Assembly (NCBI GenBank): GCA_052147455.1
Contig: JBKQKO010000009.1
Coordinates: 6,699-70,698 of the forward strand
Origin: Desulfobaccales bacterium
GTDB taxonomy: Bacteria > Desulfobacterota > Desulfobaccia > Desulfobaccales > 0-14-0-80-60-11
Reading direction: 5' to 3'
Length of the DNA stretch: 64,000 nt
In this document: positions 1 to 64,000 of the stretch, piece by piece
Numbering within the stretch: position 1 is the first letter of the stretch
Layout: each line of letters starts with the position of its first letter
Translations under genes and position numbers: made by a program
The notes under the pieces: generated by a model
Database searches by the model: none
Seen by the model: the letters and a program-made list of their open reading frames with translations, nothing else
Told to the model about the DNA's origin: nothing

Positions 1-1763
1 GGCTGGCGATCATCACCAATGCCGGGGGGGCGGGGGTTATGGCCGTGGACGCCCTGGATCGCTGGCGGATGGAGCCCGCGGTCCTGACCCCCGAGACCCT
101 GGCAAAACTGGAAGAAATTTTGCCGGCTCACTGGAGCCGGGGCAACCCGGTGGACATCATGGGCGACGCCTCGCCGGACCGCTATCTGCAGGTGGTGCGC
201 CTGGCCTTGAAGGCCCCGGAGTTTGCGGGCCTGGTGATCATCCTCTCACCCCAGTCCTTTACCGACCCCAGCGGGGTGGCCCGGGCCCTGGCCCCGGAGT
301 TGCAAGGCCAGGCGCGGCCGGTGTTTGCCGTGTGGATGGGTGGCGAAGAGGTGGCCGAAGGGGTGCAACTCCTCAACGCGGCCGGCATTCCCACCTTTGA
401 GACCCCGGAACAGGCAGTAAATACTTTTATGGAGATGTATTTTTACTCCCGGCATCTCGGCTTATTACAAGAGACTCCCCCCCAGATGGCCCAGGACCTG
501 AATATCAGTACCAGGAGTGCCCGGACCTTTATTGACCAATGCTTGGAACGCCAGGCGACCATCCTCACGGAGTTGGAGTCCAAGGCCATTCTCTCGGCGT
601 ACGGCATTCCCATGAACCGCACAGTGGCGGCTGCTTCCGGCCAGGAGGCGGTGAGCGCCGCCCGGGGTCTGGGGTTCCCCGTGACCATGAAGATCAATTC
701 TCCGGATATCACCCACAAGGCCGAGGTGGGGGGGGTCCGCATGCACATCCACAGCGAATCCGAAGTCCAGGCCGCGTTCCGCGAAATCACCAAGGAGGTT
801 CAGGCCCTTAGACCCGCGGCCCGCATCCTGGGGGTCACCGTCCAGGAGCAGGAGAAGAGTCCCGACTGCGAACTGTTCATCGGCAGCAAGCACGACCCGG
901 ATTTCGGTCCCTTGATTCTGTTCGGAGCTGGCGGCGGCCTGACTGAAGTGCTCCAGGATGTGATGGTGGACCTGCCGCCCCTCAACCTGTTGCTGGCCAG
1001 GAGGATGATCGAAAAGACCCGGGTTGCCAAGATGCTTCAGGGCTACCGGAACCTTCCCCCGGCTAACCTGGACCGGCTCAGCGAAATCCTGGTGCGGGTT
1101 TCTCAATTGGTGACGGATTTTCCCGAGATCAGCGAGATGGACATCAACCCCCTGTCGGTGACCGGTGGCCGCGTTGTGGGCGTGGATGCCCGGATGGTGC
1201 TGGCCCCCAGTGCCGTGCCGGCTCCCCGGCACCTCATCATAGCCCCGTACCCCAACCAGTATGAGCGCCACTGGATGATGCGGGACGGCACCCCGTTGCT
1301 GCTGCGCCCCATTAAGCCCGAAGACGAATCGCTGGTCTCCGATTTTTACGGCAAGTGCTCGGAGGAAACCATCTATTTTCGCTATTTTCGGCATATCAAG
1401 AAGTGGAGCCACGAGATGCTCATCCGCTTCACCCAGAATGATTACGACCGGGAGCTGGGGCTGATGGCTATAGGTCAGCCGCCTGGTCCGGAAGTGATGC
1501 TGGGGGTGTCCCGCTTGGTGATGGACGCCCACCGGGAAACCGCGGAGTTTGCCGTCATCGTGGCGGACCGATATCAGGGTAAAGGCCTGGGCCCCAAACT
1601 GCTGGAAGAGGTCATCGGCATCGCCAAAGAAAACGAAGTGAAACTTTTGTGGGGCGAAGTCTTATCCAGCAACAAGACTATGCTGGACCTGGTGAAGCGC
1701 CTGGGTTTCACCTTGGTGCGACAGACGGAGGCCCAGACCTTCCGGGCGGAGTTGCAACTTTAG
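1..1763 (+). CDS. ADP-forming acyl-CoA synthetase family protein fused to a C-terminal GNAT acetyltransferase (Pat-like); 5' end outside window
   Basis: Frame stays open to the window edge (LAIITNAGGAGV precedes the tracked Met at 39). ATP-grasp-like segment LTELESKAILSAYGIP...GFPVTMKINSPDITHKAEVGGV. GNAT acetyl-CoA motif VADRYQGKGLGPKLLEEVI near the C-terminus. Confidence 0.8.
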   Translation, partial: LAIITNAGGAGVMAVDALDRWRMEPAVLTPETLAKLEEILPAHWSRGNPVDIMGDASPDRYLQVVRLALKAPEFAGLVIILSPQSFTDPSGVARALAPELQGQARPVFAVWMGGEEVAEGVQLLNAAGIPTFETPEQAVNTFMEMYFYSRHLGLLQETPPQMAQDLNISTRSARTFIDQCLERQATILTELESKAILSAYGIPMNRTVAAASGQEAVSAARGLGFPVTMKINSPDITHKAEVGGVRMHIHSESEVQAAFREITKEVQALRPAARILGVTVQEQEKSPDCELFIGSKHDPDFGPLILFGAGGGLTEVLQDVMVDLPPLNLLLARRMIEKTRVAKMLQGYRNLPPANLDRLSEILVRVSQLVTDFPEISEMDINPLSVTGGRVVGVDARMVLAPSAVPAPRHLIIAPYPNQYERHWMMRDGTPLLLRPIKPEDESLVSDFYGKCSEETIYFRYFRHIKKWSHEMLIRFTQNDYDRELGLMAIGQPPGPEVMLGVSRLVMDAHRETAEFAVIVADRYQGKGLGPKLLEEVIGIAKENEVKLLWGEVLSSNKTMLDLVKRLGFTLVRQTEAQTFRAELQL

Positions 1764-1923
1764 CTTGCAGCTTGGGGTAATCCAGCGCACGCCCTGCGCC
1801 CCAAAGGGATAGGACGGGATTTCAGAAATATAATGGCGTATTTTACCAGCCAGCCTCGCCCAGACCCCTCCGCAAACCCGGAGGGGAGGGATAAATTATT
1901 GCGCCAGGTTTAATAAGCAGGGT

Positions 1924-1970
1924 ATTCGCTGGCGAATTTATGAACTGTTCCAATTAGTTTCGGAAACTAA
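1924..1970. promoter_or_regulatory. Two perfect palindromes upstream of the ferredoxin gene (candidate operator sites)
   Basis: attcgc-tg-gcgaat at 1924-1937 and ttagtttc-g-gaaactaa at 1954-1970, the latter 18 nt before ATG 1988. Confidence 0.25.
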
Positions 1971-1987
1971 CTGAAAAAGAAGAGCAC

Positions 1988-2191
1988 ATGTCCGAACGCT
2001 TCCCCTATATAGTGGAAGAGGAATGTATCGCCTGCGTCACTTGCGAAGAGCTGTGCCCGGAGGTCTTCAAACTCAACGAGGGTCTGGGATTTGCCCAGGT
2101 GGTCAACCCCGGCGGCGGCTCGGAAGATAAAATCCAGGAAGCCATTGACGCCTGTCCGGTACAGTGCATCCATTGGACCGACCAGGGATAA
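1988..2191 (+). CDS. Small monocluster ferredoxin
   Basis: 67 aa with CIACVTCEELCP plus a distal DACPVQC. This is the typical single [4Fe-4S]/[3Fe-4S] ferredoxin cysteine pattern. Confidence 0.8.
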   Translation: MSERFPYIVEEECIACVTCEELCPEVFKLNEGLGFAQVVNPGGGSEDKIQEAIDACPVQCIHWTDQG

Positions 2192-2291
2192 CCGCTTCCC
2201 CGGGGTGAGATGCTGCCATTTCCCGGCAATTATGGTAAATATTTGAAGCAGGCGCCGCATTGGCAAGGATTACGGCAAAGTGAGAGGGGAA

Positions 2292-3650
2292 ATGAACGAG
2301 ACGCGTCATCTTTTCGGCACCGACGGGGTTCGGGGGGTGGCCAACATCTATCCCCTGACCGCGGAGGTGGCCCTGCAGTTGGGAAGGGTCCTGGCTTACG
2401 TCATTAACTACGGCCCCGGGCGGAAACGCATCGTGGTGGGCAAGGACACCCGCATTTCCGGCTACCTCCTGGAGTATGCCATCACCGCAGGCATCTGTTC
2501 CATGGGGGTGGATGTATTGCTTTTGGGTCCGCTGCCCACCCCGGGGATCGCCTTCATCACTTCCTCGATGCGAGCCGACGCCGGGGTGGTCATTTCCGCC
2601 TCCCACAATCCCTATCAGGACAACGGCATCAAGTTCTTTTCCGGAGATGGTTTCAAGCTGCCCGATGAGATAGAAGTCCACATAGAGAGGCTGATGAGCG
2701 ATGCGGATGTGGAGGGGGCCCGGCCCACAGCCACCGAGATCGGCCAGGCCTTCCGTATCGACGATGCCCGCGGCCGCTATATCTCCTTTCTGAAGAGCAC
2801 CTTCCCCAGGGAACTGGAACTGGAGGGCCTCAAGATCGTGGTAGATTGCGCCCATGGGGCCACCTACAAGGTGGCGCCGGAGGTCTTAGTTGAGCTGGGG
2901 GCGGAGATCATCCCCCTCGGAGTGCGGCCCAACGGCAAGAATATCAACCGCATGTGCGGCGCCACCCATCCTGAGATCATGGCCTCCCTGGTAAAGCGCC
3001 ACCGGGCCGACCTGGGGATCGCCTTCGACGGTGACGGCGACCGCTGTATCATGGCGGACCACACCGGCAGGGTGGTGGATGGCGACCATATTCTGGGAAT
3101 CTGCGCCCTGGCTCTGCTGCGCCAGGGAAGGCTGCCTCACAAGACGGTGGTGGGCACGGTGATGACCAATCTGGGTCTGGAGGTGGCTCTGAAGAAGGCC
3201 GGCATAAAACTGGTGCGGGCCGCGGTGGGAGACCGCTACGTCCTGGAGGCCATGAAGAAAGGTGGCTATATCCTGGGGGGGGAACAGTCCGGGCACCTGG
3301 TCTTCCTGGATTACGCCACAACCGGGGATGGCATTCTCACGGCGCTGCGGCTGCTGGCGGTAATGCTCCGGGAAAACAAGCCCCTGGCCGAACTGGCCGG
3401 CTTCATGGAGGATTATCCCCAGGTTCTCATCAACCTGGAGGTCCGAGAAAAGCAGGATTTGCAAAGCCTGCGGCCGGCCCGGCAGGCGCTGCGAGAAGCG
3501 GAACGGCGCCTGGGTCCCCAGGGCCGCCTGCTGGTGCGCTACTCCGGCACCGAGGCGAAGCTGCGCATCATGACCGAAGGCGAGGATCGACAACTGGTGG
3601 AACGGGTGGCCCAGAACCTGGCCCAGACCCTGGACGCCTTGCTGAACTGA
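2292..3650 (+). CDS. glmM: Phosphoglucosamine mutase
   Basis: GTDGVRG N-terminus, phosphoserine loop [15 protein letters not shown], metal loop FDGDGDR, GEQSGH. Start moved to ATG 2292 behind GAGAGGGG. Confidence 0.95.
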
Positions 3651-3663
3651 GGAGAAAGGGCTC

Positions 3664-4473
3664 ATGCTGCTGGTGATGGATGTGGGCAATACCAACACGG
3701 TTATCGGGGTCTATCAGGACGGCCAGCTTCTCAGCGATTGGCGCATCCGCACCGAAAAAGAAGCCACCGTCGATGAGTTGGGCATCCTGCTGCGCAATCT
3801 CTTCCAGGCCCAGGGCCTGGTCCTGGACCCCGGCACCGACCTGATCATCTCCTCGGTGGTGCCTCCCATGAACAATACCCTGGAGGGCTTCTCCCAGCGC
3901 TACCTGAAGGTTCGGCCTCTGTGGGTGGGCCCTGGTATCAAGACAGGCATGCCCATCTGCTACGATAACCCCCGGGAAGTGGGCGCGGACCGCATCGTCA
4001 ATGCGGTGGCCGCCTTTGAACAGGTGCAGGGCGCCGTGGTGATCGTGGATTTCGGCACCGCCACCACCTTCGACGTGGTTTCCCAGCGAGGCGAGTATCA
4101 GGGCGGGGTCATCGCACCGGGGGTGATGATCTCCTGTGAAGCCCTGTTTCTCAAGGCCTCCAAGCTGCCTCGGGTGGAGATCTTCGCCAAACCCAAGAGC
4201 ATCATTGCCAAGGACACCATCAGCAGTATGAACGCCGGCATTATTTATGGCTACGCCGGGCTGGTGGACGGCATCGTGGCCCGCATCAAGAAGGCCATGG
4301 AAGACCACCCGCCCCGGGTCATCGCCACCGGCGGCCTGGCCTGCCTCATTGCCTCGGAAACCCAAAGCATCGACCTGGTGGATGATTATCTCACTCTGAA
4401 GGGCCTGAAGATTATCTACGAAAGAAACCACCCCCGCCGGGAAGAGCGCAGCAAGGGGATTGGCCAAGCCTAG
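3664..4473 (+). CDS. coaX: Type III pantothenate kinase
   Basis: [17 protein letters not shown] (ASKHA phosphate-1 motif), [17 protein letters not shown]; about 270 aa. Confidence 0.9.
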
Positions 4474-4511
4474 CCGTCAGTGCAAGGGCTGGTTTTTTAT
4501 TGGAGAAGGTC

Positions 4512-5249
4512 ATGAGTGACTCTGGAGAGCTGGCCCCGGGCCGCCGCTATCTGGCAGAGAGCCGCTATCGCCGGGAGGAACTGGGAGGGGCGGGGCGGAC
4601 CTATCCCCGGGCCCCCCTTTACAAGGAATACCCTGAAGCCCGGGGGCGCCTGCGCCTCGACCCCGAGGTGGAGCGCCCAGTCGCGGACCTGTGGCAATGC
4701 CTGGAACAGCGCCGCTCTCAGCGCGGTTATCAGGAGCGGCCTCTGACCCGGGGCGAACTGGCCGCCCTGCTCTGGGCCAGCCAGGGTGTAACCTACGCCA
4801 GCCGTGGCTATCTCCTCCGGGCGGCGCCCTCAGCCGGGGCCCTCTACCCGGTGGAAACCTACCTGGCGGTACACCGGGTGGATGGGGTGGAGCCGGGGAT
4901 CTGGCACTTCCAGGTGCCGGACTTTTCCCTGGAGCTGCTGCAGGCGGGGGACTTTCGTCATTCATTGGTGGGGGCCGGACTCTCTCAAGGCTTCCTGGGC
5001 GCCGCCGGCGTGGTCTTCATCTGGACTGGGGTGCTCAACCGGGCCATGTGGAAATACCGGGAGCGGGCCATCCGCTACCTGTTCCTGGACGCCGGCCACA
5101 TCTGCCAGAACCTGATGCTGGCCGCCACCGCTCTTAACCTGGGAGTCTGTCCGGTGGGGGCCTTCTTCGACGGGGAAGTGGAGCGCCTGGTGCAGGTGGA
5201 CGGGGTCGAGGAAGCGGCCCTCTACCTGGCCGCGGTGGGACCGTTATGA
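4512..5249 (+). CDS. SagB/ThcOx-type nitroreductase-fold dehydrogenase
   Basis: RRSQRGY, SAGALYPVETYL, FLDAGHICQNLMLAATALNLG. ATG 4512 is preceded by GGAGAAGG. Confidence 0.65.
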   Translation: MSDSGELAPGRRYLAESRYRREELGGAGRTYPRAPLYKEYPEARGRLRLDPEVERPVADLWQCLEQRRSQRGYQERPLTRGELAALLWASQGVTYASRGYLLRAAPSAGALYPVETYLAVHRVDGVEPGIWHFQVPDFSLELLQAGDFRHSLVGAGLSQGFLGAAGVVFIWTGVLNRAMWKYRERAIRYLFLDAGHICQNLMLAATALNLGVCPVGAFFDGEVERLVQVDGVEEAALYLAAVGPL

Positions 5250-5339
5250 TATTTTTGGGTTTTCGATTAGAAAAGCAGGGGCGAGTTGCTGGGTAGCCAG
5301 CTGATCCCCCTGGAAAAAAATTCACTGGAGGAGAACACC

Positions 5340-5765
5340 GTGGTGCGATGGTTAAGCATGATGATTTTGGCCGCCTGCCTGGCTCTGGGAGGAATGGCGC
5401 CGGGCTGGGCCAGCACCGTTCAGGAAAAGGTCCAGGAATCCACCGGGAAGGCCGCCCAGAACTACATGAAGGAGGGGCTGCTGCTGGCCGGCGAGGGACA
5501 GGACGCCCAGGCGGCTTCCGCCTTCCGCCAGGCCCTCGCCCTCAAGCCCGATTGGGCCGAGGCTCATTGCCTCTTGGGCAGCGTCCTGTCCCGCGCCGGC
5601 AACCTGCGGGAGGCGGAGGAGGAACTGCGCAAGGCGGTGCAATTGCAGCCCGATTATGCCGAGGGCTGGAATGCTCTGGGGGAATTTCTCAAGTCCCGCG
5701 GCAAAGACCAGGAAGCCCAAGAGGCCTTTGCCAAGGCCAAGCAGTATGCCCATCCCCGGCATTAG
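5340..5765 (+). CDS. Secreted TPR-repeat protein
   Basis: Signal-like N-terminus MMILAACLALGGMAPGWA, then TPR units (AFRQALALKPDWAEAH..., LRKAVQLQPDYAEGWNALG). GTG 5340 is preceded by GGAGGAG; the start is uncertain. Confidence 0.7.
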   Translation: MVRWLSMMILAACLALGGMAPGWASTVQEKVQESTGKAAQNYMKEGLLLAGEGQDAQAASAFRQALALKPDWAEAHCLLGSVLSRAGNLREAEEELRKAVQLQPDYAEGWNALGEFLKSRGKDQEAQEAFAKAKQYAHPRH

Positions 5766-5826
5766 GGCCAGGAGCGCCTCCTCTTCCTAAAAAAAATCTT
5801 CCCGGTTTCCTAAGGTGGGGGGGCGA

Positions 5827-6231
5827 TCAATTCAAGAAGACCACCAGGCGGTTTTTGCCATCGGCGGTGCGGTAGTAGATGAGGCTCTCCGCCAGGTGCT
5901 CCAATGCATTGAGATGCAGGGCGTCCACGGGGGAAGCCATCCCACCGGGGTTGCCCGGGGGTTTCTCCAGGGAATTTTTCGGGACTGCATCGTCTTCAAA
6001 CATCAGGCGCAACCTGGGGCCCTTCTCCTCCAATTCCACGGCGATGGAACCAGGTTCGCCGGGCTGATAGGCTTGATCCACCAGGTGCCGGAAGATCCGG
6101 GTGGCCGCCAACTCCAGGGACCGGAGCCTGGCTGCCGGCAGGCCCCGGTCCTTACTCCACTGGCTGATGAAGGCCTCCAGCAGCCTCAAGTTTTCCGGTC
6201 GATTAGTCAGGGTCAGACGGGAGGCGGCCAT
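5827..6231 (-). CDS. Anti-sigma regulatory factor-like HATPase-domain protein (RsbW/SpoIIAB type)
   Basis: 134 aa. LELAATRIFRHLVDQAY...GSIAVELEEKGPRLRLMFEDDAVP resembles the N-box/G1 region of small Ser-kinase anti-sigma factors. Confidence 0.4.
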   Translation of the reverse strand: MAASRLTLTNRPENLRLLEAFISQWSKDRGLPAARLRSLELAATRIFRHLVDQAYQPGEPGSIAVELEEKGPRLRLMFEDDAVPKNSLEKPPGNPGGMASPVDALHLNALEHLAESLIYYRTADGKNRLVVFLN

Positions 6232-6282
6232 GGCCGTGCAAGTCCTATCAAAAGGGTTTCCGGTTTTCGGCTAACAACTAGT

Positions 6283-6440
6283 GTTGTGCTCCGTAAATAG
6301 TATGGCATTAAATCAAGTGAAAACCCAAGTTCCAATGGTATTAAAGTCCCCCTTTGGAAAAGGGGTATTTAGGGGGATTTCAGGAGGTTATTTTAAATCC
6401 CCCCTGCCCCCCTTTTCCAAAGGGGGGTTAAAAAGACCGT
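6283..6440 (-). repeat. ~160-bp multi-hairpin dispersed repeat, copy 1 (inverted partner at 54786-54945)
   Basis: The reverse complement aligns by eye at roughly 90 % with 54786-54945. It contains three consecutive hairpins (ccccccttt/aaagggggg type). Confidence 0.9.
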
Positions 6441-6718
6441 AGTTTGATAACCCTCCGACCGAGTCTCGCATCCCTGTCTCCTTTCCCAGGGTTGGCCCGG
6501 AATGGCGGCGGCCAAGACTTTGCCAGGTATTGTTCCAAGAATCATGCCAAGGTGGGCCAGGGAAATAAATCTTGAAGTTACCCATGGTTAGCCTGTAGGC
6601 AGCACGAGCCGGAACCGCGGCCAGGGATGGGGATGAGGGAGATTCTCTTGGGAAACAAACATATGGTTATTCTTATTTCAGGTAATTCTTGCGGCATAAT
6701 CCAGGGTCAAAGTTTCCG

Positions 6719-7288
6719 TTACCGCTTGAGCACCTGGCGCACCCCGGCCTGCTCCGCAGCAGGCTGCCGGAAGCGGTCCCGCTCGCTGAAGATGCAGCCA
6801 CAGTACTGCTGCTTGTAAAGCCCCAGCTTTCCGGACTTGGCTCGGCCTTCGCCCCAGCCCCGGCGAAAATCCTCGTAGTAAAAGGGCACCCCCACCTCCT
6901 GGACCAGCGATTGCCCCAATTCTCTGATTAATTCATGGTTTTGAAATTTGCTGTAGAGGAGGGTGGAGGTGAAGGCGTCGAACCTGCCGCTCCGGGCTAT
7001 CCGGGCCGTGGCGCTGAGGCGCAGATAATAGCAAAAGCGGCAGCGCTCCGCCTCCCGAAAGGCCAGGTTACGCAAGAATTCTTCCAGGGGATAGCTCCGG
7101 TCCCAGATCACCGGCAAGCCGACCTTGGCGGCATAGGTCTCCAGGGTGGCGGCCCGACGCAGATATTCCTGGTAGGGGTGGACGTTGGGGTTGGAAAAGA
7201 AGCCGCGCACCTGGTGGCCCTTTGCGGATAAGGCTGCCAACGGGTAGATGGTGCAAGGGGCGCAGCAGATGTGCAGCAAAATCTTCAT
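6719..7288 (-). CDS. queH: Epoxyqueuosine reductase QueH (DUF208)
   Basis: [18 protein letters not shown]-terminus and C-terminal [10 protein letters not shown] motif. Confidence 0.85.
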
Positions 7289-8172
7289 GGACGACAGGTG
7301 GTATATCCCATGACCCTTTTTACCGTTTGCCCCAGCTCGCCGATATTGGCCACCACAGTCACCCCGGCTCGGCTGAGGGCCGCCATCTTGTCCGCGGCCT
7401 TGCCGCTGCCTCCCGAGATGATGGCCCCGGCATGCCCCATGCGTTTGCCCGGCGGCGCGGTCTGTCCGGCGATGAAGCTCACCACCGGCTTGGAGACGTG
7501 CCCGGAGATGAAGGCCGCGGCCTCCTCTTCGGCAGCGCCGCCGATTTCCCCGATGAGCACCACTCCCTCGGTCTGGGGATCAGCCGCAAACAATTGTAGC
7601 ATATCTATGAAATCGGTGCCAATAATCGGATCGCCGCCGATGCCCACGCAGGTGCTCTGGCCGATGCCCAAAAGGGTCATCTGATGCACCGCTTCATAGG
7701 TGAGGGTGCCGCTGCGGGACACCAGGCCCACGGGCCCAGGCTTATGGATCTGGCCCGGCATGATGCCCACCTTGGCCTGGCCCGGGGAGATGATGCCCGG
7801 GCAGTTAGGGCCGATGAGGCGGCAGCCGCTGTCCTTGAGGACGGCCATGACCTTCACCATGTCCAGGGTGGGGATGCCCTCGGTGATGCACACCGCCAGC
7901 TTGACCCCGGCGGCGGCGGCCTCCAGGATGGCGTCGGCGGCAAAGGCCGGGGGCACGAAGATCAGGGAGGTGTTGGCCCCCGCCTCTTTGACCGCCTGGG
8001 CCACGGTGTTAAAAACCGGGACGCCGTCCACCTGCTGGCCGCCCTTGCCCGGGGTCACCCCGGCCACGATCTTGGTGCCGTATTCGGCGCAGGCCCGGGC
8101 GTGGAAGGAACCTTCCTTGCCGGTAATCCCCTGCACCACCACGCGGGTGTCGTTATTTACCAGAACGCTCAT
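7285..8172 (-). CDS. sucD: Succinate--CoA ligase subunit alpha
   Basis: [15 protein letters not shown], catalytic-His loop [17 protein letters not shown]; 295 aa. Confidence 0.95.
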
Positions 8173-8270
8173 ATCTCACCTTTCAGTCTTTTCTGGTTCA
8201 CGAAGCAGCCCCCCGGGAACCAGCTTTTCTACCTCAACCTTGAAGGGCAGGGTAGGGGTGGGGGTGATTC

Positions 8271-9431
8271 TCACCCCACCAGGGCCGCCACTTTTTGGGC
8301 CGCGTCCCGCATGTCGGTGGCCACGGTGAACGTGAGGCCGGAATTCTTCAGGATCTCCCGGCCCTGCTCCACGTTGGTCCCCTCCAGGCGGACGATGATG
8401 GGGACCTGCACCTTGACCACTTTCACCGCCTCCACCACCCCGTTGGCCAGGACGTCGCACCGCAGGATGCCGCCGAAGATATTGATGAGCACCCCCTTGA
8501 CGTGAGGGTCCCCCAGGATGATGCGGAAGCCGTTGCTGACCATCTCGGCGGAGGCGCCGCCGCCCACGTCCAGGAAGTTAGCGGGTTCGGCGCCGGCGGC
8601 CTTGATCAGGTCCATGGTGGCCATGGCCAGTCCGGCGCCATTCACCATGGCGCCGACATTGCCGCTGAGGCGGATGTAGTTGAGCTGGTGCTTGCGGGCC
8701 TCAAATTCCAAGGGGTCCATCTCACTCGGGTCTTCCAGGCCGGCCAGGTCGCGGTGGCGGAACATGGCGTTGTCGTCCAGGTTGAGCTTGGCGTCCAGGG
8801 CCAGCAGGGCTCCGGATTTGGTGACCACCAGGGGGTTGATCTCCGCCAGGGAGCAGTCCAGGCCGATGAACAGCCGGTAAAGGTTGTCGATAAAGCTCAC
8901 CGCGGGGCGCAGCAGCTGGGAGTCGAGGCCCACCCCGAAGGCCAGGTTGCGGGCCTGATAGGGCAGGCAGCCGGTGATGGGATTCACCGCCTCTTTGATG
9001 ATCAACTCCGGGGTGCGGGCCGCCACCTCTTCAATCTCCATCCCGCCGGCGGAGCTCATCATGATCACCGGACGACCCAGGGTGCGGTCCGGAACGATCC
9101 CCAGGTACAGTTCCCGGGCGATCTCCTGGGCCTGCTCCACCAGGACCTGGTTGACCACCTTCCCCTCGGGGCCGGTCTGGGGGGTGATCAGGGTCATACC
9201 CAGGATCTGGCCCGCCAGCTGCTCCACCTCCTGGGCCGTAGCCGCGGTCTTGATGCCCCCGCCCTTGCCGCGGCCGCCGGCGTGGATCTGGGCCTTGACC
9301 ACAAAAGGGCCGGCCGGCAGGTTCTCGGCCACCTGGCGGGCCTGGACCGCGCTCCCGGCCACCGCTCCCTCGGGCACCGGTACCTGGAATTTCCTGAGCA
9401 ATTCTTTGGCCTGATATTCGTGAATCTTCAT
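8271..9431 (-). CDS. sucC: Succinate--CoA ligase (ADP-forming) subunit beta
   Basis: MKIHEYQAKELL start behind a GGGGGAAGGGA Shine-Dalgarno sequence; ATP-grasp and ligase-CoA motifs (VVKAQIHAGGRGKGGGIK, NIFGGILRCD). Confidence 0.95.
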   Translation of the reverse strand: MKIHEYQAKELLRKFQVPVPEGAVAGSAVQARQVAENLPAGPFVVKAQIHAGGRGKGGGIKTAATAQEVEQLAGQILGMTLITPQTGPEGKVVNQVLVEQAQEIARELYLGIVPDRTLGRPVIMMSSAGGMEIEEVAARTPELIIKEAVNPITGCLPYQARNLAFGVGLDSQLLRPAVSFIDNLYRLFIGLDCSLAEINPLVVTKSGALLALDAKLNLDDNAMFRHRDLAGLEDPSEMDPLEFEARKHQLNYIRLSGNVGAMVNGAGLAMATMDLIKAAGAEPANFLDVGGGASAEMVSNGFRIILGDPHVKGVLINIFGGILRCDVLANGVVEAVKVVKVQVPIIVRLEGTNVEQGREILKNSGLTFTVATDMRDAAQKVAALVG

Positions 9432-9776
9432 AATATCTGTCCCTTCCCCCAACCAAGATTAATAAAGATTAAACCAGACCGGAATAAGAAGTAAAGAAAA
9501 AAACAATGCATGGAGCGCCGGGCAGCAGTTAGAAGGCGTGCAAAAGATATTGGACAAATATTGTAACAAAATTAATTACAGATGGGGGCAAGTTCATTAA
9601 ATCTTGCCCAACAATAGTCCAACAACTAATGATAAGCCTCTTCTACAAAGCAATGAGGTAATTAGGCCGCGCATATTTAATCCATACGATAAATAATAAA
9701 TCCTGGTTCCCATAAAACAGGTAGATAGGGTTAATTTATTAGGTCAAATATTATTAAGTAAGCGCCGCGGGCTCCC

Positions 9777-10484
9777 TCAGGGGTCGTGGTGGTCTGCGCC
9801 CCAGAAATCCGGGTGCTTTCCGGGGGGAACCGGTATGTGGTAATCGAGGCGGTAGAGGACCACGATCAGGATGATAGTGCCCAGCAACATCCAGATGGGC
9901 CCGAAGAGCCACAACACCAGGAGCACCCCGATATAGTAACCCCGCATGCCGAAAGTGTAATGGAAGGTGGCGTGACTGAGGATACCCGCAACGTAATCCG
10001 GGGTAAGCTTGTGAGCCAGGGTGGAGGGGACGTTAATTATGAAATTGACATGGTTGAAGGAGCGGATGGACATGGTAAAGTTAAAGAAGATGATGAAGAA
10101 ATCGATGATGATCACCATGAGTTTGAAGAGCCACAGGACCCGGTGCTCCCGGACCAGTTCGCTGAGGCCGGGGGTGATTTCCCCCATCTTCTCGGGGCTG
10201 GCGGCGATGCTGATGATCCCCAGGCAGATGAGAATGGCGGTGGAGGCCAGAAAACTCGAGGCCATCACCCAGTTGCGCAGCGTCTGGACAGCCAGGATGT
10301 CCCGCTTGTCCGCCATGACGGACTCCACCCAGTGGAGGCGCAAGTGATTGGTGACCCCGATGGAGGTGGTCAAGGGGTGACGCCGCACCAGGTAGATTAG
10401 GCGCACGTGGTAGATAATCAGGATGAGGAAGGAGGCGGAGGTAAGGTAGAACTCCAGGTTGGCATGCTCCAGGGGCGATTCCAT
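9777..10484 (-). CDS. Polytopic membrane protein, DUF599-like
   Basis: Several hydrophobic spans and WVESVMADKRDILAVQTLRNWVMASSFLASTAIL. ATG 10484 is preceded by GGAGGAG. Confidence 0.5.
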   Translation of the reverse strand: MESPLEHANLEFYLTSASFLILIIYHVRLIYLVRRHPLTTSIGVTNHLRLHWVESVMADKRDILAVQTLRNWVMASSFLASTAILICLGIISIAASPEKMGEITPGLSELVREHRVLWLFKLMVIIIDFFIIFFNFTMSIRSFNHVNFIINVPSTLAHKLTPDYVAGILSHATFHYTFGMRGYYIGVLLVLWLFGPIWMLLGTIILIVVLYRLDYHIPVPPGKHPDFWGADHHDP

Positions 10485-10861
10485 CTGAGGGCTCCTCCAG
10501 AAAACCACAGGGCTAACCGGCCATGAGCCAGGGCGTCTTTAAAACTCCGGATAAGCCGCCGATCTCGAGCCTGGTTCAGGTGGCCACCTCCCACCCGGAA
10601 ACGCCTCTGAATTATCAACTACCATTTTTCCAGATTGGATGCAATTCCCCCGGGGACTCTTTAGCCCTCGGGTGCGGTTCATTTACCAGAAAATCTCGGG
10701 AGCCATCATCTGCCCAGCGGCTTTAGGACTTGAGAAAAGCCGGGGTAACTTTTATGATAGAATAGTCCGGCCAATTTGCCTGGGCGGAAGTTAGCGGATG
10801 GTTTCTCAGATGATCAGCGGGCCGCGGCTGCCCGTCCCGGAAACCGACCAGAGAGGAGAAC

Positions 10862-11611
10862 ATGAAAAAGATCGTGTTGCTGCGCCACGGCGAAAGTATC
10901 TGGAACCAGGAAAACCGGTTCACCGGCTGGATCGATGTGGGCCTCTCCGGGCGGGGGGTGGAGGAGGCGGTCCAGGCGGGCCGCACCCTGGCTCAAGAGG
11001 GGTTCACCTTTGAGGTGGCCTTCACCTCCATGTTGAAACGGGCCATCAAGACCCTGTGGCTGGCCCTGGAGGAGATGGACCTGATGTGGATTCCGGTGCA
11101 GCATAGCTGGCGCCTCAACGAGCGCCACTATGGCGCTTTGCAGGGCTTGAACAAGGCGGAGACCGCGGCCCGGCACGGGATGGAACAGGTGAAGATCTGG
11201 CGGCGCAGCTATGATGTGCCGCCGCCGCCCCTGAGCCCGGACGATCCCCAGTATCCCGGGCGCGACCCCCGCTATGCCGGCATGCGGCCGGAGGAAATTC
11301 CCCTCACCGAATGCCTAAAGGACGTGGTGGCTCGCTTTTTGCCCTACTGGCATGAAACCGTGGCGCCGGCGGTGGCCGCGGGGCGTCAGGTGCTGGTGGC
11401 CGCCCATGGCAATAGCTTGCGGGCCCTGGTGAAATATCTCGATGGGGTCTCGGAGGAAGAGATCGTCGGTCTCAACATTCCCACCGGCATCCCCCTGATC
11501 TATGAGCTCAACGACGACCTAACCCCGATTCGCCACTATTACCTGGGTGATCCAGAGGCAGTGGCCCGGGCCATTCAATCGGTGGCCGACCAGTTGAAAA
11601 AGAAGGCCTGA
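10862..11611 (+). CDS. gpmA: 2,3-bisphosphoglycerate-dependent phosphoglycerate mutase
   Basis: [18 protein letters not shown] (RHG catalytic motif), [21 protein letters not shown]. Confidence 0.95.
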
Positions 11612-11625
11612 GGGCGGCAGCCAAG

Positions 11626-11895
11626 CTACCGGTTCACCCGCAGCTGATAGTTTTCGATCTTGAGGCTCAGGGTCTTGGGGTTGATTCCGAGAATGCGGGC
11701 GGCGTCCTGGCGGCGGCCCTTGGTGCGGTGCAGGACGAACTGGAGGTAGCGTTTTTCCATGTCCTGCAGGGTATGGTCTTCCTCGGTAAACACCTAAAAC
11801 TCCGCCTGGCGCTGGGAAATGAAGCTGGGAAGAGGCTCCGGCTCGTCCACTACCAGAACCTGCCGGTGGTTGGCGTCACTCTCCCGCCTTTCCAC
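11626..11895 (-). pseudogene. Collapsed NtrC-type response-regulator remnant (receiver start plus Fis-type HTH end; AAA+ core missing)
   Basis: Minus strand reads VERRESDANHRQVLVVDEPEPLPSFISQRQAEF*. It is followed directly by VFTEEDHTLQDMEKRYLQFVLHRTKGRRQDAARILGINPKTLSLKIENYQLRVNR*. Confidence 0.4.
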
Positions 11896-13378
11896 CCTTC
11901 CCGCTGGCAAGGGTGGGCAGCAATACCCGGAAAAGCGTGCCCCGGCCCACTTCGCTCTCCACCTCCACCGTGCCCCGGTGCGCTTCCACCAGGCATTGGA
12001 CCAGGGACAATCCCAGGCCGGTGCCGATCACCTGGCGGGTCTTGGGATGCTTGACCCGATAAAACTTGTCGAAGATTCTGGAAAGATCTTCGGGCTCGAT
12101 GCCGATCCCGGTATCCTGCACCGCCACTTCCAGGTAGTCACCGCGGGAGACCGCGGACATGGTAACCTGGCCGCCGTCTGGGGAGTAATTGACCGCATTG
12201 TTCACCAGGTTGGTAAAGACCTCCTCCATGCTGCGCCGGTCGGCCAGGATCTGCTCTATCTCAGCCGGCAGTTCCAGTTGCAGCCTCACGTGCTGCCCTT
12301 CCGCCTTGGCCCGCATCAGTTCCACCACCTCTTGCAATACCTCCCCCAACTGTAAGGGCACCTGCTCCAACTGTCCCCGGCCGGCCTCCATCCGGGCCAG
12401 GTCTAAGAGGTCATTGATGAGGTCCAGCAGCCCCTGGATCTTGGCCTGGGCCCGGTTGAGCAATTCCGCCTGCTTGGGGCTCAGCTCCCCGGCCAGGCCG
12501 TCCAGGATCACCGCATGTTGTTGTTTGATGGCCGCCAGGGGGGCGCGCAACTCGTGGGAGACCATGCGCACGAAGTCGTTCTTCATCTCGTCCAGCTCTT
12601 TGAAACTGGTGACGTCGTGAAAAACCGTGACCGTCCCCAACACCTGCTGATCCGGCCCCAAAAAGGGCGCCGACAGGGCTCGCAGATGCACCCGGCCCTG
12701 GTTCAGCTCCTGGGAGATGGCCTTTGTGGGATTGCCGGGTAGCTCCGCCAGCAGTTCTTGGATGGCTTCCCGGAAGGAGGCCGCGGCGATATAGGCGTCC
12801 AGGGGTCCGGGCTGGGGCGGCGGGGTCGACAGACCCAGGAGCTGTAGGAGGCAGTTATTGTGCAAGACCACCTCCGCCTCCTTGTTGGTTACCAGCACTC
12901 CGTCGGCCATGCAGTTGACTACGGCGTGCATGCGGCTCTGCTCCAAGGCCAGGTTGTCCAGGTTGCGGGCCTGCTCCTCTTGCAGGAGGCGGGTCTGCTC
13001 CTGCAATTGGTGCTTCTCCAGGGCCCGCCGCACCACCAGGGCGAGGTGATCGATGCTGAAGGGCTTGGTGACAAAATCGTAGGCCCCCTTCTTCATGCAT
13101 TCCACCGCATCGGCCACCGTACCCAGACCGGTCATGATGACCACCGGAATCTCGGGGTAGCGGACGCCGGCCTCCTCCAAGACCTCCAGGGCCCCCATCA
13201 CCGGCATCTTCAGGTCGCAGAGGATCACCTGCACCGACTCGGTGGCTAACTGCTCCAAGGCGTCCTGGCCGTTAACCGCGGTGATCACCCGGAAGCCCTC
13301 GCCGGTTAAGACCAGCCTGCAGCCCTGGCGCAGCACCTCTTCGTCATCCACCACTAAGATTGTATCCTGCTGCGGCAT
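11876..13378 (-). CDS. Hybrid receiver-PAS-histidine kinase
   Basis: ILVVDDEE...ILCDLKMP receiver, H-box MVSHELRAPL, N/G boxes NLVNNAVNYS and DTGIGI...GTGLGLS. Start at MPQQD behind AAGGGGTAGG. Confidence 0.85.
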   Translation of the reverse strand: MPQQDTILVVDDEEVLRQGCRLVLTGEGFRVITAVNGQDALEQLATESVQVILCDLKMPVMGALEVLEEAGVRYPEIPVVIMTGLGTVADAVECMKKGAYDFVTKPFSIDHLALVVRRALEKHQLQEQTRLLQEEQARNLDNLALEQSRMHAVVNCMADGVLVTNKEAEVVLHNNCLLQLLGLSTPPPQPGPLDAYIAAASFREAIQELLAELPGNPTKAISQELNQGRVHLRALSAPFLGPDQQVLGTVTVFHDVTSFKELDEMKNDFVRMVSHELRAPLAAIKQQHAVILDGLAGELSPKQAELLNRAQAKIQGLLDLINDLLDLARMEAGRGQLEQVPLQLGEVLQEVVELMRAKAEGQHVRLQLELPAEIEQILADRRSMEEVFTNLVNNAVNYSPDGGQVTMSAVSRGDYLEVAVQDTGIGIEPEDLSRIFDKFYRVKHPKTRQVIGTGLGLSLVQCLVEAHRGTVEVESEVGRGTLFRVLLPTLASGKGGKAGE

Positions 13379-13460
13379 GAACCTACCCCTTATAAAACGT
13401 CCGCTCAGCAACCCGCCGTTGGCCCTGCCCAGGAGCCCAGGGTTTACTGCTGTTTAGCGC

Positions 13461-15779
13461 TCACCCTTCCGACTCCAGGCCAGGCCCTGGTTCCTTGAAT
13501 TCCAAAGGAAGGGTCACGGTGAAAGTGGTGCCGCCCCCCGGGGGACTGTCTGCCTTGATAGTGCCGCCGTGCCGCTGAATGACCCCGTAGACAATGGACA
13601 ATCCCAGCCCCGTACCCTTACCCGGCGGTTTGGTGGTGAAAAAGGGGTCGAAGATCTTGTCCCGGACCTCCGGCGGGATGCCGCAGCCGGTGTCGGTGAA
13701 CCGCAGCTCCACTCCCTTCGCCCCCCGGGTGGGATGGCTGCTGACGCTGATGGTCCCGGAGCCGTTCATGGCATCCGCGGCGTTGAGGAGCAGGTTGGTA
13801 AAGACCTGCTGGATCTGGCCCGGGTCGCCGATGATTTGCGGCAGCCTCGGGTCCAGTTCCTGCTGGATCTTGATATTGTGGAAAAATGCCTGGTGGCGGA
13901 CCAGGTCGACGCAGTTGCGGAAGACCTCGTTGAGGTCGAAAAGCCGCTTTTGACCCAGGGAATGACGGCTGAAGTCCAGCAGGCGATTGACGATCTGCTG
14001 GCAGCGCATGGTCTGGTTGATAACGACCTCGATATTCTCCCGCAGAGAAGGGTGCTGTTCCAGTTCCCGGGCCAGCAATTCCGCATAGATAAGAATTCCG
14101 GCCAGGGGGTTGTTGATTTCGTGGGCCACCCCCGCGGCCATCCTTCCCAGGGAGGCGATCTTTTCCGCCTGCACCAGCTGGCGGTGGGTGGCCTCCAGTT
14201 CCTTATGTACCTTCAAGATTTCCCGCAGGTCGGAAAAGATGCCGACACTCCCCACCTCCTGGCCCCGTTCCCGGATGATGGTGGCGGAGAAGTTCACCGG
14301 CACCTCCTCGCCGTTCTTGTTGATTAAGGTGAGCTGGGTAGTATTCAGTTTGTCCGGCGGGCCGTATTCGTCGCTACGCATCCGCGCCATCATCTCCGCG
14401 GCCAGATGGGGGGGGTAAAAGCGGCGGAAGTTCTCAGGATTGCCAATGATCTCTTCGGCCTTATAGCCCAGGATACGTTCGGCCCCTTCGTTGAAGATGA
14501 TGGGGACCCCTTTGGTGTCCACCACCACGATGCCGTCCACGGAACTGCGGATCAGGTTATGGAGAAAGACGTTGGTCTTTTGTAGTTCCCGTTCGATCTG
14601 AATTCGCTCGGTGAGATCCCGCAGGTAAAGGCAGGTGAGGATCTTGGCGCCCAGCCGGGAGGCAGTCATGCAGGTTTCAAAGATCATGGACTCTTCCTCT
14701 TCCTGGCGCGGCAGGTTCAGAAGGCTGCAAAAACGGTACTCCCGCTCCTGGCCCAGGTCCAGAAGGTGAGCCAGCTCCAGGGCCATGTGCAGATGCTGGG
14801 AAGTGAGGACCTCGCCCAGGTGTTTGCCCAGCAACTCTTCCTTGGGCCGGCGGAGAATTTCCGCCATCCGGGAATTAACGTAGACCAGGCGCTGATTCTC
14901 ATCCGCCATCAACAGGCCTTCCTGGCTTTGCTCGGTGAGGAGATCGAGTTTGGCTTCGGCTTCCACAATATGGGAGATGTCCCGGATTGCCTCGAAGCCG
15001 CCGATGATCTTGCCTGAAGGGTCGGTGATGATGGAGGCCGAGACCGTCACCGGGATCTCCTGGCCGTGGCGATTCCTAATTACTCGCCGCAAACCAGAAA
15101 GGGGCTTCTTTTGTTCCATGACTTGCTTGATGATGCAGTCGCAGGTGCCGCACTGCCTGCTGTTCAACACCTGGCCGCAGGTCATGCGGCCCACCGCTTC
15201 CTCGCGGGAGTAGCCGGTGAGCCGCTCCAGGCGGTCATTCATATGGGTCAGCACCAGGTCCTGGTCCACCATAAAGAAAGGCATGGGGAAGTTATCCAGG
15301 ATGCTGGCCAGGGTGGCGATTTGCAGTTGCACCGCCGGATGCGCCAATAGTTCCTCTTGCCCCCGGAGTACCACCAGGCATCCTGCGGATTCCTTCTTGG
15401 GGCCTTTGATGGGGGTGGCGGTAACCGTGAGGGGGGTGGTGCTGGCCCAGCCCGCCTTTAACAGGATGGGGGCGCCCTGCAGGGCCTCGCCATCCCTGGG
15501 ACAGCGAGCCCGGCGCGCCGTGGGGTCGGCGCTCAGTGACAGGCCGGTTAGTTGGGAGCAGATGGGGCAGGGGTCTCCCAACCGCAGGGTGGCGCCGAAA
15601 AGCTTTGCCGCCGCCCGGTTTAAAAAGACCACCCGGCGGTGGCGGTCGGCGATCAAGACCGGATCGGGGAAATCCATCAACAGCGGGGCGCAGGCCTCAC
15701 CCAGGGCCGAGGCGTCGCTGGCCAACCGGGGGTGGCGATTCCCGGCCGCTTTGGGGGCCTTCTCCTGTTTCATCCTCAT
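13461..15779 (-). CDS. Multi-PAS sensor histidine kinase
   Basis: H-box [13 protein letters not shown] box [11 protein letters not shown] boxes DTGCGI and GTGLGLS, plus N-terminal PAS repeats. Confidence 0.85.
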
Positions 15780-16840
15780 GCCCCGGACCTCGCGGCAGGC
15801 GGCGTCGGGACCTCCACCGGCGCGGCGAAGGTTTGGCCCAGGACCAGTTGCGCCGCGGCCAGTTCGTGTTGCCGGATGATGAGGGAGATGCTGGAAATGG
15901 TGCAGCTGAGGGCCAACAGCGAGATGTGGGCCTTCTCCAGAGCCACCGTCAGGGTCCTGGCGATACCGAAGCGGTCACCGAAGTGGGGGCCGTGCAGGAA
16001 GATGCCGGCCACCGGGGTGAGGCGCATGGGCCGGAGGCCGGGCAGGCGCTTCTTCAGGATGCGGCGGATATCGGGGCCGCGCTCCCCTCCGGGCTGGGGG
16101 GCATAGGTGCTGAAAGACAGGAGGAACTCCTTGCCCCCCAATCCGGGGAGGGCCACCAGAAAGGGAATTTGCAACCCCAGGCTTCCCAGGTCCAGGAGGG
16201 CGTCGGCAAAGCCAGCCAGGATGTCCGTAGAGGAGATGATTAGACCCCAAAGGTCCAGATCCGGCTGGGGCAGGATCCAATAGACCTTGGTGACCTTTTC
16301 CTGATAGCTGGCCACCGCCTGGCGCAGCAGTTCCTCCGGGTGGCTCTGGGCCGCAAAGAATTCCTGGGGCGACGAGAAGGCCGGGAACTGGAAATTATCG
16401 AACAACCGGTTCACCGCGGCCTTGACTCTCCCGGAGGGCAACACCACAGAGATCGCCGCCGGTGAACTGCCCAGGCCGTGGACCATTACCCTGGCCTGGG
16501 CCAGGCTGAGGATGAAATTGCCGATGATCTCCGGGCGTTTGTCGTGGGGGTAGAGGGAGAGAATGGCGGTGCCGGGCTGCAAATGCACCGCCGCCTCCGG
16601 ACCGGCCTGGGTCCTTAACAGGGCAAAGGCAGCTTCCCCGGACTGGCTCGCGGTGCACAAGACTTCGCGATCGCTGGCCATGTGGGCAAGGAAGCTGAGG
16701 TTGATGCGGTTAAGGGCCAATGGGGTACAGACCCGCTCGGCGAGGCGACCCTCATCTTGAGGGAAGGAAGCTACCAGGCAGGCTCCCCCCTCCAGGACTT
16801 TAAGACCCCCAACACTGCTTCTTTCTGGTTTCCGCTCCAA
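15776..16840 (-). CDS. Conserved hypothetical protein, possibly ACT-domain-like
   Basis: LHGPHFGDRFGIARTLTVALEKAHISLLALSCTISSISLII resembles ACT-type small-ligand domains. Its stop overlaps the start of the downstream kinase gene. Confidence 0.35.
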   Translation of the reverse strand: MERKPERSSVGGLKVLEGGACLVASFPQDEGRLAERVCTPLALNRINLSFLAHMASDREVLCTASQSGEAAFALLRTQAGPEAAVHLQPGTAILSLYPHDKRPEIIGNFILSLAQARVMVHGLGSSPAAISVVLPSGRVKAAVNRLFDNFQFPAFSSPQEFFAAQSHPEELLRQAVASYQEKVTKVYWILPQPDLDLWGLIISSTDILAGFADALLDLGSLGLQIPFLVALPGLGGKEFLLSFSTYAPQPGGERGPDIRRILKKRLPGLRPMRLTPVAGIFLHGPHFGDRFGIARTLTVALEKAHISLLALSCTISSISLIIRQHELAAAQLVLGQTFAAPVEVPTPPAARSGA

Positions 16841-16879
16841 GGTTAGTCAGGCGCATGGCGTCATGCTATCAAGAAACCG

Positions 16880-17260
16880 TCAAATCAATCTTAGCACCGC
16901 TTCCACCAGGGTAACCGCGTCCACCGGCTTGGGGATGAAGTCCTCGGCTTCCATGGCCATGCCTTCGGCATGGCTGTAAGTGGTGTTGGGCACTGCGTCG
17001 CCCACCGCGGTGAGCATGATGATGGGAATGTCCTCGGTCCACTTGTTGGACTTCAATTCCTTGCAAAGCTGGTAGCCGTTCTTGCGGGGCATCATGACGT
17101 CCAGGATCAACACGTCGGGACGGCGTTTCTTGATGGCCGCTTCGCCTTCCAGGCCATCGTAAGCCTTGCCCACCTCAAAACCCTTGCCCTCCAACATCAT
17201 CGCTACGGTTTCCACCAGATCAGGATCATCGTCCACGATCAGCACGTACTTTCCAGCCAT
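16880..17260 (-). CDS. Single-domain response regulator (CheY-like receiver)
   Basis: YVLIVDDDPD, LILDVMMP (phospho-acceptor Asp), IIMLTA, FIPKP. Confidence 0.85.
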   Translation of the reverse strand: MAGKYVLIVDDDPDLVETVAMMLEGKGFEVGKAYDGLEGEAAIKKRRPDVLILDVMMPRKNGYQLCKELKSNKWTEDIPIIMLTAVGDAVPNTTYSHAEGMAMEAEDFIPKPVDAVTLVEAVLRLI

Positions 17261-17369
17261 GAGGCCTCCCCTTTCTAAGTGATCGTCCTCATTATGGACT
17301 TAAAGTTTATAAATTACAAGGCAGATTAGACCGGTGGGCTTCCTCCGGAATAAATTGCCTCTCCCGCGG

Positions 17370-18314
17370 CTAACTGCCGCCGCCCATCCGGGGCCGGGGG
17401 TAGAGGCCGACGCGTTCCACGATTTCCGGCACCTTCTCTTCCCATTCGATGGCCATCAGGTGGAAGCCGCGAATCCCCGGCACGCCCTTCAATTCCTCGA
17501 CCTGCTCCACCGCCAGGTTGATACCCTCCTCCGCCTGTTTCTCCTTGGGGACACCCGCCAGGCGCTTGACCACCTCATCGGGGACATCCATTCCCGGCAC
17601 TCGTTTTTGCATGTATTTGGCCATGCCCACGTTCTTCATAGGGGTGATCCCCGCCAGGACCGCCACTTTTCCGGTGAGGCCCCGGTCCCCGGCGATCTTC
17701 ATGAATTCTTTGAACTTGTCCAGGTTGTAAACACACTGGGTCTGGACGAACTGGACCCCGGCGGCTGCCTTCTTGCCCATGCGGATCACCCGCATGAAGA
17801 CATTGGGGCCGGCGAAGGGGTTGACCGCGGCGCCGATGAACATCTGGGGCCGCACTTCGAATTGATAGCCTCCCAGGAGCCGCCCCTCGTCCCGCATCGT
17901 CCTCGCCGCCATGGCCAGTTGGGCGGAATCCAGGTCAAAGACGTTGGCGCAACTGGCGTGGTCGCCGAAGTGCTGGTGGTCGCCGGTGAGGCAGAGGAGA
18001 TTATGGATCCCGAAGGACGCGGCCCCCAGGATGTCGCTTTGCAGGGCGATGCGATTCCGGTCCCGGGTAGTCATCTGCAGAATGGGCTCCAGACCCATGA
18101 GCTTGATGCGGATGCAGCAGGCCAGAGAGCACATGCGGCACACCGAGGTCTGATTGTCGGTGACGTTGATGGCGTCCACATGGTCCTTGATCAGCTTGGC
18201 CTTATGTTCGATCACCTCACCGTCGGCGCTGCGGGGTGGACCCACTTCGGAGGTGACGGCCAACTGGCCGGAGGCGATGATCTGCTGGAGTTTGCTGGGA
18301 GTAGTGGCGCTCAT
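17370..18314 (-). CDS. metF: Methylenetetrahydrofolate reductase, MetF subunit
   Basis: MTHFR-family pattern TSEVGPPRSAD...INVTDNQTS...QMTTRDRNRIALQSDILGA...LCLTGDH. Confidence 0.85.
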   Translation of the reverse strand: MSATTPSKLQQIIASGQLAVTSEVGPPRSADGEVIEHKAKLIKDHVDAINVTDNQTSVCRMCSLACCIRIKLMGLEPILQMTTRDRNRIALQSDILGAASFGIHNLLCLTGDHQHFGDHASCANVFDLDSAQLAMAARTMRDEGRLLGGYQFEVRPQMFIGAAVNPFAGPNVFMRVIRMGKKAAAGVQFVQTQCVYNLDKFKEFMKIAGDRGLTGKVAVLAGITPMKNVGMAKYMQKRVPGMDVPDEVVKRLAGVPKEKQAEEGINLAVEQVEELKGVPGIRGFHLMAIEWEEKVPEIVERVGLYPRPRMGGGS

Positions 18315-18979
18315 ATCCGTAGGTCCTCTCTGACGATCTTGCGAGGGCCACCGTCCCGGGAGGTAGTCCAGTCTTTGGGTTCCACGAGTTTTTCAAAGCG
18401 GTCCAGTTGCCCCAGGGTCTTTAAGCGCTCGTAAATCAGCTCCCAGCCGCAAGGGATGTCCGGGTTGATCTCGCACTTGCCCTTGTCGGAACCGCCACAG
18501 GGGCCGTTGAGCATGCGCTTGGAACAGCGGGTGATGGGACAGATGCCACCGGTCTCGGCCAGGATGCAGCGGCCGCAAGCCTGGCAGCGTTCGGAGTAAA
18601 GCCCCCGCTCCTCGTTGACCCCCAGAAAACAGGTATCCACCCCGGGGAAGACTGGCTTGTGATTATACATTTCCGCCAGGTATTGGGCCCCGACCCCGCA
18701 GGCCAGGGAGACCGCGGCGTCGTAGCCTTCCATGCGGTCGTTGAGCTGCGCCAGGTATTCCTTTTCACACTGGCGGGTGAGGCTGGTCTCATCCACCTGG
18801 ACCTCCTTGCCTGCCTGGGTGAAATATAGTCTGAGGGCCGCGGCCAGAATCTTCACTTCCTTCAGGCCGCCGGCTTCGCACACGGTGACGCAGCCGTCGC
18901 AGCCGGCAATGAGCAATTTATTGAAATCCTTGACGTTATCGATAATTTCCTCTAACGGCTTGGGTTTTGCCTTGATCAT
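18311..18979 (-). CDS. metV: MetV-type Cys-rich small subunit (MTHFR C-terminal-domain protein)
   Basis: Cys-rich: IAGCDGCVTVCEAGG, CQACGRCILAETGGICPITRCSKRMLNGPCGG. Translationally coupled to metF and mvhD (4-nt overlaps). Confidence 0.7.
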   Translation of the reverse strand: MIKAKPKPLEEIIDNVKDFNKLLIAGCDGCVTVCEAGGLKEVKILAAALRLYFTQAGKEVQVDETSLTRQCEKEYLAQLNDRMEGYDAAVSLACGVGAQYLAEMYNHKPVFPGVDTCFLGVNEERGLYSERCQACGRCILAETGGICPITRCSKRMLNGPCGGSDKGKCEINPDIPCGWELIYERLKTLGQLDRFEKLVEPKDWTTSRDGGPRKIVREDLRI

Positions 18980-19434
18980 GTGGTTACCTCCCCGGCCTCT
19001 CTGACCATCTTGCCATTTCCCCTGGCGTGGCGAATAGGGCTTGGACCCAGTTCCAGGATTTTATTGGTCATCTCTATGACAATCTCGGCGAACCTTCCCC
19101 CCATGCCGGAGGAGAGGTTGTACATCGCCACCCGCTCGGCGCCCAGGCCCACCGTGTCCAGGATCTCCTTGGCCCGTTTCACCCGGGTCTTGGCGTACAA
19201 ATTGCCCCCCATATAATGGCAGTCCCCTTCCATGCAGCCCACCACGATGACCCCGTCGGCCCCAAGTTCAAAGGCCTGGAGCAGGTGGAGGATATCCACC
19301 TTGCCGGTGCAGGGGACCTCGATGATCCGGAGGCTGGGCGGATATTGCAGTCGCATCGAACCTGCCAGGTCCGCAGCGGAATAGGCTCAGTAATGGCAAC
19401 AGAACCCGACGATCTTCGGCTCAAAATTCTCCAT
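18976..19434 (-). CDS. mvhD: MvhD/FlpD-type hydrogenase iron-sulfur subunit with in-frame UGA (probable selenoprotein)
   Basis: The tracked ORF starts at MRLQYPPSLRIIEVPCTGKVD. The same frame upstream reads MENFEPKIVGFCCHY-TGA-AYSAADLAGS from ATG 19434, behind AGGAGG. This recovers the conserved FCCxxC N-terminus. Confidence 0.7.
19387..19389 (-). other. In-frame UGA codon 16 of mvhD (candidate selenocysteine)
   Basis: The UGA aligns with the third Cys of the canonical FCCNWCSY motif of MvhD/VhuD proteins. Confidence 0.6.
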
Positions 19435-19476
19435 CAGGCCCTCCTGGGAGTCAGTGTTCTTTCCGGAACCGGAACT

Positions 19477-22400
19477 CTAATACAAGGCCTTGATCTTGGC
19501 GCTCAACTGATCGTCCTCAAAATGGGACAGCTGGATCACCTTGGCCGGACACTCCGAGGCGCAGATACCGCAACCCTGGCACGTGGCCTCGTTGATCTCC
19601 GAGACGTTCTCCCGGTTGATCTGGGGCACGCCGTAGGGACAGGTGCGCACGCACACCAGGCAAGCGGCGCAGCGGTCCGGGGACACCACGGCGGTGACGC
19701 CGCTAATGGTCTGGCGGGTGTCCGCCAGAAAGGCCCCGGCCCGGGAGGCTGCGGCCTGGGCCTGGGCGATGGACTCGCTGATGAGCTTGGGTGAGTGCGC
19801 CATGCCACAGAGGAAGATGCCCTCCGAGGCAAAGTCCACCGGCCGCAGCTTGGCGTGGGCCTCGATAAAGAAGCCCGCGGCGTTCCTGGGGATTTTCAGG
19901 AGCGAGGCCAGTTCCTCGGTATCATTGGGCCGGGCCCCGGCGCTCAGGACCACCGCGTCCACCGTCATGGTCACCGGGCGTCCCAGGACGAGATCCACAT
20001 AGGTGATGCTCAACGCCCCGTTGTCGTTTTTCACTTCCGGCGGGCGCTCCGGGTCGAAGTGGGCAAAGAGCACCCCCTGGTCCCGGGCCTCCAGGTAATA
20101 GTCCTCCAACAGGCCATAAGTGCGCATATCCCGATAGAAGATGACCACCTGCATCTCCGGGTTGCCTTTCTTCAACTGCAGGGCGTTCTTTACCGCGCCC
20201 TGGCAGCAGATGCGGCTGCAGTTGGGGTTTTCTGCATTCCTGGAGCCGACGCACTGGATCATGGCTAGCCGCTTCCAGGCGGCTGCCTCTCCAGGTTTTT
20301 CCTGGAGGAAACGGCCCAGTTCCAACTGGGTCATGATCCGCTGGTGTTGGCCATAGAGGAATTCCTGGGGGACGTACTCATGGGCCCCGGTGGCCACCAC
20401 GGTGACGCCGTGGTCGATTTGGCGTTGGTACATGCCGGGCCCCACCAACACCTCGGTGGTGAAGTTGCCTTTGTAGCCCTTGAAGCCCACCACCAGGGCT
20501 TCGGTGAGTACCTGGATGTTGCCGTGGGATTTCACTTTTCCGATGAGCCCGTCGAGATAGGCCGCCACCTCCAGGCCTTCAATGGTATGGTGGAGGTTGC
20601 GGGCATTACCGCCCAAATGTTCATCCTTCTCCAGGATGATGGTCTCGAAGCCCTGGTCTCCCAGGTTGAGAGCCGCATTCAGCCCCGCCACCCCGCCGCC
20701 GATGACCAGGGCCCGCTGATTGATGCTCAGGGGCTTTTCCTGCAAGGGCTTCAGCAGGGAGGCCCGGGCCACCGCCATGCGCACCAAGTCCTTGGCTTTT
20801 TCCGTGGCCTTGCCGGGCTCCTTCATGTGCACCCAGGAGTCCTGGTTGCGGATATTGGCCATCTCGAAGAGGTATTTGTTGAGCCCCGCGTCGATCAAGG
20901 TCTCCCGGAACAGGGCCTCGTGGGTGATGGGGGTGCAAGCTGCCACCACCACCCGGTTGAGTTTCTGTTCTTCGATGACCTTGGCCATGGTCACCTGGGT
21001 ATCCTGGGAGCAGGTAAAGAGATTCTCATCAGCTAACACTACGTTGGGCAGCGTCCTGGCGTAAGCTGCCAGCTCCGGCACGTTGACGATGCCGCCGATG
21101 TTAATGCCGCAATTACAGACGAAGACCCCGATGCGGGGGGTATCCTCCGGGCTCACCTTGAGTTCCGGCGGCACTTCCCGGGTCTTGGTCCGGGTCCAGC
21201 GCACCTCGCCCAGGGTGGCGCTCACTGCGCCCGCGGCAGCCGAGGCCTGCATGACCGACTCGGGGATGTCCTTGGGCCCCTGGATGGCGCCGCAGACGTA
21301 AACCCCGGGCCGGGACGAGACTACCGGCGCCGCCGGCTCGGTGTCGCTGAAGTTGTGCTTATTCAGGTTAATCTTTACGGTCTGGGCCAGGCGCTTGGCG
21401 GCGTCGCTCACCTCCATGCCCACCGACAGGACTACCAGATCGAACTCTTCAGATTTCTGCTGTCCGGATTCATCCCGGTAATTGATCTTTAGATTGTCCC
21501 CGGGGGCCGGGTCGACGCTATGGATCCGGGAGCGGATGAACCGTACGCCGCTCTCATCCCTGGCCCGGTTGTAATAGAGCTCGAAGTCTTTGCCGAAGGT
21601 GCGCATGTCCATGAAGAAGATGGCGGCGTCCAGGTCGTAGGCCTTGCAGTGCTCCTTGGCAATGACCGCCTCCTTGATGGCGTACATGCAGCATACCGCG
21701 GAGCAATAGGAGTGGGTCTTGATGTCCCGGGAGCCGACGCACTGGAGCCAGGCGATCTTTTTGGGCTCCTGGTGGTCCGAAGGCCGCACCAGATGGCCGC
21801 CGTAAGGCCCGGTGGCCGAAAGGATCCGCTCGAACTCCAGGGAGGTGACCACGTTGGGAAAATTGGCATAGTGATACGAGGGATATTTGCTGGGGTCGAA
21901 GGTCTGGAAGCCGGCCGCCAGCACCACTGCCCCCACCTGTTTCGTCAGAATTTTTTCCGTGTCGTCCAATTTGATGGCGCCGCTGGGGCAATGCTTCTCG
22001 CAGGCCTTGCAGGTGCCTTTCTTGAAATAAATGCAATTATCCACATCGATGGCATACTTCAAGGGCACGGTCTGGGGGTATTTGACGTAGATCGCCTTGC
22101 GCTTGGCCAATCCCTGGTTGTATTCATCCGCCACTTTCTTAGGGCATTTTTCGGCGCACACCCCGCAGCCAATGCATTTGGACATGTCCACGTAGCGGGG
22201 ATTCTGTTTCAGGCTGACGGTAAAATTGCCGGCCTCGCCGGAAATAGCTTCCAACTCCGTCAGCGTCAGCAGCTCGATGTTTAGGTGCCGGCCGCACTCC
22301 ACCAGCTTGGGGGAGATGATGCACATGGAGCAGTCATTGGTGGGAAAGGTCTTGTCCAACTGGGCCATGACCCCGCCGATCCCGGCGCTCTTTTCCACCA

Positions 22401-22536
22401 GATAAACGTAAAAACCGGAATTGGCCAGGTCCAGAGAGGCCTGGATGCCGGCTACGCCGCCGCCTGCCACCAGCACCGAGCCGACCTTGCCGCTCCGTGA
22501 TGCATCCTTGGCCTTTTGCTCTTGGTTATCGGACAT
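19477..22536 (-). CDS. hdrA: Long-form HdrA-like flavoprotein (two FAD/NAD modules plus Fe-S clusters)
   Basis: Two dinucleotide folds (VLVAGGGVAGIQASLDLA, ALVIGGGVAGLNAALNLG). Ferredoxin motifs CIGCGVCAEKCP, CKACEKHCP, CAACLVCVRTCP, CQGCGICASECP. Confidence 0.9.
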   Translation of the reverse strand: MSDNQEQKAKDASRSGKVGSVLVAGGGVAGIQASLDLANSGFYVYLVEKSAGIGGVMAQLDKTFPTNDCSMCIISPKLVECGRHLNIELLTLTELEAISGEAGNFTVSLKQNPRYVDMSKCIGCGVCAEKCPKKVADEYNQGLAKRKAIYVKYPQTVPLKYAIDVDNCIYFKKGTCKACEKHCPSGAIKLDDTEKILTKQVGAVVLAAGFQTFDPSKYPSYHYANFPNVVTSLEFERILSATGPYGGHLVRPSDHQEPKKIAWLQCVGSRDIKTHSYCSAVCCMYAIKEAVIAKEHCKAYDLDAAIFFMDMRTFGKDFELYYNRARDESGVRFIRSRIHSVDPAPGDNLKINYRDESGQQKSEEFDLVVLSVGMEVSDAAKRLAQTVKINLNKHNFSDTEPAAPVVSSRPGVYVCGAIQGPKDIPESVMQASAAAGAVSATLGEVRWTRTKTREVPPELKVSPEDTPRIGVFVCNCGINIGGIVNVPELAAYARTLPNVVLADENLFTCSQDTQVTMAKVIEEQKLNRVVVAACTPITHEALFRETLIDAGLNKYLFEMANIRNQDSWVHMKEPGKATEKAKDLVRMAVARASLLKPLQEKPLSINQRALVIGGGVAGLNAALNLGDQGFETIILEKDEHLGGNARNLHHTIEGLEVAAYLDGLIGKVKSHGNIQVLTEALVVGFKGYKGNFTTEVLVGPGMYQRQIDHGVTVVATGAHEYVPQEFLYGQHQRIMTQLELGRFLQEKPGEAAAWKRLAMIQCVGSRNAENPNCSRICCQGAVKNALQLKKGNPEMQVVIFYRDMRTYGLLEDYYLEARDQGVLFAHFDPERPPEVKNDNGALSITYVDLVLGRPVTMTVDAVVLSAGARPNDTEELASLLKIPRNAAGFFIEAHAKLRPVDFASEGIFLCGMAHSPKLISESIAQAQAAASRAGAFLADTRQTISGVTAVVSPDRCAACLVCVRTCPYGVPQINRENVSEINEATCQGCGICASECPAKVIQLSHFEDDQLSAKIKALY

Positions 22537-22640
22537 AGTCTGGTCCTTAAAGAGGTGCGTTCGCGATCCTCAAATCCCCAACTCCAACCTTCAGTGGCGC
22601 CGGCGTCTCGCCTGGTGCGCCAGGGTGCGGTAATGAGTCC

Positions 22641-23525
22641 TCAGACCCCGAACTCCAACCCGGCCGCGGCCAGGATGGCCGGCAGCTTATCCTCCCAGCC
22701 CAGGGTGGAGAGGTTCACCCCGCTGAAACCCTTGGCCTTCAGGGCAATGATGATCTCCGCGGCAATCTGCACGCATTCCCGAACCCGGTCCGGCGCCTCT
22801 TGAATCCGCTGGATGAACTCCTCCGGAATCTTGGCCTCCAGGTGGCGGTTGATATAGCGGGCCATGCCCACCGACTTGAGGAGTAAGACGGTGGGAATGA
22901 GGGTGGTCCGGCGGCCTTCAAGAAGGTCGATAAACTTTGTTAGGGCCGCCACTTCATACACCGGCGGGGTGACGAAAAAGGAGGCCCCGGCGGCCGCCTT
23001 CTTATCCAGTGCCGCCAGTTCGTCCAGCCGCGCTGCAGCGCTTGTGGAAATTTTCACGGTGGCGCCCACAAAAAACTGGGGGGCGCCCTGTAACTCCACC
23101 CCGGCCAGGTCCCGACCCGTCTGCAGGGCCTGGATGGCGCCCAACAGGGCCAGCTGATCCAGGTCCTTGATCGCCCGGGCCTGGGGGTGGTCGCCGTGGG
23201 CAATCTCTTCCCCGGGGACCGCCATGACGTTGGGCACCCCCAGGGCCTGGGCCGCCAACAAGTCACCCTGCAGGGCCAGGCGGTTGCGATCCCGGCAGCA
23301 ACACTGTAACACCGTTTCCAATCCTTTGCCCTGCAACAGCAGGGCGCCGCCCAGAGAACTCATCTTCATGACCGCGTTGCTCATCTCTGGGATCACAAAG
23401 GCATCCACCTGGCGCTTGACCCTGGTGGCATTGGCCACCATGGCGGTGACGTCGGTGCCCTTGGGCGGCTCCATCTCCGCCAGAATCACAAATTTCCCGG
23501 AAGCCAGTTTTTCTTGTAATCGCAT
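22641..23525 (-). CDS. Second MTHFR-family (MetF-like) protein
   Basis: Paralogous pattern AEMEPPKGTD...QCCCRDRNRLALQGDLLAA...VMAVPGEEIAHGDH. Start at MRLQEK behind AGAGGGGAG. Confidence 0.7.
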   Translation of the reverse strand: MRLQEKLASGKFVILAEMEPPKGTDVTAMVANATRVKRQVDAFVIPEMSNAVMKMSSLGGALLLQGKGLETVLQCCCRDRNRLALQGDLLAAQALGVPNVMAVPGEEIAHGDHPQARAIKDLDQLALLGAIQALQTGRDLAGVELQGAPQFFVGATVKISTSAAARLDELAALDKKAAAGASFFVTPPVYEVAALTKFIDLLEGRRTTLIPTVLLLKSVGMARYINRHLEAKIPEEFIQRIQEAPDRVRECVQIAAEIIIALKAKGFSGVNLSTLGWEDKLPAILAAAGLEFGV

Positions 23526-23576
23526 GGAACTCCCCTCTGGATTAATGGGATGCGCGTACCATGGCATTGCAAATGG

Positions 23577-23849
23577 TTAAAATGAGTTCATCCATGCCGA
23601 ACGAGTTAACCTGGTATAAAAGATACCCTTTTGCCTGACCTGGATTTCCTGCTGCGGATTGTTTTCATCCGCGGTAATAATAATGGGCAGCTTCCGGTCC
23701 AGGCCTTTGATGATGGAGATGGCCTCATAACCCATGGGCTCGGGAAGGGGCACGTCCATCGCCAGGACCTTGACCTTCTCATTCTGGATGGTCATGAGGA
23801 CGTCTTTAATATTGTCCACTTTACCGGGGGAAGATGGGGCTTTAATCAT
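23577..23849 (-). CDS. Short receiver-domain-like fragment (possibly degenerate)
   Basis: VLAMDVPLPEPMGYEAISIIKGLDRKLPIIITADEN resembles the central part of a CheY receiver. The N-terminal acidic pair is missing. Confidence 0.25.
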   Translation of the reverse strand: MIKAPSSPGKVDNIKDVLMTIQNEKVKVLAMDVPLPEPMGYEAISIIKGLDRKLPIIITADENNPQQEIQVRQKGIFYTRLTRSAWMNSF

Positions 23850-23905
23850 TTTGATATATTATAATTAATCAGTAATGTCCGGCAAGGTTTTTGCTGTGAT
23901 GCCTG

Positions 23906-23974
23906 TAGGGTGGGCACAGCCCGCCCTAGGAGATGATCGAAAGAGGGGATTTTCTAGGGCGGCCTGGGGCCGCC
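23906..23974. repeat. REP-like hairpin pair
   Basis: tagggtgggcacagcccgcccta plus ctagggcggcctggggccgcc. The same family occurs at 26034-26055, 36272-36298, 39597-39668, 41767-41831 and 45483-45547. Confidence 0.85.
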
Positions 23975-24019
23975 GCTTTAAAATTACCAGGAATAAAGAA
24001 TTTCTGGATGGCTGAGACG

Positions 24020-24799
24020 ATGAATCCGCTTTCTGAGGCGCTGGAGCGCCTGCAAGACCATCTCCGGCGAACCCGCCGGGCGGCGCTGCTCTTCTCCGGA
24101 GGCCTTGATTCCAGCCTGTTGCTGGCCGTGGCCGCCCGCACCCTGGGACCCGGATTATGCGCCATTACCTTCGTGGGGCCTCATATTGCCCCCGGGGAAG
24201 CGGCCGCGGCCTTTCGCCTAGCCCGGCGTCTCGGGGTGCGGCACCTGTGGCGATCCTTCGACCCCCTGGCCCTGCCGGATTTTCGGGAGAATACCCCCAG
24301 GCGGTGCTATGCCTGCAAACGCGCCATTATTGCCCAGGCCTGGGAACTCTCCCGGGGGCAGGAGGCGCAGGCGGTCCTCTGGGACGGCACCAATCTGGAT
24401 GACCTGGGCGATTTTCGCCCCGGCCTCCAGGCCGCCCGGGAATTGGGCGTGAGTAGCCCCTTGCTGGCCGCGGGGCTAAACAAGGCGGCCATCCGGGCCC
24501 TGAGCCGGGGTTTGGGCCTTCCCTGGCAAAAGCCGCCCCAGAGCTGTCTGGCTACCCGCTTCCCTTACGGCGCCACCTTGACCCGGGAGGCCCTGGAGAG
24601 GGTAGGGCGGGGGGAGGCCTGGCTGCGGGGCCGGGGCTTTTCCCGGCTGCGCCTGCGGGCGCCGGCGGAGGGCCGGGCCCGCCTGGAGCTGGCCCCGGAG
24701 GAGTGGGCGGCCTTTATGGCTCCGGAGGTGCGGGGCCCGTTCCATTCGCTCATGCAGCGTCTGGGCTTCGGCCAATGGTCCCTGGATTTGCCCGGATAA
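24020..24799 (+). CDS. larE: PP-loop ATP-dependent sulfur transferase LarE
   Basis: PP-loop LLFSGGLDSSLL and SCLATRFPYG, which matches the LarE sacrificial-Cys region. Start is ambiguous between 24008 and 24020. Confidence 0.75.
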   Translation: MNPLSEALERLQDHLRRTRRAALLFSGGLDSSLLLAVAARTLGPGLCAITFVGPHIAPGEAAAAFRLARRLGVRHLWRSFDPLALPDFRENTPRRCYACKRAIIAQAWELSRGQEAQAVLWDGTNLDDLGDFRPGLQAARELGVSSPLLAAGLNKAAIRALSRGLGLPWQKPPQSCLATRFPYGATLTREALERVGRGEAWLRGRGFSRLRLRAPAEGRARLELAPEEWAAFMAPEVRGPFHSLMQRLGFGQWSLDLPG

Positions 24800-24841
24800 A
24801 CCGGTTCGGCCGGGCGTCTCTCCTGGTGAAATAACGGCGTT

Positions 24842-24981
24842 GATGTAGGGTGCGCACTGCGCACCATTTCCTTTATGGTGGCAAAGGCTTCCAGCCTGTG
24901 ATCGGGTCGCCCGCCAAGATGTAGGGTGCGCACTGCGCACCATTTCCTTTATGGCGGCACAGGCTTCCAGCCTGTGCTCGG
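24842..24981 (+). repeat. Two tandem ~76-bp units of a REP-like element
   Basis: gatgtagggtgcgcactgcgcaccatttcctttatggYggcaMaggcttccagcctgtg occurs at 24842 and again at 24918. Related pieces are at 26121-26145 and 32582-32690. Confidence 0.9.
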
Positions 24982-24997
24982 GCCGGATCAGCTGACC

Positions 24998-25981
24998 ATG
25001 GCAAAAAAAATCCGAGCACTGGGGCTCCTTTCCGGGGGTCTGGACAGCATGCTGGCCGGGGCGGTGCTCCGGGCCCAGGGCCTCGAGGTCACCTTCATCT
25101 GCTTCGTCACCCCCTTTTATGGTGCGGCGCGGGCCCGGGAGGCCGCCGCCCACCTGGGCTTGCCCCTCAAGGTGGCGGATCTGGCCGTTAAATTCCAGCC
25201 CCTGCTCTATGAGCCGCCCCATGGCTTCGGTCGGGGCCACAACCCCTGCATCGACTGCCACGCCTTGATGATCCGGGAAGCCGGGACGGTGATGGCCGCG
25301 GAAGGCTTCGACCTGGTCTTCACCGGGGAAGTCCTGGGGCAGCGGCCCATGAGCCAGAATCGCGGCTCCCTGAACCTGGTGGCCCGGGAATCGGGCCTGG
25401 GGGAGTGGCTGCTCCGGCCCCTGAGCGCCAGGTTGCTCAAGGCCACCCGGCCGGAACTCCTGGGATGGGTGGATCGGCAGCGCTTGCTTAACCTCAGCGG
25501 CCGGGGGCGCACGCGCCAGATAGCCCTGGCGGCGGCCTACGGCATCAGCCGCTATCCAGCCCCTGCCGGAGGCTGCTTGCTCACCGACCCGAATTATGCC
25601 CTCCGTATCAAGGAACTCCTGAGGCAGGCCGGTCAGGCGGGCCGCCGGGACCTGGAACTGCTCAGGTGGGGCCGCCATTTCCGCCTGTCCGGGGGAGCCA
25701 AGGCGGTGGTGGGGCGCACCCAGCGGGAGAACGAAGCCCTGGCCGGACTGGCTGCCGCGGAGGACCTCAGACTAACGGTGGAGGATCATCCCGGCCCCCT
25801 GGTCCTGGTGATCGGCGAGGCCCTGGAGAGGGAATTGCAGGAAGCCGCCGGTCTGGCCGCGGCTTACAGCGACGCTACGTTGGGCGCGGCGGTGAGGGTA
25901 AGCGTGGCAGGCCCCGGCCTGATCTCGGTCCTCCACCTGGATACTCCGCCCAAGGACCGTTTTAAGGATTTGCTTATCTGA
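24998..25981 (+). CDS. PP-loop ATPase of the ThiI/MnmA-like tRNA-thiolation superfamily
   Basis: ALGLLSGGLDSMLA PP-loop and NPCIDCHALM. Start at MAKKIR (24998), downstream of the repeat. Confidence 0.55.
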   Translation: MAKKIRALGLLSGGLDSMLAGAVLRAQGLEVTFICFVTPFYGAARAREAAAHLGLPLKVADLAVKFQPLLYEPPHGFGRGHNPCIDCHALMIREAGTVMAAEGFDLVFTGEVLGQRPMSQNRGSLNLVARESGLGEWLLRPLSARLLKATRPELLGWVDRQRLLNLSGRGRTRQIALAAAYGISRYPAPAGGCLLTDPNYALRIKELLRQAGQAGRRDLELLRWGRHFRLSGGAKAVVGRTQRENEALAGLAAAEDLRLTVEDHPGPLVLVIGEALERELQEAAGLAAAYSDATLGAAVRVSVAGPGLISVLHLDTPPKDRFKDLLI

Positions 25982-26257
25982 CGGGATAAAAAAGGGCGAC
26001 CCAGCGGGTAGCCCCTACAGGAAGAACCGGATTTATAGGGCGGCCTCTGGCCGCCGCCCAATTGGCGCCCCGCGAACCACCCCTACCCCATACGGCCTCG
26101 GTGGCGAAGGGGATTTAAGTTGTAGGGTGCGTCTTACGCACCACTTTCCAGCGTGGGGCGGGCTTCTCGCTAATCTCAGCTTGCCTCAAGATGAGAGGTC
26201 TTGCGGACGGAAGACTTCCACATTGTACTTTCGATAATTTTTTTTCAAATAAATCTC

Positions 26258-26285
26258 TTCACCTTGAGTTTTTTAGCCGTATAAT
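26258..26285 (+). promoter_or_regulatory. Candidate sigma-70 promoter for hdrCB
   Basis: TTCACC, 16-nt spacer, TATAAT, about 75 nt upstream of ATG 26360 in an AT-rich stretch. Confidence 0.35.
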
Positions 26286-26359
26286 TAATGCTATAAGGGA
26301 TTGTGAATTTTGCGGCCCGGTTTTATTCCGAGCATGTTGATTTTATCGGACTCAGGATC

Positions 26360-26950
26360 ATGACCAGACCCTCAGGCGGCCAGGCTCCCGGTAGGTTGGA
26401 GACCGGCATCATCCTTGATCAACAAGACCCTGGTTTCGACCGGGAGCTGCAAAAACTGAGCGGGGTCAAACTCGACCGCTGTCTTCATTGCCGCTCTTGC
26501 GCCAACGGCTGCCCCTTCTCGGCGGCCATGGACTACCCCCCCCATGGCATCCTGCGGCTGGTGCAATTGGGTCAGCGCCAGGAGGCCTTGGAGTCGCATA
26601 CCATTTGGATCTGCGTGGGCTGCCACACCTGCTCGGTGCAATGTCCCATGGAAATCAACCTGGCCGCCATCATGAACGCCTTGCGGCACCTGGCTCTTCA
26701 AGAAGGAGTCAAGGTGGCGGAACCCGACATCCTCGATTTTCACCGGGCAGTCAACTCCTCCATCCGGCGTCATGGCCGCACCCACGACTTGGGGATCATG
26801 CTGCGCTATAAGGTGCGGATGCGCCGCTGGTTCACCGACCTGGACCTGGGCCTCAAGATGCTGGCCCGGGGAAAGATGGACTTCAGGGCCCACCGGGTCA
26901 AGGCGGTGAAAGAGATCAGGCGGCTCTTCCGGCCCCGGCGGCAAGGATGA
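26360..26950 (+). CDS. hdrC: HdrC-like 4Fe-4S dicluster protein
   Basis: CLHCRSCANGCP and CVGCHTCSVQCP motifs. Its stop overlaps the hdrB start. Confidence 0.75.
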   Translation: MTRPSGGQAPGRLETGIILDQQDPGFDRELQKLSGVKLDRCLHCRSCANGCPFSAAMDYPPHGILRLVQLGQRQEALESHTIWICVGCHTCSVQCPMEINLAAIMNALRHLALQEGVKVAEPDILDFHRAVNSSIRRHGRTHDLGIMLRYKVRMRRWFTDLDLGLKMLARGKMDFRAHRVKAVKEIRRLFRPRRQG

Positions 26951-27807
26951 GGGACATGTCGCAGTTGGTGGATGTTTCCTATTTTCCCGGTTGTTCCCTG
27001 GAGAGCAGCGGTCGGGAAGCCAACCTCGCCCTGCTTGAGTCCGCCAGGCTCCTGGGGCTAAACCTCATCGAACTGGAAGACTGGAACTGCTGCGGCGCCT
27101 CCTCGGTCAAATTCCTGGATAACGATATCGCCTTTTCCCTGGAGAGTCGCAACCTGTCCCTGGCGCCTCCGGACCGCCCCTTGATGGCCACGTGCCCCGT
27201 TTGTCTCAGCCGCTTGCGGGAAGCCCAACTGCACCTGCGGGAAGACCGGGAGGCCTGCGAGGTCCAGGAGCGCCACTGGGGGCGGCGGATCCCCCTGGAC
27301 CTGGAGATCATTGATTTCCTTGAGCTCTTGGCCCGCCTGGGTCCGGAGCGCCTGCAACCGAAGCTGGCGCACCCCCTTAAGGGCTTGAAGGCAGTGCCTT
27401 ATTACGGCTGCACCACCTTCGGCCCCCCGGACCTTAACCGGGGCCGGTACTTCCTGGGGGAGCTGGGCGGCCTCCTGGCCGCTCTCGGGGCCGAACCGCT
27501 GACCAAGGCCTTGACCCACCGCTGCTGCGGCGGCTATCTCACCGTCGCCCGGGCCGACGCGGTCACGCCCCTGGTGAACGAGATCATGGAGAGCGCCGTG
27601 GCCGCGGGCGCCGAGTGCCTGGTCACCGGCTGCACCATGTGCCAGCTCAACATGGAGTCCAGGTGCACCCTCAAGAATAAGCTTCCCATCTTGCATTTCT
27701 CCGAGCTGCTGGCCCTGGCCCTGGGAGCCCGGGATTACGATGGCTGGTTTGCGCGCCACCTGACGGACCCGCGGCCGCTGTTGCAGGCCCGGGGCCTCAT
27801 TCCCTAA
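26947..27807 (+). CDS. hdrB: HdrB-like protein with two CCG domains
   Basis: YFPGCSL...WNCCGAS and YYGCT...HRCCGGY...TGCTMCQ. Confidence 0.8.
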   Translation: MRDMSQLVDVSYFPGCSLESSGREANLALLESARLLGLNLIELEDWNCCGASSVKFLDNDIAFSLESRNLSLAPPDRPLMATCPVCLSRLREAQLHLREDREACEVQERHWGRRIPLDLEIIDFLELLARLGPERLQPKLAHPLKGLKAVPYYGCTTFGPPDLNRGRYFLGELGGLLAALGAEPLTKALTHRCCGGYLTVARADAVTPLVNEIMESAVAAGAECLVTGCTMCQLNMESRCTLKNKLPILHFSELLALALGARDYDGWFARHLTDPRPLLQARGLIP

Positions 27808-27916
27808 TTTTTCGGATTTCTCTTAGAAAGGTTATGGGCCGGATTCCCGTTGATCCATCTCCGGGAACTTTCCAGGGGAGTTCTATCTTTTCTCTCTGCA
27901 AGCAGAAGGTGATGGT

Positions 27917-28022
27917 GGGGCGGCCGTCCCTGGCCGCCTCTAGTTGGCGATTACGGCGGCCCGCCCCACCGGGCTATTTTCATATAAAACGACGTAGGGG
28001 CGGGTTTAAAACCCGCCCCTAC
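27917..28022. repeat. Cluster of REP-like hairpins
   Basis: ggggcggccgtccctggccgcc and gtaggggcgggtttaaaacccgcccctac. Confidence 0.8.
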
Positions 28023-28116
28023 GTTTGGAGATTCTTCGGTCGCTTTCGGCTCCCTCAGAATGACAAGACAAATGACCTCGCATCATCTCTTGGTGCTTAA
28101 TAGAAAAGCATTAAGG

Positions 28117-29841
28117 CTAAATAACAATCCCGCTCAAGCGCTCGACCAATATCCTCGCCGTTTGAAACGCCGTGGCAATGCCGGGCAGCCCCACGGTAGC
28201 GCAAGCAAACTCCAGATTGTCGATATCTGGTATGGGGGGCACTTCCCGCAGCACGTTCGCCACATTTTGCTTCCGGCCATAGGCATTGCCTTTTTCAGCT
28301 CCGACGGCTTGATTGATATCCAAGGGTGTGATTGTTTCAGTAAAAATCAGATGTTGGCGCAGCTGCGGGAACCCTATATTCTCAAGTTTATCCAGAATCC
28401 GTTCAGTTAGTCGCGATTTTAGGGATTGATATTCATCCGCGCCTTTGCGCCTGGCATCGCGAGCCTGGGTGAAATTTCCAGGGGCATAAACCACCAGTGA
28501 CTGTATTGCATTATTACGCTCTGTGTAGCCATTACCGTTGGCAGTGGGTGAACTGATATATAACAGCGCAGGATCTTCTGTCATATCCGGATTATCGAAG
28601 TCAACCGCATGAGTACCGGCTTGCCACCAATAGTTTCTTCCGGCCAGCTTTTTAGCAATTGCCGGGTAATCCTTTACTCCAATATATAATCCGCTGAGGG
28701 CATTGGAAGGTTCATATATAAATTTCTCACTATTGCAAGAGTCGATCAGTTTGCATACCATTCTTGGCGGCAGTGTACTAATCACGTAATAAGGCTCGTA
28801 CGTACCCCTGGTCGTTTCTATATGGTCTAGGTTTCCATTCCCAACGGTCAACTTATTGACTTTGGCTCCCTGCTGCACCGTGCCGCCAAATTTTTCGATG
28901 GTCGACGCCAAGCCGTCTATGAGGCTTTTAAACCCATGCCGCGGGTAGAAAGCTCCGGAATGGCAACGCCCGGTAGCGGCCGCATAAACTCCCACAGACA
29001 CCGATGACTCGTTTTCAGCAAACATCCCGCCATGCGCATACAGTAAGCGTCTCGCCTTTTCTGATAGTTGGCAATGATTGAACAGATCTAAGAGAGTCCA
29101 ATCACCCATTTTCTTTAGGAGCCATTTTTCTTTCAGTGAGAAATCACTTGAAAGTAGAATAGCGTTTCTCATCTGCGACCAGCCGTGGAGATAGAGTCCC
29201 CTATCGTAAATAAACTTTGAGCCCCTAAAAAGAACGTCAATACATGAGAAGAATTCTGAGAGTTTTTCATTCTCCTCAGGGAAACGGCCGATCATGGCTG
29301 CCTTAAACTTATCCAACCCCATAGGCACTACTAAGGGAGGGTCATTGCCTAGATACAAATGTTCAAAGGCCTCCTTATCCATCGAGTCGAATGGTATGGC
29401 CTCGTTCAGTCCTAAAAATCTCAAAATCCTATTCCCGACGTCTTTCCCATCGTTGCCGAAATCCCAGACATATTGCGGCCCCGCACAAAACCTCAGTCCA
29501 TTACTCTCGAAACTTCGGGCATGTCCTCCGAGCCAGGTGGGATGTGCTTCTAACACCTGAACCTTATACCCCACCTTAGCCAAAATAGCCCCGGCACACA
29601 GGCCGGTAATGCCACTGCCCAGGATAAAGATCTTATTGGGTTGACCGCCTGGGTTGAACAATGGCAAACGTTCCGCGCGGGCGTAGGCATAGGCTGACCT
29701 CAGAGGCGTAATCAGAGAGGCCAGGGATATGGCTGCGAGCATCTTAAAAAAATCTCTCCTGGAAATACCTAGGGTGTCAGGACTATTCCTACGGTGTCCC
29801 GCGTCAGTATTTATCGCTTCCTCAAAGGCAATTTTAGTCAT
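28117..29841 (-). CDS. FAD-dependent oxidoreductase (amine-oxidase/phytoene-desaturase-like) with twin-arginine signal
   Basis: SRRDFFKMLAAISLASL Tat motif, then dinucleotide fold IFILGSGITGLCAGAILAKVGYKVQVLE. G+C is lower than the flanks. Confidence 0.7.
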   Translation of the reverse strand: MTKIAFEEAINTDAGHRRNSPDTLGISRRDFFKMLAAISLASLITPLRSAYAYARAERLPLFNPGGQPNKIFILGSGITGLCAGAILAKVGYKVQVLEAHPTWLGGHARSFESNGLRFCAGPQYVWDFGNDGKDVGNRILRFLGLNEAIPFDSMDKEAFEHLYLGNDPPLVVPMGLDKFKAAMIGRFPEENEKLSEFFSCIDVLFRGSKFIYDRGLYLHGWSQMRNAILLSSDFSLKEKWLLKKMGDWTLLDLFNHCQLSEKARRLLYAHGGMFAENESSVSVGVYAAATGRCHSGAFYPRHGFKSLIDGLASTIEKFGGTVQQGAKVNKLTVGNGNLDHIETTRGTYEPYYVISTLPPRMVCKLIDSCNSEKFIYEPSNALSGLYIGVKDYPAIAKKLAGRNYWWQAGTHAVDFDNPDMTEDPALLYISSPTANGNGYTERNNAIQSLVVYAPGNFTQARDARRKGADEYQSLKSRLTERILDKLENIGFPQLRQHLIFTETITPLDINQAVGAEKGNAYGRKQNVANVLREVPPIPDIDNLEFACATVGLPGIATAFQTARILVERLSGIVI

Positions 29842-29865
29842 ACAAATAACCTAACAGGCGGCGGT

Positions 29866-31044
29866 TCACTGGAGAATACTCTTATATGTAGTAACTAATT
29901 GGACCAATTGTGATATTGGCACCAGCGCACTTACTAAAAAACCGGCTATGTATATAAATCCGGAACGAGAATCGAAAGGCCAGGTGCAGAGGCTGTTCAC
30001 CTTTGCATGCATATCGGTCAGGTGCGTGTAATGCATTACCCCCAAACTGAACTGCTGAAAATCTTTGGGGTCACTCGGATTTAATAACTTGTCTAAGTTA
30101 CTTCGAAGGCTAACGCAACTTTTTAATAGGAGAAGATCCTGGCTGGACTTAAGTTTTTCCAACATGTGGTGTAACTTTAGCATGGGGATCAATAAAACGC
30201 TGATTGCCGCGAAATGAGGGAAGGCCATCCAGGCATATATGGAAAATTTGACTAGATCCTGTGTTCTATGGGTCCAGGGGGATAGATATATATATAGTGA
30301 AATCAACACTCCCACCGACAGACTGGTGATGGAAAAATGCAGCAGATTGTTGCCGATTATGGAGATTCCGCCACATTTATCCGGCGCCCGATAGTTTATC
30401 GCAATTTTATCTTGGCCACTAAAGGTGTTGATCATTTTTACGACGCCTACTATTCCGCACACTGCCATGCCACAGATAAATCCTTCCACAAAAAACTGCA
30501 GTATAATCGATGCTACTAAAAATGGATTTGTATACCATATCCCATATGCTACCCCGAAGGCTGTGTTAAGGAATCCAAAAAATATACCATAAAACAATAA
30601 ATTCTTATTTGACAGTGTCGCTTCCAGTATCCTGACAATCGTTGTATGAAAATCTTCGGATTCTAATTCATTAAAGGTAAATAGGTTAAGGGTTAACTTC
30701 CGCAACTTTTTGGTGTTCCAAACGACTAATAGCAAGGTGTAACCTATCATTAAGCTTAACATCCAACTTCTATCTGCAAATGTATCTGCCTTGAATAATA
30801 TACCCAGACCCATATGTAATATCAAAAATGGCAGGCAAAAAAGCAGGCTACTCAGGTAATACGGCATCTTGAGCAGGTTGATGAAGGTCTCATAAAATGG
30901 TATTATCTGACTCTTTAAATATGTATCAATACTATCCCTTTTGGCGTCTGCATGCAGTAATATATTGGAAGAGCAGTGTGGGCAAAAAAGCCACTCTTTT
31001 CTGATTTCCATCTTACACTTGATACACAAACTATCTTCCACCAT
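29866..31044 (-). CDS. Polytopic membrane protein with N-terminal zinc-ribbon
   Basis: CIKCKMEIRKEWLFCPHCSS followed by many hydrophobic spans. AT-rich codon usage; no family recognised. Confidence 0.5.
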   Translation of the reverse strand: MVEDSLCIKCKMEIRKEWLFCPHCSSNILLHADAKRDSIDTYLKSQIIPFYETFINLLKMPYYLSSLLFCLPFLILHMGLGILFKADTFADRSWMLSLMIGYTLLLVVWNTKKLRKLTLNLFTFNELESEDFHTTIVRILEATLSNKNLLFYGIFFGFLNTAFGVAYGIWYTNPFLVASIILQFFVEGFICGMAVCGIVGVVKMINTFSGQDKIAINYRAPDKCGGISIIGNNLLHFSITSLSVGVLISLYIYLSPWTHRTQDLVKFSIYAWMAFPHFAAISVLLIPMLKLHHMLEKLKSSQDLLLLKSCVSLRSNLDKLLNPSDPKDFQQFSLGVMHYTHLTDMHAKVNSLCTWPFDSRSGFIYIAGFLVSALVPISQLVQLVTTYKSILQ

Positions 31045-31160
31045 ACCCGCGCCCTAAATTCGAATGTCCCTTTTTACGATAATTCTATCATATTTCATCC
31101 TCCTTATGGTGAAATGACTCGTTTTCAGCCCCTCAGCCCCCTCGCCGATCACTGCTTCCC

Positions 31161-32549
31161 TCATCCCAGGGCCGCGGCCAGGCGCGGCGCCAGGTGGTCG
31201 AAGTCGCCGTTGGACATGATCAGCACCAGGTCGCCCGGCCGCAGCAGGTCCAGCAGTCCCGTTAGGAGCTGGTCGGTGTCGGGAAAATAGAGGGCGGTCT
31301 GGCCCTGGCGCCCCAGGTCGGAGGCCAGTTGCCGGGAGGAAAACTGCTCCTCCGGCTCCACCTTCCACAGGTCCGGCGGCTCCCGCACCAGGACCAGATC
31401 CGCGTCTTTAAAGGCCGCGGCGTAAGGCTCCTGAAAGACGCGGCGCCGGGAGGTGTTGGTGCGGGGCTCGAAGACCGCCAGCAGGCGGCGCTCCGGGTAG
31501 CCCTGGCGCACCGCCGCCAGGGTCACGGCCACCGCGGTGGGATGGTGGGCAAAATCCTGCACGATCAGCACCCCCTGAAATTCCCCCACCACTTCCTGGC
31601 GCTTGTGCACTCCCTGAAAGCCCGTTAGGGCTTTCTGTAGGTCGCCGGGCTCGCCTCCCACTTCCGCCAGGGCCGCCAAAGCGGCCAGGGCGTTCCAGAC
31701 GTTGTGGGTCCCCAGCATGGGCAGAAAAAATTCACCCCAGGCCTTCCCTTCCCGGAGGACGGTGAAATTCATGCCCCCGGCCTGGGGTGAGAGGTCCGCA
31801 ATCCGCCAGTGGCAGTGGGGGCCCTGGCCGTAAAAAGCCACGGGCGCTCTGGCGCGCCGGCAGACCTGCCGCACCAGGGGCGCATCTCCCCAGGCCAGGA
31901 CCCGGCCGTCCGCGGGCACCTGATCCAGGAAGGATTCAAAGGCCCGGATGACCTGGTCCAGGTCGGCGTAGATGTCGGCGTGGTCGAACTCAATGGAGGT
32001 GAGCACCGCCACCCGGGGCCGAAAATGGACGAATTTGGGGCGCTTGTCGAAAAAGGCGGTGTCGTATTCATCGCCTTCCAGGACCACGTAAGGGCCCCGG
32101 CCCACCCGGTAGTTGGCCTGAAAATTCCGGGCGAGGCCTCCCACCATGAAGCCGGGGTCCAGTCCCAGGGCGTAGAGCAGCCAGGCGATCAGCGCGGTGG
32201 TGGTGGTCTTGCCGTGGGTGCCGGCCACCACCAGGCTTTGGCGTTCCCCCACCAGGAAGCGGTTCAAGGCCTCAGGCAGGGAGAGGCGGGGGATGTCGCT
32301 CTTAAGCAGGGCCTGGGCCTCGGGGTTGTCCCGGCGGATGACGTTGCCCACCACTGCCAGGTCCGGCCGCGGCTCAAGATTCTCCGGGGCGTAGCCGTTT
32401 TGCACCGGAATGCCCAGCCCGGCCAGATAGGTGCTCATGGGCGGGTAGGCGTGTTCGTCGGAGCCGCTGACCCGGTAGCCCTGCTCCTGGAGGATGCCGG
32501 CCAGGGCCGCCATGCCGGTGCCGCAGATGCCCAGGAGGTGGATGTGCAT
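31161..32549 (-). CDS. mpl: UDP-N-acetylmuramate:L-alanyl-gamma-D-glutamyl-meso-DAP ligase
   Basis: MHIHLLGICGTGMAALA, YPPMST, AGTHGKTTTT, EGDEYDTAFFDKRPKFVHF, IEFDHADIY, IMSNGDF. Recalled from memory, it appears collinear with E. coli Mpl. Confidence 0.9.
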   Translation of the reverse strand: MHIHLLGICGTGMAALAGILQEQGYRVSGSDEHAYPPMSTYLAGLGIPVQNGYAPENLEPRPDLAVVGNVIRRDNPEAQALLKSDIPRLSLPEALNRFLVGERQSLVVAGTHGKTTTTALIAWLLYALGLDPGFMVGGLARNFQANYRVGRGPYVVLEGDEYDTAFFDKRPKFVHFRPRVAVLTSIEFDHADIYADLDQVIRAFESFLDQVPADGRVLAWGDAPLVRQVCRRARAPVAFYGQGPHCHWRIADLSPQAGGMNFTVLREGKAWGEFFLPMLGTHNVWNALAALAALAEVGGEPGDLQKALTGFQGVHKRQEVVGEFQGVLIVQDFAHHPTAVAVTLAAVRQGYPERRLLAVFEPRTNTSRRRVFQEPYAAAFKDADLVLVREPPDLWKVEPEEQFSSRQLASDLGRQGQTALYFPDTDQLLTGLLDLLRPGDLVLIMSNGDFDHLAPRLAAALG

Positions 32550-32551
32550 TA

Positions 32552-32579
32552 GAGTTTCGAGTTTCGAGTTTTGAGTTTT
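32552..32579. repeat. Heptanucleotide tandem repeat (gagtttc x2, gagtttt x2) abutting the mpl start codon
   Basis: Read directly; 2 nt from ATG 32549. Confidence 0.9.
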
Positions 32580-32718
32580 TAGTGGCAAAGGCCTCTAGCC
32601 TGTGGAAAAGGGTTTTTTCTGGTTCCCAAGCTCCGCCTTGGGAACCAGAGCCGAAATAAGATGGTGCGCAGTGCGCACCCTACATTATTGATCAGCAGAA
32701 CTGTTACCCTACCCGGAA

Positions 32719-33870
32719 TTAACGAAATGCCCGGCCAAACCCCAGGGCCCGGGAGGCCGCTTCGTGGAAGCGGGGCCGGAAGGCCTGAATCCCGGCCTTG
32801 TCGTCCCGGCCCAGGTGCACCCGGTTGGTGAGTAAGACTACCATCTGCCCCAGCTCCAGGTCCAGCCAAAAAGAGACGCCGGTGAATCCCAGGTGGCCGA
32901 CGCTGGCGGGCGAGAAATAGCGTCCCGCCGAGCACCGGGAGGCATCGGACTCGGGGGTGTCGAACCCCAAGGCCCGGGCCCCCCTGGCCACCGGGGTCAG
33001 GAAGCGGCGCACCGAAGCGGGGGAGAAGGGTGAGCTGCCGGCCTCTCCCCGGTAAGCCCCGTAGAGAGCGGACCCCAGACGAAAAACCTCGATTCCCCGG
33101 CCGAAGAGGCCGGCGTGCCCGGCCACGCCCCCCGCGGCCCAGGCGTTTTCGTCGTGCACCTCGCCAGAGACCCGGCGCCCGGCAATGAGGCCGGTTTCGG
33201 TGGCGGCGTAAACGCGGTTTTCCGTTTTCCATTTTCCGTTTTCCATGGGCAGACCTGCCTGCTCTGGGATGGACAAGGGGTTGAAGCCCAGGACTTCCAG
33301 CCCTAAAGGACGGTAAATTCTTTCTTCGCAGAAGCGGTCCAGGTTCAGGCCGGAGACGGTTTCCACCACCCCCTGCAGGAGCATGAACCCCAGGTCGCTG
33401 TATAGGGTGGCGGTGTCCGGGGGCTGGACCAGAGGTGAGGCCGCGGCCAGGCGAGGTAAGAGGCCGCGGCGGGCCGCCGGGGGTTTTTTAAGAATTTCCT
33501 GATAAAAGGGCACCCAGGCCGGCAGTCCGGCCCGGTGGGCCAGGAGGCTCCCGAGGCTCAAGGAGCGCTTGTCCGGCGGCAGCCAGGCCGCGGGCAGGAA
33601 CTCACCCAGGGTGGCCGCGGGCGTGAGCCTGCCGTCGTCCATCAGCAGCAGCAGCGCCAGGGCAGTGGCCAGGGGTTTGGTGAGAGAAGCCAGATCGAAG
33701 ACGGTAGCCGCGGTGGCAGGCTGGGCCCCCGGGTTCCGGGAGACCCGGCCCACCGCAGCCTGCCACCGGAGCTCACCACCCACCCCCGCCAGGGCCACCG
33801 CGGCGGTGTAGATGCCTCCGGTCAAGCCTTCTTCCAGGAGTTGGGTCAGAGGGGTGAAGGGCTCGGACAT
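32719..33870 (-). CDS. Beta-lactamase-fold serine hydrolase (AmpH/esterase-like)
   Basis: SxxK motif DLASLTKPLAT and C-terminal HLGFTG. Carries an internal heptamer repeat at 33217-33244. Confidence 0.8.
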   Translation of the reverse strand: MSEPFTPLTQLLEEGLTGGIYTAAVALAGVGGELRWQAAVGRVSRNPGAQPATAATVFDLASLTKPLATALALLLLMDDGRLTPAATLGEFLPAAWLPPDKRSLSLGSLLAHRAGLPAWVPFYQEILKKPPAARRGLLPRLAAASPLVQPPDTATLYSDLGFMLLQGVVETVSGLNLDRFCEERIYRPLGLEVLGFNPLSIPEQAGLPMENGKWKTENRVYAATETGLIAGRRVSGEVHDENAWAAGGVAGHAGLFGRGIEVFRLGSALYGAYRGEAGSSPFSPASVRRFLTPVARGARALGFDTPESDASRCSAGRYFSPASVGHLGFTGVSFWLDLELGQMVVLLTNRVHLGRDDKAGIQAFRPRFHEAASRALGFGRAFR

Positions 33871-33880
33871 GGGTCAGTAA

Positions 33881-34227
33881 GCAGTCATACCAGGTTGCCG
33901 TCAACAGGACATTTTTATACGGGCGGACCCGCAGGGCAAAAGGCAAAAAGGGCAAAAGCAAAGGTTATCCAATAGTTACCAACGGCTGACGCCTCCCTCC
34001 CCCTAACCCCCTCCCCCCACGGGGAGGGGGAAAAGACGACTTACCCAATTTAACCGGACTTTTGCAAGACCATCAAAGGAATTTCACTTTTAATTTTTTA
34101 CTATTGACTTATCTGCGGACCCATGTGTCCGCCCCAAAGGGCGGTCCGATCACACGCTGAAAGCCTGCGCCACTGTGCGCCCCTACGCAGGATATTTTTG
34201 GTTTATTGACTGCAACCTGGTATCAGC
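33881..34227. mobile_element. MITE-like ~350-bp non-coding element with terminal inverted repeats
   Basis: gcagtcataccaggttgccgtcaa (33881-33904) versus the reverse complement of ttgactgcaacctggtatcagc (34206-34227). The interior is hairpin-rich with no ORF. Confidence 0.35.
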
Positions 34228-34410
34228 AGTCAGATCAGGGCGAGCCGGGCCCGAAAAATTTTTTGTTATTAACGGGAGCATGAAAGGGGTTCAGTTTTAT
34301 CCCCTCTCCCCCGATGGGGGAGAGGGTTAGGGTGAGGGGGAATTTAATCTCTTTTCCGCTCCCATTGCGGCCACGGGCCTCCCCAGGTTGGGTGGGGCTC
34401 GCGCCCCGCC

Positions 34411-35343
34411 CTACTCCTTCTCCAATGCCAGGCTGATGAGACGGTCCAAGAGGGCCGGAAACTCCAGGCCCGCAGCCCTGGCGGCCTGGGGGAAGAGGCT
34501 GGTGGCGGTCATGCCCGGAATGGTGTTGGTCTCCAGGACGTAAATTTCCCCCTCCCGGACGATCATGTCGGTGCGGGAATATCCCCGGCAGCCCAGGGCG
34601 GCGTGCGCCGCCAGCGCGTACTGCTGCGCCTGCCCGGTGAGCTTGGGCTCAAGCCTGGCCGGGCAGATCTCCCGGCTGGCCCCCGGCTGGTACTTGGCCT
34701 CGTAGTCGAAAAAGCGGTAATCGCTGGCGGGGATGATCTCCACCAGGGGCAGAGCTATAGGGTCCCGGTTGCCGAGGACGCCGCCGGTGACCTCGGGGCC
34801 CTGGACGAACTCCTCCACCAGCACCCGGGAGTCGTAGCCAAAGGCCGCGGTCAGGCCTGCTTCCAGTTCCGCCAGGCTGCGGGCCAGGGTGACGCCGATG
34901 CTGGAGCCTTCGTTGGCCGGCTTGATGACCACCGGCAACCCCAGTCTCGCTTCGATTTCCCGGGAGGTGGGGGCCTGCTCCCGGGGAAAGGCCAGGGCCG
35001 CGGGGACCTTTAGTCCGGCCCGTTGATAGAGGGCCTTGCTCAACTCCTTGTTCATGGCCAGGGCCGAGCCCAGGACTCCGGAGCCCTGGTAGGGGATCTC
35101 CAGGAGGTCCAGCAGGCCCTGCATGGCGCCGTCTTCTCCGCCCCGGCCATGCATGATGATCAGGGCCACCCGCAGCTCCGGGGCGTCCCCCACCAGCCTC
35201 CCCAGGTCGGTAAGGGGATCGTAGCGCCGGATGTCATACTTACTCTTATCCAGGGCCTCAAAGACCTGGGCGCCGCTTTTTAAGGAGACTTCCCGCTCTG
35301 AAGATTTGCCCCCGGCGATCAGGGCCAGCCGCATCTTTGCCAT
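34411..35343 (-). CDS. ddl: D-alanine--D-alanine ligase
   Basis: LIAGGKSSEREVSL, HGRGGEDGAMQGLLDLLEIPYQGSG, VIKPANEGSSIGV, LETNTIPGMT. Confidence 0.95.
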   Translation of the reverse strand: MAKMRLALIAGGKSSEREVSLKSGAQVFEALDKSKYDIRRYDPLTDLGRLVGDAPELRVALIIMHGRGGEDGAMQGLLDLLEIPYQGSGVLGSALAMNKELSKALYQRAGLKVPAALAFPREQAPTSREIEARLGLPVVIKPANEGSSIGVTLARSLAELEAGLTAAFGYDSRVLVEEFVQGPEVTGGVLGNRDPIALPLVEIIPASDYRFFDYEAKYQPGASREICPARLEPKLTGQAQQYALAAHAALGCRGYSRTDMIVREGEIYVLETNTIPGMTATSLFPQAARAAGLEFPALLDRLISLALEKE

Positions 35344-35477
35344 GCTTCCCTCCGGCGAATAATTGTCAGGAATCAGCCATCAGCTAGCAGAACATCGGTT
35401 TTGGGAGAGATGGTTATACGTAAACGCCATTTATTTTTCGTTAATCTATCAATATTCTGAAACTGAATATTGGCAAG

Positions 35478-35590
35478 CTCCCCCTCCCTGAGAGGGGAGG
35501 GGGCTGGGGGGAGGGTGGCTCACTGGTCGCCGCTAAAACTCCAACGACGATCCCACCCCCACCCGGTGTCACCCCTTCGCAGGGGGAGGG
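35478..35590 (+). repeat. Composite G/C-rich hairpin repeat, copy A (copy B at 39404-39510)
   Basis: ccctccctgagaggggagggggctggggggagggtgg...cacccggtgtcaccccttcgcagggggaggg aligns with 39404-39510 in the same orientation. Confidence 0.85.
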
Positions 35591-36228
35591 AATTTTGCGG
35601 TTTTTGCAGGGTGTGGAGCTGCGAACTTATTTATATCGTTAGGTATAGTATCGAGAAGATCTTCAGGGCCGCAGGGCAAACCCGCAAACAATTTTTCTTC
35701 CAGGGCCTGGCTGCTGACCTCCATGGCCTTGATGCGCACCAGGGCCTCCGGGGTGCGTCCGTAACGCTCCTTCAGGTCGGCGAAACGCTCTGCCAGGCTC
35801 ACTACCCGGGTATGGAGCACCCGTTTGTCGGCATAGTTGACCACCTCGGCTTCCCGCAGCGGCCGCGGGTCCTTAACCAACTCCTCCGCCAGGCGCACGT
35901 GCTCCAGCACCACCTGGGCCAGCTCCGGGTAACCCAGGGAAAACAAAACCTCGGCACCCCATTGGGCATGGTTCTGAGCGGTTCCCAGGCAAGGGGTCTT
36001 CCCCAGGTCGTGGAGCAGGGCCCCGGTGCTGATCAGAGGCAGGTGCAGCTCGAAGCCCGCGGCTGCCAGGGCCTGCCCCAAAAAAGCGGCTACCTGCATT
36101 ACCCGGAAACTGTGCTCCCGGACGTTGGGCAGCATGGCATGGGCCGCCATCAGGGCCAGGCAGTCGTTATAGCTGGGCAGGGATATGGTAGTGATCTGCG
36201 AATCCTGGGGAACAAGGTCAATTTTCAC
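35569..36228 (-). CDS. HD-domain phosphohydrolase-family protein
   Basis: HSFRVMQVAAF...GALLHDLGKT (H...HD motif). The C-terminal tail is encoded by the repeat at 35478-35590. Confidence 0.6.
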   Translation of the reverse strand: MKIDLVPQDSQITTISLPSYNDCLALMAAHAMLPNVREHSFRVMQVAAFLGQALAAAGFELHLPLISTGALLHDLGKTPCLGTAQNHAQWGAEVLFSLGYPELAQVVLEHVRLAEELVKDPRPLREAEVVNYADKRVLHTRVVSLAERFADLKERYGRTPEALVRIKAMEVSSQALEEKLFAGLPCGPEDLLDTIPNDINKFAAPHPAKTAKFPPPAKG

Positions 36229-36349
36229 TTATAAAACGCCATAGTAGTACAGGCACATAGCCTGTTCTCATTTATTGGGCGGCCTGCGGCCGCCATAATT
36301 TTTTGTTCATTACATGCCTTATGGTCTGAAGGAACGAGTGGAAAGCGAA

Positions 36350-37048
36350 TCATAAAGTATCTGTTGTAATTTTAATACCTTTTTTAATGAAATTTCGCAT
36401 TTTATTGGGGCCTTCTGGAGATAAACCGCATTCCTGCATCTCGTGGTACCAGTTCTCCAATGCTTGTTGCATCCACCTCATATCCTTTTTCCAGACAGGT
36501 CCCAAATGTTTAATCCATAATTCTATTTCTTTTTCGGTGATCTCTTTTTTAGATATAAATATTTTAGCTAAATAAATTACCATCTTTGCAATGCCTTCAT
36601 CAATAACTTCTTCAGGAATTGACCAGTGGGCATTACCTAAACAATCTGTATAAAAACCAATTTGCTTTAAATTATCCAAAATATAAGGATGTTCGGCATC
36701 TTCTTTGAACATCGGAAGGAAATCATCGAGTTTCCTTGCACCAGCTTTAACCATATCCATAAGAACCCAAGCGACATTCTTTTTTGTGTGGGACCGATAA
36801 TCTTTCCAAGCTTCTTTGAGCTCTTTGTCATTTCTTGCGACTGATAATCCTCTTAAAATTGATTCCTTTCCAGACTCTTCAATGGATAAAATTGCTAAGC
36901 TTGTAGCAGTCGCATACCTTTTGTTTTCAATCAATAATTCTGCTTCTTCAGCAAGTCTCCTCGCGTTTCTAGCTGCCGCATTCATTCCTTCAGCTATCTG
37001 TGCGGCGGATAATTCACCTTTGTAATGATTTAGTTTTCTCTCGCTCAT
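36350..37048 (-). CDS. AbiV-like HEPN abortive-infection protein
   Basis: NAAARNARRLAEEAELLIENKRYATATSLAILSIEESGKESIL matches my recollection of the AbiV-family N-terminal helical pattern. Strongly AT-rich single-gene insert. Confidence 0.55.
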   Translation of the reverse strand: MSERKLNHYKGELSAAQIAEGMNAAARNARRLAEEAELLIENKRYATATSLAILSIEESGKESILRGLSVARNDKELKEAWKDYRSHTKKNVAWVLMDMVKAGARKLDDFLPMFKEDAEHPYILDNLKQIGFYTDCLGNAHWSIPEEVIDEGIAKMVIYLAKIFISKKEITEKEIELWIKHLGPVWKKDMRWMQQALENWYHEMQECGLSPEGPNKMRNFIKKGIKITTDTL

Positions 37049-37072
37049 TATTTTTCAGCAAAAATACTCAAA

Positions 37073-37546
37073 TTAAAGTTTCTTTATCAATACCACCGCA
37101 TACGCCGCGATCCCCTCTCCCCGCCCGGTGAAGCCCATCTTTTCGGTGGTGGTGGCCTTGAGGTTGAGGTCCTCCGGGTCCAGGCCCAGGATGGGCGCCA
37201 GCCTGGCGCTCATCTCCAGGAAATACGCCCCCAGGCGGGGGGCCTCACACACCACCACGGCATCCAGGTTAACCGGCTGGTAGCCTCGCTGCCTGACGAT
37301 TTCCATGATCTTTTTCAGGAGCAGGAGGCTGGAGATATCCTTGAAGGCCGGGTCATGATCCGGGAAGTGGCGGCCCAGGTCACCGGCGCCCACGGCGCCC
37401 AGGAAGGCGTCGCCGATGGCGTGGCTCAGGACGTCGGCGTCGGAGTGTCCCTGGAGGCCGAGATGATAGGGGATGGCCACTCCCCCCAGGATCAGGGGGC
37501 GCCCCGCCGTAAAGGGGTGGGCGTCATAACCCAGACCGACTTTCAC
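37073..37546 (-). CDS. ispF: 2-C-methyl-D-erythritol 2,4-cyclodiphosphate synthase
   Basis: GLGYDAHPF, GHSDADVLSHAIGDA, ATTTEKMGFTGRGEGIA. Confidence 0.95.
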   Translation of the reverse strand: MKVGLGYDAHPFTAGRPLILGGVAIPYHLGLQGHSDADVLSHAIGDAFLGAVGAGDLGRHFPDHDPAFKDISSLLLLKKIMEIVRQRGYQPVNLDAVVVCEAPRLGAYFLEMSARLAPILGLDPEDLNLKATTTEKMGFTGRGEGIAAYAVVLIKKL

Positions 37547-38252
37547 GCCGTCGTCTCCTCTTTCGCATTAGGGACAGAATCGCCTCCGCCAGGGCCAGAT
37601 CATCGGGGGTGGTGATCTTCAGGTTCAGGGGCGAGCCGGCCACCACCACCACCTGCTGCAGGAGATGCTCCACCAGGGAGGACTCGTCGGTGCCGTAAAA
37701 ATTGTGGCTGTAGGCCTCGGTAAAGGCCCGCCACAGCAAGGCCGCGTGGAATGCCTGGGGCGTTTGAATCTGCCAGATATCCCTGCGCTCCAGGGTATGG
37801 TGGATCTCCCCCGTGGAATTGACGGCCTTCAAGGTATCATGGGCCGGCACTCCCAGGACTGCGCCGCCGTGGCTCCGGGCAGCCTGGATCACCTTCTGGA
37901 CCTGATCCGGAGTGACGAAGGGCCGCACCCCGTCGTGCACCAGGATGATTTCCAAATCATCTTCATTTTGTAAGGCCTTGAGGGCATTGTAGACGCTGTC
38001 CTGGCGTTCCTCGCCCCCCGGTACCAGGCGCAGGACCTTCTTGAAGCCATAGCGGGAGATCACTTTTTCCTGGCAATAGTCCAGTTCATCGGGGTGCACC
38101 ACCAGGGTGACCTCCCGGATCTCCGGGACCTGCTCGAAGACCCCCAGGGTATGGGCCAGGATGGGTTTGCCCGCCAGCAGCAGATAGGGTTTGGGGACCT
38201 TGTGCCCCATGCGTTCCCCGACCCCGGCGGCGGCCACGATGGCGGCAATCAT
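37524..38252 (-). CDS. ispD: 2-C-methyl-D-erythritol 4-phosphate cytidylyltransferase
   Basis: IAAIVAAAGVGERMG, VLVHDGVRPF, QTPQAF. ATG 38252 overlaps the arnD-like stop (ATGA). Confidence 0.9.
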   Translation of the reverse strand: MIAAIVAAAGVGERMGHKVPKPYLLLAGKPILAHTLGVFEQVPEIREVTLVVHPDELDYCQEKVISRYGFKKVLRLVPGGEERQDSVYNALKALQNEDDLEIILVHDGVRPFVTPDQVQKVIQAARSHGGAVLGVPAHDTLKAVNSTGEIHHTLERRDIWQIQTPQAFHAALLWRAFTEAYSHNFYGTDESSLVEHLLQQVVVVAGSPLNLKITTPDDLALAEAILSLMRKRRRRRESRSGL

Positions 38253-39220
38253 AGGCTGGGCCCCCCCCCGCCCTGGCAGGATACCGCGCCGGCCCGCCCG
38301 GGCAGGCGGCGGCAAGCGACCTGTGTCACCGGAATCTTGCCCCGGTCCTTAAGGAGTTCCCGGGCCCAGTCCTCCAGGAGGCAGAAGGCCACCCCTTGCC
38401 GGCGGCAGCGCCGCAAGAGACCGGCGAATTCCTCCAGGAACGGCCCACCTTCCAGCTCGGCGTGGATGGTGAGCACCTGGGGGCGCTCCGGGTTGAGGCG
38501 GGACAGCACCAGCTCAGAAAAATCTCGGGGGCGGCAGCCGTCCAGTCCCAGAAGCTCATCCAGGGTGGGCAGGGTGGTGGGGATCTCCAGGACCGGGGTG
38601 ATGGTCTCTGCGAACCTGGGAAAATAAGGGGTAAAGCCCCGGGTGTCGCTGGCATAAAGGAAATTCTGGGCTGCCAGCGCCGCCCGGCTCGCCGGGCTGC
38701 ACTGCCAGCCAGGGGCCGCGAAGGATTTGGCCGGCCGCCGCAGCAGGGAGACCAGGGTTTGTTGGGCCGCGGCAATCTCCTGGGAGATCTCGGCGAAGGA
38801 AAGCCGGGAAAGCTGGTCGTGCCAGCGCACATGGTCATAGCCGTGCAGCCCCAGCTCATGGCCGGCCGCGCTAATCAGGCCGGGGATCTCCGGGGCCGCG
38901 GCATGGATCAGGGGCGCGGGCAGCAGGGTGCCGTAGCACATGGTTTTGAGGCCGTAAATCACCGGAGCCCGGGTGCGCCACATCTTTTGGAAAAATCCCC
39001 GTTGCCGGAAAACCCGAAAGATAGCACGGCCTGAGTTGTCCGGCCCCAGGGCCAGAAAGAAGCTGGCCCTGACCCCCTCCTCCTCCAGGACCTTAAGCAA
39101 GGCGGGCACCCCGGCTCGATAGCCTTCCAGGGTGTCGACGTCCACCTTGAGGCACAGGCGCGGCGAAGAAGCGGCTTGGGGTTTGCGCTTTCCGGTATTC
39201 GGCGATGATACGGTGGCCAT
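38249..39220 (-). CDS. Polysaccharide deacetylase, ArnD-like deformylase
   Basis: LCLKVDVDTLEGYRAGVPALLKVLEEEGVRASFFLALGPDN and TIHAELEG appear collinear with E. coli ArnD as recalled. The upstream part of the tracked ORF runs through repeat DNA, so I start at M 39220. Confidence 0.7.
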   Translation of the reverse strand: MATVSSPNTGKRKPQAASSPRLCLKVDVDTLEGYRAGVPALLKVLEEEGVRASFFLALGPDNSGRAIFRVFRQRGFFQKMWRTRAPVIYGLKTMCYGTLLPAPLIHAAAPEIPGLISAAGHELGLHGYDHVRWHDQLSRLSFAEISQEIAAAQQTLVSLLRRPAKSFAAPGWQCSPASRAALAAQNFLYASDTRGFTPYFPRFAETITPVLEIPTTLPTLDELLGLDGCRPRDFSELVLSRLNPERPQVLTIHAELEGGPFLEEFAGLLRRCRRQGVAFCLLEDWARELLKDRGKIPVTQVACRRLPGRAGAVSCQGGGGPSL

Positions 39221-39403
39221 ATCCCAATCGTCGCGGTTTCCATCACCTGCCAAAGCTGGGGCCCTGGCTAAAATGGCGTTCCCCGGCAGGAGCTTGGGAA
39301 CGGGAATAAATCCCCTTTTTCCAAAGGGGGGTTTGTCGCCTTGAAAATGCCTAGATGCGACTATCGTGATGTCCCACAATTACCTTAACAAAAGATTCGA
39401 GAT

Positions 39404-39510
39404 AACCCCCCCTCCCTTGAGGGGAGGGGGTTGGGGGGAGGGTGGCAACAGATGGTAAATGAAAGAAAAATTACCACCCCTACCCGGTGTCGCCCCCTCA
39501 AGGGGGAGGG
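39404..39510 (+). repeat. Composite G/C-rich hairpin repeat, copy B
   Basis: See 35478-35590. Confidence 0.85.
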
Positions 39511-39596
39511 AAAAAGACAAAGTATTTATGCAACGTTTCCGTGGGACGCAATAATAGAAGCTGCTGTCGCCGTAGTGTCCCTGGGGAGGCGCAGTT

Positions 39597-39668
39597 AAGG
39601 CGGCGGGCACAGCCCGCCCTGGGCGTGGGCAGGCCAGAGGTGATTTTATAGGGCGGCCTGTGGCCGCC
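39597..39668. repeat. REP-like hairpin pair
   Basis: aaggcggcgggcacagcccgccct ... tatagggcggcctgtggccgcc. Confidence 0.85.
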
Positions 39669-39687
39669 GGATGGGAGGAAATCCGGC

Positions 39688-40854
39688 CTACAGCCCCAAG
39701 GGAGCCAGGTAGCGCCGCTGGATTTCGGCCTGCAGCCAGTCGCCGCGGGCGCTCTCCCGGCGGTCCAGGAGATCATGCAAGTCCCCGGCCACCTGCCGCA
39801 GACGGACGAGGATCTGCTCCCGGGCCCCGGCCAGCGGCCCCCAATCCCCGGAGTCACGCAGGCGCCAAAAGGCCGGCTCCAGCTCCGGCATGAGCGGGGC
39901 GTAAAGGGGAGGCCGCAAGGCCAGCAGCAGCGCCAGGGAAGCCAGGCGGCGCTCCTCGATCAGGTAGGCGAGGCGGCCCCATTCGTTGACTTCCGCCAGG
40001 GCGTCTTTCAGGGTCCGGAGCCACAGCTCCAGGCGGCTATGGGGAGCAAGGTCCAAAAGCGCGGCAAAGGCTGGTCCCAGGCTGGGCTCCAGAGCCTCCC
40101 CAACTTCGTGGTGGATGACGGCCTCCAACTCCCCGGCCAGGAAGACCTCAAACCCGGGCCAATGGGCCGCAGGGTCCCGGAGCAGGCTGGCCAGCTCCAG
40201 CCCGTAAGCCCCCAGGGCCACTTGCAGAAAGGGTTTGTGCTGCTGGATGGGGTCGGAGACGCGGTCCCAAAGGTAGAATTCCCAGGCCTGCCGGCGGACG
40301 TAAATCCAGGGCCCCTGGCGCAAGGCCGGGGCGCCGTCCAGGTCCCGGGCCAGTTCCCGGCCCAGCAACAAGATGGTCAGGTCACCCCGGCGCCGGACTT
40401 CTTGCAGTTCAGCCAGGAAACAGGTGGGAGTCTGCCCCCGGCTCAGGCCGGCGCCATAGGCGAATCCCAGGGGAATCAGGCGCCGGTTGATGGCGGCCAC
40501 CGCCAGAGGCTGGAAGCGCCGCCTTCCTAAGGGGAGCCGCTGCCAGGCGGCTTCTTGCAGGCTATCCCAGGCAAGCTCCCTGGCTTCAATCCACTCCAGC
40601 ACTGCGGCGGGTTCCGGCTCCCGCCAGGGTGGCAGGAGATGTTCCCATTTATAGAGCTGCCGCAGCCTAAGCAGGGCGCCGCACAGGGAGTAGCCCCCGG
40701 CCTGGGTGGCCGCGGCCACCTGACAATTAGAGGCCACCCGGTCCAGGAAGGTTGGGGGGAGCATCAATGGGGCGCGGCCCCGGGTCATTCCTGGCCGCGG
40801 CGCCTGGAAATCTGCGCTTGGGATCGAGGGAATCCTCCCTGAAGGCCGGCTCAT
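39688..40854 (-). CDS. Conserved hypothetical protein (388 aa)
   Basis: Long ORF in the coding strand context. Its start overlaps the stop of the upstream TPR gene by 4 nt. No motif recognised. Confidence 0.5.
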   Translation of the reverse strand: MSRPSGRIPSIPSADFQAPRPGMTRGRAPLMLPPTFLDRVASNCQVAAATQAGGYSLCGALLRLRQLYKWEHLLPPWREPEPAAVLEWIEARELAWDSLQEAAWQRLPLGRRRFQPLAVAAINRRLIPLGFAYGAGLSRGQTPTCFLAELQEVRRRGDLTILLLGRELARDLDGAPALRQGPWIYVRRQAWEFYLWDRVSDPIQQHKPFLQVALGAYGLELASLLRDPAAHWPGFEVFLAGELEAVIHHEVGEALEPSLGPAFAALLDLAPHSRLELWLRTLKDALAEVNEWGRLAYLIEERRLASLALLLALRPPLYAPLMPELEPAFWRLRDSGDWGPLAGAREQILVRLRQVAGDLHDLLDRRESARGDWLQAEIQRRYLAPLGL

Positions 40855-41615
40855 TGGCGAATCTGGTCCACCAGCTTCTGGGCCAGATCCTTGTCCAGGC
40901 CCTGGAGGGTCTTGAATTCCCGGTTGGCGGCCGCGACGTCCCCGGCCCTGGCATAGTAAGCGCTCAGGGCATAATGGACCTGGGGATCTTTGGGGTCCAG
41001 GGCCGCCGCTTCCTTCAGCTCTTTGCCGCCCTCCTCCAGTTGGCCCAGGTTGAGGTAGGCCAGTCCCAGGTTGCGGTGGGCCCGGGCCATGTCCGGCTGT
41101 AATTTGACGGCCTGGGCGAACTCCGCCAGGGCTTCCCGATCCCGGTTCATTTTGCCCAGGGCCAGCCCCAGGCGGTAGTGGTTCTCAGGGTCGTCGGGGC
41201 GCAGGCGCAACGCCTTCAAGAAGGCGTCCCGGGCCTCCGGAAAACGCTCCATTTTCATATAGGCCGCTCCCAGATTTCCCTGGGCCATGGCCGACCTGGG
41301 CTGCAGGCGCACGACCTCCTTAAACGCCTGAACCGCTTCCGGGTAGCGGTTCAAATTGGCATAGGCCAGACCTAACTGCTGCCGGGCCTCGACATAATCG
41401 GGCTCCAGGAGGATGGCCTTCTGGTATGCCTGGATCGCTTCCTCGACGTGGCCGCTCTGTTCCAAACCCTGAGCCTGATGAAAAAGGTCCACGGCCTTGG
41501 CCGGGACTCCGGATTCTTCCTCATAGCGGTCCACCTGGGCCGCAAGCGGTCCAGCCAGGAAGGTCAGGCAGATCAAGACGGCCAGTGAGGCTCGTCCTGC
41601 CGCAATTTTCAGCAT
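40851..41615 (-). CDS. Secreted TPR-repeat protein
   Basis: Signal-like LAVLICLTFLAGPLAAQ, then six or more TPR units (AIQAYQKAILLEPDYVEARQQLG, etc.). Confidence 0.8.
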   Translation of the reverse strand: MLKIAAGRASLAVLICLTFLAGPLAAQVDRYEEESGVPAKAVDLFHQAQGLEQSGHVEEAIQAYQKAILLEPDYVEARQQLGLAYANLNRYPEAVQAFKEVVRLQPRSAMAQGNLGAAYMKMERFPEARDAFLKALRLRPDDPENHYRLGLALGKMNRDREALAEFAQAVKLQPDMARAHRNLGLAYLNLGQLEEGGKELKEAAALDPKDPQVHYALSAYYARAGDVAAANREFKTLQGLDKDLAQKLVDQIRQ

Positions 41616-41731
41616 TATTGGTTCTCCAGGGGGAAGGATTTTCCATCAGTATATTAAAAAATCGCCGGGAAGGGGAGGGGATGGGAGGGGATCAGGGTGA
41701 GCCGGTTTCCTAAAGGCAAATTAATATGGGT

Positions 41732-41831
41732 AGGTTGTGGGACGAGACCCTTACGGCCCTCCTTAACGCTTCCAACTTATAGGGCGGCCTGTGGCCGCCT
41801 CCCATGGGGCGCCCCAAAGCGGCGGGCGCAG
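41732..41831 (+). repeat. Island-flanking direct repeat, left copy
   Basis: acgagacccttacggccctccttaacgcttccaacttatagggcggcctgtggccgcctcccatggggcgccccaaagcggcgggcgcagcccgccctat. About 85 % identical by eye to 45447-45547, same orientation. Confidence 0.9.
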
Positions 41832-41887
41832 CCCGCCCTATTTTGAGCTGCAAGATTTAAGAGATTGTGGCGGTGTTTGGTCGGCTC

Positions 41888-42172
41888 TTACTTTCCGATT
41901 CTGGCTCTAAACGGATTACTTTTCTTCCAGCCAGCGTCGGACTTCCTGTCTACCTTAAATACCTTTATGTCCGCATCTGATTTATCGTTTACCCAATAAA
42001 TCTTGAAATCCGCATCTGATTTTCGCTGTACATAGAACCAAAGAGCGTCCCCCTTGGCGTCTGAATCACGATCAACCACATGAAAGAGGAGGTCTGCGTC
42101 GCTCTTCCGATCTACTTCAAAGACATTCGCATCTGCGTCTGATTCACGATTTACGACGAAGATTTTAGCCAT
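41888..42172 (-). CDS. Small repeat protein (six SDA[DKG]-centred units)
   Basis: MAKIFVVNRESDADANVFEVDRKSDADLLFHVVDRDSDAKGDALWFYVQRKSDADFKIYWVNDKSDADIKVFKVDRKSDAGW. Strong Shine-Dalgarno AAGGAGAA. Confidence 0.6.
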   Translation of the reverse strand: MAKIFVVNRESDADANVFEVDRKSDADLLFHVVDRDSDAKGDALWFYVQRKSDADFKIYWVNDKSDADIKVFKVDRKSDAGWKKSNPFRARIGK

Positions 42173-42210
42173 GGTTTTCTCCTTTTCGCCTTAGTTGGTA
42201 TCATTTGACA

Positions 42211-43179
42211 TCACACCGAGTTCTTTTCTATCATGCTTAGAAATTCGCTTAGGGGGAGCATACAGATGCCATGCAATCCATAACCGGCAAAGCTTGCTAC
42301 AAAAAATCTCAAGTCAAAACGCTCCGACTGTCCGTATTCGACAATTTCAGGATGTTTGAGTATGTTTATTAGTTTTGGACTACGCGGATTGTGATTGGCC
42401 AACAGAAAGATCACTTCAGGTGGTTTATCTTTAGATAGCTTAAGTTTTGTGAAGTTGCTAGACCGATTGAACCGGAGCAATTCTAAATCAGCGAGTTGCT
42501 CGAACTGCGCCTCCATCGTCTCTAACAATGAATTATAGCGTTCACTCGAAATAAATGAATCAATGTCTTTCAAATGTTCGAGTAATCCAGAGATACCACC
42601 AAGCGCAGCATCAGCATATTTCATCTCCATCAAAGCCGCTTTACAGTTGCTACCATCTTTGCGTTCCTTTGCAAGCCAGCGTATTCCTAGCATATCAAAG
42701 CGAGCGCCAAGACCTGAATCGGCAAACTCAATGTCTGTAATAAAATACTCACTTTCATTTGAAATTGTCGAGTAGTTGTTCTCCCGGGCAACCAACTGCT
42801 GGAACTCCCGCTCCGGCTTCTCACGAGTAGTTGCGAAATAGCAGTCCATAATTTCCTTAAGAAATGGGATTGCGTCAATCCATGTCCTAACATGCACAGG
42901 CCCATCGAGGGTATCTGGAAGATCGGGAAGAGGAAGATAATCCTCGCATGTGCCTTCGTATTTCGGATCAAAAGATGCCCGGTATGATTGCTTCGCCGAA
43001 TTGTATTTAACCTTGAGAATATTGCCGCCCCGATAGTAGATATTGATATAATTGTCTCGAATAGCAAGCATGAGTGTGTCATCTCGCTGCACTCGTTTGA
43101 GTATCGGGTGAAGCAGACCTTTATCCTCCAGGTCATGCATAAAAGTTTTGGATAGTTTTCTAATGTTAATCTTATCCAT
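42211..43179 (-). CDS. Uncharacterised protein with a PD-(D/E)XK-like nuclease core
   Basis: EREFQQLVAREN...ARFDMLGIRW...KAALMEMKYAD gives the E / D / E-x-K order. Start taken at MDKINIRK (43179) behind GGAGGA. Confidence 0.55.
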   Translation of the reverse strand: MDKINIRKLSKTFMHDLEDKGLLHPILKRVQRDDTLMLAIRDNYINIYYRGGNILKVKYNSAKQSYRASFDPKYEGTCEDYLPLPDLPDTLDGPVHVRTWIDAIPFLKEIMDCYFATTREKPEREFQQLVARENNYSTISNESEYFITDIEFADSGLGARFDMLGIRWLAKERKDGSNCKAALMEMKYADAALGGISGLLEHLKDIDSFISSERYNSLLETMEAQFEQLADLELLRFNRSSNFTKLKLSKDKPPEVIFLLANHNPRSPKLINILKHPEIVEYGQSERFDLRFFVASFAGYGLHGICMLPLSEFLSMIEKNSV

Positions 43180-43202
43180 CCCAATTCCTCCATGAATATA
43201 AT

Positions 43203-44447
43203 TTATTCGACACCCCACCAGACGCCGTCTTCCTTAATCTTCACCTTATCAAAAAACTCCGGAAAGCGTCCCGGTTCAAACGAATGGATCGGGACCACCG
43301 TCCTGGCGTTGATTGCTCTAGCCAAGCGCTTGAGGTCCGAAATAGAGGCGTGACCGGATGTGTGTATCTGGCTCATGGGAATCCTATGATAATCTAGCCA
43401 ATTAAGAAAGGGGAATATTGACTCCTTCTCCAGATATCCTCCCCAAAGGGAGTAGATAAGCCCGGCTTCCTGCAAACACCCGGCCTGTTCCAGGTCAGTC
43501 GCCATGGAGGGCCGAAAGAGCATGGTGGCATGGGCAGCTATTTCCCGTAATTCCTTTGGAAAAATTCGATTCTTTTTATAGATTTCCAGCAGATGAAAGA
43601 GCTGTTTTCTCTTGACCAGCCGCCGCTGCCACTGCGGAATAAAAACCCGGACGCCGGGCCAATCGCCTTGGGGGATATGAGGATTTTCCGTGGCCCGGAG
43701 GATTACCGCGGTATAGAGGTCGATGATCATTTGGCGCTGGCTTTGCTTGCAGGCTCGAAAAACGGTGACGATACGGTCGATATTTTGGCCGGAGCAATAG
43801 ACCAAGACCATGCCTTTGGTAGATTTCATCTCCTTTATAAAACGGACCTCTAATTCTCTTTCCGTGGGGAATCGTCCCTCTGCCTTCAGGCGCCCGATCG
43901 TGGAGCCTTCCAGGAGCAAAACATCCACATCCTTGGGGGACTTACGTACCAGCCTTTCAAAGAGGGTAGCCTTGGCGCCATGCGCTCGCAGGTCTCCGGT
44001 ATAAAACAGGCGCTTGTTATCGGCGGCAACCAGAAAGGCATAAGCATCATAAGCTGAATGATCAATCAGGTAAGGGGTTATCTCAAAAGGACCCACTTGC
44101 ATTGGTTCCAGGTCCTTCAAGTAGATTGCATTCAGGAACGTGGCCCCCGCAGGGATGAAGTTGGCGGCAGCGTCAAGAATGCGGCTGGCGGCAGCGCCGA
44201 CAAAAATAGGCAGATCAAGCCGCAAGTATTTTGCCAGGCCGTAATGATCCTGGTGGGGGTGGGAGATCACCACTCCCAAAAGGGTTTCATCCTTTTTCCT
44301 GAATCCCGACACTGGAGGCAGCAACGCCTCCGTATCCGGGGCGTCGAGAGGCAGGCCCACTTCCAGAACCAGGCGGTTTCCTTGGGCTTCAATCTCGACG
44401 CAGGTGCCCCCGATCTCCTGGGTCCCCCTATGGATGCACACCCTCAT
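43203..44447 (-). CDS. Beta-CASP-type metallo-beta-lactamase-fold nuclease
   Basis: VVISHPHQDHYG (HxHxDH), LIDHSAYDAY, YTGDL, VLLLEGSTIG (motif A), HTSGHAS (motif B), VVPIHSFE (motif C). Confidence 0.8.
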   Translation of the reverse strand: MRVCIHRGTQEIGGTCVEIEAQGNRLVLEVGLPLDAPDTEALLPPVSGFRKKDETLLGVVISHPHQDHYGLAKYLRLDLPIFVGAAASRILDAAANFIPAGATFLNAIYLKDLEPMQVGPFEITPYLIDHSAYDAYAFLVAADNKRLFYTGDLRAHGAKATLFERLVRKSPKDVDVLLLEGSTIGRLKAEGRFPTERELEVRFIKEMKSTKGMVLVYCSGQNIDRIVTVFRACKQSQRQMIIDLYTAVILRATENPHIPQGDWPGVRVFIPQWQRRLVKRKQLFHLLEIYKKNRIFPKELREIAAHATMLFRPSMATDLEQAGCLQEAGLIYSLWGGYLEKESIFPFLNWLDYHRIPMSQIHTSGHASISDLKRLARAINARTVVPIHSFEPGRFPEFFDKVKIKEDGVWWGVE

Positions 44448-44502
44448 TTTGACTCTTCAACCGATCCTTTAACTCACCCATTGTGAGACTTAATAGGTTT
44501 GT

Positions 44503-44835
44503 TTATAATTTTTCCGTCGCAAAAACAGCACCATCCTTGAGTATATACTCCCCCCTCTGAATGGACTCTTCCTCATCATCAAGCCATTGGATGATTACCT
44601 TTTCCCTTTCCCAAGACTCCATCTTATCAACAGATTTAAAGATTATTGCGGATACCGATAGACAGGGATCACAATAGTACTCCCCCAAAAGATATCCGTC
44701 CTTATCCCGTCCAAATATATAAGTCATTGGAACACTTTTAACGAAATTCCCGCAAAGTCCGCAGGGGAGAGAAACATCAGGATTCTCAAAACGAAATCCT
44801 ATGTGGCTTGGATGATATTTTTCAGATTCACTCAT
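44503..44835 (-). CDS. Cys-rich hypothetical protein (possible zinc ribbon)
   Basis: 110 aa with CGLC ... CDPC pairs about 28 residues apart. AT-rich; same strand as its neighbours. Confidence 0.45.
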   Translation of the reverse strand: MSESEKYHPSHIGFRFENPDVSLPCGLCGNFVKSVPMTYIFGRDKDGYLLGEYYCDPCLSVSAIIFKSVDKMESWEREKVIIQWLDDEEESIQRGEYILKDGAVFATEKL

Positions 44836-45012
44836 AGCTATATCATCGTCTCCCGAATCAAGGCGGGTTTGTCTTTTTAATTGTGCTCGCGTACCATGGT
44901 GACGGCAACATACTATATATTCAAAATTGGAGCCGAGAAATTTACACTTGCAGAAACTTTTTTCAAATTGTTTTAATCGGAGGTGAGAAATGAAGATTTA
45001 GAGCTAATCCCC

Positions 45013-45351
45013 TTATCGTGTAAAAGGCTGTGAATCCGCGCTCTGTTTCTTCATTTGCTTTGCCAATGTCGGCAGGTCCTTGATCGTTTCCCCGGATTTC
45101 TGCTCGGCAAGCCGCAGTTCATAGAGCTTTTGCAGGTTCAGCCAGAACTCCAGGCTGGTCCCGAAGAAATGGCCCAGGCGCAAGGCCGTGTCGCCGGTCA
45201 CGGCGCGCTGGCCGTTCAGGATTTCGGTTATGCGGTTGGTGGGCACCTTGAGCTGGCGCGCCAATGCCGCGGCGCTCATGTCCAGCCCTTCAAGTTGTGC
45301 GGCGAGATGTTCGCCGGGATGTATGGCACTGCGTCCCATAATGCACCTCAT
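45013..45351 (-). CDS. higA: HigA-family antitoxin (XRE-type HTH)
   Basis: IHPGEHLAAQLEGLDMSAAALARQLKVPTNRITEILNGQRAVTGDTALRLGHFFGTSLEFWLNLQ. Its ATG directly follows the higB-remnant stop. Confidence 0.85.
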   Translation of the reverse strand: MRCIMGRSAIHPGEHLAAQLEGLDMSAAALARQLKVPTNRITEILNGQRAVTGDTALRLGHFFGTSLEFWLNLQKLYELRLAEQKSGETIKDLPTLAKQMKKQSADSQPFTR

Positions 45352-45481
45352 TCAGTGGTAATCGACGATTTCAACATTTACCGGCCCCGGCGTGCCTTTC
45401 GGCCACTCGAAACAAATCCGCCATTGGTCATTTATGCGGATGGTATACGAGACCCTTGCGATCACCCTTAAGCGCTTCCAA
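45352..45481 (-). pseudogene. higB: HigB toxin remnant (5'-truncated and out of frame)
   Basis: One frame reads LEALKGDRKGL. The adjacent frame reads YTIRINDQWRICFEWPKGTPGPVNVEIVDYH*. There is no N-terminal half, and REP DNA lies immediately upstream. Confidence 0.75.
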
Positions 45482-45547
45482 GTTATAGGGCGGCCTGTGG
45501 CCGCCTCCCATTGGGCTAGCTAAAGCGGCGGGCACAGCCCGCCCTAT
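45447..45547 (+). repeat. Island-flanking direct repeat, right copy
   Basis: acgagacccttgcgatcacccttaagcgcttccaagttatagggcggcctgtggccgcctcccattgggctagctaaagcggcgggcacagcccgccctat. Confidence 0.9.
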
Positions 45548-45662
45548 AAGCGTGTATTGACCGAAGCTCACAATCATTGTTCTAAGATATAAGGTAAATT
45601 ATGCGTTACGTCCAGGATAATATGAAATAAAAACCGCAAACCGCAAAACCGAAAACCATCCT

Positions 45663-47339
45663 TTAGCGGTTGGCGAGCAGGCGTTTACCGGGCAGGGCCA
45701 GGCGCACTTCCGCCCCTTGCAGCCAGGGCTCCGGCGGGGTGGCGTCATCGATCAGCAGGAAGACCCTATCCGGCCCCTGCCACAAGGTTTGCAATCGTTC
45801 TGGGGTAATGAGGTAGTCCTGGGCCGGGGGCACCGGGTGGGGAAATTGAGGGAGGCCGTGGCGCTTCACCATGAGGATAGGGCGGCCGGCGTAAAAGGCC
45901 AGGGAGGCGCCGTATTCATACTCCTCGATTTGCTCCATGACCACCTGGTCGCCGGGAGCGGCGTTTTGCCGGAGCCATAGCCCCGGGATCTGGTCACTCA
46001 TGGCCGGCATGAGGGTCAGCCAGATGCGTAAGGTGAACAGGAGCAGAGAAAGGGAGAGAAAGCCGTAGCAAGCCAAGGCCAGACGGGGTCGCCGGGCCCA
46101 GCCGGCAGAGAAGCCCGCCAGGGCCAGGGCCGGGATCAGGTAAGTCACCGGGCGGGCCACCGGGGCGATGATGCAGAACATGCCCGAGAACTCCCGGCGA
46201 TTGCCGGCGCAGAGCTGTTCCAGATGGGGGAGCAGAAACAGGGTGGCCAGTCCCAAGAGGCCGATGATCAGCAGGGCCCAGAGGGGGCCGCGGTCCCCGG
46301 GGGTATCTAGAAAGCGCTTCAGGCGCCAGCCGATGAGCAGGGCCAGGGGTGGCAGGGCCGGCAGGGAGTAGTATTCGATGCGGCTGGAGGACAGGCTAAA
46401 GAAGATCAGGATCACCGCGGGCCAGATGATCAGAAGCCGGCCGGCGCGGTGGGCGGCTTCCCCGGTCTCCCTCCAGAACCGCCAGAGGGCCCCGGGTAGC
46501 AAGGGTGTATAGGGGCTTAGCCAGATGCCCAGAAAGAGCCAGAAGCCGGGAAGGGAGAAAGGGTTGATGTCCGGCGGCTGGCGTCTTCCCAGGAACCGCA
46601 ATAGCTGTTCATTAATGACCTGGAATTTGATGAACCCCGGGTTGGCCAGCTCGCTGGCCGCCAACCAGGGGACTATGAGAAGGAAAAGCACGGCCAGGCC
46701 CAGCGGAGACCATAAAATGGAGAGCAGGCTGGCCCGGCGCAACTGCCAGGCGTAGATGACGACGATCAGCCCCGGGAATACCAGGCCGATGAAACCTTTG
46801 CTAAGAAACCCCAGTCCCAGGGCGAGGAAGAAGAGGGCGCTCCACTTGCCGGACGGCTGCTCCTGCCAGCGCAGCAGGAAATAGAGCGAGGCTGCCAGAA
46901 AAAGGGTGATGAGATGATCGGTGAGGATCTGCAGGTGCAGGACAAAAAAGCCGATGCTGCTCAAGAGGGCCAAGCCCCCCAGCCAGGCCGCCTCCCTTCC
47001 CAACAGGCGCCGGCCGATGAGGTAGGTGACCCAGACCTCCGCCAGGGTCACCCCCAGGAGGGGCAGGCGGGCCACCCGGTCGGAGACCCCGAAAAATTTA
47101 TAGCACAGCAGGTTGAGCCAGTAGAGCAGGGGGGGTTTGTCCCAGTAAGGGACTCCGTTGAGGGTGGGGGTCAGCCAGGAGCCCGAGGCCAGCATCTCTT
47201 TGGGAATGAGGGCGTACATGCCCTCGGCCCGGATCAGGGGAGTTTGCCAAACCAACGGAATCAGGTAGACCGTCAGGCAGGCCAGCAACAGCGTGTAGCC
47301 GTTGGCCAGAGAGAATGGGGCGCTGCGGTTCATGCCCAT
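45663..47339 (-). CDS. ArnT/PMT-like glycosyltransferase (family 39/83 type, polytopic)
   Basis: More than 10 hydrophobic spans. N-terminal EGMYALIPKEMLASGSWLTPTLNGVPYWDKPPLLYW is typical of ArnT-like undecaprenyl-phosphate sugar transferases. Confidence 0.75.
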   Translation of the reverse strand: MGMNRSAPFSLANGYTLLLACLTVYLIPLVWQTPLIRAEGMYALIPKEMLASGSWLTPTLNGVPYWDKPPLLYWLNLLCYKFFGVSDRVARLPLLGVTLAEVWVTYLIGRRLLGREAAWLGGLALLSSIGFFVLHLQILTDHLITLFLAASLYFLLRWQEQPSGKWSALFFLALGLGFLSKGFIGLVFPGLIVVIYAWQLRRASLLSILWSPLGLAVLFLLIVPWLAASELANPGFIKFQVINEQLLRFLGRRQPPDINPFSLPGFWLFLGIWLSPYTPLLPGALWRFWRETGEAAHRAGRLLIIWPAVILIFFSLSSSRIEYYSLPALPPLALLIGWRLKRFLDTPGDRGPLWALLIIGLLGLATLFLLPHLEQLCAGNRREFSGMFCIIAPVARPVTYLIPALALAGFSAGWARRPRLALACYGFLSLSLLLFTLRIWLTLMPAMSDQIPGLWLRQNAAPGDQVVMEQIEEYEYGASLAFYAGRPILMVKRHGLPQFPHPVPPAQDYLITPERLQTLWQGPDRVFLLIDDATPPEPWLQGAEVRLALPGKRLLANR

Positions 47340-47424
47340 GACTGGAGGAAAGGCGTAATCGATACCCCGGACTCTAAACTTTTTTAGGTGACTGCTGAAA
47401 GCTGATAGCTGACTGATTTTTTTC

Positions 47425-48420
47425 TCAAGTCAGGTTCCAGCGGAACATGCGCCAGAGGTCGGAGAAACCGCTCATCTCCCGGACTACGCTGGGCTCGAAG
47501 CCGGAGTGCATCATGCACTGGGAGCAGCGGGGGTCCCGGCCGACTCCGTAGCTGTCCCAGTCGGTGCGGTCCATCATCTCCCGGAAGGTGGGATAATGGG
47601 CATCCACGATCTGGTAGCAGGGGGAGCGCCAGCCCTGGGGGTTGCGGGTGGGAGTGGCCCAGGGGGTGCATGCGTAGTCCCGTTCGCCCCTGAGGAAACT
47701 GAGGTACAGGGGGGTGCTGAAGAAATTGAATTTGAGGCCGTTGCCCGTAAGTCGCTGGAATTTATCCTTGATCTCCTCCCGGCTCAGGAAGAGCTCGTCG
47801 TCGACCCCCTGGAAGCTGTAAGCCGGAGAAATCAGCAGGCCGTCCACCCCAATGTAGGCCAGGTAGGACAAGAGAATCTCGATTTCCTGGAGATCGGTCT
47901 TCTTATAGATGGTGGTGTTGGTGCAGACCCGAAAGCCCATAGCCTTGGCGGCCTTGATGGCCTTGATGCCAAGGTCAAAAATCCCCCGGCGCCCCAGCAG
48001 GACATCATGGCTAGGCGCCAGCCCGTCCAGGTGGACGCTCAGGGTGAGGTGGTCCGAACGGGGTAGCTGGGGAAGTGAGCGCTCCAGCAGGATGGCGTTG
48101 GTGCACAGATAGATGAACTTGCCGCGGCGCACCAGTTCGTGGAGGAGATCGAAGACCGGGGGATAGATGAGGGGTTCGCCGCCGGTGATGGTGACCACCG
48201 GGGCGCCGCACTCTTCCACGGCGGCCAGGCATTCCTCCAGGGCCAGGGACTGCCCCAGGCTCTCGTGATATTCCTGGATGCGGCCGCAGCCGGCGCAGGA
48301 CAGGTTGCACTGATGGGTAGGCTCCAGCATCAGCACCAGGGGAAATTTTTTCTCTCCCTGAAGCCGTTTCTTCAGCAGGTAGCGACCCAGGTCGAAGCTA
48401 AGCCTTAATGGAAACCGCAA
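47425..48420 (-). CDS. hpnH: Hopanoid-associated radical SAM protein HpnH
   Basis: EPTHQCNLSCAGCGRI (CxxxCxxC) within an N-terminus typical of HpnH. Adjacent to hpnA and shc. Confidence 0.8.
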   Translation of the reverse strand: MRFPLRLSFDLGRYLLKKRLQGEKKFPLVLMLEPTHQCNLSCAGCGRIQEYHESLGQSLALEECLAAVEECGAPVVTITGGEPLIYPPVFDLLHELVRRGKFIYLCTNAILLERSLPQLPRSDHLTLSVHLDGLAPSHDVLLGRRGIFDLGIKAIKAAKAMGFRVCTNTTIYKKTDLQEIEILLSYLAYIGVDGLLISPAYSFQGVDDELFLSREEIKDKFQRLTGNGLKFNFFSTPLYLSFLRGERDYACTPWATPTRNPQGWRSPCYQIVDAHYPTFREMMDRTDWDSYGVGRDPRCSQCMMHSGFEPSVVREMSGFSDLWRMFRWNLT

Positions 48421-48482
48421 GACAAACCTCTCATTGAAGTTCAGAAAATAATTTGGGAACTATTCACCCAATAGCAATATTT

Positions 48483-49505
48483 TTAAGCGTAGCGGTGTTC
48501 CCGAAACCATTCCACCGCCTCCGCCAATGCCTGGCGCACCGGAGTCAGGGTTAATCCTAGATATTGTAACGCTTTTGTATTATTAAAGTACATAAATTTT
48601 CGAGCCATGCGGATGGCGGTGACCGGCATGCGGGGTGGTTGACCGCTGATCCGCGTGCTGTAAAACTCGTTGAGGTAAGCCATGGCCAGCACCGGCCAGT
48701 AAGGCAAGCGGAAGCGGGGGGCCGGCCGGCCGCTGACTTCCGCCAGCAATTGAAAGATCTGGGAAAGGCTCAAATTTTCATGTCCGAGGATATATTTTTC
48801 AGCCACCTGTCCCCTGGCCTCGGCCAGAAGGTGCCCCCGGGCCACGTCGGCGACGTGGATCAGATTGAGGCCGGTCTCCAGGTAAGCGGGCATGCGCCCC
48901 TTGAGGAAATCGACGATTATCTGGCCGGTGGGGGTGGGGCGCCAGTCCCAGGGGCCCACCGGGGTGCTGGGGTTGACCACCACCAGGGGCAGGCCCCGGG
49001 AAGCGAAATCCAGGGCCAGGCGTTCCGCCAGGAACTTGGAGCGTTTGTAGTGTCCCACCATCTCGGTCAGGCTCACCGGGGCCGCCTCGGTCCCCGGGGT
49101 ACCGTCCCCGGGGTTGCCCAGGGTGCCCACGGTGCTGGTGTAGACCACCCGATCGACTCCTTGGGCCAATGCCGCGGCCAGCAGGTTCCTGGTTCCCTCC
49201 ACGTTGATGGCGTACATCTCCTCGGGATGGGGGACCCAGAGGCGGTAATCCGCGGCCACGTGGAAGAGGCGGGAGCAGCCGGACAGGGCTGCATCCAGGG
49301 AGGCCCGGTCCCGCAAATCGCCCTGGGCCACCTCCACCGGCAGCCCTTCCAGGGCGGGATGCCGGGGGTTCCGGGCCAGGACCCGCACGGCCCGCTTCTG
49401 GGCCAGTAGTTCCAGGACCACCGCCCGGCCCACGAAGCCGCTGCCGCCGGTTACCAGGGTTTTAGGGTGGTTTGCAAGCGTTTTGCGGTTTTCGATGGGG
49501 GTCAT
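48483..49505 (-). CDS. hpnA: NAD-dependent epimerase/dehydratase, HpnA-like
   Basis: TLVTGGSGFVGRAV Rossmann motif and YKRSK catalytic motif; hopanoid gene context. Confidence 0.7.
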   Translation of the reverse strand: MTPIENRKTLANHPKTLVTGGSGFVGRAVVLELLAQKRAVRVLARNPRHPALEGLPVEVAQGDLRDRASLDAALSGCSRLFHVAADYRLWVPHPEEMYAINVEGTRNLLAAALAQGVDRVVYTSTVGTLGNPGDGTPGTEAAPVSLTEMVGHYKRSKFLAERLALDFASRGLPLVVVNPSTPVGPWDWRPTPTGQIIVDFLKGRMPAYLETGLNLIHVADVARGHLLAEARGQVAEKYILGHENLSLSQIFQLLAEVSGRPAPRFRLPYWPVLAMAYLNEFYSTRISGQPPRMPVTAIRMARKFMYFNNTKALQYLGLTLTPVRQALAEAVEWFREHRYA

Positions 49506-49569
49506 TATCAGGTTTACGGGCGCGGGTCTGGACTAATGCTCCTGGCGCCTGGGATGGCGTTCTGAAGAC

Positions 49570-51534
49570 TTATGCCCCTTCCGGTTCCCTGGACTTCAGC
49601 GTCTGGAGATACTGGCCCAGGGCCATCATGGGAAAGCAGTCCCGGTAGAGATGGTAGCGGATCATAAAATGGCCGGGGAAGCCGGTGCCGGTGAATTGAT
49701 CCTCTTCCCAGTGGCCCTGGGGGGTTTGGGTGCGCAACAGGTATTCCACGCCGGCCATGGCCTCCGGGGAGCGGGCTTCGCCGGCGGCGATCAGCCCCAA
49801 CAGGGCCCAGGCGGTTTGGGAGGCGGTGCTCACCCCCTGGCCCATCATTTTGGGATCGAGATAGGACTCGCAGCATTCGCCCCAGCCGCCATTGGAAAGT
49901 TGGTTCTCCTTGAGCCAGGCCGCTGCCCGGCGCACATAGGGGCGGTGCAAGTCTTCGCCGATGGCCGCCAGGCCCGCCAGCACCGACCAGGTGCCGTAGA
50001 TGCAGTTCACCCCCCAACGCCCCCACCAGGGGCCGTCGCCATGTTGGCTGCGGCGCAGGAAGGCCAGGGCCTTCACTGCCGCGGGGTGGTCCGGGCCGTG
50101 GCCGAAGGCCCCCAGCATCTCCAGGACCCGGCCGGTAACGTCTTCGGTGGGAGGGTCCACCAGGGCCTTCAGATCCCCGAAGGGCATGGCGTTGAGCCAT
50201 TGCTTGGTATTGTCCTTGTCGAAGGAGGCAAAGCCGCCGTTCTTGCACTGCATCCCCAAACACCAGTTGATGCCCCGCTGTATGGGGGCCTGGTGCCGGG
50301 CCGAATCGGCCAGCCCTTCCTTTAGGGCAGTCAGGACCATGGAGCTGTCGTCCACATCCGGGTACCAGTTGTTGACGAATTCGAAGGCCCAGCCTCCGGG
50401 AGGCAGGTCCGGACACTTGACGCTCCAGTCTCCGGGCTTAAAGATTTGCTGGGACAGCAGCCAGGAAGTGGCCATGACCATGGCCGGGTCCTGTGGGGGC
50501 AGGCCGGCGGCGGCCAGGGCCCGTACCGCCAGGGCTGTGTCCCATACCGGCGAAATGCAGGACTGCAGCCAGGTGCGCTCACCCTCCCGTAGTTCAAAAA
50601 ACTCCAGGGCCTTGAGGCCCCGGCGCACCGGGCCGTGCTTCACTCCATAGCCTCGTATATGCAGGGCCAGCACCGAGTTGACCATGGCGGGCTGGATGCC
50701 GGCCCAGTCGCCGCTCTCTTCCTGATGCTCCAGCACCCAGCGCTCCGCCTTTTTCAAAGCATAATTGCGGAGCCAGGGGAGGGGCAGCTTGTAGTAAAGC
50801 TTCAGGATCCGGTCGATCACCCTGAACAGATTTTCCAGGAGGGCCCCCCCAGGTTTCCAGGCCACCCGGTGCTGTTCAAAGGGTTCGCGGGGGTCGAGAA
50901 AAAGCTCCGGAACCGATTGTTCCGGCGGCAGCCAGAGGACCGGGCGCCGGGCCATGATGATCATCAGAGGCACTATAGTGGCCCGGGTCCAACTGGAAAA
51001 TTCATAGATGCTGAGGCCGGACCAGGGGGGCAAGAGGATGAACTCCACCGGCAGCAAGGGGATGCCGTCCCAACTGATCTGGCCGAAGAGGGCCAGGAAG
51101 ATGCGGGTAAAGACCCGGGTCTTGAGGGCCCCGCCCCGGGCCAGGATAAACTCCCTGGCCTTCGCCATCCGGGGGTCTTGAGGCGAGACCCCGGCGATTT
51201 TCAGGGCCAGGTAGGCTTCGACGCTGGCGCTGAGCTCGCCGCCGTCCCCGTGCCAAATGGACCAGCCGCCCTGGTCCGTTTGCCTGGCCAGGATATCGGC
51301 CGCCAACCTGGGAATCTTGTCCTCAGCCAACCCCAGGAAGCGGTGCAGCATGATATATTCCGCGGTGATGCTGACGTTGGACTCCAGCTCGGCCCACCAA
51401 TAGCCTTGGGTATGCTGCATCGCCAGCATGGCCGCCGAACCCCGGCGCAGGGCCCGGTCAATCCGACTGCGAATAATCTCCGGTAGCGCCTGCCCGGACA
51501 CGGGAGTCCGGGCCTCTATGGGTTTCCCCTCCAA
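49570..51534 (-). CDS. shc: Squalene-hopene cyclase
   Basis: DVDDSSMV (DxDD catalytic motif) and multiple QW repeats (QHGDGPWWGRWG, QLSNGGWGE, QTPQGHWEE). Confidence 0.95.
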   Translation of the reverse strand: MEGKPIEARTPVSGQALPEIIRSRIDRALRRGSAAMLAMQHTQGYWWAELESNVSITAEYIMLHRFLGLAEDKIPRLAADILARQTDQGGWSIWHGDGGELSASVEAYLALKIAGVSPQDPRMAKAREFILARGGALKTRVFTRIFLALFGQISWDGIPLLPVEFILLPPWSGLSIYEFSSWTRATIVPLMIIMARRPVLWLPPEQSVPELFLDPREPFEQHRVAWKPGGALLENLFRVIDRILKLYYKLPLPWLRNYALKKAERWVLEHQEESGDWAGIQPAMVNSVLALHIRGYGVKHGPVRRGLKALEFFELREGERTWLQSCISPVWDTALAVRALAAAGLPPQDPAMVMATSWLLSQQIFKPGDWSVKCPDLPPGGWAFEFVNNWYPDVDDSSMVLTALKEGLADSARHQAPIQRGINWCLGMQCKNGGFASFDKDNTKQWLNAMPFGDLKALVDPPTEDVTGRVLEMLGAFGHGPDHPAAVKALAFLRRSQHGDGPWWGRWGVNCIYGTWSVLAGLAAIGEDLHRPYVRRAAAWLKENQLSNGGWGECCESYLDPKMMGQGVSTASQTAWALLGLIAAGEARSPEAMAGVEYLLRTQTPQGHWEEDQFTGTGFPGHFMIRYHLYRDCFPMMALGQYLQTLKSREPEGA

Positions 51535-51630
51535 ACCTCTCCCCCTGCATTGTCTTTTTAACCATCATACCATACCATAACCTTAGAGACCGCCCAAGAA
51601 TTTTTCGTTAAAAAGCAAACAGGTCGATCC

Positions 51631-52041
51631 TTGAGCCAGCATCAGGCTGCAGGCAAGTGGCAGAATTTCCGTAAGCTCTTGAGGGCCAATGGGGTCGCCC
51701 TGGCTTATTTTTTGGGTTCGCAAAAGGAGTTGGGTCCTCTGCTGTTGGATGGCGGAGAAGAGGCCGGCGCCCCGGAAAGCGACCTGGACCTGGGGGTGGT
51801 CCTCCTGGCACACCCGTGGGATTACCGGGAAGGGGAAAAGCTGCGCCGGCGTTTGCAAGAGGGTCTGGCAGGGCTGTTCACCCCGGTTAGGCTTCACCTC
51901 CTGTTGCTGGAGGAAGAGAATCCCCACGTGCAACACGCTGCCCTTGCGGGAATCCAGGTATACGTCCTGGACGAAGAGCTTGCCCGGGAATATCGGCGCA
52001 AGGTCTGGACCCTCTATGCCGACTGGCACTCCTGGTGGTAA
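51631..52041 (+). CDS. Minimal nucleotidyltransferase (MNT-like) domain protein
   Basis: YFLGSQKELG...ESDLDLGVVL fits the GS-x(n)-DxD Pol-beta NTase motif. Preferred over the antisense 169-aa ORF, which has no motifs. Confidence 0.45.
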   Translation: MSQHQAAGKWQNFRKLLRANGVALAYFLGSQKELGPLLLDGGEEAGAPESDLDLGVVLLAHPWDYREGEKLRRRLQEGLAGLFTPVRLHLLLLEEENPHVQHAALAGIQVYVLDEELAREYRRKVWTLYADWHSWW

Positions 52042-52255
52042 GGAGGTCAGGCCGCTTTCCGGAACCGGGTCGAACAAAAACTTATGCACCATGGCGCCGA
52101 CTCGTTGCTATCCCGCGGTAAAGGAATTATGATCTAGATGCCGGTTAAGAATCGCCCCTGAAATTGGATTCGGGACTCGATACTGGAACTTCCATTGACG
52201 ATCCGGTCTAGTTGTCGCCTCCCGGCCCATCCCCTATAAGCTCCCAGGAGATAAC

Positions 52256-54682
52256 ATGGCCTCCAGAGAAGAAGACGAAGAACTGCAACAGATTGTCATC
52301 CCCCAGGTCCTGCCCCTGCTGGCGGTGCGGGATGTGGTGGTCTTTCCCAACATGGTGCTCCCCCTGTTCGTGGGCCGGGAGGCCTCGGTGTTGGCCATCG
52401 AAGCGGCCCTGGCTCAGGACCGCCTCTTGCTGCTGGCCACCCAAAAGGACCAGGCCATTGAGAATCCCGAGATGGAGGATATCTACCCGGTGGGCACCGT
52501 GAGCCTCATCCTCAGGATGTTGAAGCTCCCGGACGGGCGCCTGAAGATCCTGGTCCAGGGCAAGAGCAAGGCGTCGATTCGGGAATATATCCAGGAGCGC
52601 CCCTATTTCCAGGTGAGGCTGGAGGTCATCCCCGAGGCGGCTGTCGACGGGATTTCTCCCGAGGCCGAGGCCCTGATGCGCAATGCCCGGGAGATGTCGG
52701 AAAAGATCCTCACCGTGAAGGGGATCATGTCCCCGGATTTGTTGGCCATCCTGGAGTCCATCGAGGATCCCGGCCACCTGGCCGACCTGGTGGCCGCCAA
52801 CCTGCGCCTCAAGATCGAGGAGGCCCAGATGGTCCTGGAAGAGACGGACCCCATCCGTAGCCTCATCAAAGTGAACGACTTCCTGCGCAAGGAGCTGGAG
52901 GTTTCCGCCATTCAGGCCAAGATCCAATCCCAGGCCCGGGAGGAGATGGACCGTAGCCAGCGGGAATACTTCCTCCGGGAGCAACTGCGGGCCATCAAGA
53001 AGGAACTGGGCGACATCGACGAGCAGGGCAAGGAGATGGAGGAATATCGCCTCAAGATCGCCCGGGTCCGCATGACCAAGCAGGCCGAAGAAGAGGCCCT
53101 CAAGCAGCTCTCTCGCCTGGAGCAGATGCACCCCGACGCCGCCGAGGCCTCCATCGTCCGCACTTACCTGGACTGGTTGGTGGAACTTCCCTGGAGCAAA
53201 AGCACCCGGGACAAGCTGGAGGTGAAGGAATCCAAGGCCATCCTGGACGAAGACCACTACGATCTGGTGAAGGTGAAGGACCGCATCCTGGAATATCTGA
53301 GCGTGCGCAAGCTCAACAAAAAGATGAAAGGCCCCATTCTCTGCTTCGTAGGTCCTCCGGGGGTGGGCAAGACCTCCCTGGGCCAGTCCATTGCCCGGGC
53401 CATGGGGCGCAAATTCACCCGGGTTTCCCTGGGGGGCATGCGGGATGAGGCGGAGATTCGAGGCCACCGCCGCACCTATATCGGCGCCCTGCCGGGGCGC
53501 ATCATCCAGGGGATCAAGACCGCGGGTTCCAACAATCCCGTCTTCCTCCTGGACGAAGTGGACAAGATCGGCATGGACTTTCGGGGCGACCCCTCCGCCG
53601 CCTTGCTGGAGGCCCTGGACCCTGAGCAGAACCATTCCTTCAGCGACCACTATCTCAACGTGCCCTTCGACTTGTCCAGGGTGATGTTCATCACCACCGC
53701 CAACCTGGTGGACCCCATTCCTTCGGCCCTGCGGGACCGCATGGAAACCATCCGCCTGCCGGGCTACACCGAGGACGAGAAGCTGGAGATCGTCCTGCGT
53801 CACCTGATGCCCCGGCAGCTCCAGGAAAACGGCTTGCGCCCCAAAGATCTCACCATCTCCCCGGAGGTACTGAAAAGGATCATTTTGAACTACACCCTGG
53901 AGGCTGGTCTGCGGAACCTGGAGCGGGAGATTGGCGCCCTGTGCCGCAAGGTGGCCCGGCGCCTGGCCGAAGGTGAGAAACCCCCCTTTGCCATTACCCG
54001 GGGCAACCTGCACCGCTATTTGGGGCCGCCCAAGTACCTGCCGGAAGGGGAGGTGGAGAAGGACGAGGTGGGGGTGGCCACCGGCCTGGCCTGGACCCAG
54101 GTGGGGGGCGAGACCCTGGCAGTGGAGGCCTCCCTCATGAAGGGCAAGGGCCAATTGCTTCTCACCGGGCAGTTGGGTGAAGTTATGAAGGAGTCAGGCC
54201 AGGCGGCCTTGAGCTATGCCCGCTCCCGGGCGGATCTCCTGCAACTGCCCGCGGATTTCTATGAAAAGCTGGATATTCATATCCATGTGCCCGCCGGGGC
54301 TACCCCCAAGGATGGCCCCTCCGCCGGGGTCACCATGGCCACTGCCTTAATCTCCGCCCTGACCAAGATTCCGGTGCGCCGGGATGTGGCCATGACCGGG
54401 GAGATCACTTTGCGGGGCAAGATCCTGCCCATCGGCGGCCTGAAAGAGAAGGCCATCGCCGCGCTCCGGGCCAGGATCAAAAAGGTCATCATCCCCGTGG
54501 CCAATAAAAAGGACCTGGAGGAGATTCCGCGCAACGTCAAGCGGCGTATCAAGTTCGTGGCGGTGACCGACATGGATCAGGTCCTGGGCGAGGCCATGAT
54601 CCGCTCGCCTTTCCGGGAAGTGAAGAAGCCCGAGGCCGGCAAGGGCAGGGTAGGGCGGCCGGCCCGGCTCCCGGTGGTTTGA
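52256..54682 (+). CDS. lon: ATP-dependent Lon protease
   Basis: Walker A GPPGVGKTS, LLDEVDK, catalytic PKDGPSAG...KIPVRRDVAMTGEITLRG; N-terminal LON domain. Confidence 0.97.
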   Translation: MASREEDEELQQIVIPQVLPLLAVRDVVVFPNMVLPLFVGREASVLAIEAALAQDRLLLLATQKDQAIENPEMEDIYPVGTVSLILRMLKLPDGRLKILVQGKSKASIREYIQERPYFQVRLEVIPEAAVDGISPEAEALMRNAREMSEKILTVKGIMSPDLLAILESIEDPGHLADLVAANLRLKIEEAQMVLEETDPIRSLIKVNDFLRKELEVSAIQAKIQSQAREEMDRSQREYFLREQLRAIKKELGDIDEQGKEMEEYRLKIARVRMTKQAEEEALKQLSRLEQMHPDAAEASIVRTYLDWLVELPWSKSTRDKLEVKESKAILDEDHYDLVKVKDRILEYLSVRKLNKKMKGPILCFVGPPGVGKTSLGQSIARAMGRKFTRVSLGGMRDEAEIRGHRRTYIGALPGRIIQGIKTAGSNNPVFLLDEVDKIGMDFRGDPSAALLEALDPEQNHSFSDHYLNVPFDLSRVMFITTANLVDPIPSALRDRMETIRLPGYTEDEKLEIVLRHLMPRQLQENGLRPKDLTISPEVLKRIILNYTLEAGLRNLEREIGALCRKVARRLAEGEKPPFAITRGNLHRYLGPPKYLPEGEVEKDEVGVATGLAWTQVGGETLAVEASLMKGKGQLLLTGQLGEVMKESGQAALSYARSRADLLQLPADFYEKLDIHIHVPAGATPKDGPSAGVTMATALISALTKIPVRRDVAMTGEITLRGKILPIGGLKEKAIAALRARIKKVIIPVANKKDLEEIPRNVKRRIKFVAVTDMDQVLGEAMIRSPFREVKKPEAGKGRVGRPARLPVV

Positions 54683-54785
54683 GAGAGAAGCTTGCCGGTA
54701 ATCGCCGGATCATTGCCGCCTTCGAGGTTTCCTTGCCGGAAAAGGCCTCGTGTGATGCTTCATAATTGCTAAGACATTTCAAATT

Positions 54786-54945
54786 ACGGTTTTTTAACCC
54801 CCCCTTTGAAAAAGGGGGGACAGGGGGGATTTAAAATAACCTCTTGAAATCCCCCTAAATCCCCCTTTTCCAAAGGGGGACTTTAATACCCTTGGAATTT
54901 AGGTTTTCAGTTGATTTAATGCCATACTATTTACGAAGCACAACA
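54786..54945 (+). repeat. ~160-bp multi-hairpin dispersed repeat, copy 2
   Basis: Inverted partner of 6283-6440. Confidence 0.9.
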
Positions 54946-55096
54946 ACGCGCTTCCTTTTGGGGCTGAGGGAGAAGAACGATTCTGGCTTGATTTTTCACG
55001 CCGCGGCAATAGCCTATCTCCACCGGGGACAAGCCCTCTATAAATCAAAGTTTTTGCTGACTGCTGCCGGTTGACAGCTGAAGGCCTCAACAAAAT

Positions 55097-56368
55097 TTGG
55101 ATCCACTCTGGTCAGATTCCCATCTCCCAAGTTATCTCGCCCTGGGCGCCATGGCGCTGTTGTGCGCCTTGTTTGCCGCCAGCGAAACCTCCCTCTTTGC
55201 GCTGACTCCCTTGGACCGCCTGCGTCTCCGGGAGAAGAACCGGGTCCGGGGAGAGCGGGTGGAGGCCCTCCTGGCCCGGCCCCGGCGCCTTCTGGTGACG
55301 GTGCTCATGGGAGTGGAGACGATCAACATCCTGGCCTCCATTGTGTTCACCTCCCTGGCCCTGAGCCTCTGGGGGCCCCAGGGAAAATGGCTGGCCCTGG
55401 GCCTGCTGGCTCCCGTATTTCTCCTGGTGGCGGAACTGATTCCCAAGTCCCTGGCCCTGATCTATGCTACTCGCCTGGCTCCCTGGCTGGCCCTCCTGGT
55501 GAAGCCCGCCATCCTGGTGTTTACTCCCTTGCGCCTGGTATTATTGCAGATCAGCCGGGGTATTCTGGCCACCCTGGGATTTCGCCCGGAGATCGAAGTG
55601 CCCGCGGTGCGCCAGGAAGACTTCGTCCGCATGGTGGAAGAGAGCCATCTCCGGGGCCTGATTGCCGAGGTGGAGCGGGATTTTATCCAGAACCTCCTGA
55701 GTTTCGGCGAACTGCGGGTGGGGCAGATCATGGTCCCCCGCCCCGAGATCTTCTCCCTGCCCCTGGATATGCCCTATCCCGAAATGATCCAGGCCATCAA
55801 GCGGTCCCGGTTTTCCCGGATCCCCATCTATCGGGACAGCCCTGACGCCGTCCTGGGCATCCTGCACGCCAAAGATGTCCTGGCGCTGGTGGTGGAGGGC
55901 CCCTGCGGGGAGGAGATTAAGGAAAATCTTTTGCGGCCGGCCTATTATGTGCCGGAAAACAAAAAAGCCTTCGATCTGCTGACGGAGTTGCAGGCCCGAC
56001 ATCTGCGCCTGGCCCTGGTGGTGGATGAATACGGCTCCTTGGTGGGGCTGGTGAGCGTAGAGGACCTGCTGGAGGAACTCTGCGGCGAGATCCCCCAAGA
56101 GTTTCAGGTGGAAGAGAAACCCCTGGTGGAGATCGCCCCGGGTGTCTGGCGGGTCAAGGCCACCCTGTCCCTGGCGGATTTCAACGGGGCCCTGGGCCTG
56201 GAGCTGCCCACCGCGGAGTTCGATACCATCGGCGGCCTGGTTCTGAACCTCTTCGGCACTCTGCCCCGGGAAGGCGGCAGCGTGGCCTGGGACCATCTGC
56301 GCTTCCGGGTGACCCGGATGAAGGGGACCCGTATCCTGGAGATGGAGGTGCGCCGGGAACAGCCATGA
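55097..56368 (+). CDS. CNNM/TlyC-family protein (DUF21-CBS-CorC_HlyC)
   Basis: N-terminal TM block with SETSLFAL, a CBS pair, and C-terminal [22 protein letters not shown] start is uncertain (alternative ATG 55151). Confidence 0.85.
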
Positions 56369-57609
56369 ATTCCGGAATTCTCCTCATCTTCATCCCGCTC
56401 CTGCTCCTGGAAGGGATCTTCGCGGCGGCGGAGATCGCCCTGGTCTCCGCCAACCGCCACCGCCTTCACCGCCGGGCCGAGGAGGGACACTGGGGTGCGC
56501 ACCTGGCCTTACAGCTCCTGGGGCGGCCGGAGTACTACCTGTCCGCCACCTTGCTGGGCGCTTACCTGGCGGCGGCGGCCAATACCATCCTGGTGACTGC
56601 TTTTTTTCTGGGGCGCTTCGGTCAGGGGGCCGAAATCCCGGTGATGATCGTCCTGCCCCCGCTGATTCTGATTCTGGGAGAAATCATCCCCAAATCCGTG
56701 GGCCGGCAGCAGGCCACCATGCTGGCGGAGCGCCTGGCCCCGGCCCTGTGGCTGTTCTTCTGGGCATTCTCTCCCATTATCTGGATCTTCGGTGGCCTCA
56801 GCCGGGCAGTATTGCTGGTCGCCGGGGTCCGCCAGACCGGCCAGATGCCCTTCATCACCCGGGAGGATCTGCGCCTGGTGGTGGCCAAGAGCGGTCCGGA
56901 AGTGGACTTGCAGGGTACCGAGCGCCTCTTCATCCATCGTATCCTCCAGTTCAGCCTGCGTACCGTCAAAGAGGTGATGGTACCCCTCATCCGGGTGAGC
57001 GCTATTCCGGACACCCTGACCATCCAGCAGGCCCGGGAGGAATTCCGCGACTCTTGCTTCTCCCGCCTGCCGATATTTCACCGACGCATCGACAACCTCA
57101 TCGGAGTGCTCCACAGCTTCGACCTCCTGGGGGAGGAGTACGGCGAGCGCCCCATCAAGCCCTTCGTCCGCACGGTGAAGTATGTGCCGGAAGTGAAAAA
57201 GATCGACCGGCTGCTCACTGAGATGCAGCGGGAGGGCAGTCACCTGGCGGTGGTGGTGGACGAATATGGCGGTGCGGTAGGCATTGTCGCCATCGAAGAC
57301 CTGTTGGAAGAGATCGTCGGAGAAATCACCGGCGAGTTCGACCAGGAGGTGACTCCCTACCGGAAGTTGGGAGAGGGGCATTATCTCATCAACGCCCGCA
57401 CCGAAATCAATACCTTGAACGAATCCCTGAAATTGGGCCTGCCCTCCGGGGATTACGAGACCCTGGCGGGGTTCCTCATCGCCCAACTGGGCGAGTTGCC
57501 CCGGGGCGGGGAACGGGTGCAGTACCACAACCTGCATTTTACCGTGTGCGCCACCGAAGGCCGCACCGTAAAGGAGGTGGAACTTCTTGTCGACCGCGCC
57601 GAGCAGTGA
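56365..57609 (+). CDS. Second CNNM/TlyC-family protein
   Basis: AAEIALVSAN, a CBS pair, YETLAGFLIAQLGELPRGG. Its start overlaps the stop of the previous gene. Confidence 0.85.
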   Translation: MNSGILLIFIPLLLLEGIFAAAEIALVSANRHRLHRRAEEGHWGAHLALQLLGRPEYYLSATLLGAYLAAAANTILVTAFFLGRFGQGAEIPVMIVLPPLILILGEIIPKSVGRQQATMLAERLAPALWLFFWAFSPIIWIFGGLSRAVLLVAGVRQTGQMPFITREDLRLVVAKSGPEVDLQGTERLFIHRILQFSLRTVKEVMVPLIRVSAIPDTLTIQQAREEFRDSCFSRLPIFHRRIDNLIGVLHSFDLLGEEYGERPIKPFVRTVKYVPEVKKIDRLLTEMQREGSHLAVVVDEYGGAVGIVAIEDLLEEIVGEITGEFDQEVTPYRKLGEGHYLINARTEINTLNESLKLGLPSGDYETLAGFLIAQLGELPRGGERVQYHNLHFTVCATEGRTVKEVELLVDRAEQ

Positions 57610-58771
57610 ACGCTGGGCCTTCTTCGACTGCTTCGCCGGCATCAGCGGGGACATGACCCTGGGGGCCCTCATCGATCTGGGCCTTGAGGTTTCGGACCTG
57701 GAGGGCCTCCTCAAACTGCTGGGGCTGGCCGGGGTGAGTCTGGCGGCGCCGCGCCGCACCAAGGACCATCTCAGCGGGGTGCAGCTCCAGGTGGACTTCC
57801 GGTCTCGCCACCCCCAGCCTACCCGGAGCTACCGGGAGATCCACGCCCTGATCGCCGGCAGCCCCCTAAGTCCCGGGGTGCAGGAACGCAGCCTCGCCAT
57901 GTTTCGCCTCCTGGGGGAGGTGGAGGCCCGGATTCACGGCCAGCCCCTGGAGGAGGTGCACTTCCATGAACTGGGGGCTCTGGATACCCTCCTGGACATC
58001 GTGGGCGCCGCTTACGGGGTGGAGAACTTGGGGATCACCCGGATCTTTTGCAGCTCCCTGCCCATGGGCTACGGGATGATCGCCGGGAGCCATGGCCTGC
58101 TGCCCAACCCGGCCCCCGCCACCCTGGAATTGTTGAGGGGACTGCCGGTTTACGGCACCGATCTGCCCGGGGAGCTGGTGACCCCCACCGGCGCGGTGCT
58201 TCTCCAGGGACTGGGGGCGGTCTTCGAGCCCTGCCCGCCCATGCGTCTGGAACGGGTGGGCTACGGCGCCGGCAGCCGGGAACTGCCGGGGTATCCCAAT
58301 CTGCTGCGCATTTATCTGGGGACCCCCTTGACCCCGGCCGCCGGCCGGCGGGAGCGGGTGCTGGTCCTGGAGACCCACATAGACGACATGAACCCGGAGC
58401 TCTACGAGCCCTTGATGGCCGGGCTCATCAAGTCCGGGGCCCTGGACGTGGCCCTGAGTCCCCTGCAGATGAAGAAGGGCCGTCCCGGGGTGGGCCTTAC
58501 GGTGATCAGCCCGCTGGCGGCCCGGGAGGCCCTGCTGGAGCGGCTGTTCACCGAGTCCACCACCCTGGGGGTGCGGGTCTCGGAGGTGGAGCGGGTGGCG
58601 GCCAGACGCTGGCAGGAGACCGTGGATACCCCCTACGGCCCGTTAACGGTGAAGGTCATGGAGTACGGCGGCCAGCGCCGGCTGCTGCCGGAGTACGAGG
58701 CCTGCCGCCAGATGGCCGAAGCCCAGGGGCTGCCGCTCCTGGAGGTTTACCGGCTGGTGCCCCGGGAGTGA
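57587..58771 (+). CDS. larC: Nickel-insertion protein LarC (DUF111)
   Basis: WAFFDCFAGISGDMTLGALIDLG N-terminal motif. TTG 57587 is preceded by AAGGAGGTGG. Confidence 0.85.
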   Translation: MSTAPSSERWAFFDCFAGISGDMTLGALIDLGLEVSDLEGLLKLLGLAGVSLAAPRRTKDHLSGVQLQVDFRSRHPQPTRSYREIHALIAGSPLSPGVQERSLAMFRLLGEVEARIHGQPLEEVHFHELGALDTLLDIVGAAYGVENLGITRIFCSSLPMGYGMIAGSHGLLPNPAPATLELLRGLPVYGTDLPGELVTPTGAVLLQGLGAVFEPCPPMRLERVGYGAGSRELPGYPNLLRIYLGTPLTPAAGRRERVLVLETHIDDMNPELYEPLMAGLIKSGALDVALSPLQMKKGRPGVGLTVISPLAAREALLERLFTESTTLGVRVSEVERVAARRWQETVDTPYGPLTVKVMEYGGQRRLLPEYEACRQMAEAQGLPLLEVYRLVPRE

Positions 58772-58853
58772 CCAGGGAGAGGTGGGTCACCCCGGGGCTT
58801 GTCCGGCACGCCGCTTGAGAGATCGGCTGGGGGCCGGCGGCGGCGGCAACTAC

Positions 58854-60128
58854 CTATTTGAGCGGTTTATTATAAGACTCCGGCAAGGATATAATGGAAA
58901 TAAGCGCAATTAAAATCATCCCGATAAGATAGAATGCCGGGGAGGCGTTATTGCCGGTGGCTTTAATGAGATAAGTGGCAAAGAATGGACCCATGCCACC
59001 CCCGATGGCCGCGCAGATGTTGTACCCCACCAGAGATGAGATCCGCACCTGAGTCGTGAAGATTTCCGCGATAAAGGCGACGGCAGTCCCTGAGAACATG
59101 GAAACAAAGAGAGCCAGTACGAATTCTGCCAGCAACACCTTGATAAAACTGCCATCACTTATAAATACAAATAATGGATAGGTGCAGAATATGAAGCCCA
59201 GGCAAGCAGTGATCAGAACGGGTTTCCTGCCGATCCGATCCGATAGGTGTCCCATGATAGGCATAAGAATAATGAGCAAAATGCTGGAAAAAAAGCTTGC
59301 CAACAGGGAGAGACTCAGCGGGAGTTTTAAGATCGTATTAATGTAAGTGGACATGAAGGTCAATAACATATAAAATGCGGCGTTCCAGCCAAGCGACATG
59401 CCCATAGCTTTGATGATACCGCTGAGATTACTTTTAAGCGAGGCCATCAGGGGATTTCTCTGTACCTGATGCGTTTCTTCCACTTTTACAAAGGATGGGG
59501 TATCCTGAATCTTTCTCCGGATAAACCAACCTATATAGCCCAGGACAATGCCAAAAATGAAGGGAAGCCGCCAACCCCAGGAGTATAAGGCCTCTTTGGC
59601 TAAATAATGGGTCAGGAAAAAACCTACCAAAGAACCGATAGTCATCCCGACTACCGCGAGATTTTGCTGGAAACTGCCATAAAACCCACGATTATTTTCC
59701 GTCGCATACTCAACCATGAAGGCAGTTGACCCACCCCATTCGCCACCGGTTGAAAAACCCTGGATCAGCCGGCAGGCAGTCAATAATATAGGTCCAGCCA
59801 GGCCTATCGCGGCATACGACGGTATAAAGCCTATGCAGAAGGTGACCCCGGCCATTATATAGATGGTCCAGGCAAGTGCGATCCTGCGGCCGTATTTGTC
59901 GCCGATGTGCCCGAAGACAATGGCGCCCACCGGCCGCATGACGAAACCAAGGCCGAATACCAGAAAGGTTAGCAGGATGCTCACGACCCGATCTTTAACC
60001 GGGAAGAAGACCGTGGAGATGATAGGAGCAAGCGTACCGTAGACACCGTAATCAAACCATTCCAAGATTTGGCCTGCGCCGCCAGCGTAGATAGCCCGAA
60101 CCCTGGTTGATTTATCAATAGAATTCAT
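58854..60128 (-). CDS. MFS transporter, metabolite:H+ symporter (MHS)-like
   Basis: 12 hydrophobic spans and the loop motif GHIGDKYGRR. Confidence 0.85.
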   Translation of the reverse strand: MNSIDKSTRVRAIYAGGAGQILEWFDYGVYGTLAPIISTVFFPVKDRVVSILLTFLVFGLGFVMRPVGAIVFGHIGDKYGRRIALAWTIYIMAGVTFCIGFIPSYAAIGLAGPILLTACRLIQGFSTGGEWGGSTAFMVEYATENNRGFYGSFQQNLAVVGMTIGSLVGFFLTHYLAKEALYSWGWRLPFIFGIVLGYIGWFIRRKIQDTPSFVKVEETHQVQRNPLMASLKSNLSGIIKAMGMSLGWNAAFYMLLTFMSTYINTILKLPLSLSLLASFFSSILLIILMPIMGHLSDRIGRKPVLITACLGFIFCTYPLFVFISDGSFIKVLLAEFVLALFVSMFSGTAVAFIAEIFTTQVRISSLVGYNICAAIGGGMGPFFATYLIKATGNNASPAFYLIGMILIALISIISLPESYNKPLK

Positions 60129-60703
60129 ATTTTTCCCCTCGAACCTTGGGTTATTTTTTAAATTTTGGAAAGGCGCCGGGAAATATCAGCTCCGGGCCAA
60201 CGACTTGCCAAGCAATCGCCGCCCCTTCTCTAAAATTGAGGAGGCTCGCGGTGTCCGCCTTAGCTTTTTGCCAGGTTTACCTCCTGCAACGTGAGGGTCT
60301 ATCAAAGGTTGCCAGACCAAGGGCAGCCGGGAATCCTCCGGCCGGTCAAGGATGGTTAAAGGTAGAATGATTCAATGATATAATCACAGTATCCTAGAAG
60401 TCAAGAGAATATTTCATATGGGGTATAACCTTGAAATAATTAGTATTTTTCAGTATTAGTTCGGAGTTATTTCTTGACAAAAGAAGGTAGTCATAGGATG
60501 ATAGTACCATAGGATTTTTCCAAGGGCTTGCCCGGCAAAAGTCACTCCCGCCGGGGGCCGGAAAAGAAAGGGCAGAGAGGGTTCCGGGGTGCCCAGGATG
60601 GATTCAGCCTCCTGCCAGTGGGGTTGCGGTCCTGCGTCGGTAACGGTTGCCGGTGGCCGGGGCAATGTTTAGATTGGGGAGACCCCAGCAGAGAGAGAAA
60701 TCC

Positions 60704-61468
60704 ATGGAAATGATGAGTCTGAGACGAATGAGCGCGGCTGACGAAGCTTTCAAGGCTCTGTACGACAGGATCATGTCCGGTCAGTTGAAACACGGAGATA
60801 AGCTCCCTTCGCAAGACAAAATGGCCCTGCAGTTCGGGGTCAGTCGCAATACCATCCGGGAAGCCATCAATAAGCTCATCGTCATGGGTCTGCTTAGCGC
60901 CAGGCAGGGTGTGGGGACCGTGGTCAATATCACCAGCTCAACCGCGTATCTGGCCTCGCTTTCGGATCATCTGCTCCTGCAGGCCACGACAGTGCGGGAT
61001 TTTCTGGAAGCACGGGTAATCATCGAAAAGGCAACCGTGCGCCTGGCTGTTATGAGGGCGGACCCGAAAGTGATCGCCGAACTGGAAGTCAACCTAAAAA
61101 AACAACAAGAGGCTATTCGGAAGGGCAACATTAAAGCCTTTATCGCCCAGGATGTCCTGTTTCACACCACTCTGGCCAAGGCGAGCGGAAACCAGGTTTT
61201 GTTGCAGTTACTGGGGACCGTAACCGACCTTTTGGGTAATTTTATCAAAGAGGTCTCTCTGCTGCCCATGGCCATGCAAAATGCCCTGGCGTTCCATAAG
61301 CAAATACTCAAGTTGATCAAGACAGGGGACACCGAAGGCGCTGAAAGGAAGGTGGTTGAACATCTTTACGATGTTGCCAGAAATATCGAGCAGAGCACCG
61401 GCACCGAAATGGTCATGGAATTCCCTTTCGACCCAGGCGGGGGAAGCGGCAAGCCGCGCCAAAAATAG
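60704..61468 (+). CDS. GntR-family transcriptional regulator (FadR-type C-terminal domain)
   Basis: Winged HTH LPSQDKMALQFGVSRNTIREAINKL, then an all-helical FCD-like domain. Confidence 0.85.
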   Translation: MEMMSLRRMSAADEAFKALYDRIMSGQLKHGDKLPSQDKMALQFGVSRNTIREAINKLIVMGLLSARQGVGTVVNITSSTAYLASLSDHLLLQATTVRDFLEARVIIEKATVRLAVMRADPKVIAELEVNLKKQQEAIRKGNIKAFIAQDVLFHTTLAKASGNQVLLQLLGTVTDLLGNFIKEVSLLPMAMQNALAFHKQILKLIKTGDTEGAERKVVEHLYDVARNIEQSTGTEMVMEFPFDPGGGSGKPRQK

Positions 61469-61525
61469 TTTGCTGATCTTTTGGCGGTTGCCGGTTTTTA
61501 TTATTCCTTAATCGAGGAGGGGCTG

Positions 61526-62599
61526 ATGAATTTGCAACCCGATTTCGAGCGCATCAGAAAAACAGTCCGGCACGAGGAGCCGGATAGAGTTCCCCTTTGT
61601 GAAGCACTCATCGAATATCCCATACAGGGCAAGTTTCTCGGTCGTAAAGTTACCCAGGACGACCTGGGGGCCCAGGTTGAATTCTGGGCGGGCGCCGGCT
61701 ACGATTTCATCCCCATAACAGTCGGGATGATGAGTCCCGGGAAGGTGACCCAGGAGTCTTCCATTTCGCGGGTCATCCGAGAGATCATGCTCAAGGACTC
61801 CCCGGATAGCAAAGATGATAAGGCCTGGAACCTGGAGTTTACTAGCTTCATCAAAACCCGGGAGGACTTCGAGAAATTTCCCTGGGAGATGGCCGCGCAG
61901 CTCGATTTTTCCGGCATACATCAGGTGAAGGACCTGCTTCCAGACGGCATGAAGGTCATTGTCATCTCCGGCAAGATCTTCACGCTTACCTGGATGCTCA
62001 TGGGATTCAATCATTTCGCCATGTCCTTAATCATGGATGAACAACTCGTGGCGGATGTATTCAGGAAGGTCGCGGAAATCCAGTTCCAGGGGCTCGAAGA
62101 AATCCTCAAAATACCTTATGTCGGAGCAGTATGGGTGGTTGACGACCTGGCGTTTGGCAATGGCCCCATGATCTCTCCCCAGGCCTTCGGCGACCATGTT
62201 TTTCCCTGGTATCGGGAAATGGCTTCCAGGTGCCACCAGAATGATCTCCTGTTTTTCATGCACACGGACGGTGACGTGATGCCTTTAATGGAGGACCTCA
62301 TCAAGATGGGCCTCGACGTTTTACAGCCCATCGATCCAACCTGCATGGACATTGTCAAAGTCAAGGAGATGTATGGCGATCGCCTCACCCTGGTGGGAAA
62401 TGTCCCCAATGAACTTTTGAGAAGCGGCGTCCCCGCCGAGGTGGAACAATATGTGAAGAATCTTATCGCCCAGGTTGCTCCGGGGGGAGGGTATTGTGTC
62501 GGGTCGGGGAATTCAGTCCCCGAATGGGCTAATTTCGACAATTTCATGGCGATGCGGGAAGCTGCCCTCAAATATGGGGGCTACCCCATCAAACGATGA
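61526..62599 (+). CDS. Uroporphyrinogen-decarboxylase-family methyltransferase (MtaA/CmuA-like)
   Basis: URO-D-fold length, with FFMHTDGDVMPLMEDLIKMGLDVLQPIDP and NSVPEWANFDNF. Adjacent corrinoid protein. Shine-Dalgarno GAGGAGG. Confidence 0.7.
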   Translation: MNLQPDFERIRKTVRHEEPDRVPLCEALIEYPIQGKFLGRKVTQDDLGAQVEFWAGAGYDFIPITVGMMSPGKVTQESSISRVIREIMLKDSPDSKDDKAWNLEFTSFIKTREDFEKFPWEMAAQLDFSGIHQVKDLLPDGMKVIVISGKIFTLTWMLMGFNHFAMSLIMDEQLVADVFRKVAEIQFQGLEEILKIPYVGAVWVVDDLAFGNGPMISPQAFGDHVFPWYREMASRCHQNDLLFFMHTDGDVMPLMEDLIKMGLDVLQPIDPTCMDIVKVKEMYGDRLTLVGNVPNELLRSGVPAEVEQYVKNLIAQVAPGGGYCVGSGNSVPEWANFDNFMAMREAALKYGGYPIKR

Positions 62600-62649
62600 A
62601 CCCAAGGATCATGGGCTACTGAGCAGCTACATTTCTGGAGGAGCAGCTA

Positions 62650-63291
62650 ATGGACAAGAGAGTAGAGCAGATCCAAGAGGCCGTGGTGAATGGCAAACAT
62701 AAGGAGATCGAAGGCCTGGTAGAAACCGCAATTAAAGACCGAATCGACCTGAATAGCATAATTAACGAAGGCCTGATCGAGGCTATGGATATTGTGGGGA
62801 GAAAATTCGGGACCGGGGAGATCTATGTTCCGGAGATGCTCGTTGCCGCGGCCACCATGAAGAAGGGCCTGGCGATCATCCAGCCTTTGCTCAAAGGGAA
62901 AGCCTCCCAGCCCAAGGGCACTGTGGTTATGTGCACCGTAAAAGGCGATCTCCATGATATCGGGAAAAATTTGGTAAGTATGATGCTCGAAGGCGCAGGC
63001 TTCCGGGTAAATGACCTCGGAGTGGATCTGAGCGCGGAAAAACTCGTCGATGCAGTGACCGAGATCAAGCCGGAGGTGCTCGGTCTTTCCGCCCTGCTCA
63101 CCACTACTATGCCCGAGATGCAGCGGGTGATCGCGACATTCCAGGAAAGAGGATTGCGGGGCAGCGTCCAGATTATGGTCGGAGGCGCTCCGGTGGACGC
63201 CAAATTCGCCACGAAGATCGGCGCCGACGGGTACGCCAAGGATGCCGCCGAAGCGGTTCAATTGGCTAAAAGACTGATCGGCCTGAATTGA
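62650..63291 (+). CDS. Corrinoid (B12)-binding protein
   Basis: B12-binding cap helix region, then DxHxxG as VKGDLHDIGKNLV, plus SALLTTTM and VGGAP. Confidence 0.85.
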   Translation: MDKRVEQIQEAVVNGKHKEIEGLVETAIKDRIDLNSIINEGLIEAMDIVGRKFGTGEIYVPEMLVAAATMKKGLAIIQPLLKGKASQPKGTVVMCTVKGDLHDIGKNLVSMMLEGAGFRVNDLGVDLSAEKLVDAVTEIKPEVLGLSALLTTTMPEMQRVIATFQERGLRGSVQIMVGGAPVDAKFATKIGADGYAKDAAEAVQLAKRLIGLN

Positions 63292-63403
63292 TCCGCCCAA
63301 GGGTCCCGGGGGCGTTTTTGCTTTTCGCCTTCAGGAACGATGGCGGAGGGGTGATTCCAGATCCTTGGAACAATCCGGATAATTGGCTGAGGTGACCCAG
63401 GTT

Positions 63404-64000
63404 ATGGAGTATCCAAAATTCGGTTTGATTCGACAAAAATTCGAAAAAACGATTTCCTCCGATCCCCGCACTTTGGTAAGGAGAGAACTGGAGCGATCGG
63501 ACCTCCTGGCCCCCATTCGGAGGGGTGATCAGGTATTGATCACGGCCGGCAGCCGCGGCATCGAATCAATGAACGAGGTGCTCCGAACCTGCATTGAAGC
63601 AGTGAAGGAACATGGCGGCGCGCCCTTTCTCTACCCGGCAATGGGCAGTCATGGCCGGGGAGATGCTGAAGGGCAAGTGGAGGTCCTGCGGCACCTGGGC
63701 ATTACGGAAGCAAATTTGGGCGCGCCGGTTTATTCGGGGTTGGACCTGGTCGAGATTGACCGGGTGCTCGACTCGGTTCCAGTCTATGCCGACAGAGCTG
63801 CCGTAAATGCCGATCACATCTTAATCGTGAATCGGGTAAAGGAACATACGGAATACCTGGGGGAAACGGAGTCCGGAATTCTGAAGATGGCAGTGGTGGG
63901 ATTCGGCCGGCAGCTCGGGGCCGAAACTATGCATAAGCTGGCCGTCAACCTTACCTACCTCAAGGCAATTCACCCTATCGCAGCTTCTCTGTTCAAGCAT
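63404..64000 (+). CDS. LarA-N-terminal-like (DUF2088 / lactate-racemase-domain) protein; 3' end outside window
   Basis: The ORF is open to the window edge and absent from the ORF track. ITAGSRGI, PAMGSHGRGDAEGQ, NRVKEHTEYLGETESGILKM resemble this family as I recall it. Confidence 0.45.
   Translation, partial: MEYPKFGLIRQKFEKTISSDPRTLVRRELERSDLLAPIRRGDQVLITAGSRGIESMNEVLRTCIEAVKEHGGAPFLYPAMGSHGRGDAEGQVEVLRHLGITEANLGAPVYSGLDLVEIDRVLDSVPVYADRAAVNADHILIVNRVKEHTEYLGETESGILKMAVVGFGRQLGAETMHKLAVNLTYLKAIHPIAASLFKH

What the first reader, a model, noticed from the sequence alone, without database searches (positions are those of the whole stretch)
41732..45547. AT-richer 3.6-kb island bounded by ~100-bp imperfect direct repeats that each contain a REP hairpin pair plus a higB fragment
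Seen: 41732-41831 and 45447-45547 align in the same orientation over about 100 nt (roughly 85 % by eye). Each copy holds two REP-type hairpins (ggcggcc-tgt-ggccgcc and ggcgggc-Rca-gcccgcc). Each also has about 35 nt that on the minus strand encode LEAL(K/R)...(K/R)(G/V), an internal HigB-like fragment. Everything between the copies is visibly lower in G+C and is coded on the minus strand. The flanks are high-GC (a TPR gene to the left, arnT-like-hpnH-hpnA-shc to the right). The island splits an otherwise coherent envelope-lipid neighbourhood (arnD-like ... arnT-like/hopanoid). Similarity between the copies stops exactly where the right-hand higB reading frame breaks (about 45447/45448). This fits a recombination junction better than a simple point frameshift. 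No integrase or transposase lies inside.
Basis: seen in the sequence. Interest (0 to 1): 0.65.

Follow-up and report, generated by a model that had tools for sequence, protein, structure and literature searches.

The report
Nuclease islet between broken-toxin-gene repeats
A 3-kb imported nuclease gene cassette sits in a fast-changing chromosomal slot of a Desulfobaccales bacterium, and the 100-bp repeats around it are two copies of a toxin gene broken by a host repeat element, not the attachment sites of a mobile element.

Summary
41742-41841 and 45447-45547 are direct repeats (88/101 identical). Each is an inverted REP pair (REPIN-like hairpin) plus about 35 nt of higB codons. The DNA between them is compositionally foreign (GC 0.465 vs 0.600, z -3.6).

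The att-site reading does not hold. The right copy is part of the resident higB'-higA operon, colinear with intact higBA at the same position in relatives that lack the island. The +1 frameshift near its end also occurs in the same allele in an unrelated context, so it is not an insertion junction. The left copy is a truncated relic of a second copy of that allele. No recombinase is present. One relative keeps the cargo with no right repeat and no higA. Another has the cargo bracketed by two REP pairs with higA outside.

The ArnT-like/TPR gap shows seven content states among relatives. The cargo is an RNase J-like beta-CASP nuclease, a hypervariable partner that looks like a PD-(D/E)xK nuclease, and two small proteins. 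Its core recurs on prophages, plasmids and other loci.

Most likely host homologous recombination placed it next to a duplicated, eroding addiction module. This is a moderately interesting new member of a known kind.

The parts
41704..41741 (-). Possible relic of the higA 3' end plus post-higA sequence (CACAACCTACCCATATTAATT), directly abutting the conserved TPR-upstream region
   Evidence: Local alignment to the L008 higA end (CACAGCCT-CACCTAGTAATT) gives p=0.018. Against L022 p=0.05 and against L006 p=0.08, versus shuffles. The order and orientation are as expected. This is suggestive only.
41742..41775 (-). Left higB tail: relic of HigB codons of about 50-61, reading LEAL-KEGRKGLV after a 1-nt correction
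   Evidence: 29/35 identical to the right tail. It is orthologous to the degenerate tails in L015 and L022.
41776..41841 (.). REPIN_L: inverted REP pair with a 21-nt spacer
   Evidence: hairpin -24.4 kcal/mol. Orthologous copy in L015, L022 and L026.
41842..41887 (-). Cargo / REPIN_L junction (J2). It contains GCAGCTC (41845-41851, minus strand) and CTCTTAAATCTT (41852-41863, minus strand).
   Evidence: Sequence reading. An 11/12-nt direct repeat with the other cargo end was flagged. Its meaning is unresolved.
41888..42172 (-). DUF6150 repeat protein, 94 aa
   Evidence: PF19647, E 1e-19. 71% identical to the K allele. Replaced by a different repeat protein in M.
42211..43218 (-). Hypervariable partner protein (322-335 aa), probably a PD-(D/E)xK-type nuclease
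   Evidence: No Pfam, NCBIfam or PDB sequence hit. More than 1,250 homologues. Confident model with pLDDT 88 and pTM 0.88, with no significant structural match in the PDB. Invariant D162 and E185-x-K187 lie on consecutive strands. Only 25% identical to the K-allele partner.
43203..44447 (-). RNase J-like beta-CASP metallo-beta-lactamase nuclease, 414 aa
   Evidence: PF12706 and PF07521. TIGR00649 at E 8e-20, below its cutoff. PDB RNase J at E 3.5e-14. 88-90% identical among the W, K and M alleles.
44503..44835 (-). 110-aa cysteine-rich protein, first gene of the cassette
   Evidence: No family hit. 77-86% identical in K and M.
44836..45012 (-). Conserved cassette leader and its 5' terminus (J1). 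TAGCTCTAAATCTT lies at 44993-45006 on the minus strand.
   Evidence: The leader and the TAGCTCTAA terminus are conserved in W, K and in L031, which has an unrelated FtsX context. Promoter-like site at 44966-44939.
45013..45351 (-). higA antitoxin, intact and resident
   Evidence: TIGR02607, 88 bits against a cutoff of 47.7. 92-94% identical to HigA of L006, L008 and L022 at the same position.
45352..45446 (-). higB 3' part, reading YTIRINDQWRICFEWPKGTPGPVNVEIVDYH*, out of frame with the tail
45447..45481 (-). Right higB tail (codons of about 50-61, YNLEALKGDRKGLV)
45482..45547 (.). REPIN_R, replacing higB codons of about 10-49
   Evidence: -26 kcal/mol, z -4.45.
45548..45662 (-). higB codons 1-9 (ATG at 45577) and the higB promoter region, adjacent to the ArnT-like stop codon
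   Evidence: Orthologous to L005, L006, L008 and L022. Promoter-like site at 45626-45598.

Best explanation
The two ~100-bp repeats are the 5' portions of two copies of one pseudogenised addiction module. In this module (H) the toxin gene higB has had codons of about 10-49 replaced by a host REPIN-type REP pair.

Shown:
- The right copy belongs to the resident, vertically inherited higB'-higA operon. It sits immediately after the ArnT-like gene, as higBA does in relatives.
- The left copy is a relic reduced to the REP pair plus 12 higB codons, possibly with a few bases of the higA end. It lies against the TPR gene's upstream region.
- Between them is an imported AT-rich cassette: a small protein, a beta-CASP nuclease, a hypervariable PD-(D/E)xK-like partner and DUF6150. 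The core of this cassette circulates on prophages, plasmids and other chromosomal sites.
- No recombinase is encoded in the island.
- The slot is hypervariable, and its flanks are mosaic between lineages.

Inferred mechanism: host homologous (RecA-type) recombination, not a dedicated recombinase, built the arrangement. DNA carrying the cassette together with H-homologous or REPIN-homologous sequence crossed over with the resident module (a Campbell-type single crossover, or REPIN-to-REPIN exchange). This left a copy of the homologous stretch on each side. A later deletion removed higB-3'/higA from the downstream copy.

Further decay and exchange produced the sister alleles. K lost the whole upstream module by deletion. 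M lost its higB middle to a different repeat and has a REP pair at the cassette's 5' end.

Two functional points are also inferred. The surviving repeats could still support RecA-dependent loss of the island. The retained higA probably represses PhigB and may act as an anti-addiction gene.
For: 1. Resident status of the right copy. The promoter, higB codons 1-9, the tail, the higB 3' end and higA align colinearly (about 91-92% nt) with higBA of L008 (intact HigB, PF05015) and of L006, at the same position after ArnT.
2. One allele lineage. The REP pair sits at the same two boundaries (AATACAYGCTTA|REP|TAAGTTGGAAGCG) in W, L016 and L020. The +1 frameshift state is shared by W and L020, and the left copy shares the string GGGTCTCGT.
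3. The left copy is old and orthologous. It lies inside a continuous 86.9% alignment with L015 and is present in L022 and L026. A sequence resembling the higA end follows it (p 0.02-0.08).
4. The module is portable. H is a discrete unit from its -35 box to the higA stop, with different neighbours in L020 and, 3'-truncated, in L016.
5. The slot is a hotspot. Seven content states occur between the same two genes.
6. Homologous exchange occurs here. In hpnH (47.3-48.6 kb) W is 94-96% identical to the island-bearing M and K alleles but only 84-94% to its otherwise closest relative L005.
7. K derives from a W-like state by deletion. It retains about 17 nt of post-higA sequence (GTGATTAGCTC) fused 30 nt after the ArnT stop.
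8. No integrase, transposase or RAYT in the island or in the 20 atypical or unannotated ORFs scanned elsewhere in the window.
9. REP elements mark old host DNA, and acquired DNA is REP-poor (PMC3390384). This fits both REP pairs being host sequence and the cargo having none.
10. Toxin-first erosion of chromosomal TA loci is the documented norm (PMC13617665). higB was destroyed here in at least three independent ways, in W, L006 and L022.
Against: - No allele with an intact second module (REP pair, full higB 3' end and higA next to TPR) was found.
- No allele with the REP-interrupted module directly abutting TPR without cargo was found. The proposed intermediate and pre-insertion states are therefore unobserved.
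- The higA-end relic beside the left copy is only marginally significant, and it is not visible in K or M.
- The REP cores are too short and uniform to give a tree that separates duplication in situ from arrival of a second module.
- Short repeats at the cassette borders are not predicted by plain homologous recombination and hint at a more specific joining process. These are the TAGCTC hexamer at both ends in all three alleles, and an 11/12-nt CTC(T)TAAATCTT repeat in W.
- In ArnT itself, right next to the island, W remains closest to the island-free L005. No simple import-with-flank tract is visible.
Confidence: 0.55

Rival explanations
1. Two independent higB::REP-higA modules. The left relic is not a duplicate made when the cargo arrived. 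It is a separate copy of the portable module that landed in the slot, with the cassette or before it, and then decayed.
For: The module exists as a discrete unit in at least three genomic contexts. L-R divergence (13%) is as large as the divergence between species at this locus. The left copy predates the W/K/M split.
Against: The module's means of movement is unknown. The left copy lacks the promoter and the first codons, and it starts exactly at the REP-pair border. A crossover or REP-border event explains that more easily than a whole-module insertion does.
Confidence: 0.2
2. REP-element machinery did it. A RAYT-type (IS200/IS605-like) transposase acting on the REP pairs copied the REP pair together with adjacent higB bases to a second site. 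Alternatively it mobilised or captured the cassette at REP-pair ends, making a REPIN-bracketed composite.
For: - In M the cassette is bracketed by two REP pairs that share TAGCTCA on one side and TAAGTTGGAA on the other.
- REPIN_M sits precisely between TAGCTC and TAA of the cassette terminus.
- In L005 the same REP-pair lineage borders yet another cargo.
- The L031 cassette ends in CTCATAGGG, which resembles a cassette/REP-pair junction.
- REPIN excision with asymmetric ends is documented (PMC3116915).
Against: No RAYT gene was seen in the ORFs of the window that were scanned. RAYTs are not known to move kilobases or flanking DNA. The tails carried differ in length (about 35 nt against about 7-11 nt), so there is no consistent cleavage site. 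K keeps the cassette with only one REP pair.
Confidence: 0.12
3. The repeats are attL/attR of an integrative island, inserted by a site-specific recombinase encoded elsewhere, into an att site that overlaps higB.
For: Direct repeats flank a compositionally foreign segment. The unit is not dispersed.
Against: - There is no recombinase.
- higA and the higB 3' end lie inside the repeats, yet they are resident and orthologous in island-free relatives.
- No empty site with one copy was found.
- K has the island without the right repeat, and M has a different bracket.
- 13% divergence between the copies is unlike a fresh att duplication.
- The supposed junction is shared with L020.
Confidence: 0.06
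4. Assembly artefact: a chimeric MAG contig joined at repeated REP sequences.
For: The source is a metagenome-assembled genome, and repeats are typical misjoin points.
Against: The identical arrangement occurs in three assemblies (window, L001, L002). The cassette sits at the same slot in a complete chromosome (L015) and in a 567-kb contig (L022).
Confidence: 0.02

Closest known systems
REPINs (REP doublets forming hairpins; Bertels & Rainey 2011, PMC3116915)
   Same: Two inverted REP sequences with a short spacer (61-66 nt in all) are predicted to form one hairpin. The REP family is dispersed and strictly extragenic in the window, with 9 cores.
   Different: This particular outward-facing pair with this spacer occurs only at this locus in all the DNA examined. 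It lies inside a pseudogene. The cognate RAYT is not demonstrated. The lineage (Desulfobaccales) is outside the groups where REPINs have been studied.
Core defence hotspots flanked by conserved genes (Johnson et al. 2023, PMC10250203)
   Same: There are fixed flanking core genes (ArnT-like and TPR) with highly variable, low-GC content between them. There are no mobile-element hallmarks. Transfer through homologous recombination in the flanks is plausible, and a mosaic flank was seen.
   Different: The slot is tiny (0.1-4 kb). Its content is TA modules plus nuclease genes not yet shown to be defence systems (no solid PADLOC hit). The sample is a handful of MAGs rather than thousands of genomes.
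Erosion of chromosomal type II TA systems, toxin first (Belot et al. 2026, PMC13617665)
   Same: higB has been destroyed while higA stays intact. Independent inactivations occurred in sister lineages.
   Different: One specific REP-interrupted allele is conserved across species and across genomic contexts, rather than being a private decay product.
Integrase-driven genomic islands with att direct repeats (established knowledge)
   Same: Direct repeats flank a compositionally foreign segment inserted between core genes.
   Different: There is no integrase. The repeats are 13% diverged. One repeat is internal to a resident operon. The island persists without that repeat in allele K.
Campbell-type (single-crossover homologous) integration, which leaves the homologous segment duplicated (established knowledge)
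   Same: The cargo is flanked by direct copies of a sequence that pre-existed in the chromosome. Each copy keeps its resident outer neighbour.
   Different: This is inferred only. The circular or donor molecule and the pre-insertion allele were not observed, and the downstream copy is heavily deleted.

Membership tests
att-flanked integrative island | Site-specific recombinase (integrase) encoded in or next to the island | tested here: not met
   None of the five island ORFs has a recombinase domain (Pfam, NCBIfam, PADLOC). Nor do 20 further atypical or unannotated ORFs scanned across the window.
att-flanked integrative island | Relatives show an empty site with a single copy of the repeat | tested here: not met
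   L006 has a higB remnant and higA abutting TPR, with no REP pair. L008 has intact higBA. L005 has the REP pair without the tail and with other neighbours. L009 has a rhomboid gene.
att-flanked integrative island | The repeats delimit the transferred unit | tested here: not met
   Resident higA and the higB 3' end lie inside the repeats. Allele K has the cargo without the right repeat. Cassette homology in L031 ends at 44983, not at a repeat.
REPIN | [quoted passage not shown] | tested here: met
   Arms of 21-24 nt, 86-92% complementary, with a 21-nt spacer.
REPIN | Predicted single-strand hairpin | tested here: met
   -26.0 kcal/mol (z -4.45) for the right copy and -24.4 kcal/mol (z -2.1) for the left.
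REPIN | Member of an abundant, extragenic REP population in the genome | tested here: inconclusive
   There are 9 REP cores in 64 kb, all extragenic. However, the other doublets face inward, and the whole source genome could not be searched.
REPIN | Cognate RAYT transposase in the genome | not testable with these tools
   None was seen among the window ORFs that were scanned. The whole genome was not available.
HigBA type II toxin-antitoxin | HigA-family HTH antitoxin | tested here: met
   TIGR02607, 88.3 bits against a cutoff of 47.7.
HigBA type II toxin-antitoxin | Intact HigB toxin upstream of higA | tested here: not met
   Codons of about 10-49 are replaced by the REP pair, and there is a +1 frameshift. 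The intact orthologue is in L008 (PF05015).
Core defence hotspot | Conserved flanking core genes with variable content between them | tested here: met
   Seven content states occur between ArnT-like and TPR/DUF6866.
Core defence hotspot | The content consists of anti-phage systems | tested here: inconclusive
   TA modules are present. The cassette has no significant PADLOC match (best E 0.006). Its core does occur in prophage and defence-rich neighbourhoods.
Composite transposon / MITE-bounded element | Terminal inverted repeats with a target-site duplication and a transposase | tested here: not met
   The repeats are direct, no transposase is present, and only an unexplained TAGCTC hexamer lies at the borders.

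The most novel reading that the evidence does not exclude
REP pairs (REPINs) at this slot are not passive. They may act as the joining points for cassette exchange. The same REP-pair lineage lies exactly at the border of three different cargos: W/K/M, L005, and the 5' end of the cassette in M. The cassette terminus TAGCTC abuts the REP-pair end. A copy of the cassette in an unrelated locus ends in a string resembling a cassette/REP-pair junction. If a RAYT or a hairpin-directed recombination process captures or releases kilobase cassettes at REPIN ends, REPINs would be a host-encoded docking system for accessory or defence genes. The REP-interrupted higB would then be a conserved docking module rather than debris.
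Probability: 0.12. Interest if true: 0.7.

Novelty: new member of a known kind. Interest (0 to 1): 0.4.

Why it matters
This is a clean, small example of how accessory genes turn over in an uncultured Desulfobaccales lineage without any dedicated mobility gene. A decaying addiction module and a host REP element supply repeated sequence in a gap between core envelope-lipid genes, and the gap holds a different cargo in nearly every relative.

It also serves as a caution. Direct repeats around a low-GC segment need not be attachment sites.

Two side products may be worth more than the repeats themselves. First, a REP-interrupted higB allele is conserved across species and across genomic contexts. 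Second, there is a widespread, unnamed two-nuclease cassette: a beta-CASP nuclease plus a hypervariable partner whose confidently predicted fold has no match among solved structures. Its distribution resembles that of a defence system.

Tried and rejected
- Dispersed-repeat test. I scanned the window, 185,579 species genomes and JGI metagenomes for the REP/tail junction. The REP core alone is dispersed.
- Empty-site search through orthologues of the ArnT-like and TPR proteins. No single-repeat empty site was found.
- Tree of the REP-pair copies. The sequences are too short and uniform (80-100% identical) to separate orthologues from paralogues.
- Import-with-flank signature. Mosaicism was found 2-3 kb away, but no tract runs up to the island.
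- higA-relic test. It is only marginal (p 0.02-0.08), and I treat it as suggestive.
- Recombinase/RAYT hunt among 20 atypical or unannotated ORFs of the window. None was found. The remaining high-GC ORFs further left and at the far right end of the window were not scanned.
- Function of the partner protein by sequence and by fold. There was no significant match. The PD-(D/E)xK reading rests on invariant residues and strand positions only.
- Cassette leader in viral contigs. No hits. Nuclease relatives on viral contigs are only 56-57% identical.
- I considered and dropped an integron-like reading, in which the REP pair would act as an attC-like site with TA cassettes. The REPs are scattered among core genes and no integron integrase is present.
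- I considered that REPIN_M in allele M carries a higB tail. Once the REP inverted repeat is extended to ...CCCTATAAG, only about 7 nt (TTGGAA) remain, which is too little to decide.

Full report
**Notation.** Gene direction is the window's minus strand. Reading from the ArnT-like gene (45663-47339) to the TPR gene (40851-41615), the elements are:
- A: the higB promoter and higB codons 1-9 (45662-45548).
- B_R: REPIN_R plus the higB tail (45547-45447).
- C: the higB 3' part and higA (45446-45013).
- The cargo (45012-41842).
- B_L: REPIN_L plus the tail (41841-41742).
- A short spacer, then D, the conserved TPR-upstream region.

I call the unit A+B+C the module H. W is the window allele. K is L015/L026. 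M is L017/L018/L022.

**1.

The direct repeat is 41742-41841 vs 45447-45547. That is 88 of 101 columns identical, with one 1-nt indel, and similarity falls to background just outside both ends. The left copy starts 10 nt to the right of the coordinates given.

The right-hand two thirds of each copy is an inverted pair of REP sequences with a 21-nt spacer. As single strands they fold into one long hairpin: -26.0 kcal/mol (z -4.45) for the right copy and -24.4 kcal/mol (z -2.1) for the left.

The REP core is a dispersed family. There are nine cores in the window, all extragenic. The other doublets face inward, and none of them carries the tail.

The remaining ~35 nt are true HigB codons. The right copy reads YNLEALKGDRKGLV and aligns base for base with an intact 93-aa HigB (PF05015) in relative L008.

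The cargo is compositionally foreign. Its GC is 0.465, against 0.600 +/- 0.038 elsewhere (z -3.6). Its tetranucleotide distance has z +4.7. GC3 is 0.38-0.62, against 0.77-0.83 in the flanking genes.

All island genes are on the minus strand, and none has a recombinase domain. Two other assemblies contain the identical structure.

**2. What the right copy is.**

The organism is a Desulfobaccales relative (names). In relatives, the gap between the ArnT-like gene and the TPR gene holds a higBA operon.
- L008 has intact higB and higA, followed by an unrelated 397-aa gene.
- L006/L007 have a higB remnant and higA directly abutting the TPR upstream region.

The window's A, the tail, the higB 3' end and higA align colinearly with these at about 91-92% nucleotide identity, the same level as the flanking genes. 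The right repeat is therefore part of the resident operon.

In this operon the REP pair has replaced higB codons of about 10-49, and one extra base shifts the frame in GGTCTCGTATACC.

The same allele occurs in two other contigs with different neighbours. It has the same two REP boundaries (AATACAYGCTTA | REP pair | TAAGTTGGAAGCG). L020 lies between a UspA-like gene and an HTH gene. L016 lies next to rubrerythrin.
- In L020 it is a discrete unit from its -35 box to the higA stop.
- In L016 homology starts at the ATG and the higA end is truncated.
- The +1 state is shared with L020 only. L016 has a different indel at that spot.

The frameshift string GGGTCTCGT(A) is shared by W_R and L020, and by W_L up to its truncation point. 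So the frame break is an old feature of the allele. The point 45447/8 is where the left copy is truncated. It is not a junction in the right copy.

**3. What the left copy is.**

B_L lies inside a continuous 86.9% alignment between the window and L015, and it is present in L022 and L026 with a more degenerate tail. It therefore predates the split of these lineages.

Immediately after the tail, the window has CACAACCTACCCATATTAATT. This resembles the higA 3' end plus post-higA sequence of L008 (p 0.018), L022 (p 0.05) and L006 (p 0.08). It is followed by D, which in L006 directly follows higA.

I read B_L as the relic of a second copy of H that has lost its promoter end and nearly all of C. This is inference. 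The relic evidence is marginal.

**4. The repeats do not delimit the mobile unit.**

- **Allele K** (a complete 3.4-Mb chromosome, and L026) has the cargo in the same slot. The cargo is fused 30 nt after the ArnT stop, with no A, B_R or C. An extra RelE-like toxin / MqsA-family-antitoxin-like gene pair lies beside REPIN_L. K still keeps about 17 nt of post-higA sequence (GTGATTAGCTC), so it derives from a W-like state by deletion.
- **Allele M** (on a 567-kb contig) has ArnT, then A, then a higB gutted by a different GGGGAGGG-type repeat, then higA, then a REP pair (REPIN_M), then the cargo, then REPIN_L and D. There the cargo is bracketed by two REP pairs, and higA lies outside them.
- **L005**, the closest relative (96.6% flank identity), has A, other repeats, the same REP-pair lineage without the tail, and then an ankyrin-repeat gene.
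- **L009** has a rhomboid gene in the slot.

That makes seven content states for one intergenic slot.

The REP/tail junction itself is not dispersed. The genome-collection and metagenome scans found only these loci, with one copy in the complete chromosome.

**5. The cargo.**

The 414-aa protein is an RNase J-like beta-CASP metallo-beta-lactamase nuclease. It is 88-90% identical among W, K and M.

Its downstream partner is swapped between alleles. W vs K is 25% identical over 140 residues. K is closer (40%) to an Azospirillum homologue than to W.

The W partner belongs to a family of more than 1,250 unnamed proteins. It models confidently (pLDDT 88, pTM 0.88) but has no significant match among solved structures. 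Its invariant D162 and E185-x-K187 sit on consecutive strands. I read this as a PD-(D/E)xK nuclease core, which is inference.

The trio of a small variable gene, the nuclease and a partner recurs in several settings:
- next to serine recombinases, terminases and transposases;
- on plasmids;
- on viral contigs.

An 86%-identical copy sits beside a MacB/FtsX permease in L031. There, nucleotide homology to the window begins exactly at the cassette's 5' leader (window 44983), which ends in the same TAGCTCTAA.

The cargo is thus a horizontally mobile accessory cassette, plausibly a defence system. It has no solid PADLOC match.

**6. Mechanism.**

Shown:
- no recombinase in the island;
- resident outer neighbours on both repeats;
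- a portable H module;
- a hypervariable slot;
- a mosaic flank. In hpnH (47.3-48.6 kb), W is 94-96% identical to M and K but only 84-94% to L005.

Inferred: host homologous recombination between the resident module and incoming DNA that carried the cassette plus H-homologous or REPIN-homologous sequence. This would be a Campbell-type single crossover or REPIN-to-REPIN exchange. It left a copy of the homologous stretch on each side, and deletion then trimmed the downstream copy.

This fits published work:
- REPs mark old host DNA, and acquired DNA is REP-poor (PMC3390384).
- Chromosomal TA loci erode toxin-first (PMC13617665).
- Core hotspots are proposed to exchange through their conserved flanks (PMC10250203).

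I give this explanation 0.55. The main rival (0.2) is that the second module arrived independently. A REP-machinery (RAYT) process gets 0.12. It is supported by the following:
- the REP bracket in M;
- REPIN_M sitting exactly between TAGCTC and TAA of the cassette terminus;
- a TAGCTC hexamer at both cargo borders in all three alleles;
- an 11/12-nt CTC(T)TAAATCTT repeat in W;
- a CTCATAGGG string at the 3' end of the L031 cassette.

None of these is explained by plain homologous recombination, and I could not resolve them.

The att-site model gets 0.06 and an assembly artefact 0.02.

**7. Verdict.**

The finding is real, and the island is a genuine acquisition. The repeats are two copies of a REP-interrupted toxin pseudogene in a recombination-prone slot, not attachment sites. 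It is a new member of known kinds: a core-gene-flanked variable islet, TA erosion and REPIN-like elements. Interest is moderate (0.4), raised mainly by three things:
- the cross-species conservation of the REP-interrupted higB allele;
- the recurring position of REP pairs at cargo borders;
- the unnamed two-nuclease cassette.

Noticed in passing
window 36273-37048: A HEPN AbiV abortive-infection gene (PF18728, E 4e-44; GC3 0.32) lies between ispF and a 254-aa ORF. A solo REP (36273-36294) sits 55 nt past its stop codon. This is a second AT-rich single-gene defence islet next to a REP.
   Followed up: partly
window 28117-31044: This is the strongest tetranucleotide outlier in the window. It holds a 574-aa FAD amine-oxidase-like gene and a 392-aa gene with no family hit, with GC3 0.46-0.51. 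It is probably another acquired segment.
   Followed up: partly
L006:11930-12060; L022:5540-5680; window about 39266-39511, 24844-24944, 32549-32684, 34139-34366: A second dispersed repeat family (AATCCCCTCCCCCTTGATGGGGGAGGG...GGGTGAGGG) has gutted higB independently in L006 and in L022, at different boundaries. Copies are scattered in the window.
   Followed up: partly
L020:720-1330; L016:1499-1986: The same REP-interrupted higB-higA module occurs as a single unit in unrelated genomic contexts. L020 lies between UspA-like and HTH genes. L016 lies next to rubrerythrin and has its higA end truncated. How a pseudogenised TA module spreads, or why it is kept, is unknown.
   Followed up: partly
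window 42211-43218; L015:4560-5618; L022:2191-3246; L029:7230-8177: The partner gene of the beta-CASP nuclease is swapped between otherwise 88-90% identical cassettes (25-54% identity). The W version has a confidently predicted fold with no match among solved structures, and a D...ExK motif. It is a candidate specificity or effector module of an undescribed system.
   Followed up: yes
window 47290-48640: There is a mosaic tract in hpnH and its upstream spacer. W is 94-96% identical to the island-bearing M and K lineages but only 84-94% to L005, which is closest everywhere else. This indicates recombination between lineages.
   Followed up: partly
L031:1640-1660 and 4195-4225: A cassette copy beside a MacB/FtsX permease begins with the same TAGCTCTAA terminus. 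It ends in TAATACTCATAGGG, which resembles the cassette/REP-pair junction TAGCTCA|TAGGG of K and M, although no REP pair is present there.
   Followed up: partly
L015:3509-4118 (also L022:899-1580, L026:10546-10848): An extra two-gene module on the opposite strand (a 104-aa RelE-like ORF and a 100-aa MqsA-family HTH antitoxin-like ORF) lies between DUF6150 and REPIN_L in alleles K and M. It is absent from the window.
   Followed up: no
L022:1728-2108: In allele M the DUF6150 repeat protein is replaced by a different 126-aa tandem-repeat protein (KPYGK..S..GWEFDGKI repeats) at the same position.
   Followed up: no

Follow-up and report, generated by a model that had tools for sequence, protein, structure and literature searches.

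The question raised by this locus is what is done by two adjoining genes, one encoding a nuclease of the metallo-beta-lactamase type (MBL) and the other a protein without annotation (P2), in a patch of foreign composition in a Desulfobaccales genome. The window, by which we mean the whole stretch of DNA analysed, is 64,000 nucleotides long, and the features discussed below are collected in Table 1. The pair sits in a 3.7-kb insert of low GC content, with 44-49% over 42-45 kb compared with about 60-67% in the flanks. An earlier note on this DNA had proposed that the two genes form an undescribed two-nuclease defence module.

Table 1. Features in and around the low-GC insert, with positions counted from the first letter of the window.
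Feature	Position	Strand	Remarks
AbiV	36350-37048		PF18728, 4e-44
REP-like palindromic repeat, right-hand copy	41742..41841	+	~100 nt; bounds the 3.7-kb island
DUF6150 repeat protein	41888..42172	-	94 aa; five [RK][KE]SDAD repeats; PF19647, 1e-19
P2, partner protein without annotation (swappable cassette)	42211..43179	-	322 aa; ATG 43179, stop 42211
Spacer between MBL and P2	43180..43202	-	23 nt; GGAGGA ribosome-binding site at 43186-43191, 6 nt ahead of the ATG of P2
MBL, beta-CASP metallo-beta-lactamase nuclease	43203..44447	-	414 aa; RNase J/EF2904-like; conserved core of the module
Cys-rich ORF	44503..44835	-	110 aa; 55 nt upstream of the MBL gene
HigA-family HTH gene, orphan	45013..45351	-	TIGR02607, 2e-25; HTH_3
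REP-like repeat, left-hand copy	45447..45547	+	same element as 41742..41841

Judged from its sequence and from an AF2 model (pLDDT 89), MBL is a member of the beta-CASP metallo-beta-lactamase nucleases, with both the motifs of the binuclear metal site and the inserted beta-CASP domain. Every motif that had been listed earlier for this gene is present. The metal-site residues (H63, H65, D67, H68, D129-H130 and D152) and those of beta-CASP motifs A, B and C (E180, H362/H366 in HTSGHA and H388 in PIHS) are invariant in 35 homologues. Pfam finds Lactamase_B_2 (5e-13) and RMMBL (2.6e-5). A profile search of the PDB returns EF2904 (2az4) at 6e-29 and RNase J at 2e-20, and Foldseek returns the same two folds for the model (2az4, TM 0.74, E 2e-25; RNase J, TM ~0.71); aligned over its full length in Foldseek, the model reaches TM 0.65-0.74 with 2az4, RNase J and CPSF-73, all of them beta-CASP proteins. 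The significant relatives in sequence or structure (RNase J, aCPSF, CPSF-73 and Integrator 11) are all RNA-acting beta-CASP proteins, and the top 50 Foldseek matches contain no SNM1 or Artemis structure. A histidine in motif C, as in MBL, was reportedly linked to the RNA-acting beta-CASP members by Callebaut and colleagues in 2002. By analogy with RNase J and EF2904, the substrate of MBL may be RNA.

This resemblance does not make MBL an RNase J. The NCBIfam RNase J subfamily matches it at 8e-20, yet below the cut-off (TIGR00649, 70.7 bits against 400), and NF047419 scores 48.9 against a cut-off of 820. RNase J chains align in sequence only to residues 2-243, and the C-terminal dimerisation domain is absent (414 as against ~555 aa). 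On these sequence comparisons MBL falls outside the RNase J orthologous group. JGI labels its homologues “ribonuclease J”; such automatic labels on island MBL genes of ~414 aa are probably wrong.

The start of P2 can be placed with some precision. By direct reading of the sequence the MBL stop codon, TAA, occupies 43205-43203, and the GGAGGA in front of the 322-aa ORF is where it had been seen, while the gap proves to be 23 nt and not 24. A GTG at 43218, which would give a protein of 335 aa, was considered and rejected as the start of P2, since homologues begin at the position equivalent to the ATG. The P2 family is large, with more than 1,254 homologues at ~60% identity, spread over many bacterial phyla and some archaea; clustered at 50% identity it falls into 1,576 groups.

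The protein had been read as a PD-(D/E)XK nuclease, and its EREFQ, RFDML and EMKY segments do occur in the E, D, E-x-K order of such cores. Across 34 homologues E123/E125, D162 and E185-x-K187 are invariant. In the AF2 model (pLDDT 88, pTM 0.88) the elements are a helix at 122-135, strands at 145-154, 159-167 (with D162) and 180-188 (with E185 and K187), a helix at 195-210 and a strand at 255-261. This predicted order is consistent with an alpha-beta-beta-beta-alpha-beta core, on which E125, D162 and E185-x-K187 would be positioned. An N-terminal alpha/beta domain with the motif AIRxxYINIYYRGGN precedes the PD-(D/E)XK-like core, and NHNPR follows at 262-266. A significant profile or Foldseek match, on the other hand, was not obtained. 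P2 has no match in Pfam (E<0.1), NCBIfam or PHROGs, and none in the PDB by sequence, either as a single sequence or as a profile (no profile hit at E<10). Its sole contact in PADLOC-DB 2.0 is with PDC-S02 and spans 54 residues (E 0.005). Foldseek returned nothing significant for the model (best E 0.075 in the PDB and 0.04 among the viral models of BFVD, TM at most 0.26), with McrC and PaqCI reached only at E 0.4-1 and TM 0.23. The PD-(D/E)XK assignment is suggested, rather than established, by the order of the motifs, the invariance of the residues and the predicted topology of the strands. The more specific likeness once drawn to NucS/DUF91 or Shedu found no support in the profile searches: the SduA_C and NucS models do not match P2 in Pfam or PADLOC, and neither does the Mrr model of Pfam.

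Are the two genes a unit? An intact MBL homologue adjoins P2 in 57 of 80 species-representative loci, with partial MBL matches in several more, and in most homologous loci there is either no gap between the stop of MBL and the start of P2 or an overlap of 4 nt. In Marinospirillum minutulum DSM 6287 the two are naturally fused, a single ORF of 763 aa comprising MBL, a linker of ~30 aa and P2. Clustering of all the flanking ORFs disclosed no third recurrent gene. Two downstream ORF clusters (2 and 4) that at one time appeared as candidate MBL partners were discarded as spurious overlapping ORFs in GC-rich contigs. The pairing is not obligatory: for about 18 of the 80 P2 genes no match to MBL lies close by, and beside the MBLs of these two clusters a convergent neighbour of 472 or 337 aa takes the place of the partner. 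Unrelated D...ELK domains are fused to the C-terminus of other MBLs. In other genomes a DEDDh RNase_T exonuclease is fused to P2 or follows it, and the recurrent associates of P2 are therefore exonucleases. These observations support the view that MBL and P2 constitute a genuine conserved module, in agreement with the earlier note. When we looked for a lack of co-occurrence, for residence in housekeeping operons and for membership of an already named system, all three outcomes favoured that hypothesis.

Comparison with sister Desulfobaccales contigs shows in addition how the module changes. Two of these (L081 and L089) are 88-92% identical in DNA to the window through the flanks, the Cys-rich gene and the MBL gene, as far as position 43201. 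Identity is then nil over 43200-42204, that is, exactly across P2. It resumes at 42203 with L081 (79.5%); L088 and L089 do not have the DUF6150 segment, and with both of these it resumes at 41841. The MBLs nearest to that of the window (84-90% identical) stand beside partners only ~20% identical to P2, and the nearest P2 homologues (61%) accompany MBLs that are 51% identical to ours. BLAST and hhalign distinguish at least seven mutually unrelated partner families beside related MBLs. In hhalign, P2 reaches the other MBL-partner clusters with less than 2% probability, save for cluster 20 (7.6%) and cluster 12, the L106/L143 type (35%). The two largest partner families, of 16 and 7 sequences, have E...D...E-x-K as their sole invariant residues, and among ten alternative partners searched against Pfam one, the L107 type, weakly matches HSDR_N, NucS_C and SduA_C (E 0.009-0.05). 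The unit consists in reality of an MBL core, which is conserved, and a partner cassette, which is interchangeable; P2 represents one family of such partners. 

Elsewhere, the distribution is patchy and takes in, at 45-64% identity, many bacterial phyla as well as Bathyarchaeota, Crenarchaeota and Nanoarchaeota. Neither MBL nor P2 matched anything in 50,697 phage genomes; P2 is absent from the plasmids of PLSDB, and MBL is found on 10 plasmids. Among the loci with informative surroundings, one lies near GmrSD (L175), others (L178-180) near RVT_1, HTH_17, a resolvase, Mrr_cat and SLFN_AlbA_2, another (L185) beside PDDEXK_4 and a regulator of the WYL-WCX type, and another (L187) at the end of a prophage, accompanied by a serine recombinase and Prok-E2/ThiF/RelA_SpoT. 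A locus on a Rhizobium plasmid is accompanied by N6 and Eco57I-type methylases, a GIY-YIG nuclease and TcmP/DUF5131. Solo P2 genes come directly after HsdR (L024), come after HsdR and GmrSD (L032), or stand beside Dcm and Vsr (L070) or Nmad3 (L020). In 150 sampled neighbours PADLOC recognises, among others, Mokosh, AbiEi, MTase_II, Bunzi and PDC-S01/S27/S48. The sample as a whole is very mixed, with 178 Pfam families, none of them in more than three proteins, and many ordinary metabolic genes. The module is supported by these observations as horizontally mobile and as occurring in varied mobile-element, restriction and defence contexts.

In the window itself the immediate neighbours are local passengers and not general parts of the module. 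The Cys-rich ORF has only five homologous clusters in 5.8 billion proteins, all of them 77-87% identical, lies upstream of MBL in the sister contigs L081, L088 and L089, and matches no family in Pfam, PADLOC, NCBIfam or PHROGs; it is a lineage-specific accessory or orphan. The DUF6150 gene, 38 nt downstream of P2, is retained in L081 across the swap, and in the other 80 loci nothing like it accompanies the pair apart from one weak match on the opposite strand in L052. What had been taken for a higBA remnant is an intact HigA-family gene with no minus-strand ORF of 50 aa or more upstream of it in 45352-45662 that could be HigB. This gene, possibly a local regulator, is missing from L081, where the alignment skips 45010-45634. 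The AbiV gene, the repeat protein and the Cys-rich ORF are all in the neighbourhood as described, except that AbiV does not share a continuous island with the pair: it lies in a separate low-GC patch, and ispD/ispF, a deacetylase, DUF6866 and TPR genes, of housekeeping character, intervene. Other low-GC patches in the window (28-31 kb and 59-63 kb) contain genes for metabolism and transport together with one ORF without annotation. The insert is bounded by ~100-nt repeats, seen as direct repeats D1/D2 (91%/80% identity) and an internal inverted repeat I4. These were considered as attachment sites and rejected, since the same palindrome is dispersed at seven sites in the window in the manner of REP elements, its 23-nt core occurring in seven copies against none expected. 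A match of this repeat to mir-6131 in Rfam was below threshold and spurious.

What, then, might the pair do? We lean towards the view that it is a self-contained, horizontally mobile two-nuclease module whose role is most likely innate defence against phages or plasmids, a role that we infer from the genomic context; complex formation, substrate and order of action are likewise proposals. P2, as a PD-(D/E)XK-type endonuclease, would recognise and cut foreign nucleic acid and leave 5'-phosphate ends. The tightly coupled MBL, whose RNase J/EF2904-like family consists of 5'-phosphate-dependent 5'-to-3' exo/endonucleases, would load on those ends and degrade the target. It is probable that the two work in a complex, for which the conserved N-terminal domain of the partner is a candidate docking domain. 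MBL would be the conserved engine, and the partner gene would be exchanged between lineages as a cassette, as an arms race over target specificity or over escape from inhibitors would predict. Several considerations weigh against this explanation, among them the mixed and often metabolic neighbours, the want of a significant fold match for P2 and the pairing that is not obligatory. In addition, no methyltransferase or other self-protection partner recurs. Further, the nearest relatives of MBL act on RNA and its motif C carries histidine, so that a scheme in which DNA is cut and then chewed may have the wrong substrate.

An alternative that we regard as unlikely is that the pair is an abortive-infection or toxin-like RNA module, in which MBL would be a latent ribonuclease that degrades cellular and phage transcripts after P2, as its sensor or activator, has detected infection. 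P2 would then not be a cutter of DNA, and may itself be a nuclease for RNA or for particular structures. The RNA-acting relatives and His388 agree with such a module, as does the lack of a methylase partner, which is also a feature of Abi systems, and orphan HigA and AbiV genes are nearby. PD-(D/E)XK proteins are, however, mostly DNases, and the company that P2 keeps (HsdR, GmrSD, Dcm/Vsr, Nmad3) points to DNA and its modification. Several RNase J enzymes digest single-stranded DNA as well, and no small antitoxin-like partner recurs.

The module could instead be cargo that serves the mobile elements themselves, by exclusion of rivals, by aiding entry or establishment, or by post-segregational killing. 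Integrases, resolvases, transposases, relaxases and prophage ends beside the pair, together with the plasmid-borne MBL genes, are in keeping with this. We nevertheless give it little credence: many loci, that of the window included, are plain chromosomal ones with no visible mobile-element genes, and neither protein was found in deposited phage genomes. It also overlaps with the defence reading, since defence systems typically ride on mobile elements.

Still less weight can be given to a role in accessory DNA repair, in which the bacterial pair would do at cross-links or blocked ends what XPF-type incision and subsequent 5'-to-3' resection by the beta-CASP enzyme SNM1A do in eukaryotes. That case does provide a precedent for combining a beta-CASP exonuclease with an endonuclease of the PD-(D/E)XK type, and RecD2- and AddAB-like genes lie near two of the loci. 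Against it, precise cassette replacement between near-identical genomes and the existence of several unrelated partners would be unexpected of repair enzymes, the distribution is extremely patchy, and MBL is RNase J-like, with SNM1/Artemis outside its closest structural matches. Finally, that MBL is simply the RNase J of the organism, engaged in housekeeping RNA processing, and P2 an unrelated neighbour, as the JGI label and the NCBIfam subfamily match might suggest, is already contradicted by the score far under the cut-off, the missing C-terminal domain, the low-GC insert, the sporadic occurrence across phyla and domains at 45-64% identity, and the tight linkage, fusion and cassette-wise exchange of its partner, and we assign it almost no probability.

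Returning to defence, we tentatively extend the proposal, with rather less assurance, to a large, undescribed class of immune systems in prokaryotes, in which a conserved RNase J/EF2904-like beta-CASP engine (the MBL family exceeds 5,700 clusters) would be combined with interchangeable PD-(D/E)XK-like target-recognition cassettes of at least seven unrelated families. Engine and cassette would be coupled by operon, translational coupling or fusion, and the fast-evolving cassettes swapped by precise gene replacement from one near-identical genome to another. If such a class exists, we know of no earlier defence family outside CRISPR with a beta-CASP effector. It would also give a role to the ~1,576 P2-like clusters and to thousands of proteins annotated as “MBL fold metallo-hydrolase / ribonuclease J”, and a biological role to the EF2904 clade, possibly including the orphan structure 2az4. 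The replacement of the partner, precise to the base pair, would be a clean natural example of modular exchange beside a conserved core in an arms race, and natural chimeras are at hand for asking which of the proteins sets specificity.

How does the pair compare with what has been described? MBL gives nothing at E<0.1 in PADLOC-DB 2.0, PDC candidates included. A search of full-text literature found no description of an MBL/beta-CASP and PD-(D/E)XK pair, and a language-model defence preprint does not mention MBL. The earlier suggestion that no described system fits is borne out within these sources, and the pair is a real nuclease module, probably an undescribed one. The closest single protein is EF2904 from E. 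faecalis V583, a product of structural genomics (2az4), which is the best match of MBL both by profile, over N- and C-terminal parts, and by structure. The two are of similar length (429 and 414 aa) and share a minimal architecture of MBL and beta-CASP domains with no extra domains, but they are only ~20% identical. MBL has the fold and metal ligands of RNase J, together with its H-x-SGH and P-x-H motifs; it differs in that its gene is an accessory one of patchy occurrence, located in a foreign island and linked to a partner that resembles a nuclease. The PD-(D/E)XK defence systems Hachiman (HamA/HamB), Shedu (SduA) and Gabija, and type IV restriction systems such as McrBC and GmrSD, resemble the pair in their compact operons and PD-(D/E)XK-like motif, in their residence in islands or mobile elements, in their patchy horizontal spread and in the lack of a cognate methylase. 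They differ from it in that the pair has no NTPase or helicase and its second protein is a beta-CASP nuclease. In eukaryotic cross-link repair the PD-(D/E)XK-superfamily endonuclease XPF-ERCC1 incises and the beta-CASP 5'-to-3' exonuclease SNM1A resects; the likeness to our pair is one of function, with no homology past the superfamily level and in another biological setting.

Two further groups of defence systems use such a hydrolase. In Avs, UG9 and other systems an MBL-fold nuclease is described as paired with, and activated by, a trypsin-like protease (PMC12799240, PMC9226505, PMC12642450). As in the pair, an MBL-fold hydrolase appears there as a transferable defence effector; by these descriptions the pair differs in having no protease and a PD-(D/E)XK-like partner, and in the PDB profile and Foldseek rankings of MBL no solved structure from these systems stands above the RNase J/CPSF-type beta-CASP proteins. 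Type VII CRISPR-Cas (PMC13069675), with its beta-CASP nuclease Cas14, is the sole described defence system that we found with an effector of this kind. The NCBIfam model cas14_MBL_CASP touches only the N-terminus of MBL (E 0.004) and scores 15.5 bits where the cut-off is 800, and no Cas family was detected among the other five island proteins scanned. If the pair does serve in defence, its effector chemistry, that of an RNase J-like beta-CASP 5'-to-3' nuclease, would be new outside CRISPR type VII.

MBL, the beta-CASP metallo-beta-lactamase, and P2, the putative PD-(D/E)XK-like partner encoded downstream of it, make up a genuine, mobile and apparently undescribed module. With one genome taken per GTDB species, 199 loci were found to encode a relative of P2, and the best 80 of these, which span about 15 bacterial phyla together with Bathyarchaeota, Crenarchaeota and Nanoarchaeota, were kept. 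An intact MBL ORF adjoins P2 in 57 of the best 80 of 199 loci, nearly always immediately upstream, and shortened MBL matches are present at several more; the co-occurrence across genomes on which the earlier note made its module hypothesis depend is thus borne out. Usually the ORFs directly adjoin each other (gap 0) or share 4 nt, and in Marinospirillum minutulum DSM 6287 they form a single 763-aa ORF (locus L079, 6660-8951). All-against-all clustering of the flanking ORFs yielded no third recurrent gene. P2 is fused to a DEDDh RNase_T exonuclease in P0247, and in a Gallionella MAG a separate DEDDh gene directly follows P2 (locus L022, 8991-9512), so that the recurrent associates of P2 are exonucleases. 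No MBL match was found near about 18 of these 80 P2 genes, of which several lie directly after HsdR, after HsdR and GmrSD, beside Dcm and Vsr, or beside Nmad3.

The closest relatives of the window MBL (82-91% identical) do not adjoin P2. Sister Desulfobaccales contigs (L081, L088 and L089) share the insertion site with the window and carry the Cys-rich ORF upstream of MBL. Their DNA matches that of the window at 88-92% identity across the flanks, the Cys-rich gene and MBL, as far as position 43201. Identity is undetectable over 43200-42204, which is exactly the ribosome-binding site and P2. It restarts in L081 at 42203 with the DUF6150 gene, kept there (79.5% DNA identity) despite the replaced gene just upstream, and in L088 and L089, from which the DUF6150 segment is missing, at 41841, at the REP-like repeat and the right-hand flank. 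The replacement gene encodes a 320-aa protein that has only an N-terminal NIYYxG region in common with P2 (26% over 100 aa), and the protein encoded after another close MBL (82%) is unrelated and 232 aa long. Across 143 MBLs, the identity of the MBL is decoupled from that of its partner: those 84-90% identical to the window MBL go with partners that share about 20% identity with P2, and the nearest P2 homologues (61%) occur with MBLs of 51% identity. At 80 metagenomic MBL loci the co-directional downstream genes belong to several families that show no relationship by BLAST or hhalign; in some cases the partner is fused to the MBL C-terminus. The representatives all carry a D...E-x-K motif; in the two largest families the only invariant residues are E...D...E-l-K, and one family has weak matches to HSDR_N, NucS_C and SduA_C. 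Cassette replacement of this precision is consistent with diversifying selection acting on recognition or on escape from phage inhibitors.

The gene upstream varies as well. Many MBLs of the window's clade are preceded by a translationally coupled gene that overlaps their start by 4 nt and encodes a 135-aa protein, a 224-aa protein or a SurE homologue. In the window this position belongs to the Cys-rich orphan, whose homologues among 5.8 billion proteins make up only five clusters, all of them close relatives. The SurE-family nucleotidase gene belongs to a three-gene SurE-MBL-partner operon (L187/L188, 6240-9017) that adjoins a Prok-E2/ThiF/RelA_SpoT cluster at a prophage end with a serine recombinase. 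Some MBLs from soil and peat metagenomes (L123, L126, L130, L133) have no co-directional partner. A possible alternative partner is a conserved protein of 472 aa (MTDIEKARQLFRDAGLAFPTIPEEL...), whose gene is convergent with theirs and lies about 20 nt past their stop codon.

MBL is a beta-CASP family member. As the earlier note had read, it has the full set of metal-binding motifs and beta-CASP motifs A, B and C, and none of these varies in 35 homologues; Pfam assigns Lactamase_B_2 and RMMBL. Against the PDB, the family profile matches the uncharacterised Enterococcus faecalis protein EF2904 (2az4) with an E-value of 6e-29 and RNase J with one of 2e-20. The AlphaFold model (pLDDT 89) superposes with TM 0.74 on 2az4 and about 0.71 on RNase J, and its top structural neighbours are all RNA-acting beta-CASP enzymes. 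P2 has no match in Pfam, NCBIfam, PADLOC or PHROGs, nor among PDB sequences even with a profile query. Its family is large (more than 1,254 matches in a 90%-identity database, 1,576 clusters at 50% identity) and well conserved, with about 60% identity between distant phyla. Among the residues that never vary are E123/E125, D149/E151, D162, E185-x-K187-Y188 and N262-H-N-P-R266. A confident AlphaFold model (pLDDT 88, pTM 0.88) puts them on two helices (122-135 and 195-210) and four strands (145-154, 159-167, 180-188 and 255-261). Read along the chain, these elements follow the alpha-beta-beta-beta-alpha-beta order seen in PD-(D/E)XK cores, and an alpha/beta domain of about 90 residues lies N-terminal to them. 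Foldseek with this model returned nothing significant in PDB or BFVD, McrC and PaqCI appearing only at E 0.4-1. The PD-(D/E)XK-like assignment made earlier therefore draws support from motif, conservation and predicted topology, but no significant homology match backs it. One P2 homologue (P0282, 525 aa) carries an N-terminal DUF6508 domain (1.4e-16), and several others have extensions of 130-200 aa with no Pfam match.

Features of the MBL/P2 island and related elements in the window
Feature	Coordinates	Strand	Evidence or remark
Orphan HigA-family HTH, antitoxin-like	45013-45351	-	TIGR02607 2e-25; HigB partner absent
Cys-rich ORF, 110 aa (CGLCGN...YYCDPC)	44503-44835	-	ORF call
Metallo-beta-lactamase (MBL), 414 aa	43203-44447	-	ORF call
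P2, 322 aa	42211-43179	-	ORF call
DUF6150 repeat protein, 94 aa, five [RK][KE]SDAD-containing repeats	41888-42172	-	domain match
AbiV-family gene, solitary	36350-37048	-	PF18728 4e-44, TIGR04498 1.7e-40
REP-like core TTATAGGGCGGCCTGTGGCCGCC	23952-23974, 26033-26055, 36272-36294, 39646-39668, 41777-41799, 45483-45505, 45527-45549		7 copies vs 0 expected

In the window the order is HigA, Cys-rich ORF, MBL, P2, DUF6150, within a stretch of 44-49% GC (42-45 kb) against about 60-67% in the surroundings, flanked by hopanoid-pathway genes on one side and a TPR/DUF6866 pair on the other. What the earlier note observed here was borne out in every material detail, including the repeat protein, now recognized as DUF6150, and the Cys-rich ORF, with minor amendments. 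GGAGGA (43186-43191) does precede P2, but with the MBL stop codon at 43205-43203 and the P2 ATG at 43179 the gap is 23 nt, not 24, and the supposed higBA remnant retains HigA only. The AbiV-like gene is confirmed, but it stands 5 kb from the MBL/P2 insert as a separate single-gene mini-island, in a 43%-GC patch of its own with an HD-domain-like gene on one side and ispF/ispD on the other. Another low-GC patch (40-49% GC; 28117-31044, minus strand) contains a 574-aa gene resembling flavin amine oxidases and an ORF of 392 aa for which Pfam gave no match. The 3.7-kb low-GC stretch is framed by two palindromic repeat copies of about 100 nt (41742-41841 and 45447-45547). Because the element is dispersed over seven sites of the window, it is REP-like, and an attachment site was ruled out; a below-threshold Rfam match to mir-6131 is spurious. 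One copy is only 56 nt away from AbiV and others border the MBL/P2 island, so foreign inserts may land beside such elements. HigA, present in L088 and L089 and missing from L081, is itself an indel adjoining a REP copy. DUF6150 is linked to the pair nowhere else.

Neighbourhoods elsewhere are highly variable, as is typical of a mobile cassette: 150 neighbours represent 178 Pfam families, none in more than three proteins. Known defence and mobile-element genes are frequent among the inspected loci, including GmrSD; RVT_1 with HTH_17, resolvase, Mrr_cat and SLFN_AlbA_2; transposases and conjugation genes; a WYL-WCX regulator with PDDEXK_4; N6 and Eco57I-type methylases, a GIY-YIG nuclease and TcmP/DUF5131 near a MobF relaxase gene on a Rhizobium plasmid; and an AddAB-like pair on an Ochrobactrum plasmid. 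PADLOC matches among neighbours were to Mokosh, AbiEi, MTase_II, Bunzi and several PDC candidates. Neither MBL nor P2 matched any of 50,697 phage genomes, and MBL relatives occur on seven IMG/VR contigs only. The association with defence is suggestive. The interpretation in the earlier note is thus supported in part, the defence role and the nuclease nature of P2 being inferred.

The best-supported reading is a two-nuclease module in which P2 would make the initiating cut and the RNase J-like beta-CASP enzyme would then degrade from the new 5'-P end; the RNase J family has a 5'-monophosphate pocket that is used for 5'-to-3' exonuclease action. This reading draws on the finding of P2 alongside exonucleases of two different folds (beta-CASP and DEDDh), on translational coupling and on the natural fusion. 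The substrate may be DNA or RNA, and immunity may be direct or by abortive infection. An abortive-infection module directed at RNA is a less likely rival, for which it counts that no recurrent methylase lies beside the module and that the relatives of MBL act on RNA. A function serving mobile elements is another, less likely still; the plasmid and conjugation contexts speak for it, the lack of matches in phage genomes against it. Accessory DNA repair, by analogy with XPF and SNM1A, is an unlikely third, with the resemblance of MBL to RNase J and the precise cassette replacement counting against it. A housekeeping RNase J is effectively excluded: MBL falls far short of the family cut-off (70.7 against 400 bits) and has no RNase J C-terminal domain.

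Among known proteins, the uncharacterised EF2904 is the nearest to MBL, which is no orthologue of RNase J. P2 has the E / D / E-x-K order that had suggested a NucS- or Shedu-like layout, but it fails the homology test against Shedu, NucS, Mrr and every other known family. PADLOC 2.0 gave no match for either protein, and a full-text literature search found no description of such a pair, in keeping with the earlier view that it resembles no described system. Described MBL-containing defence modules are protease-coupled MBLs (PMC12799240, PMC9226505) and Cas14 of type VII CRISPR (PMC13069675), neither of which shares the architecture of this pair. The pair thus appears to be a nuclease-based island module that places a known effector superfamily in an apparently undescribed combination, with an unusual swappable-partner architecture.
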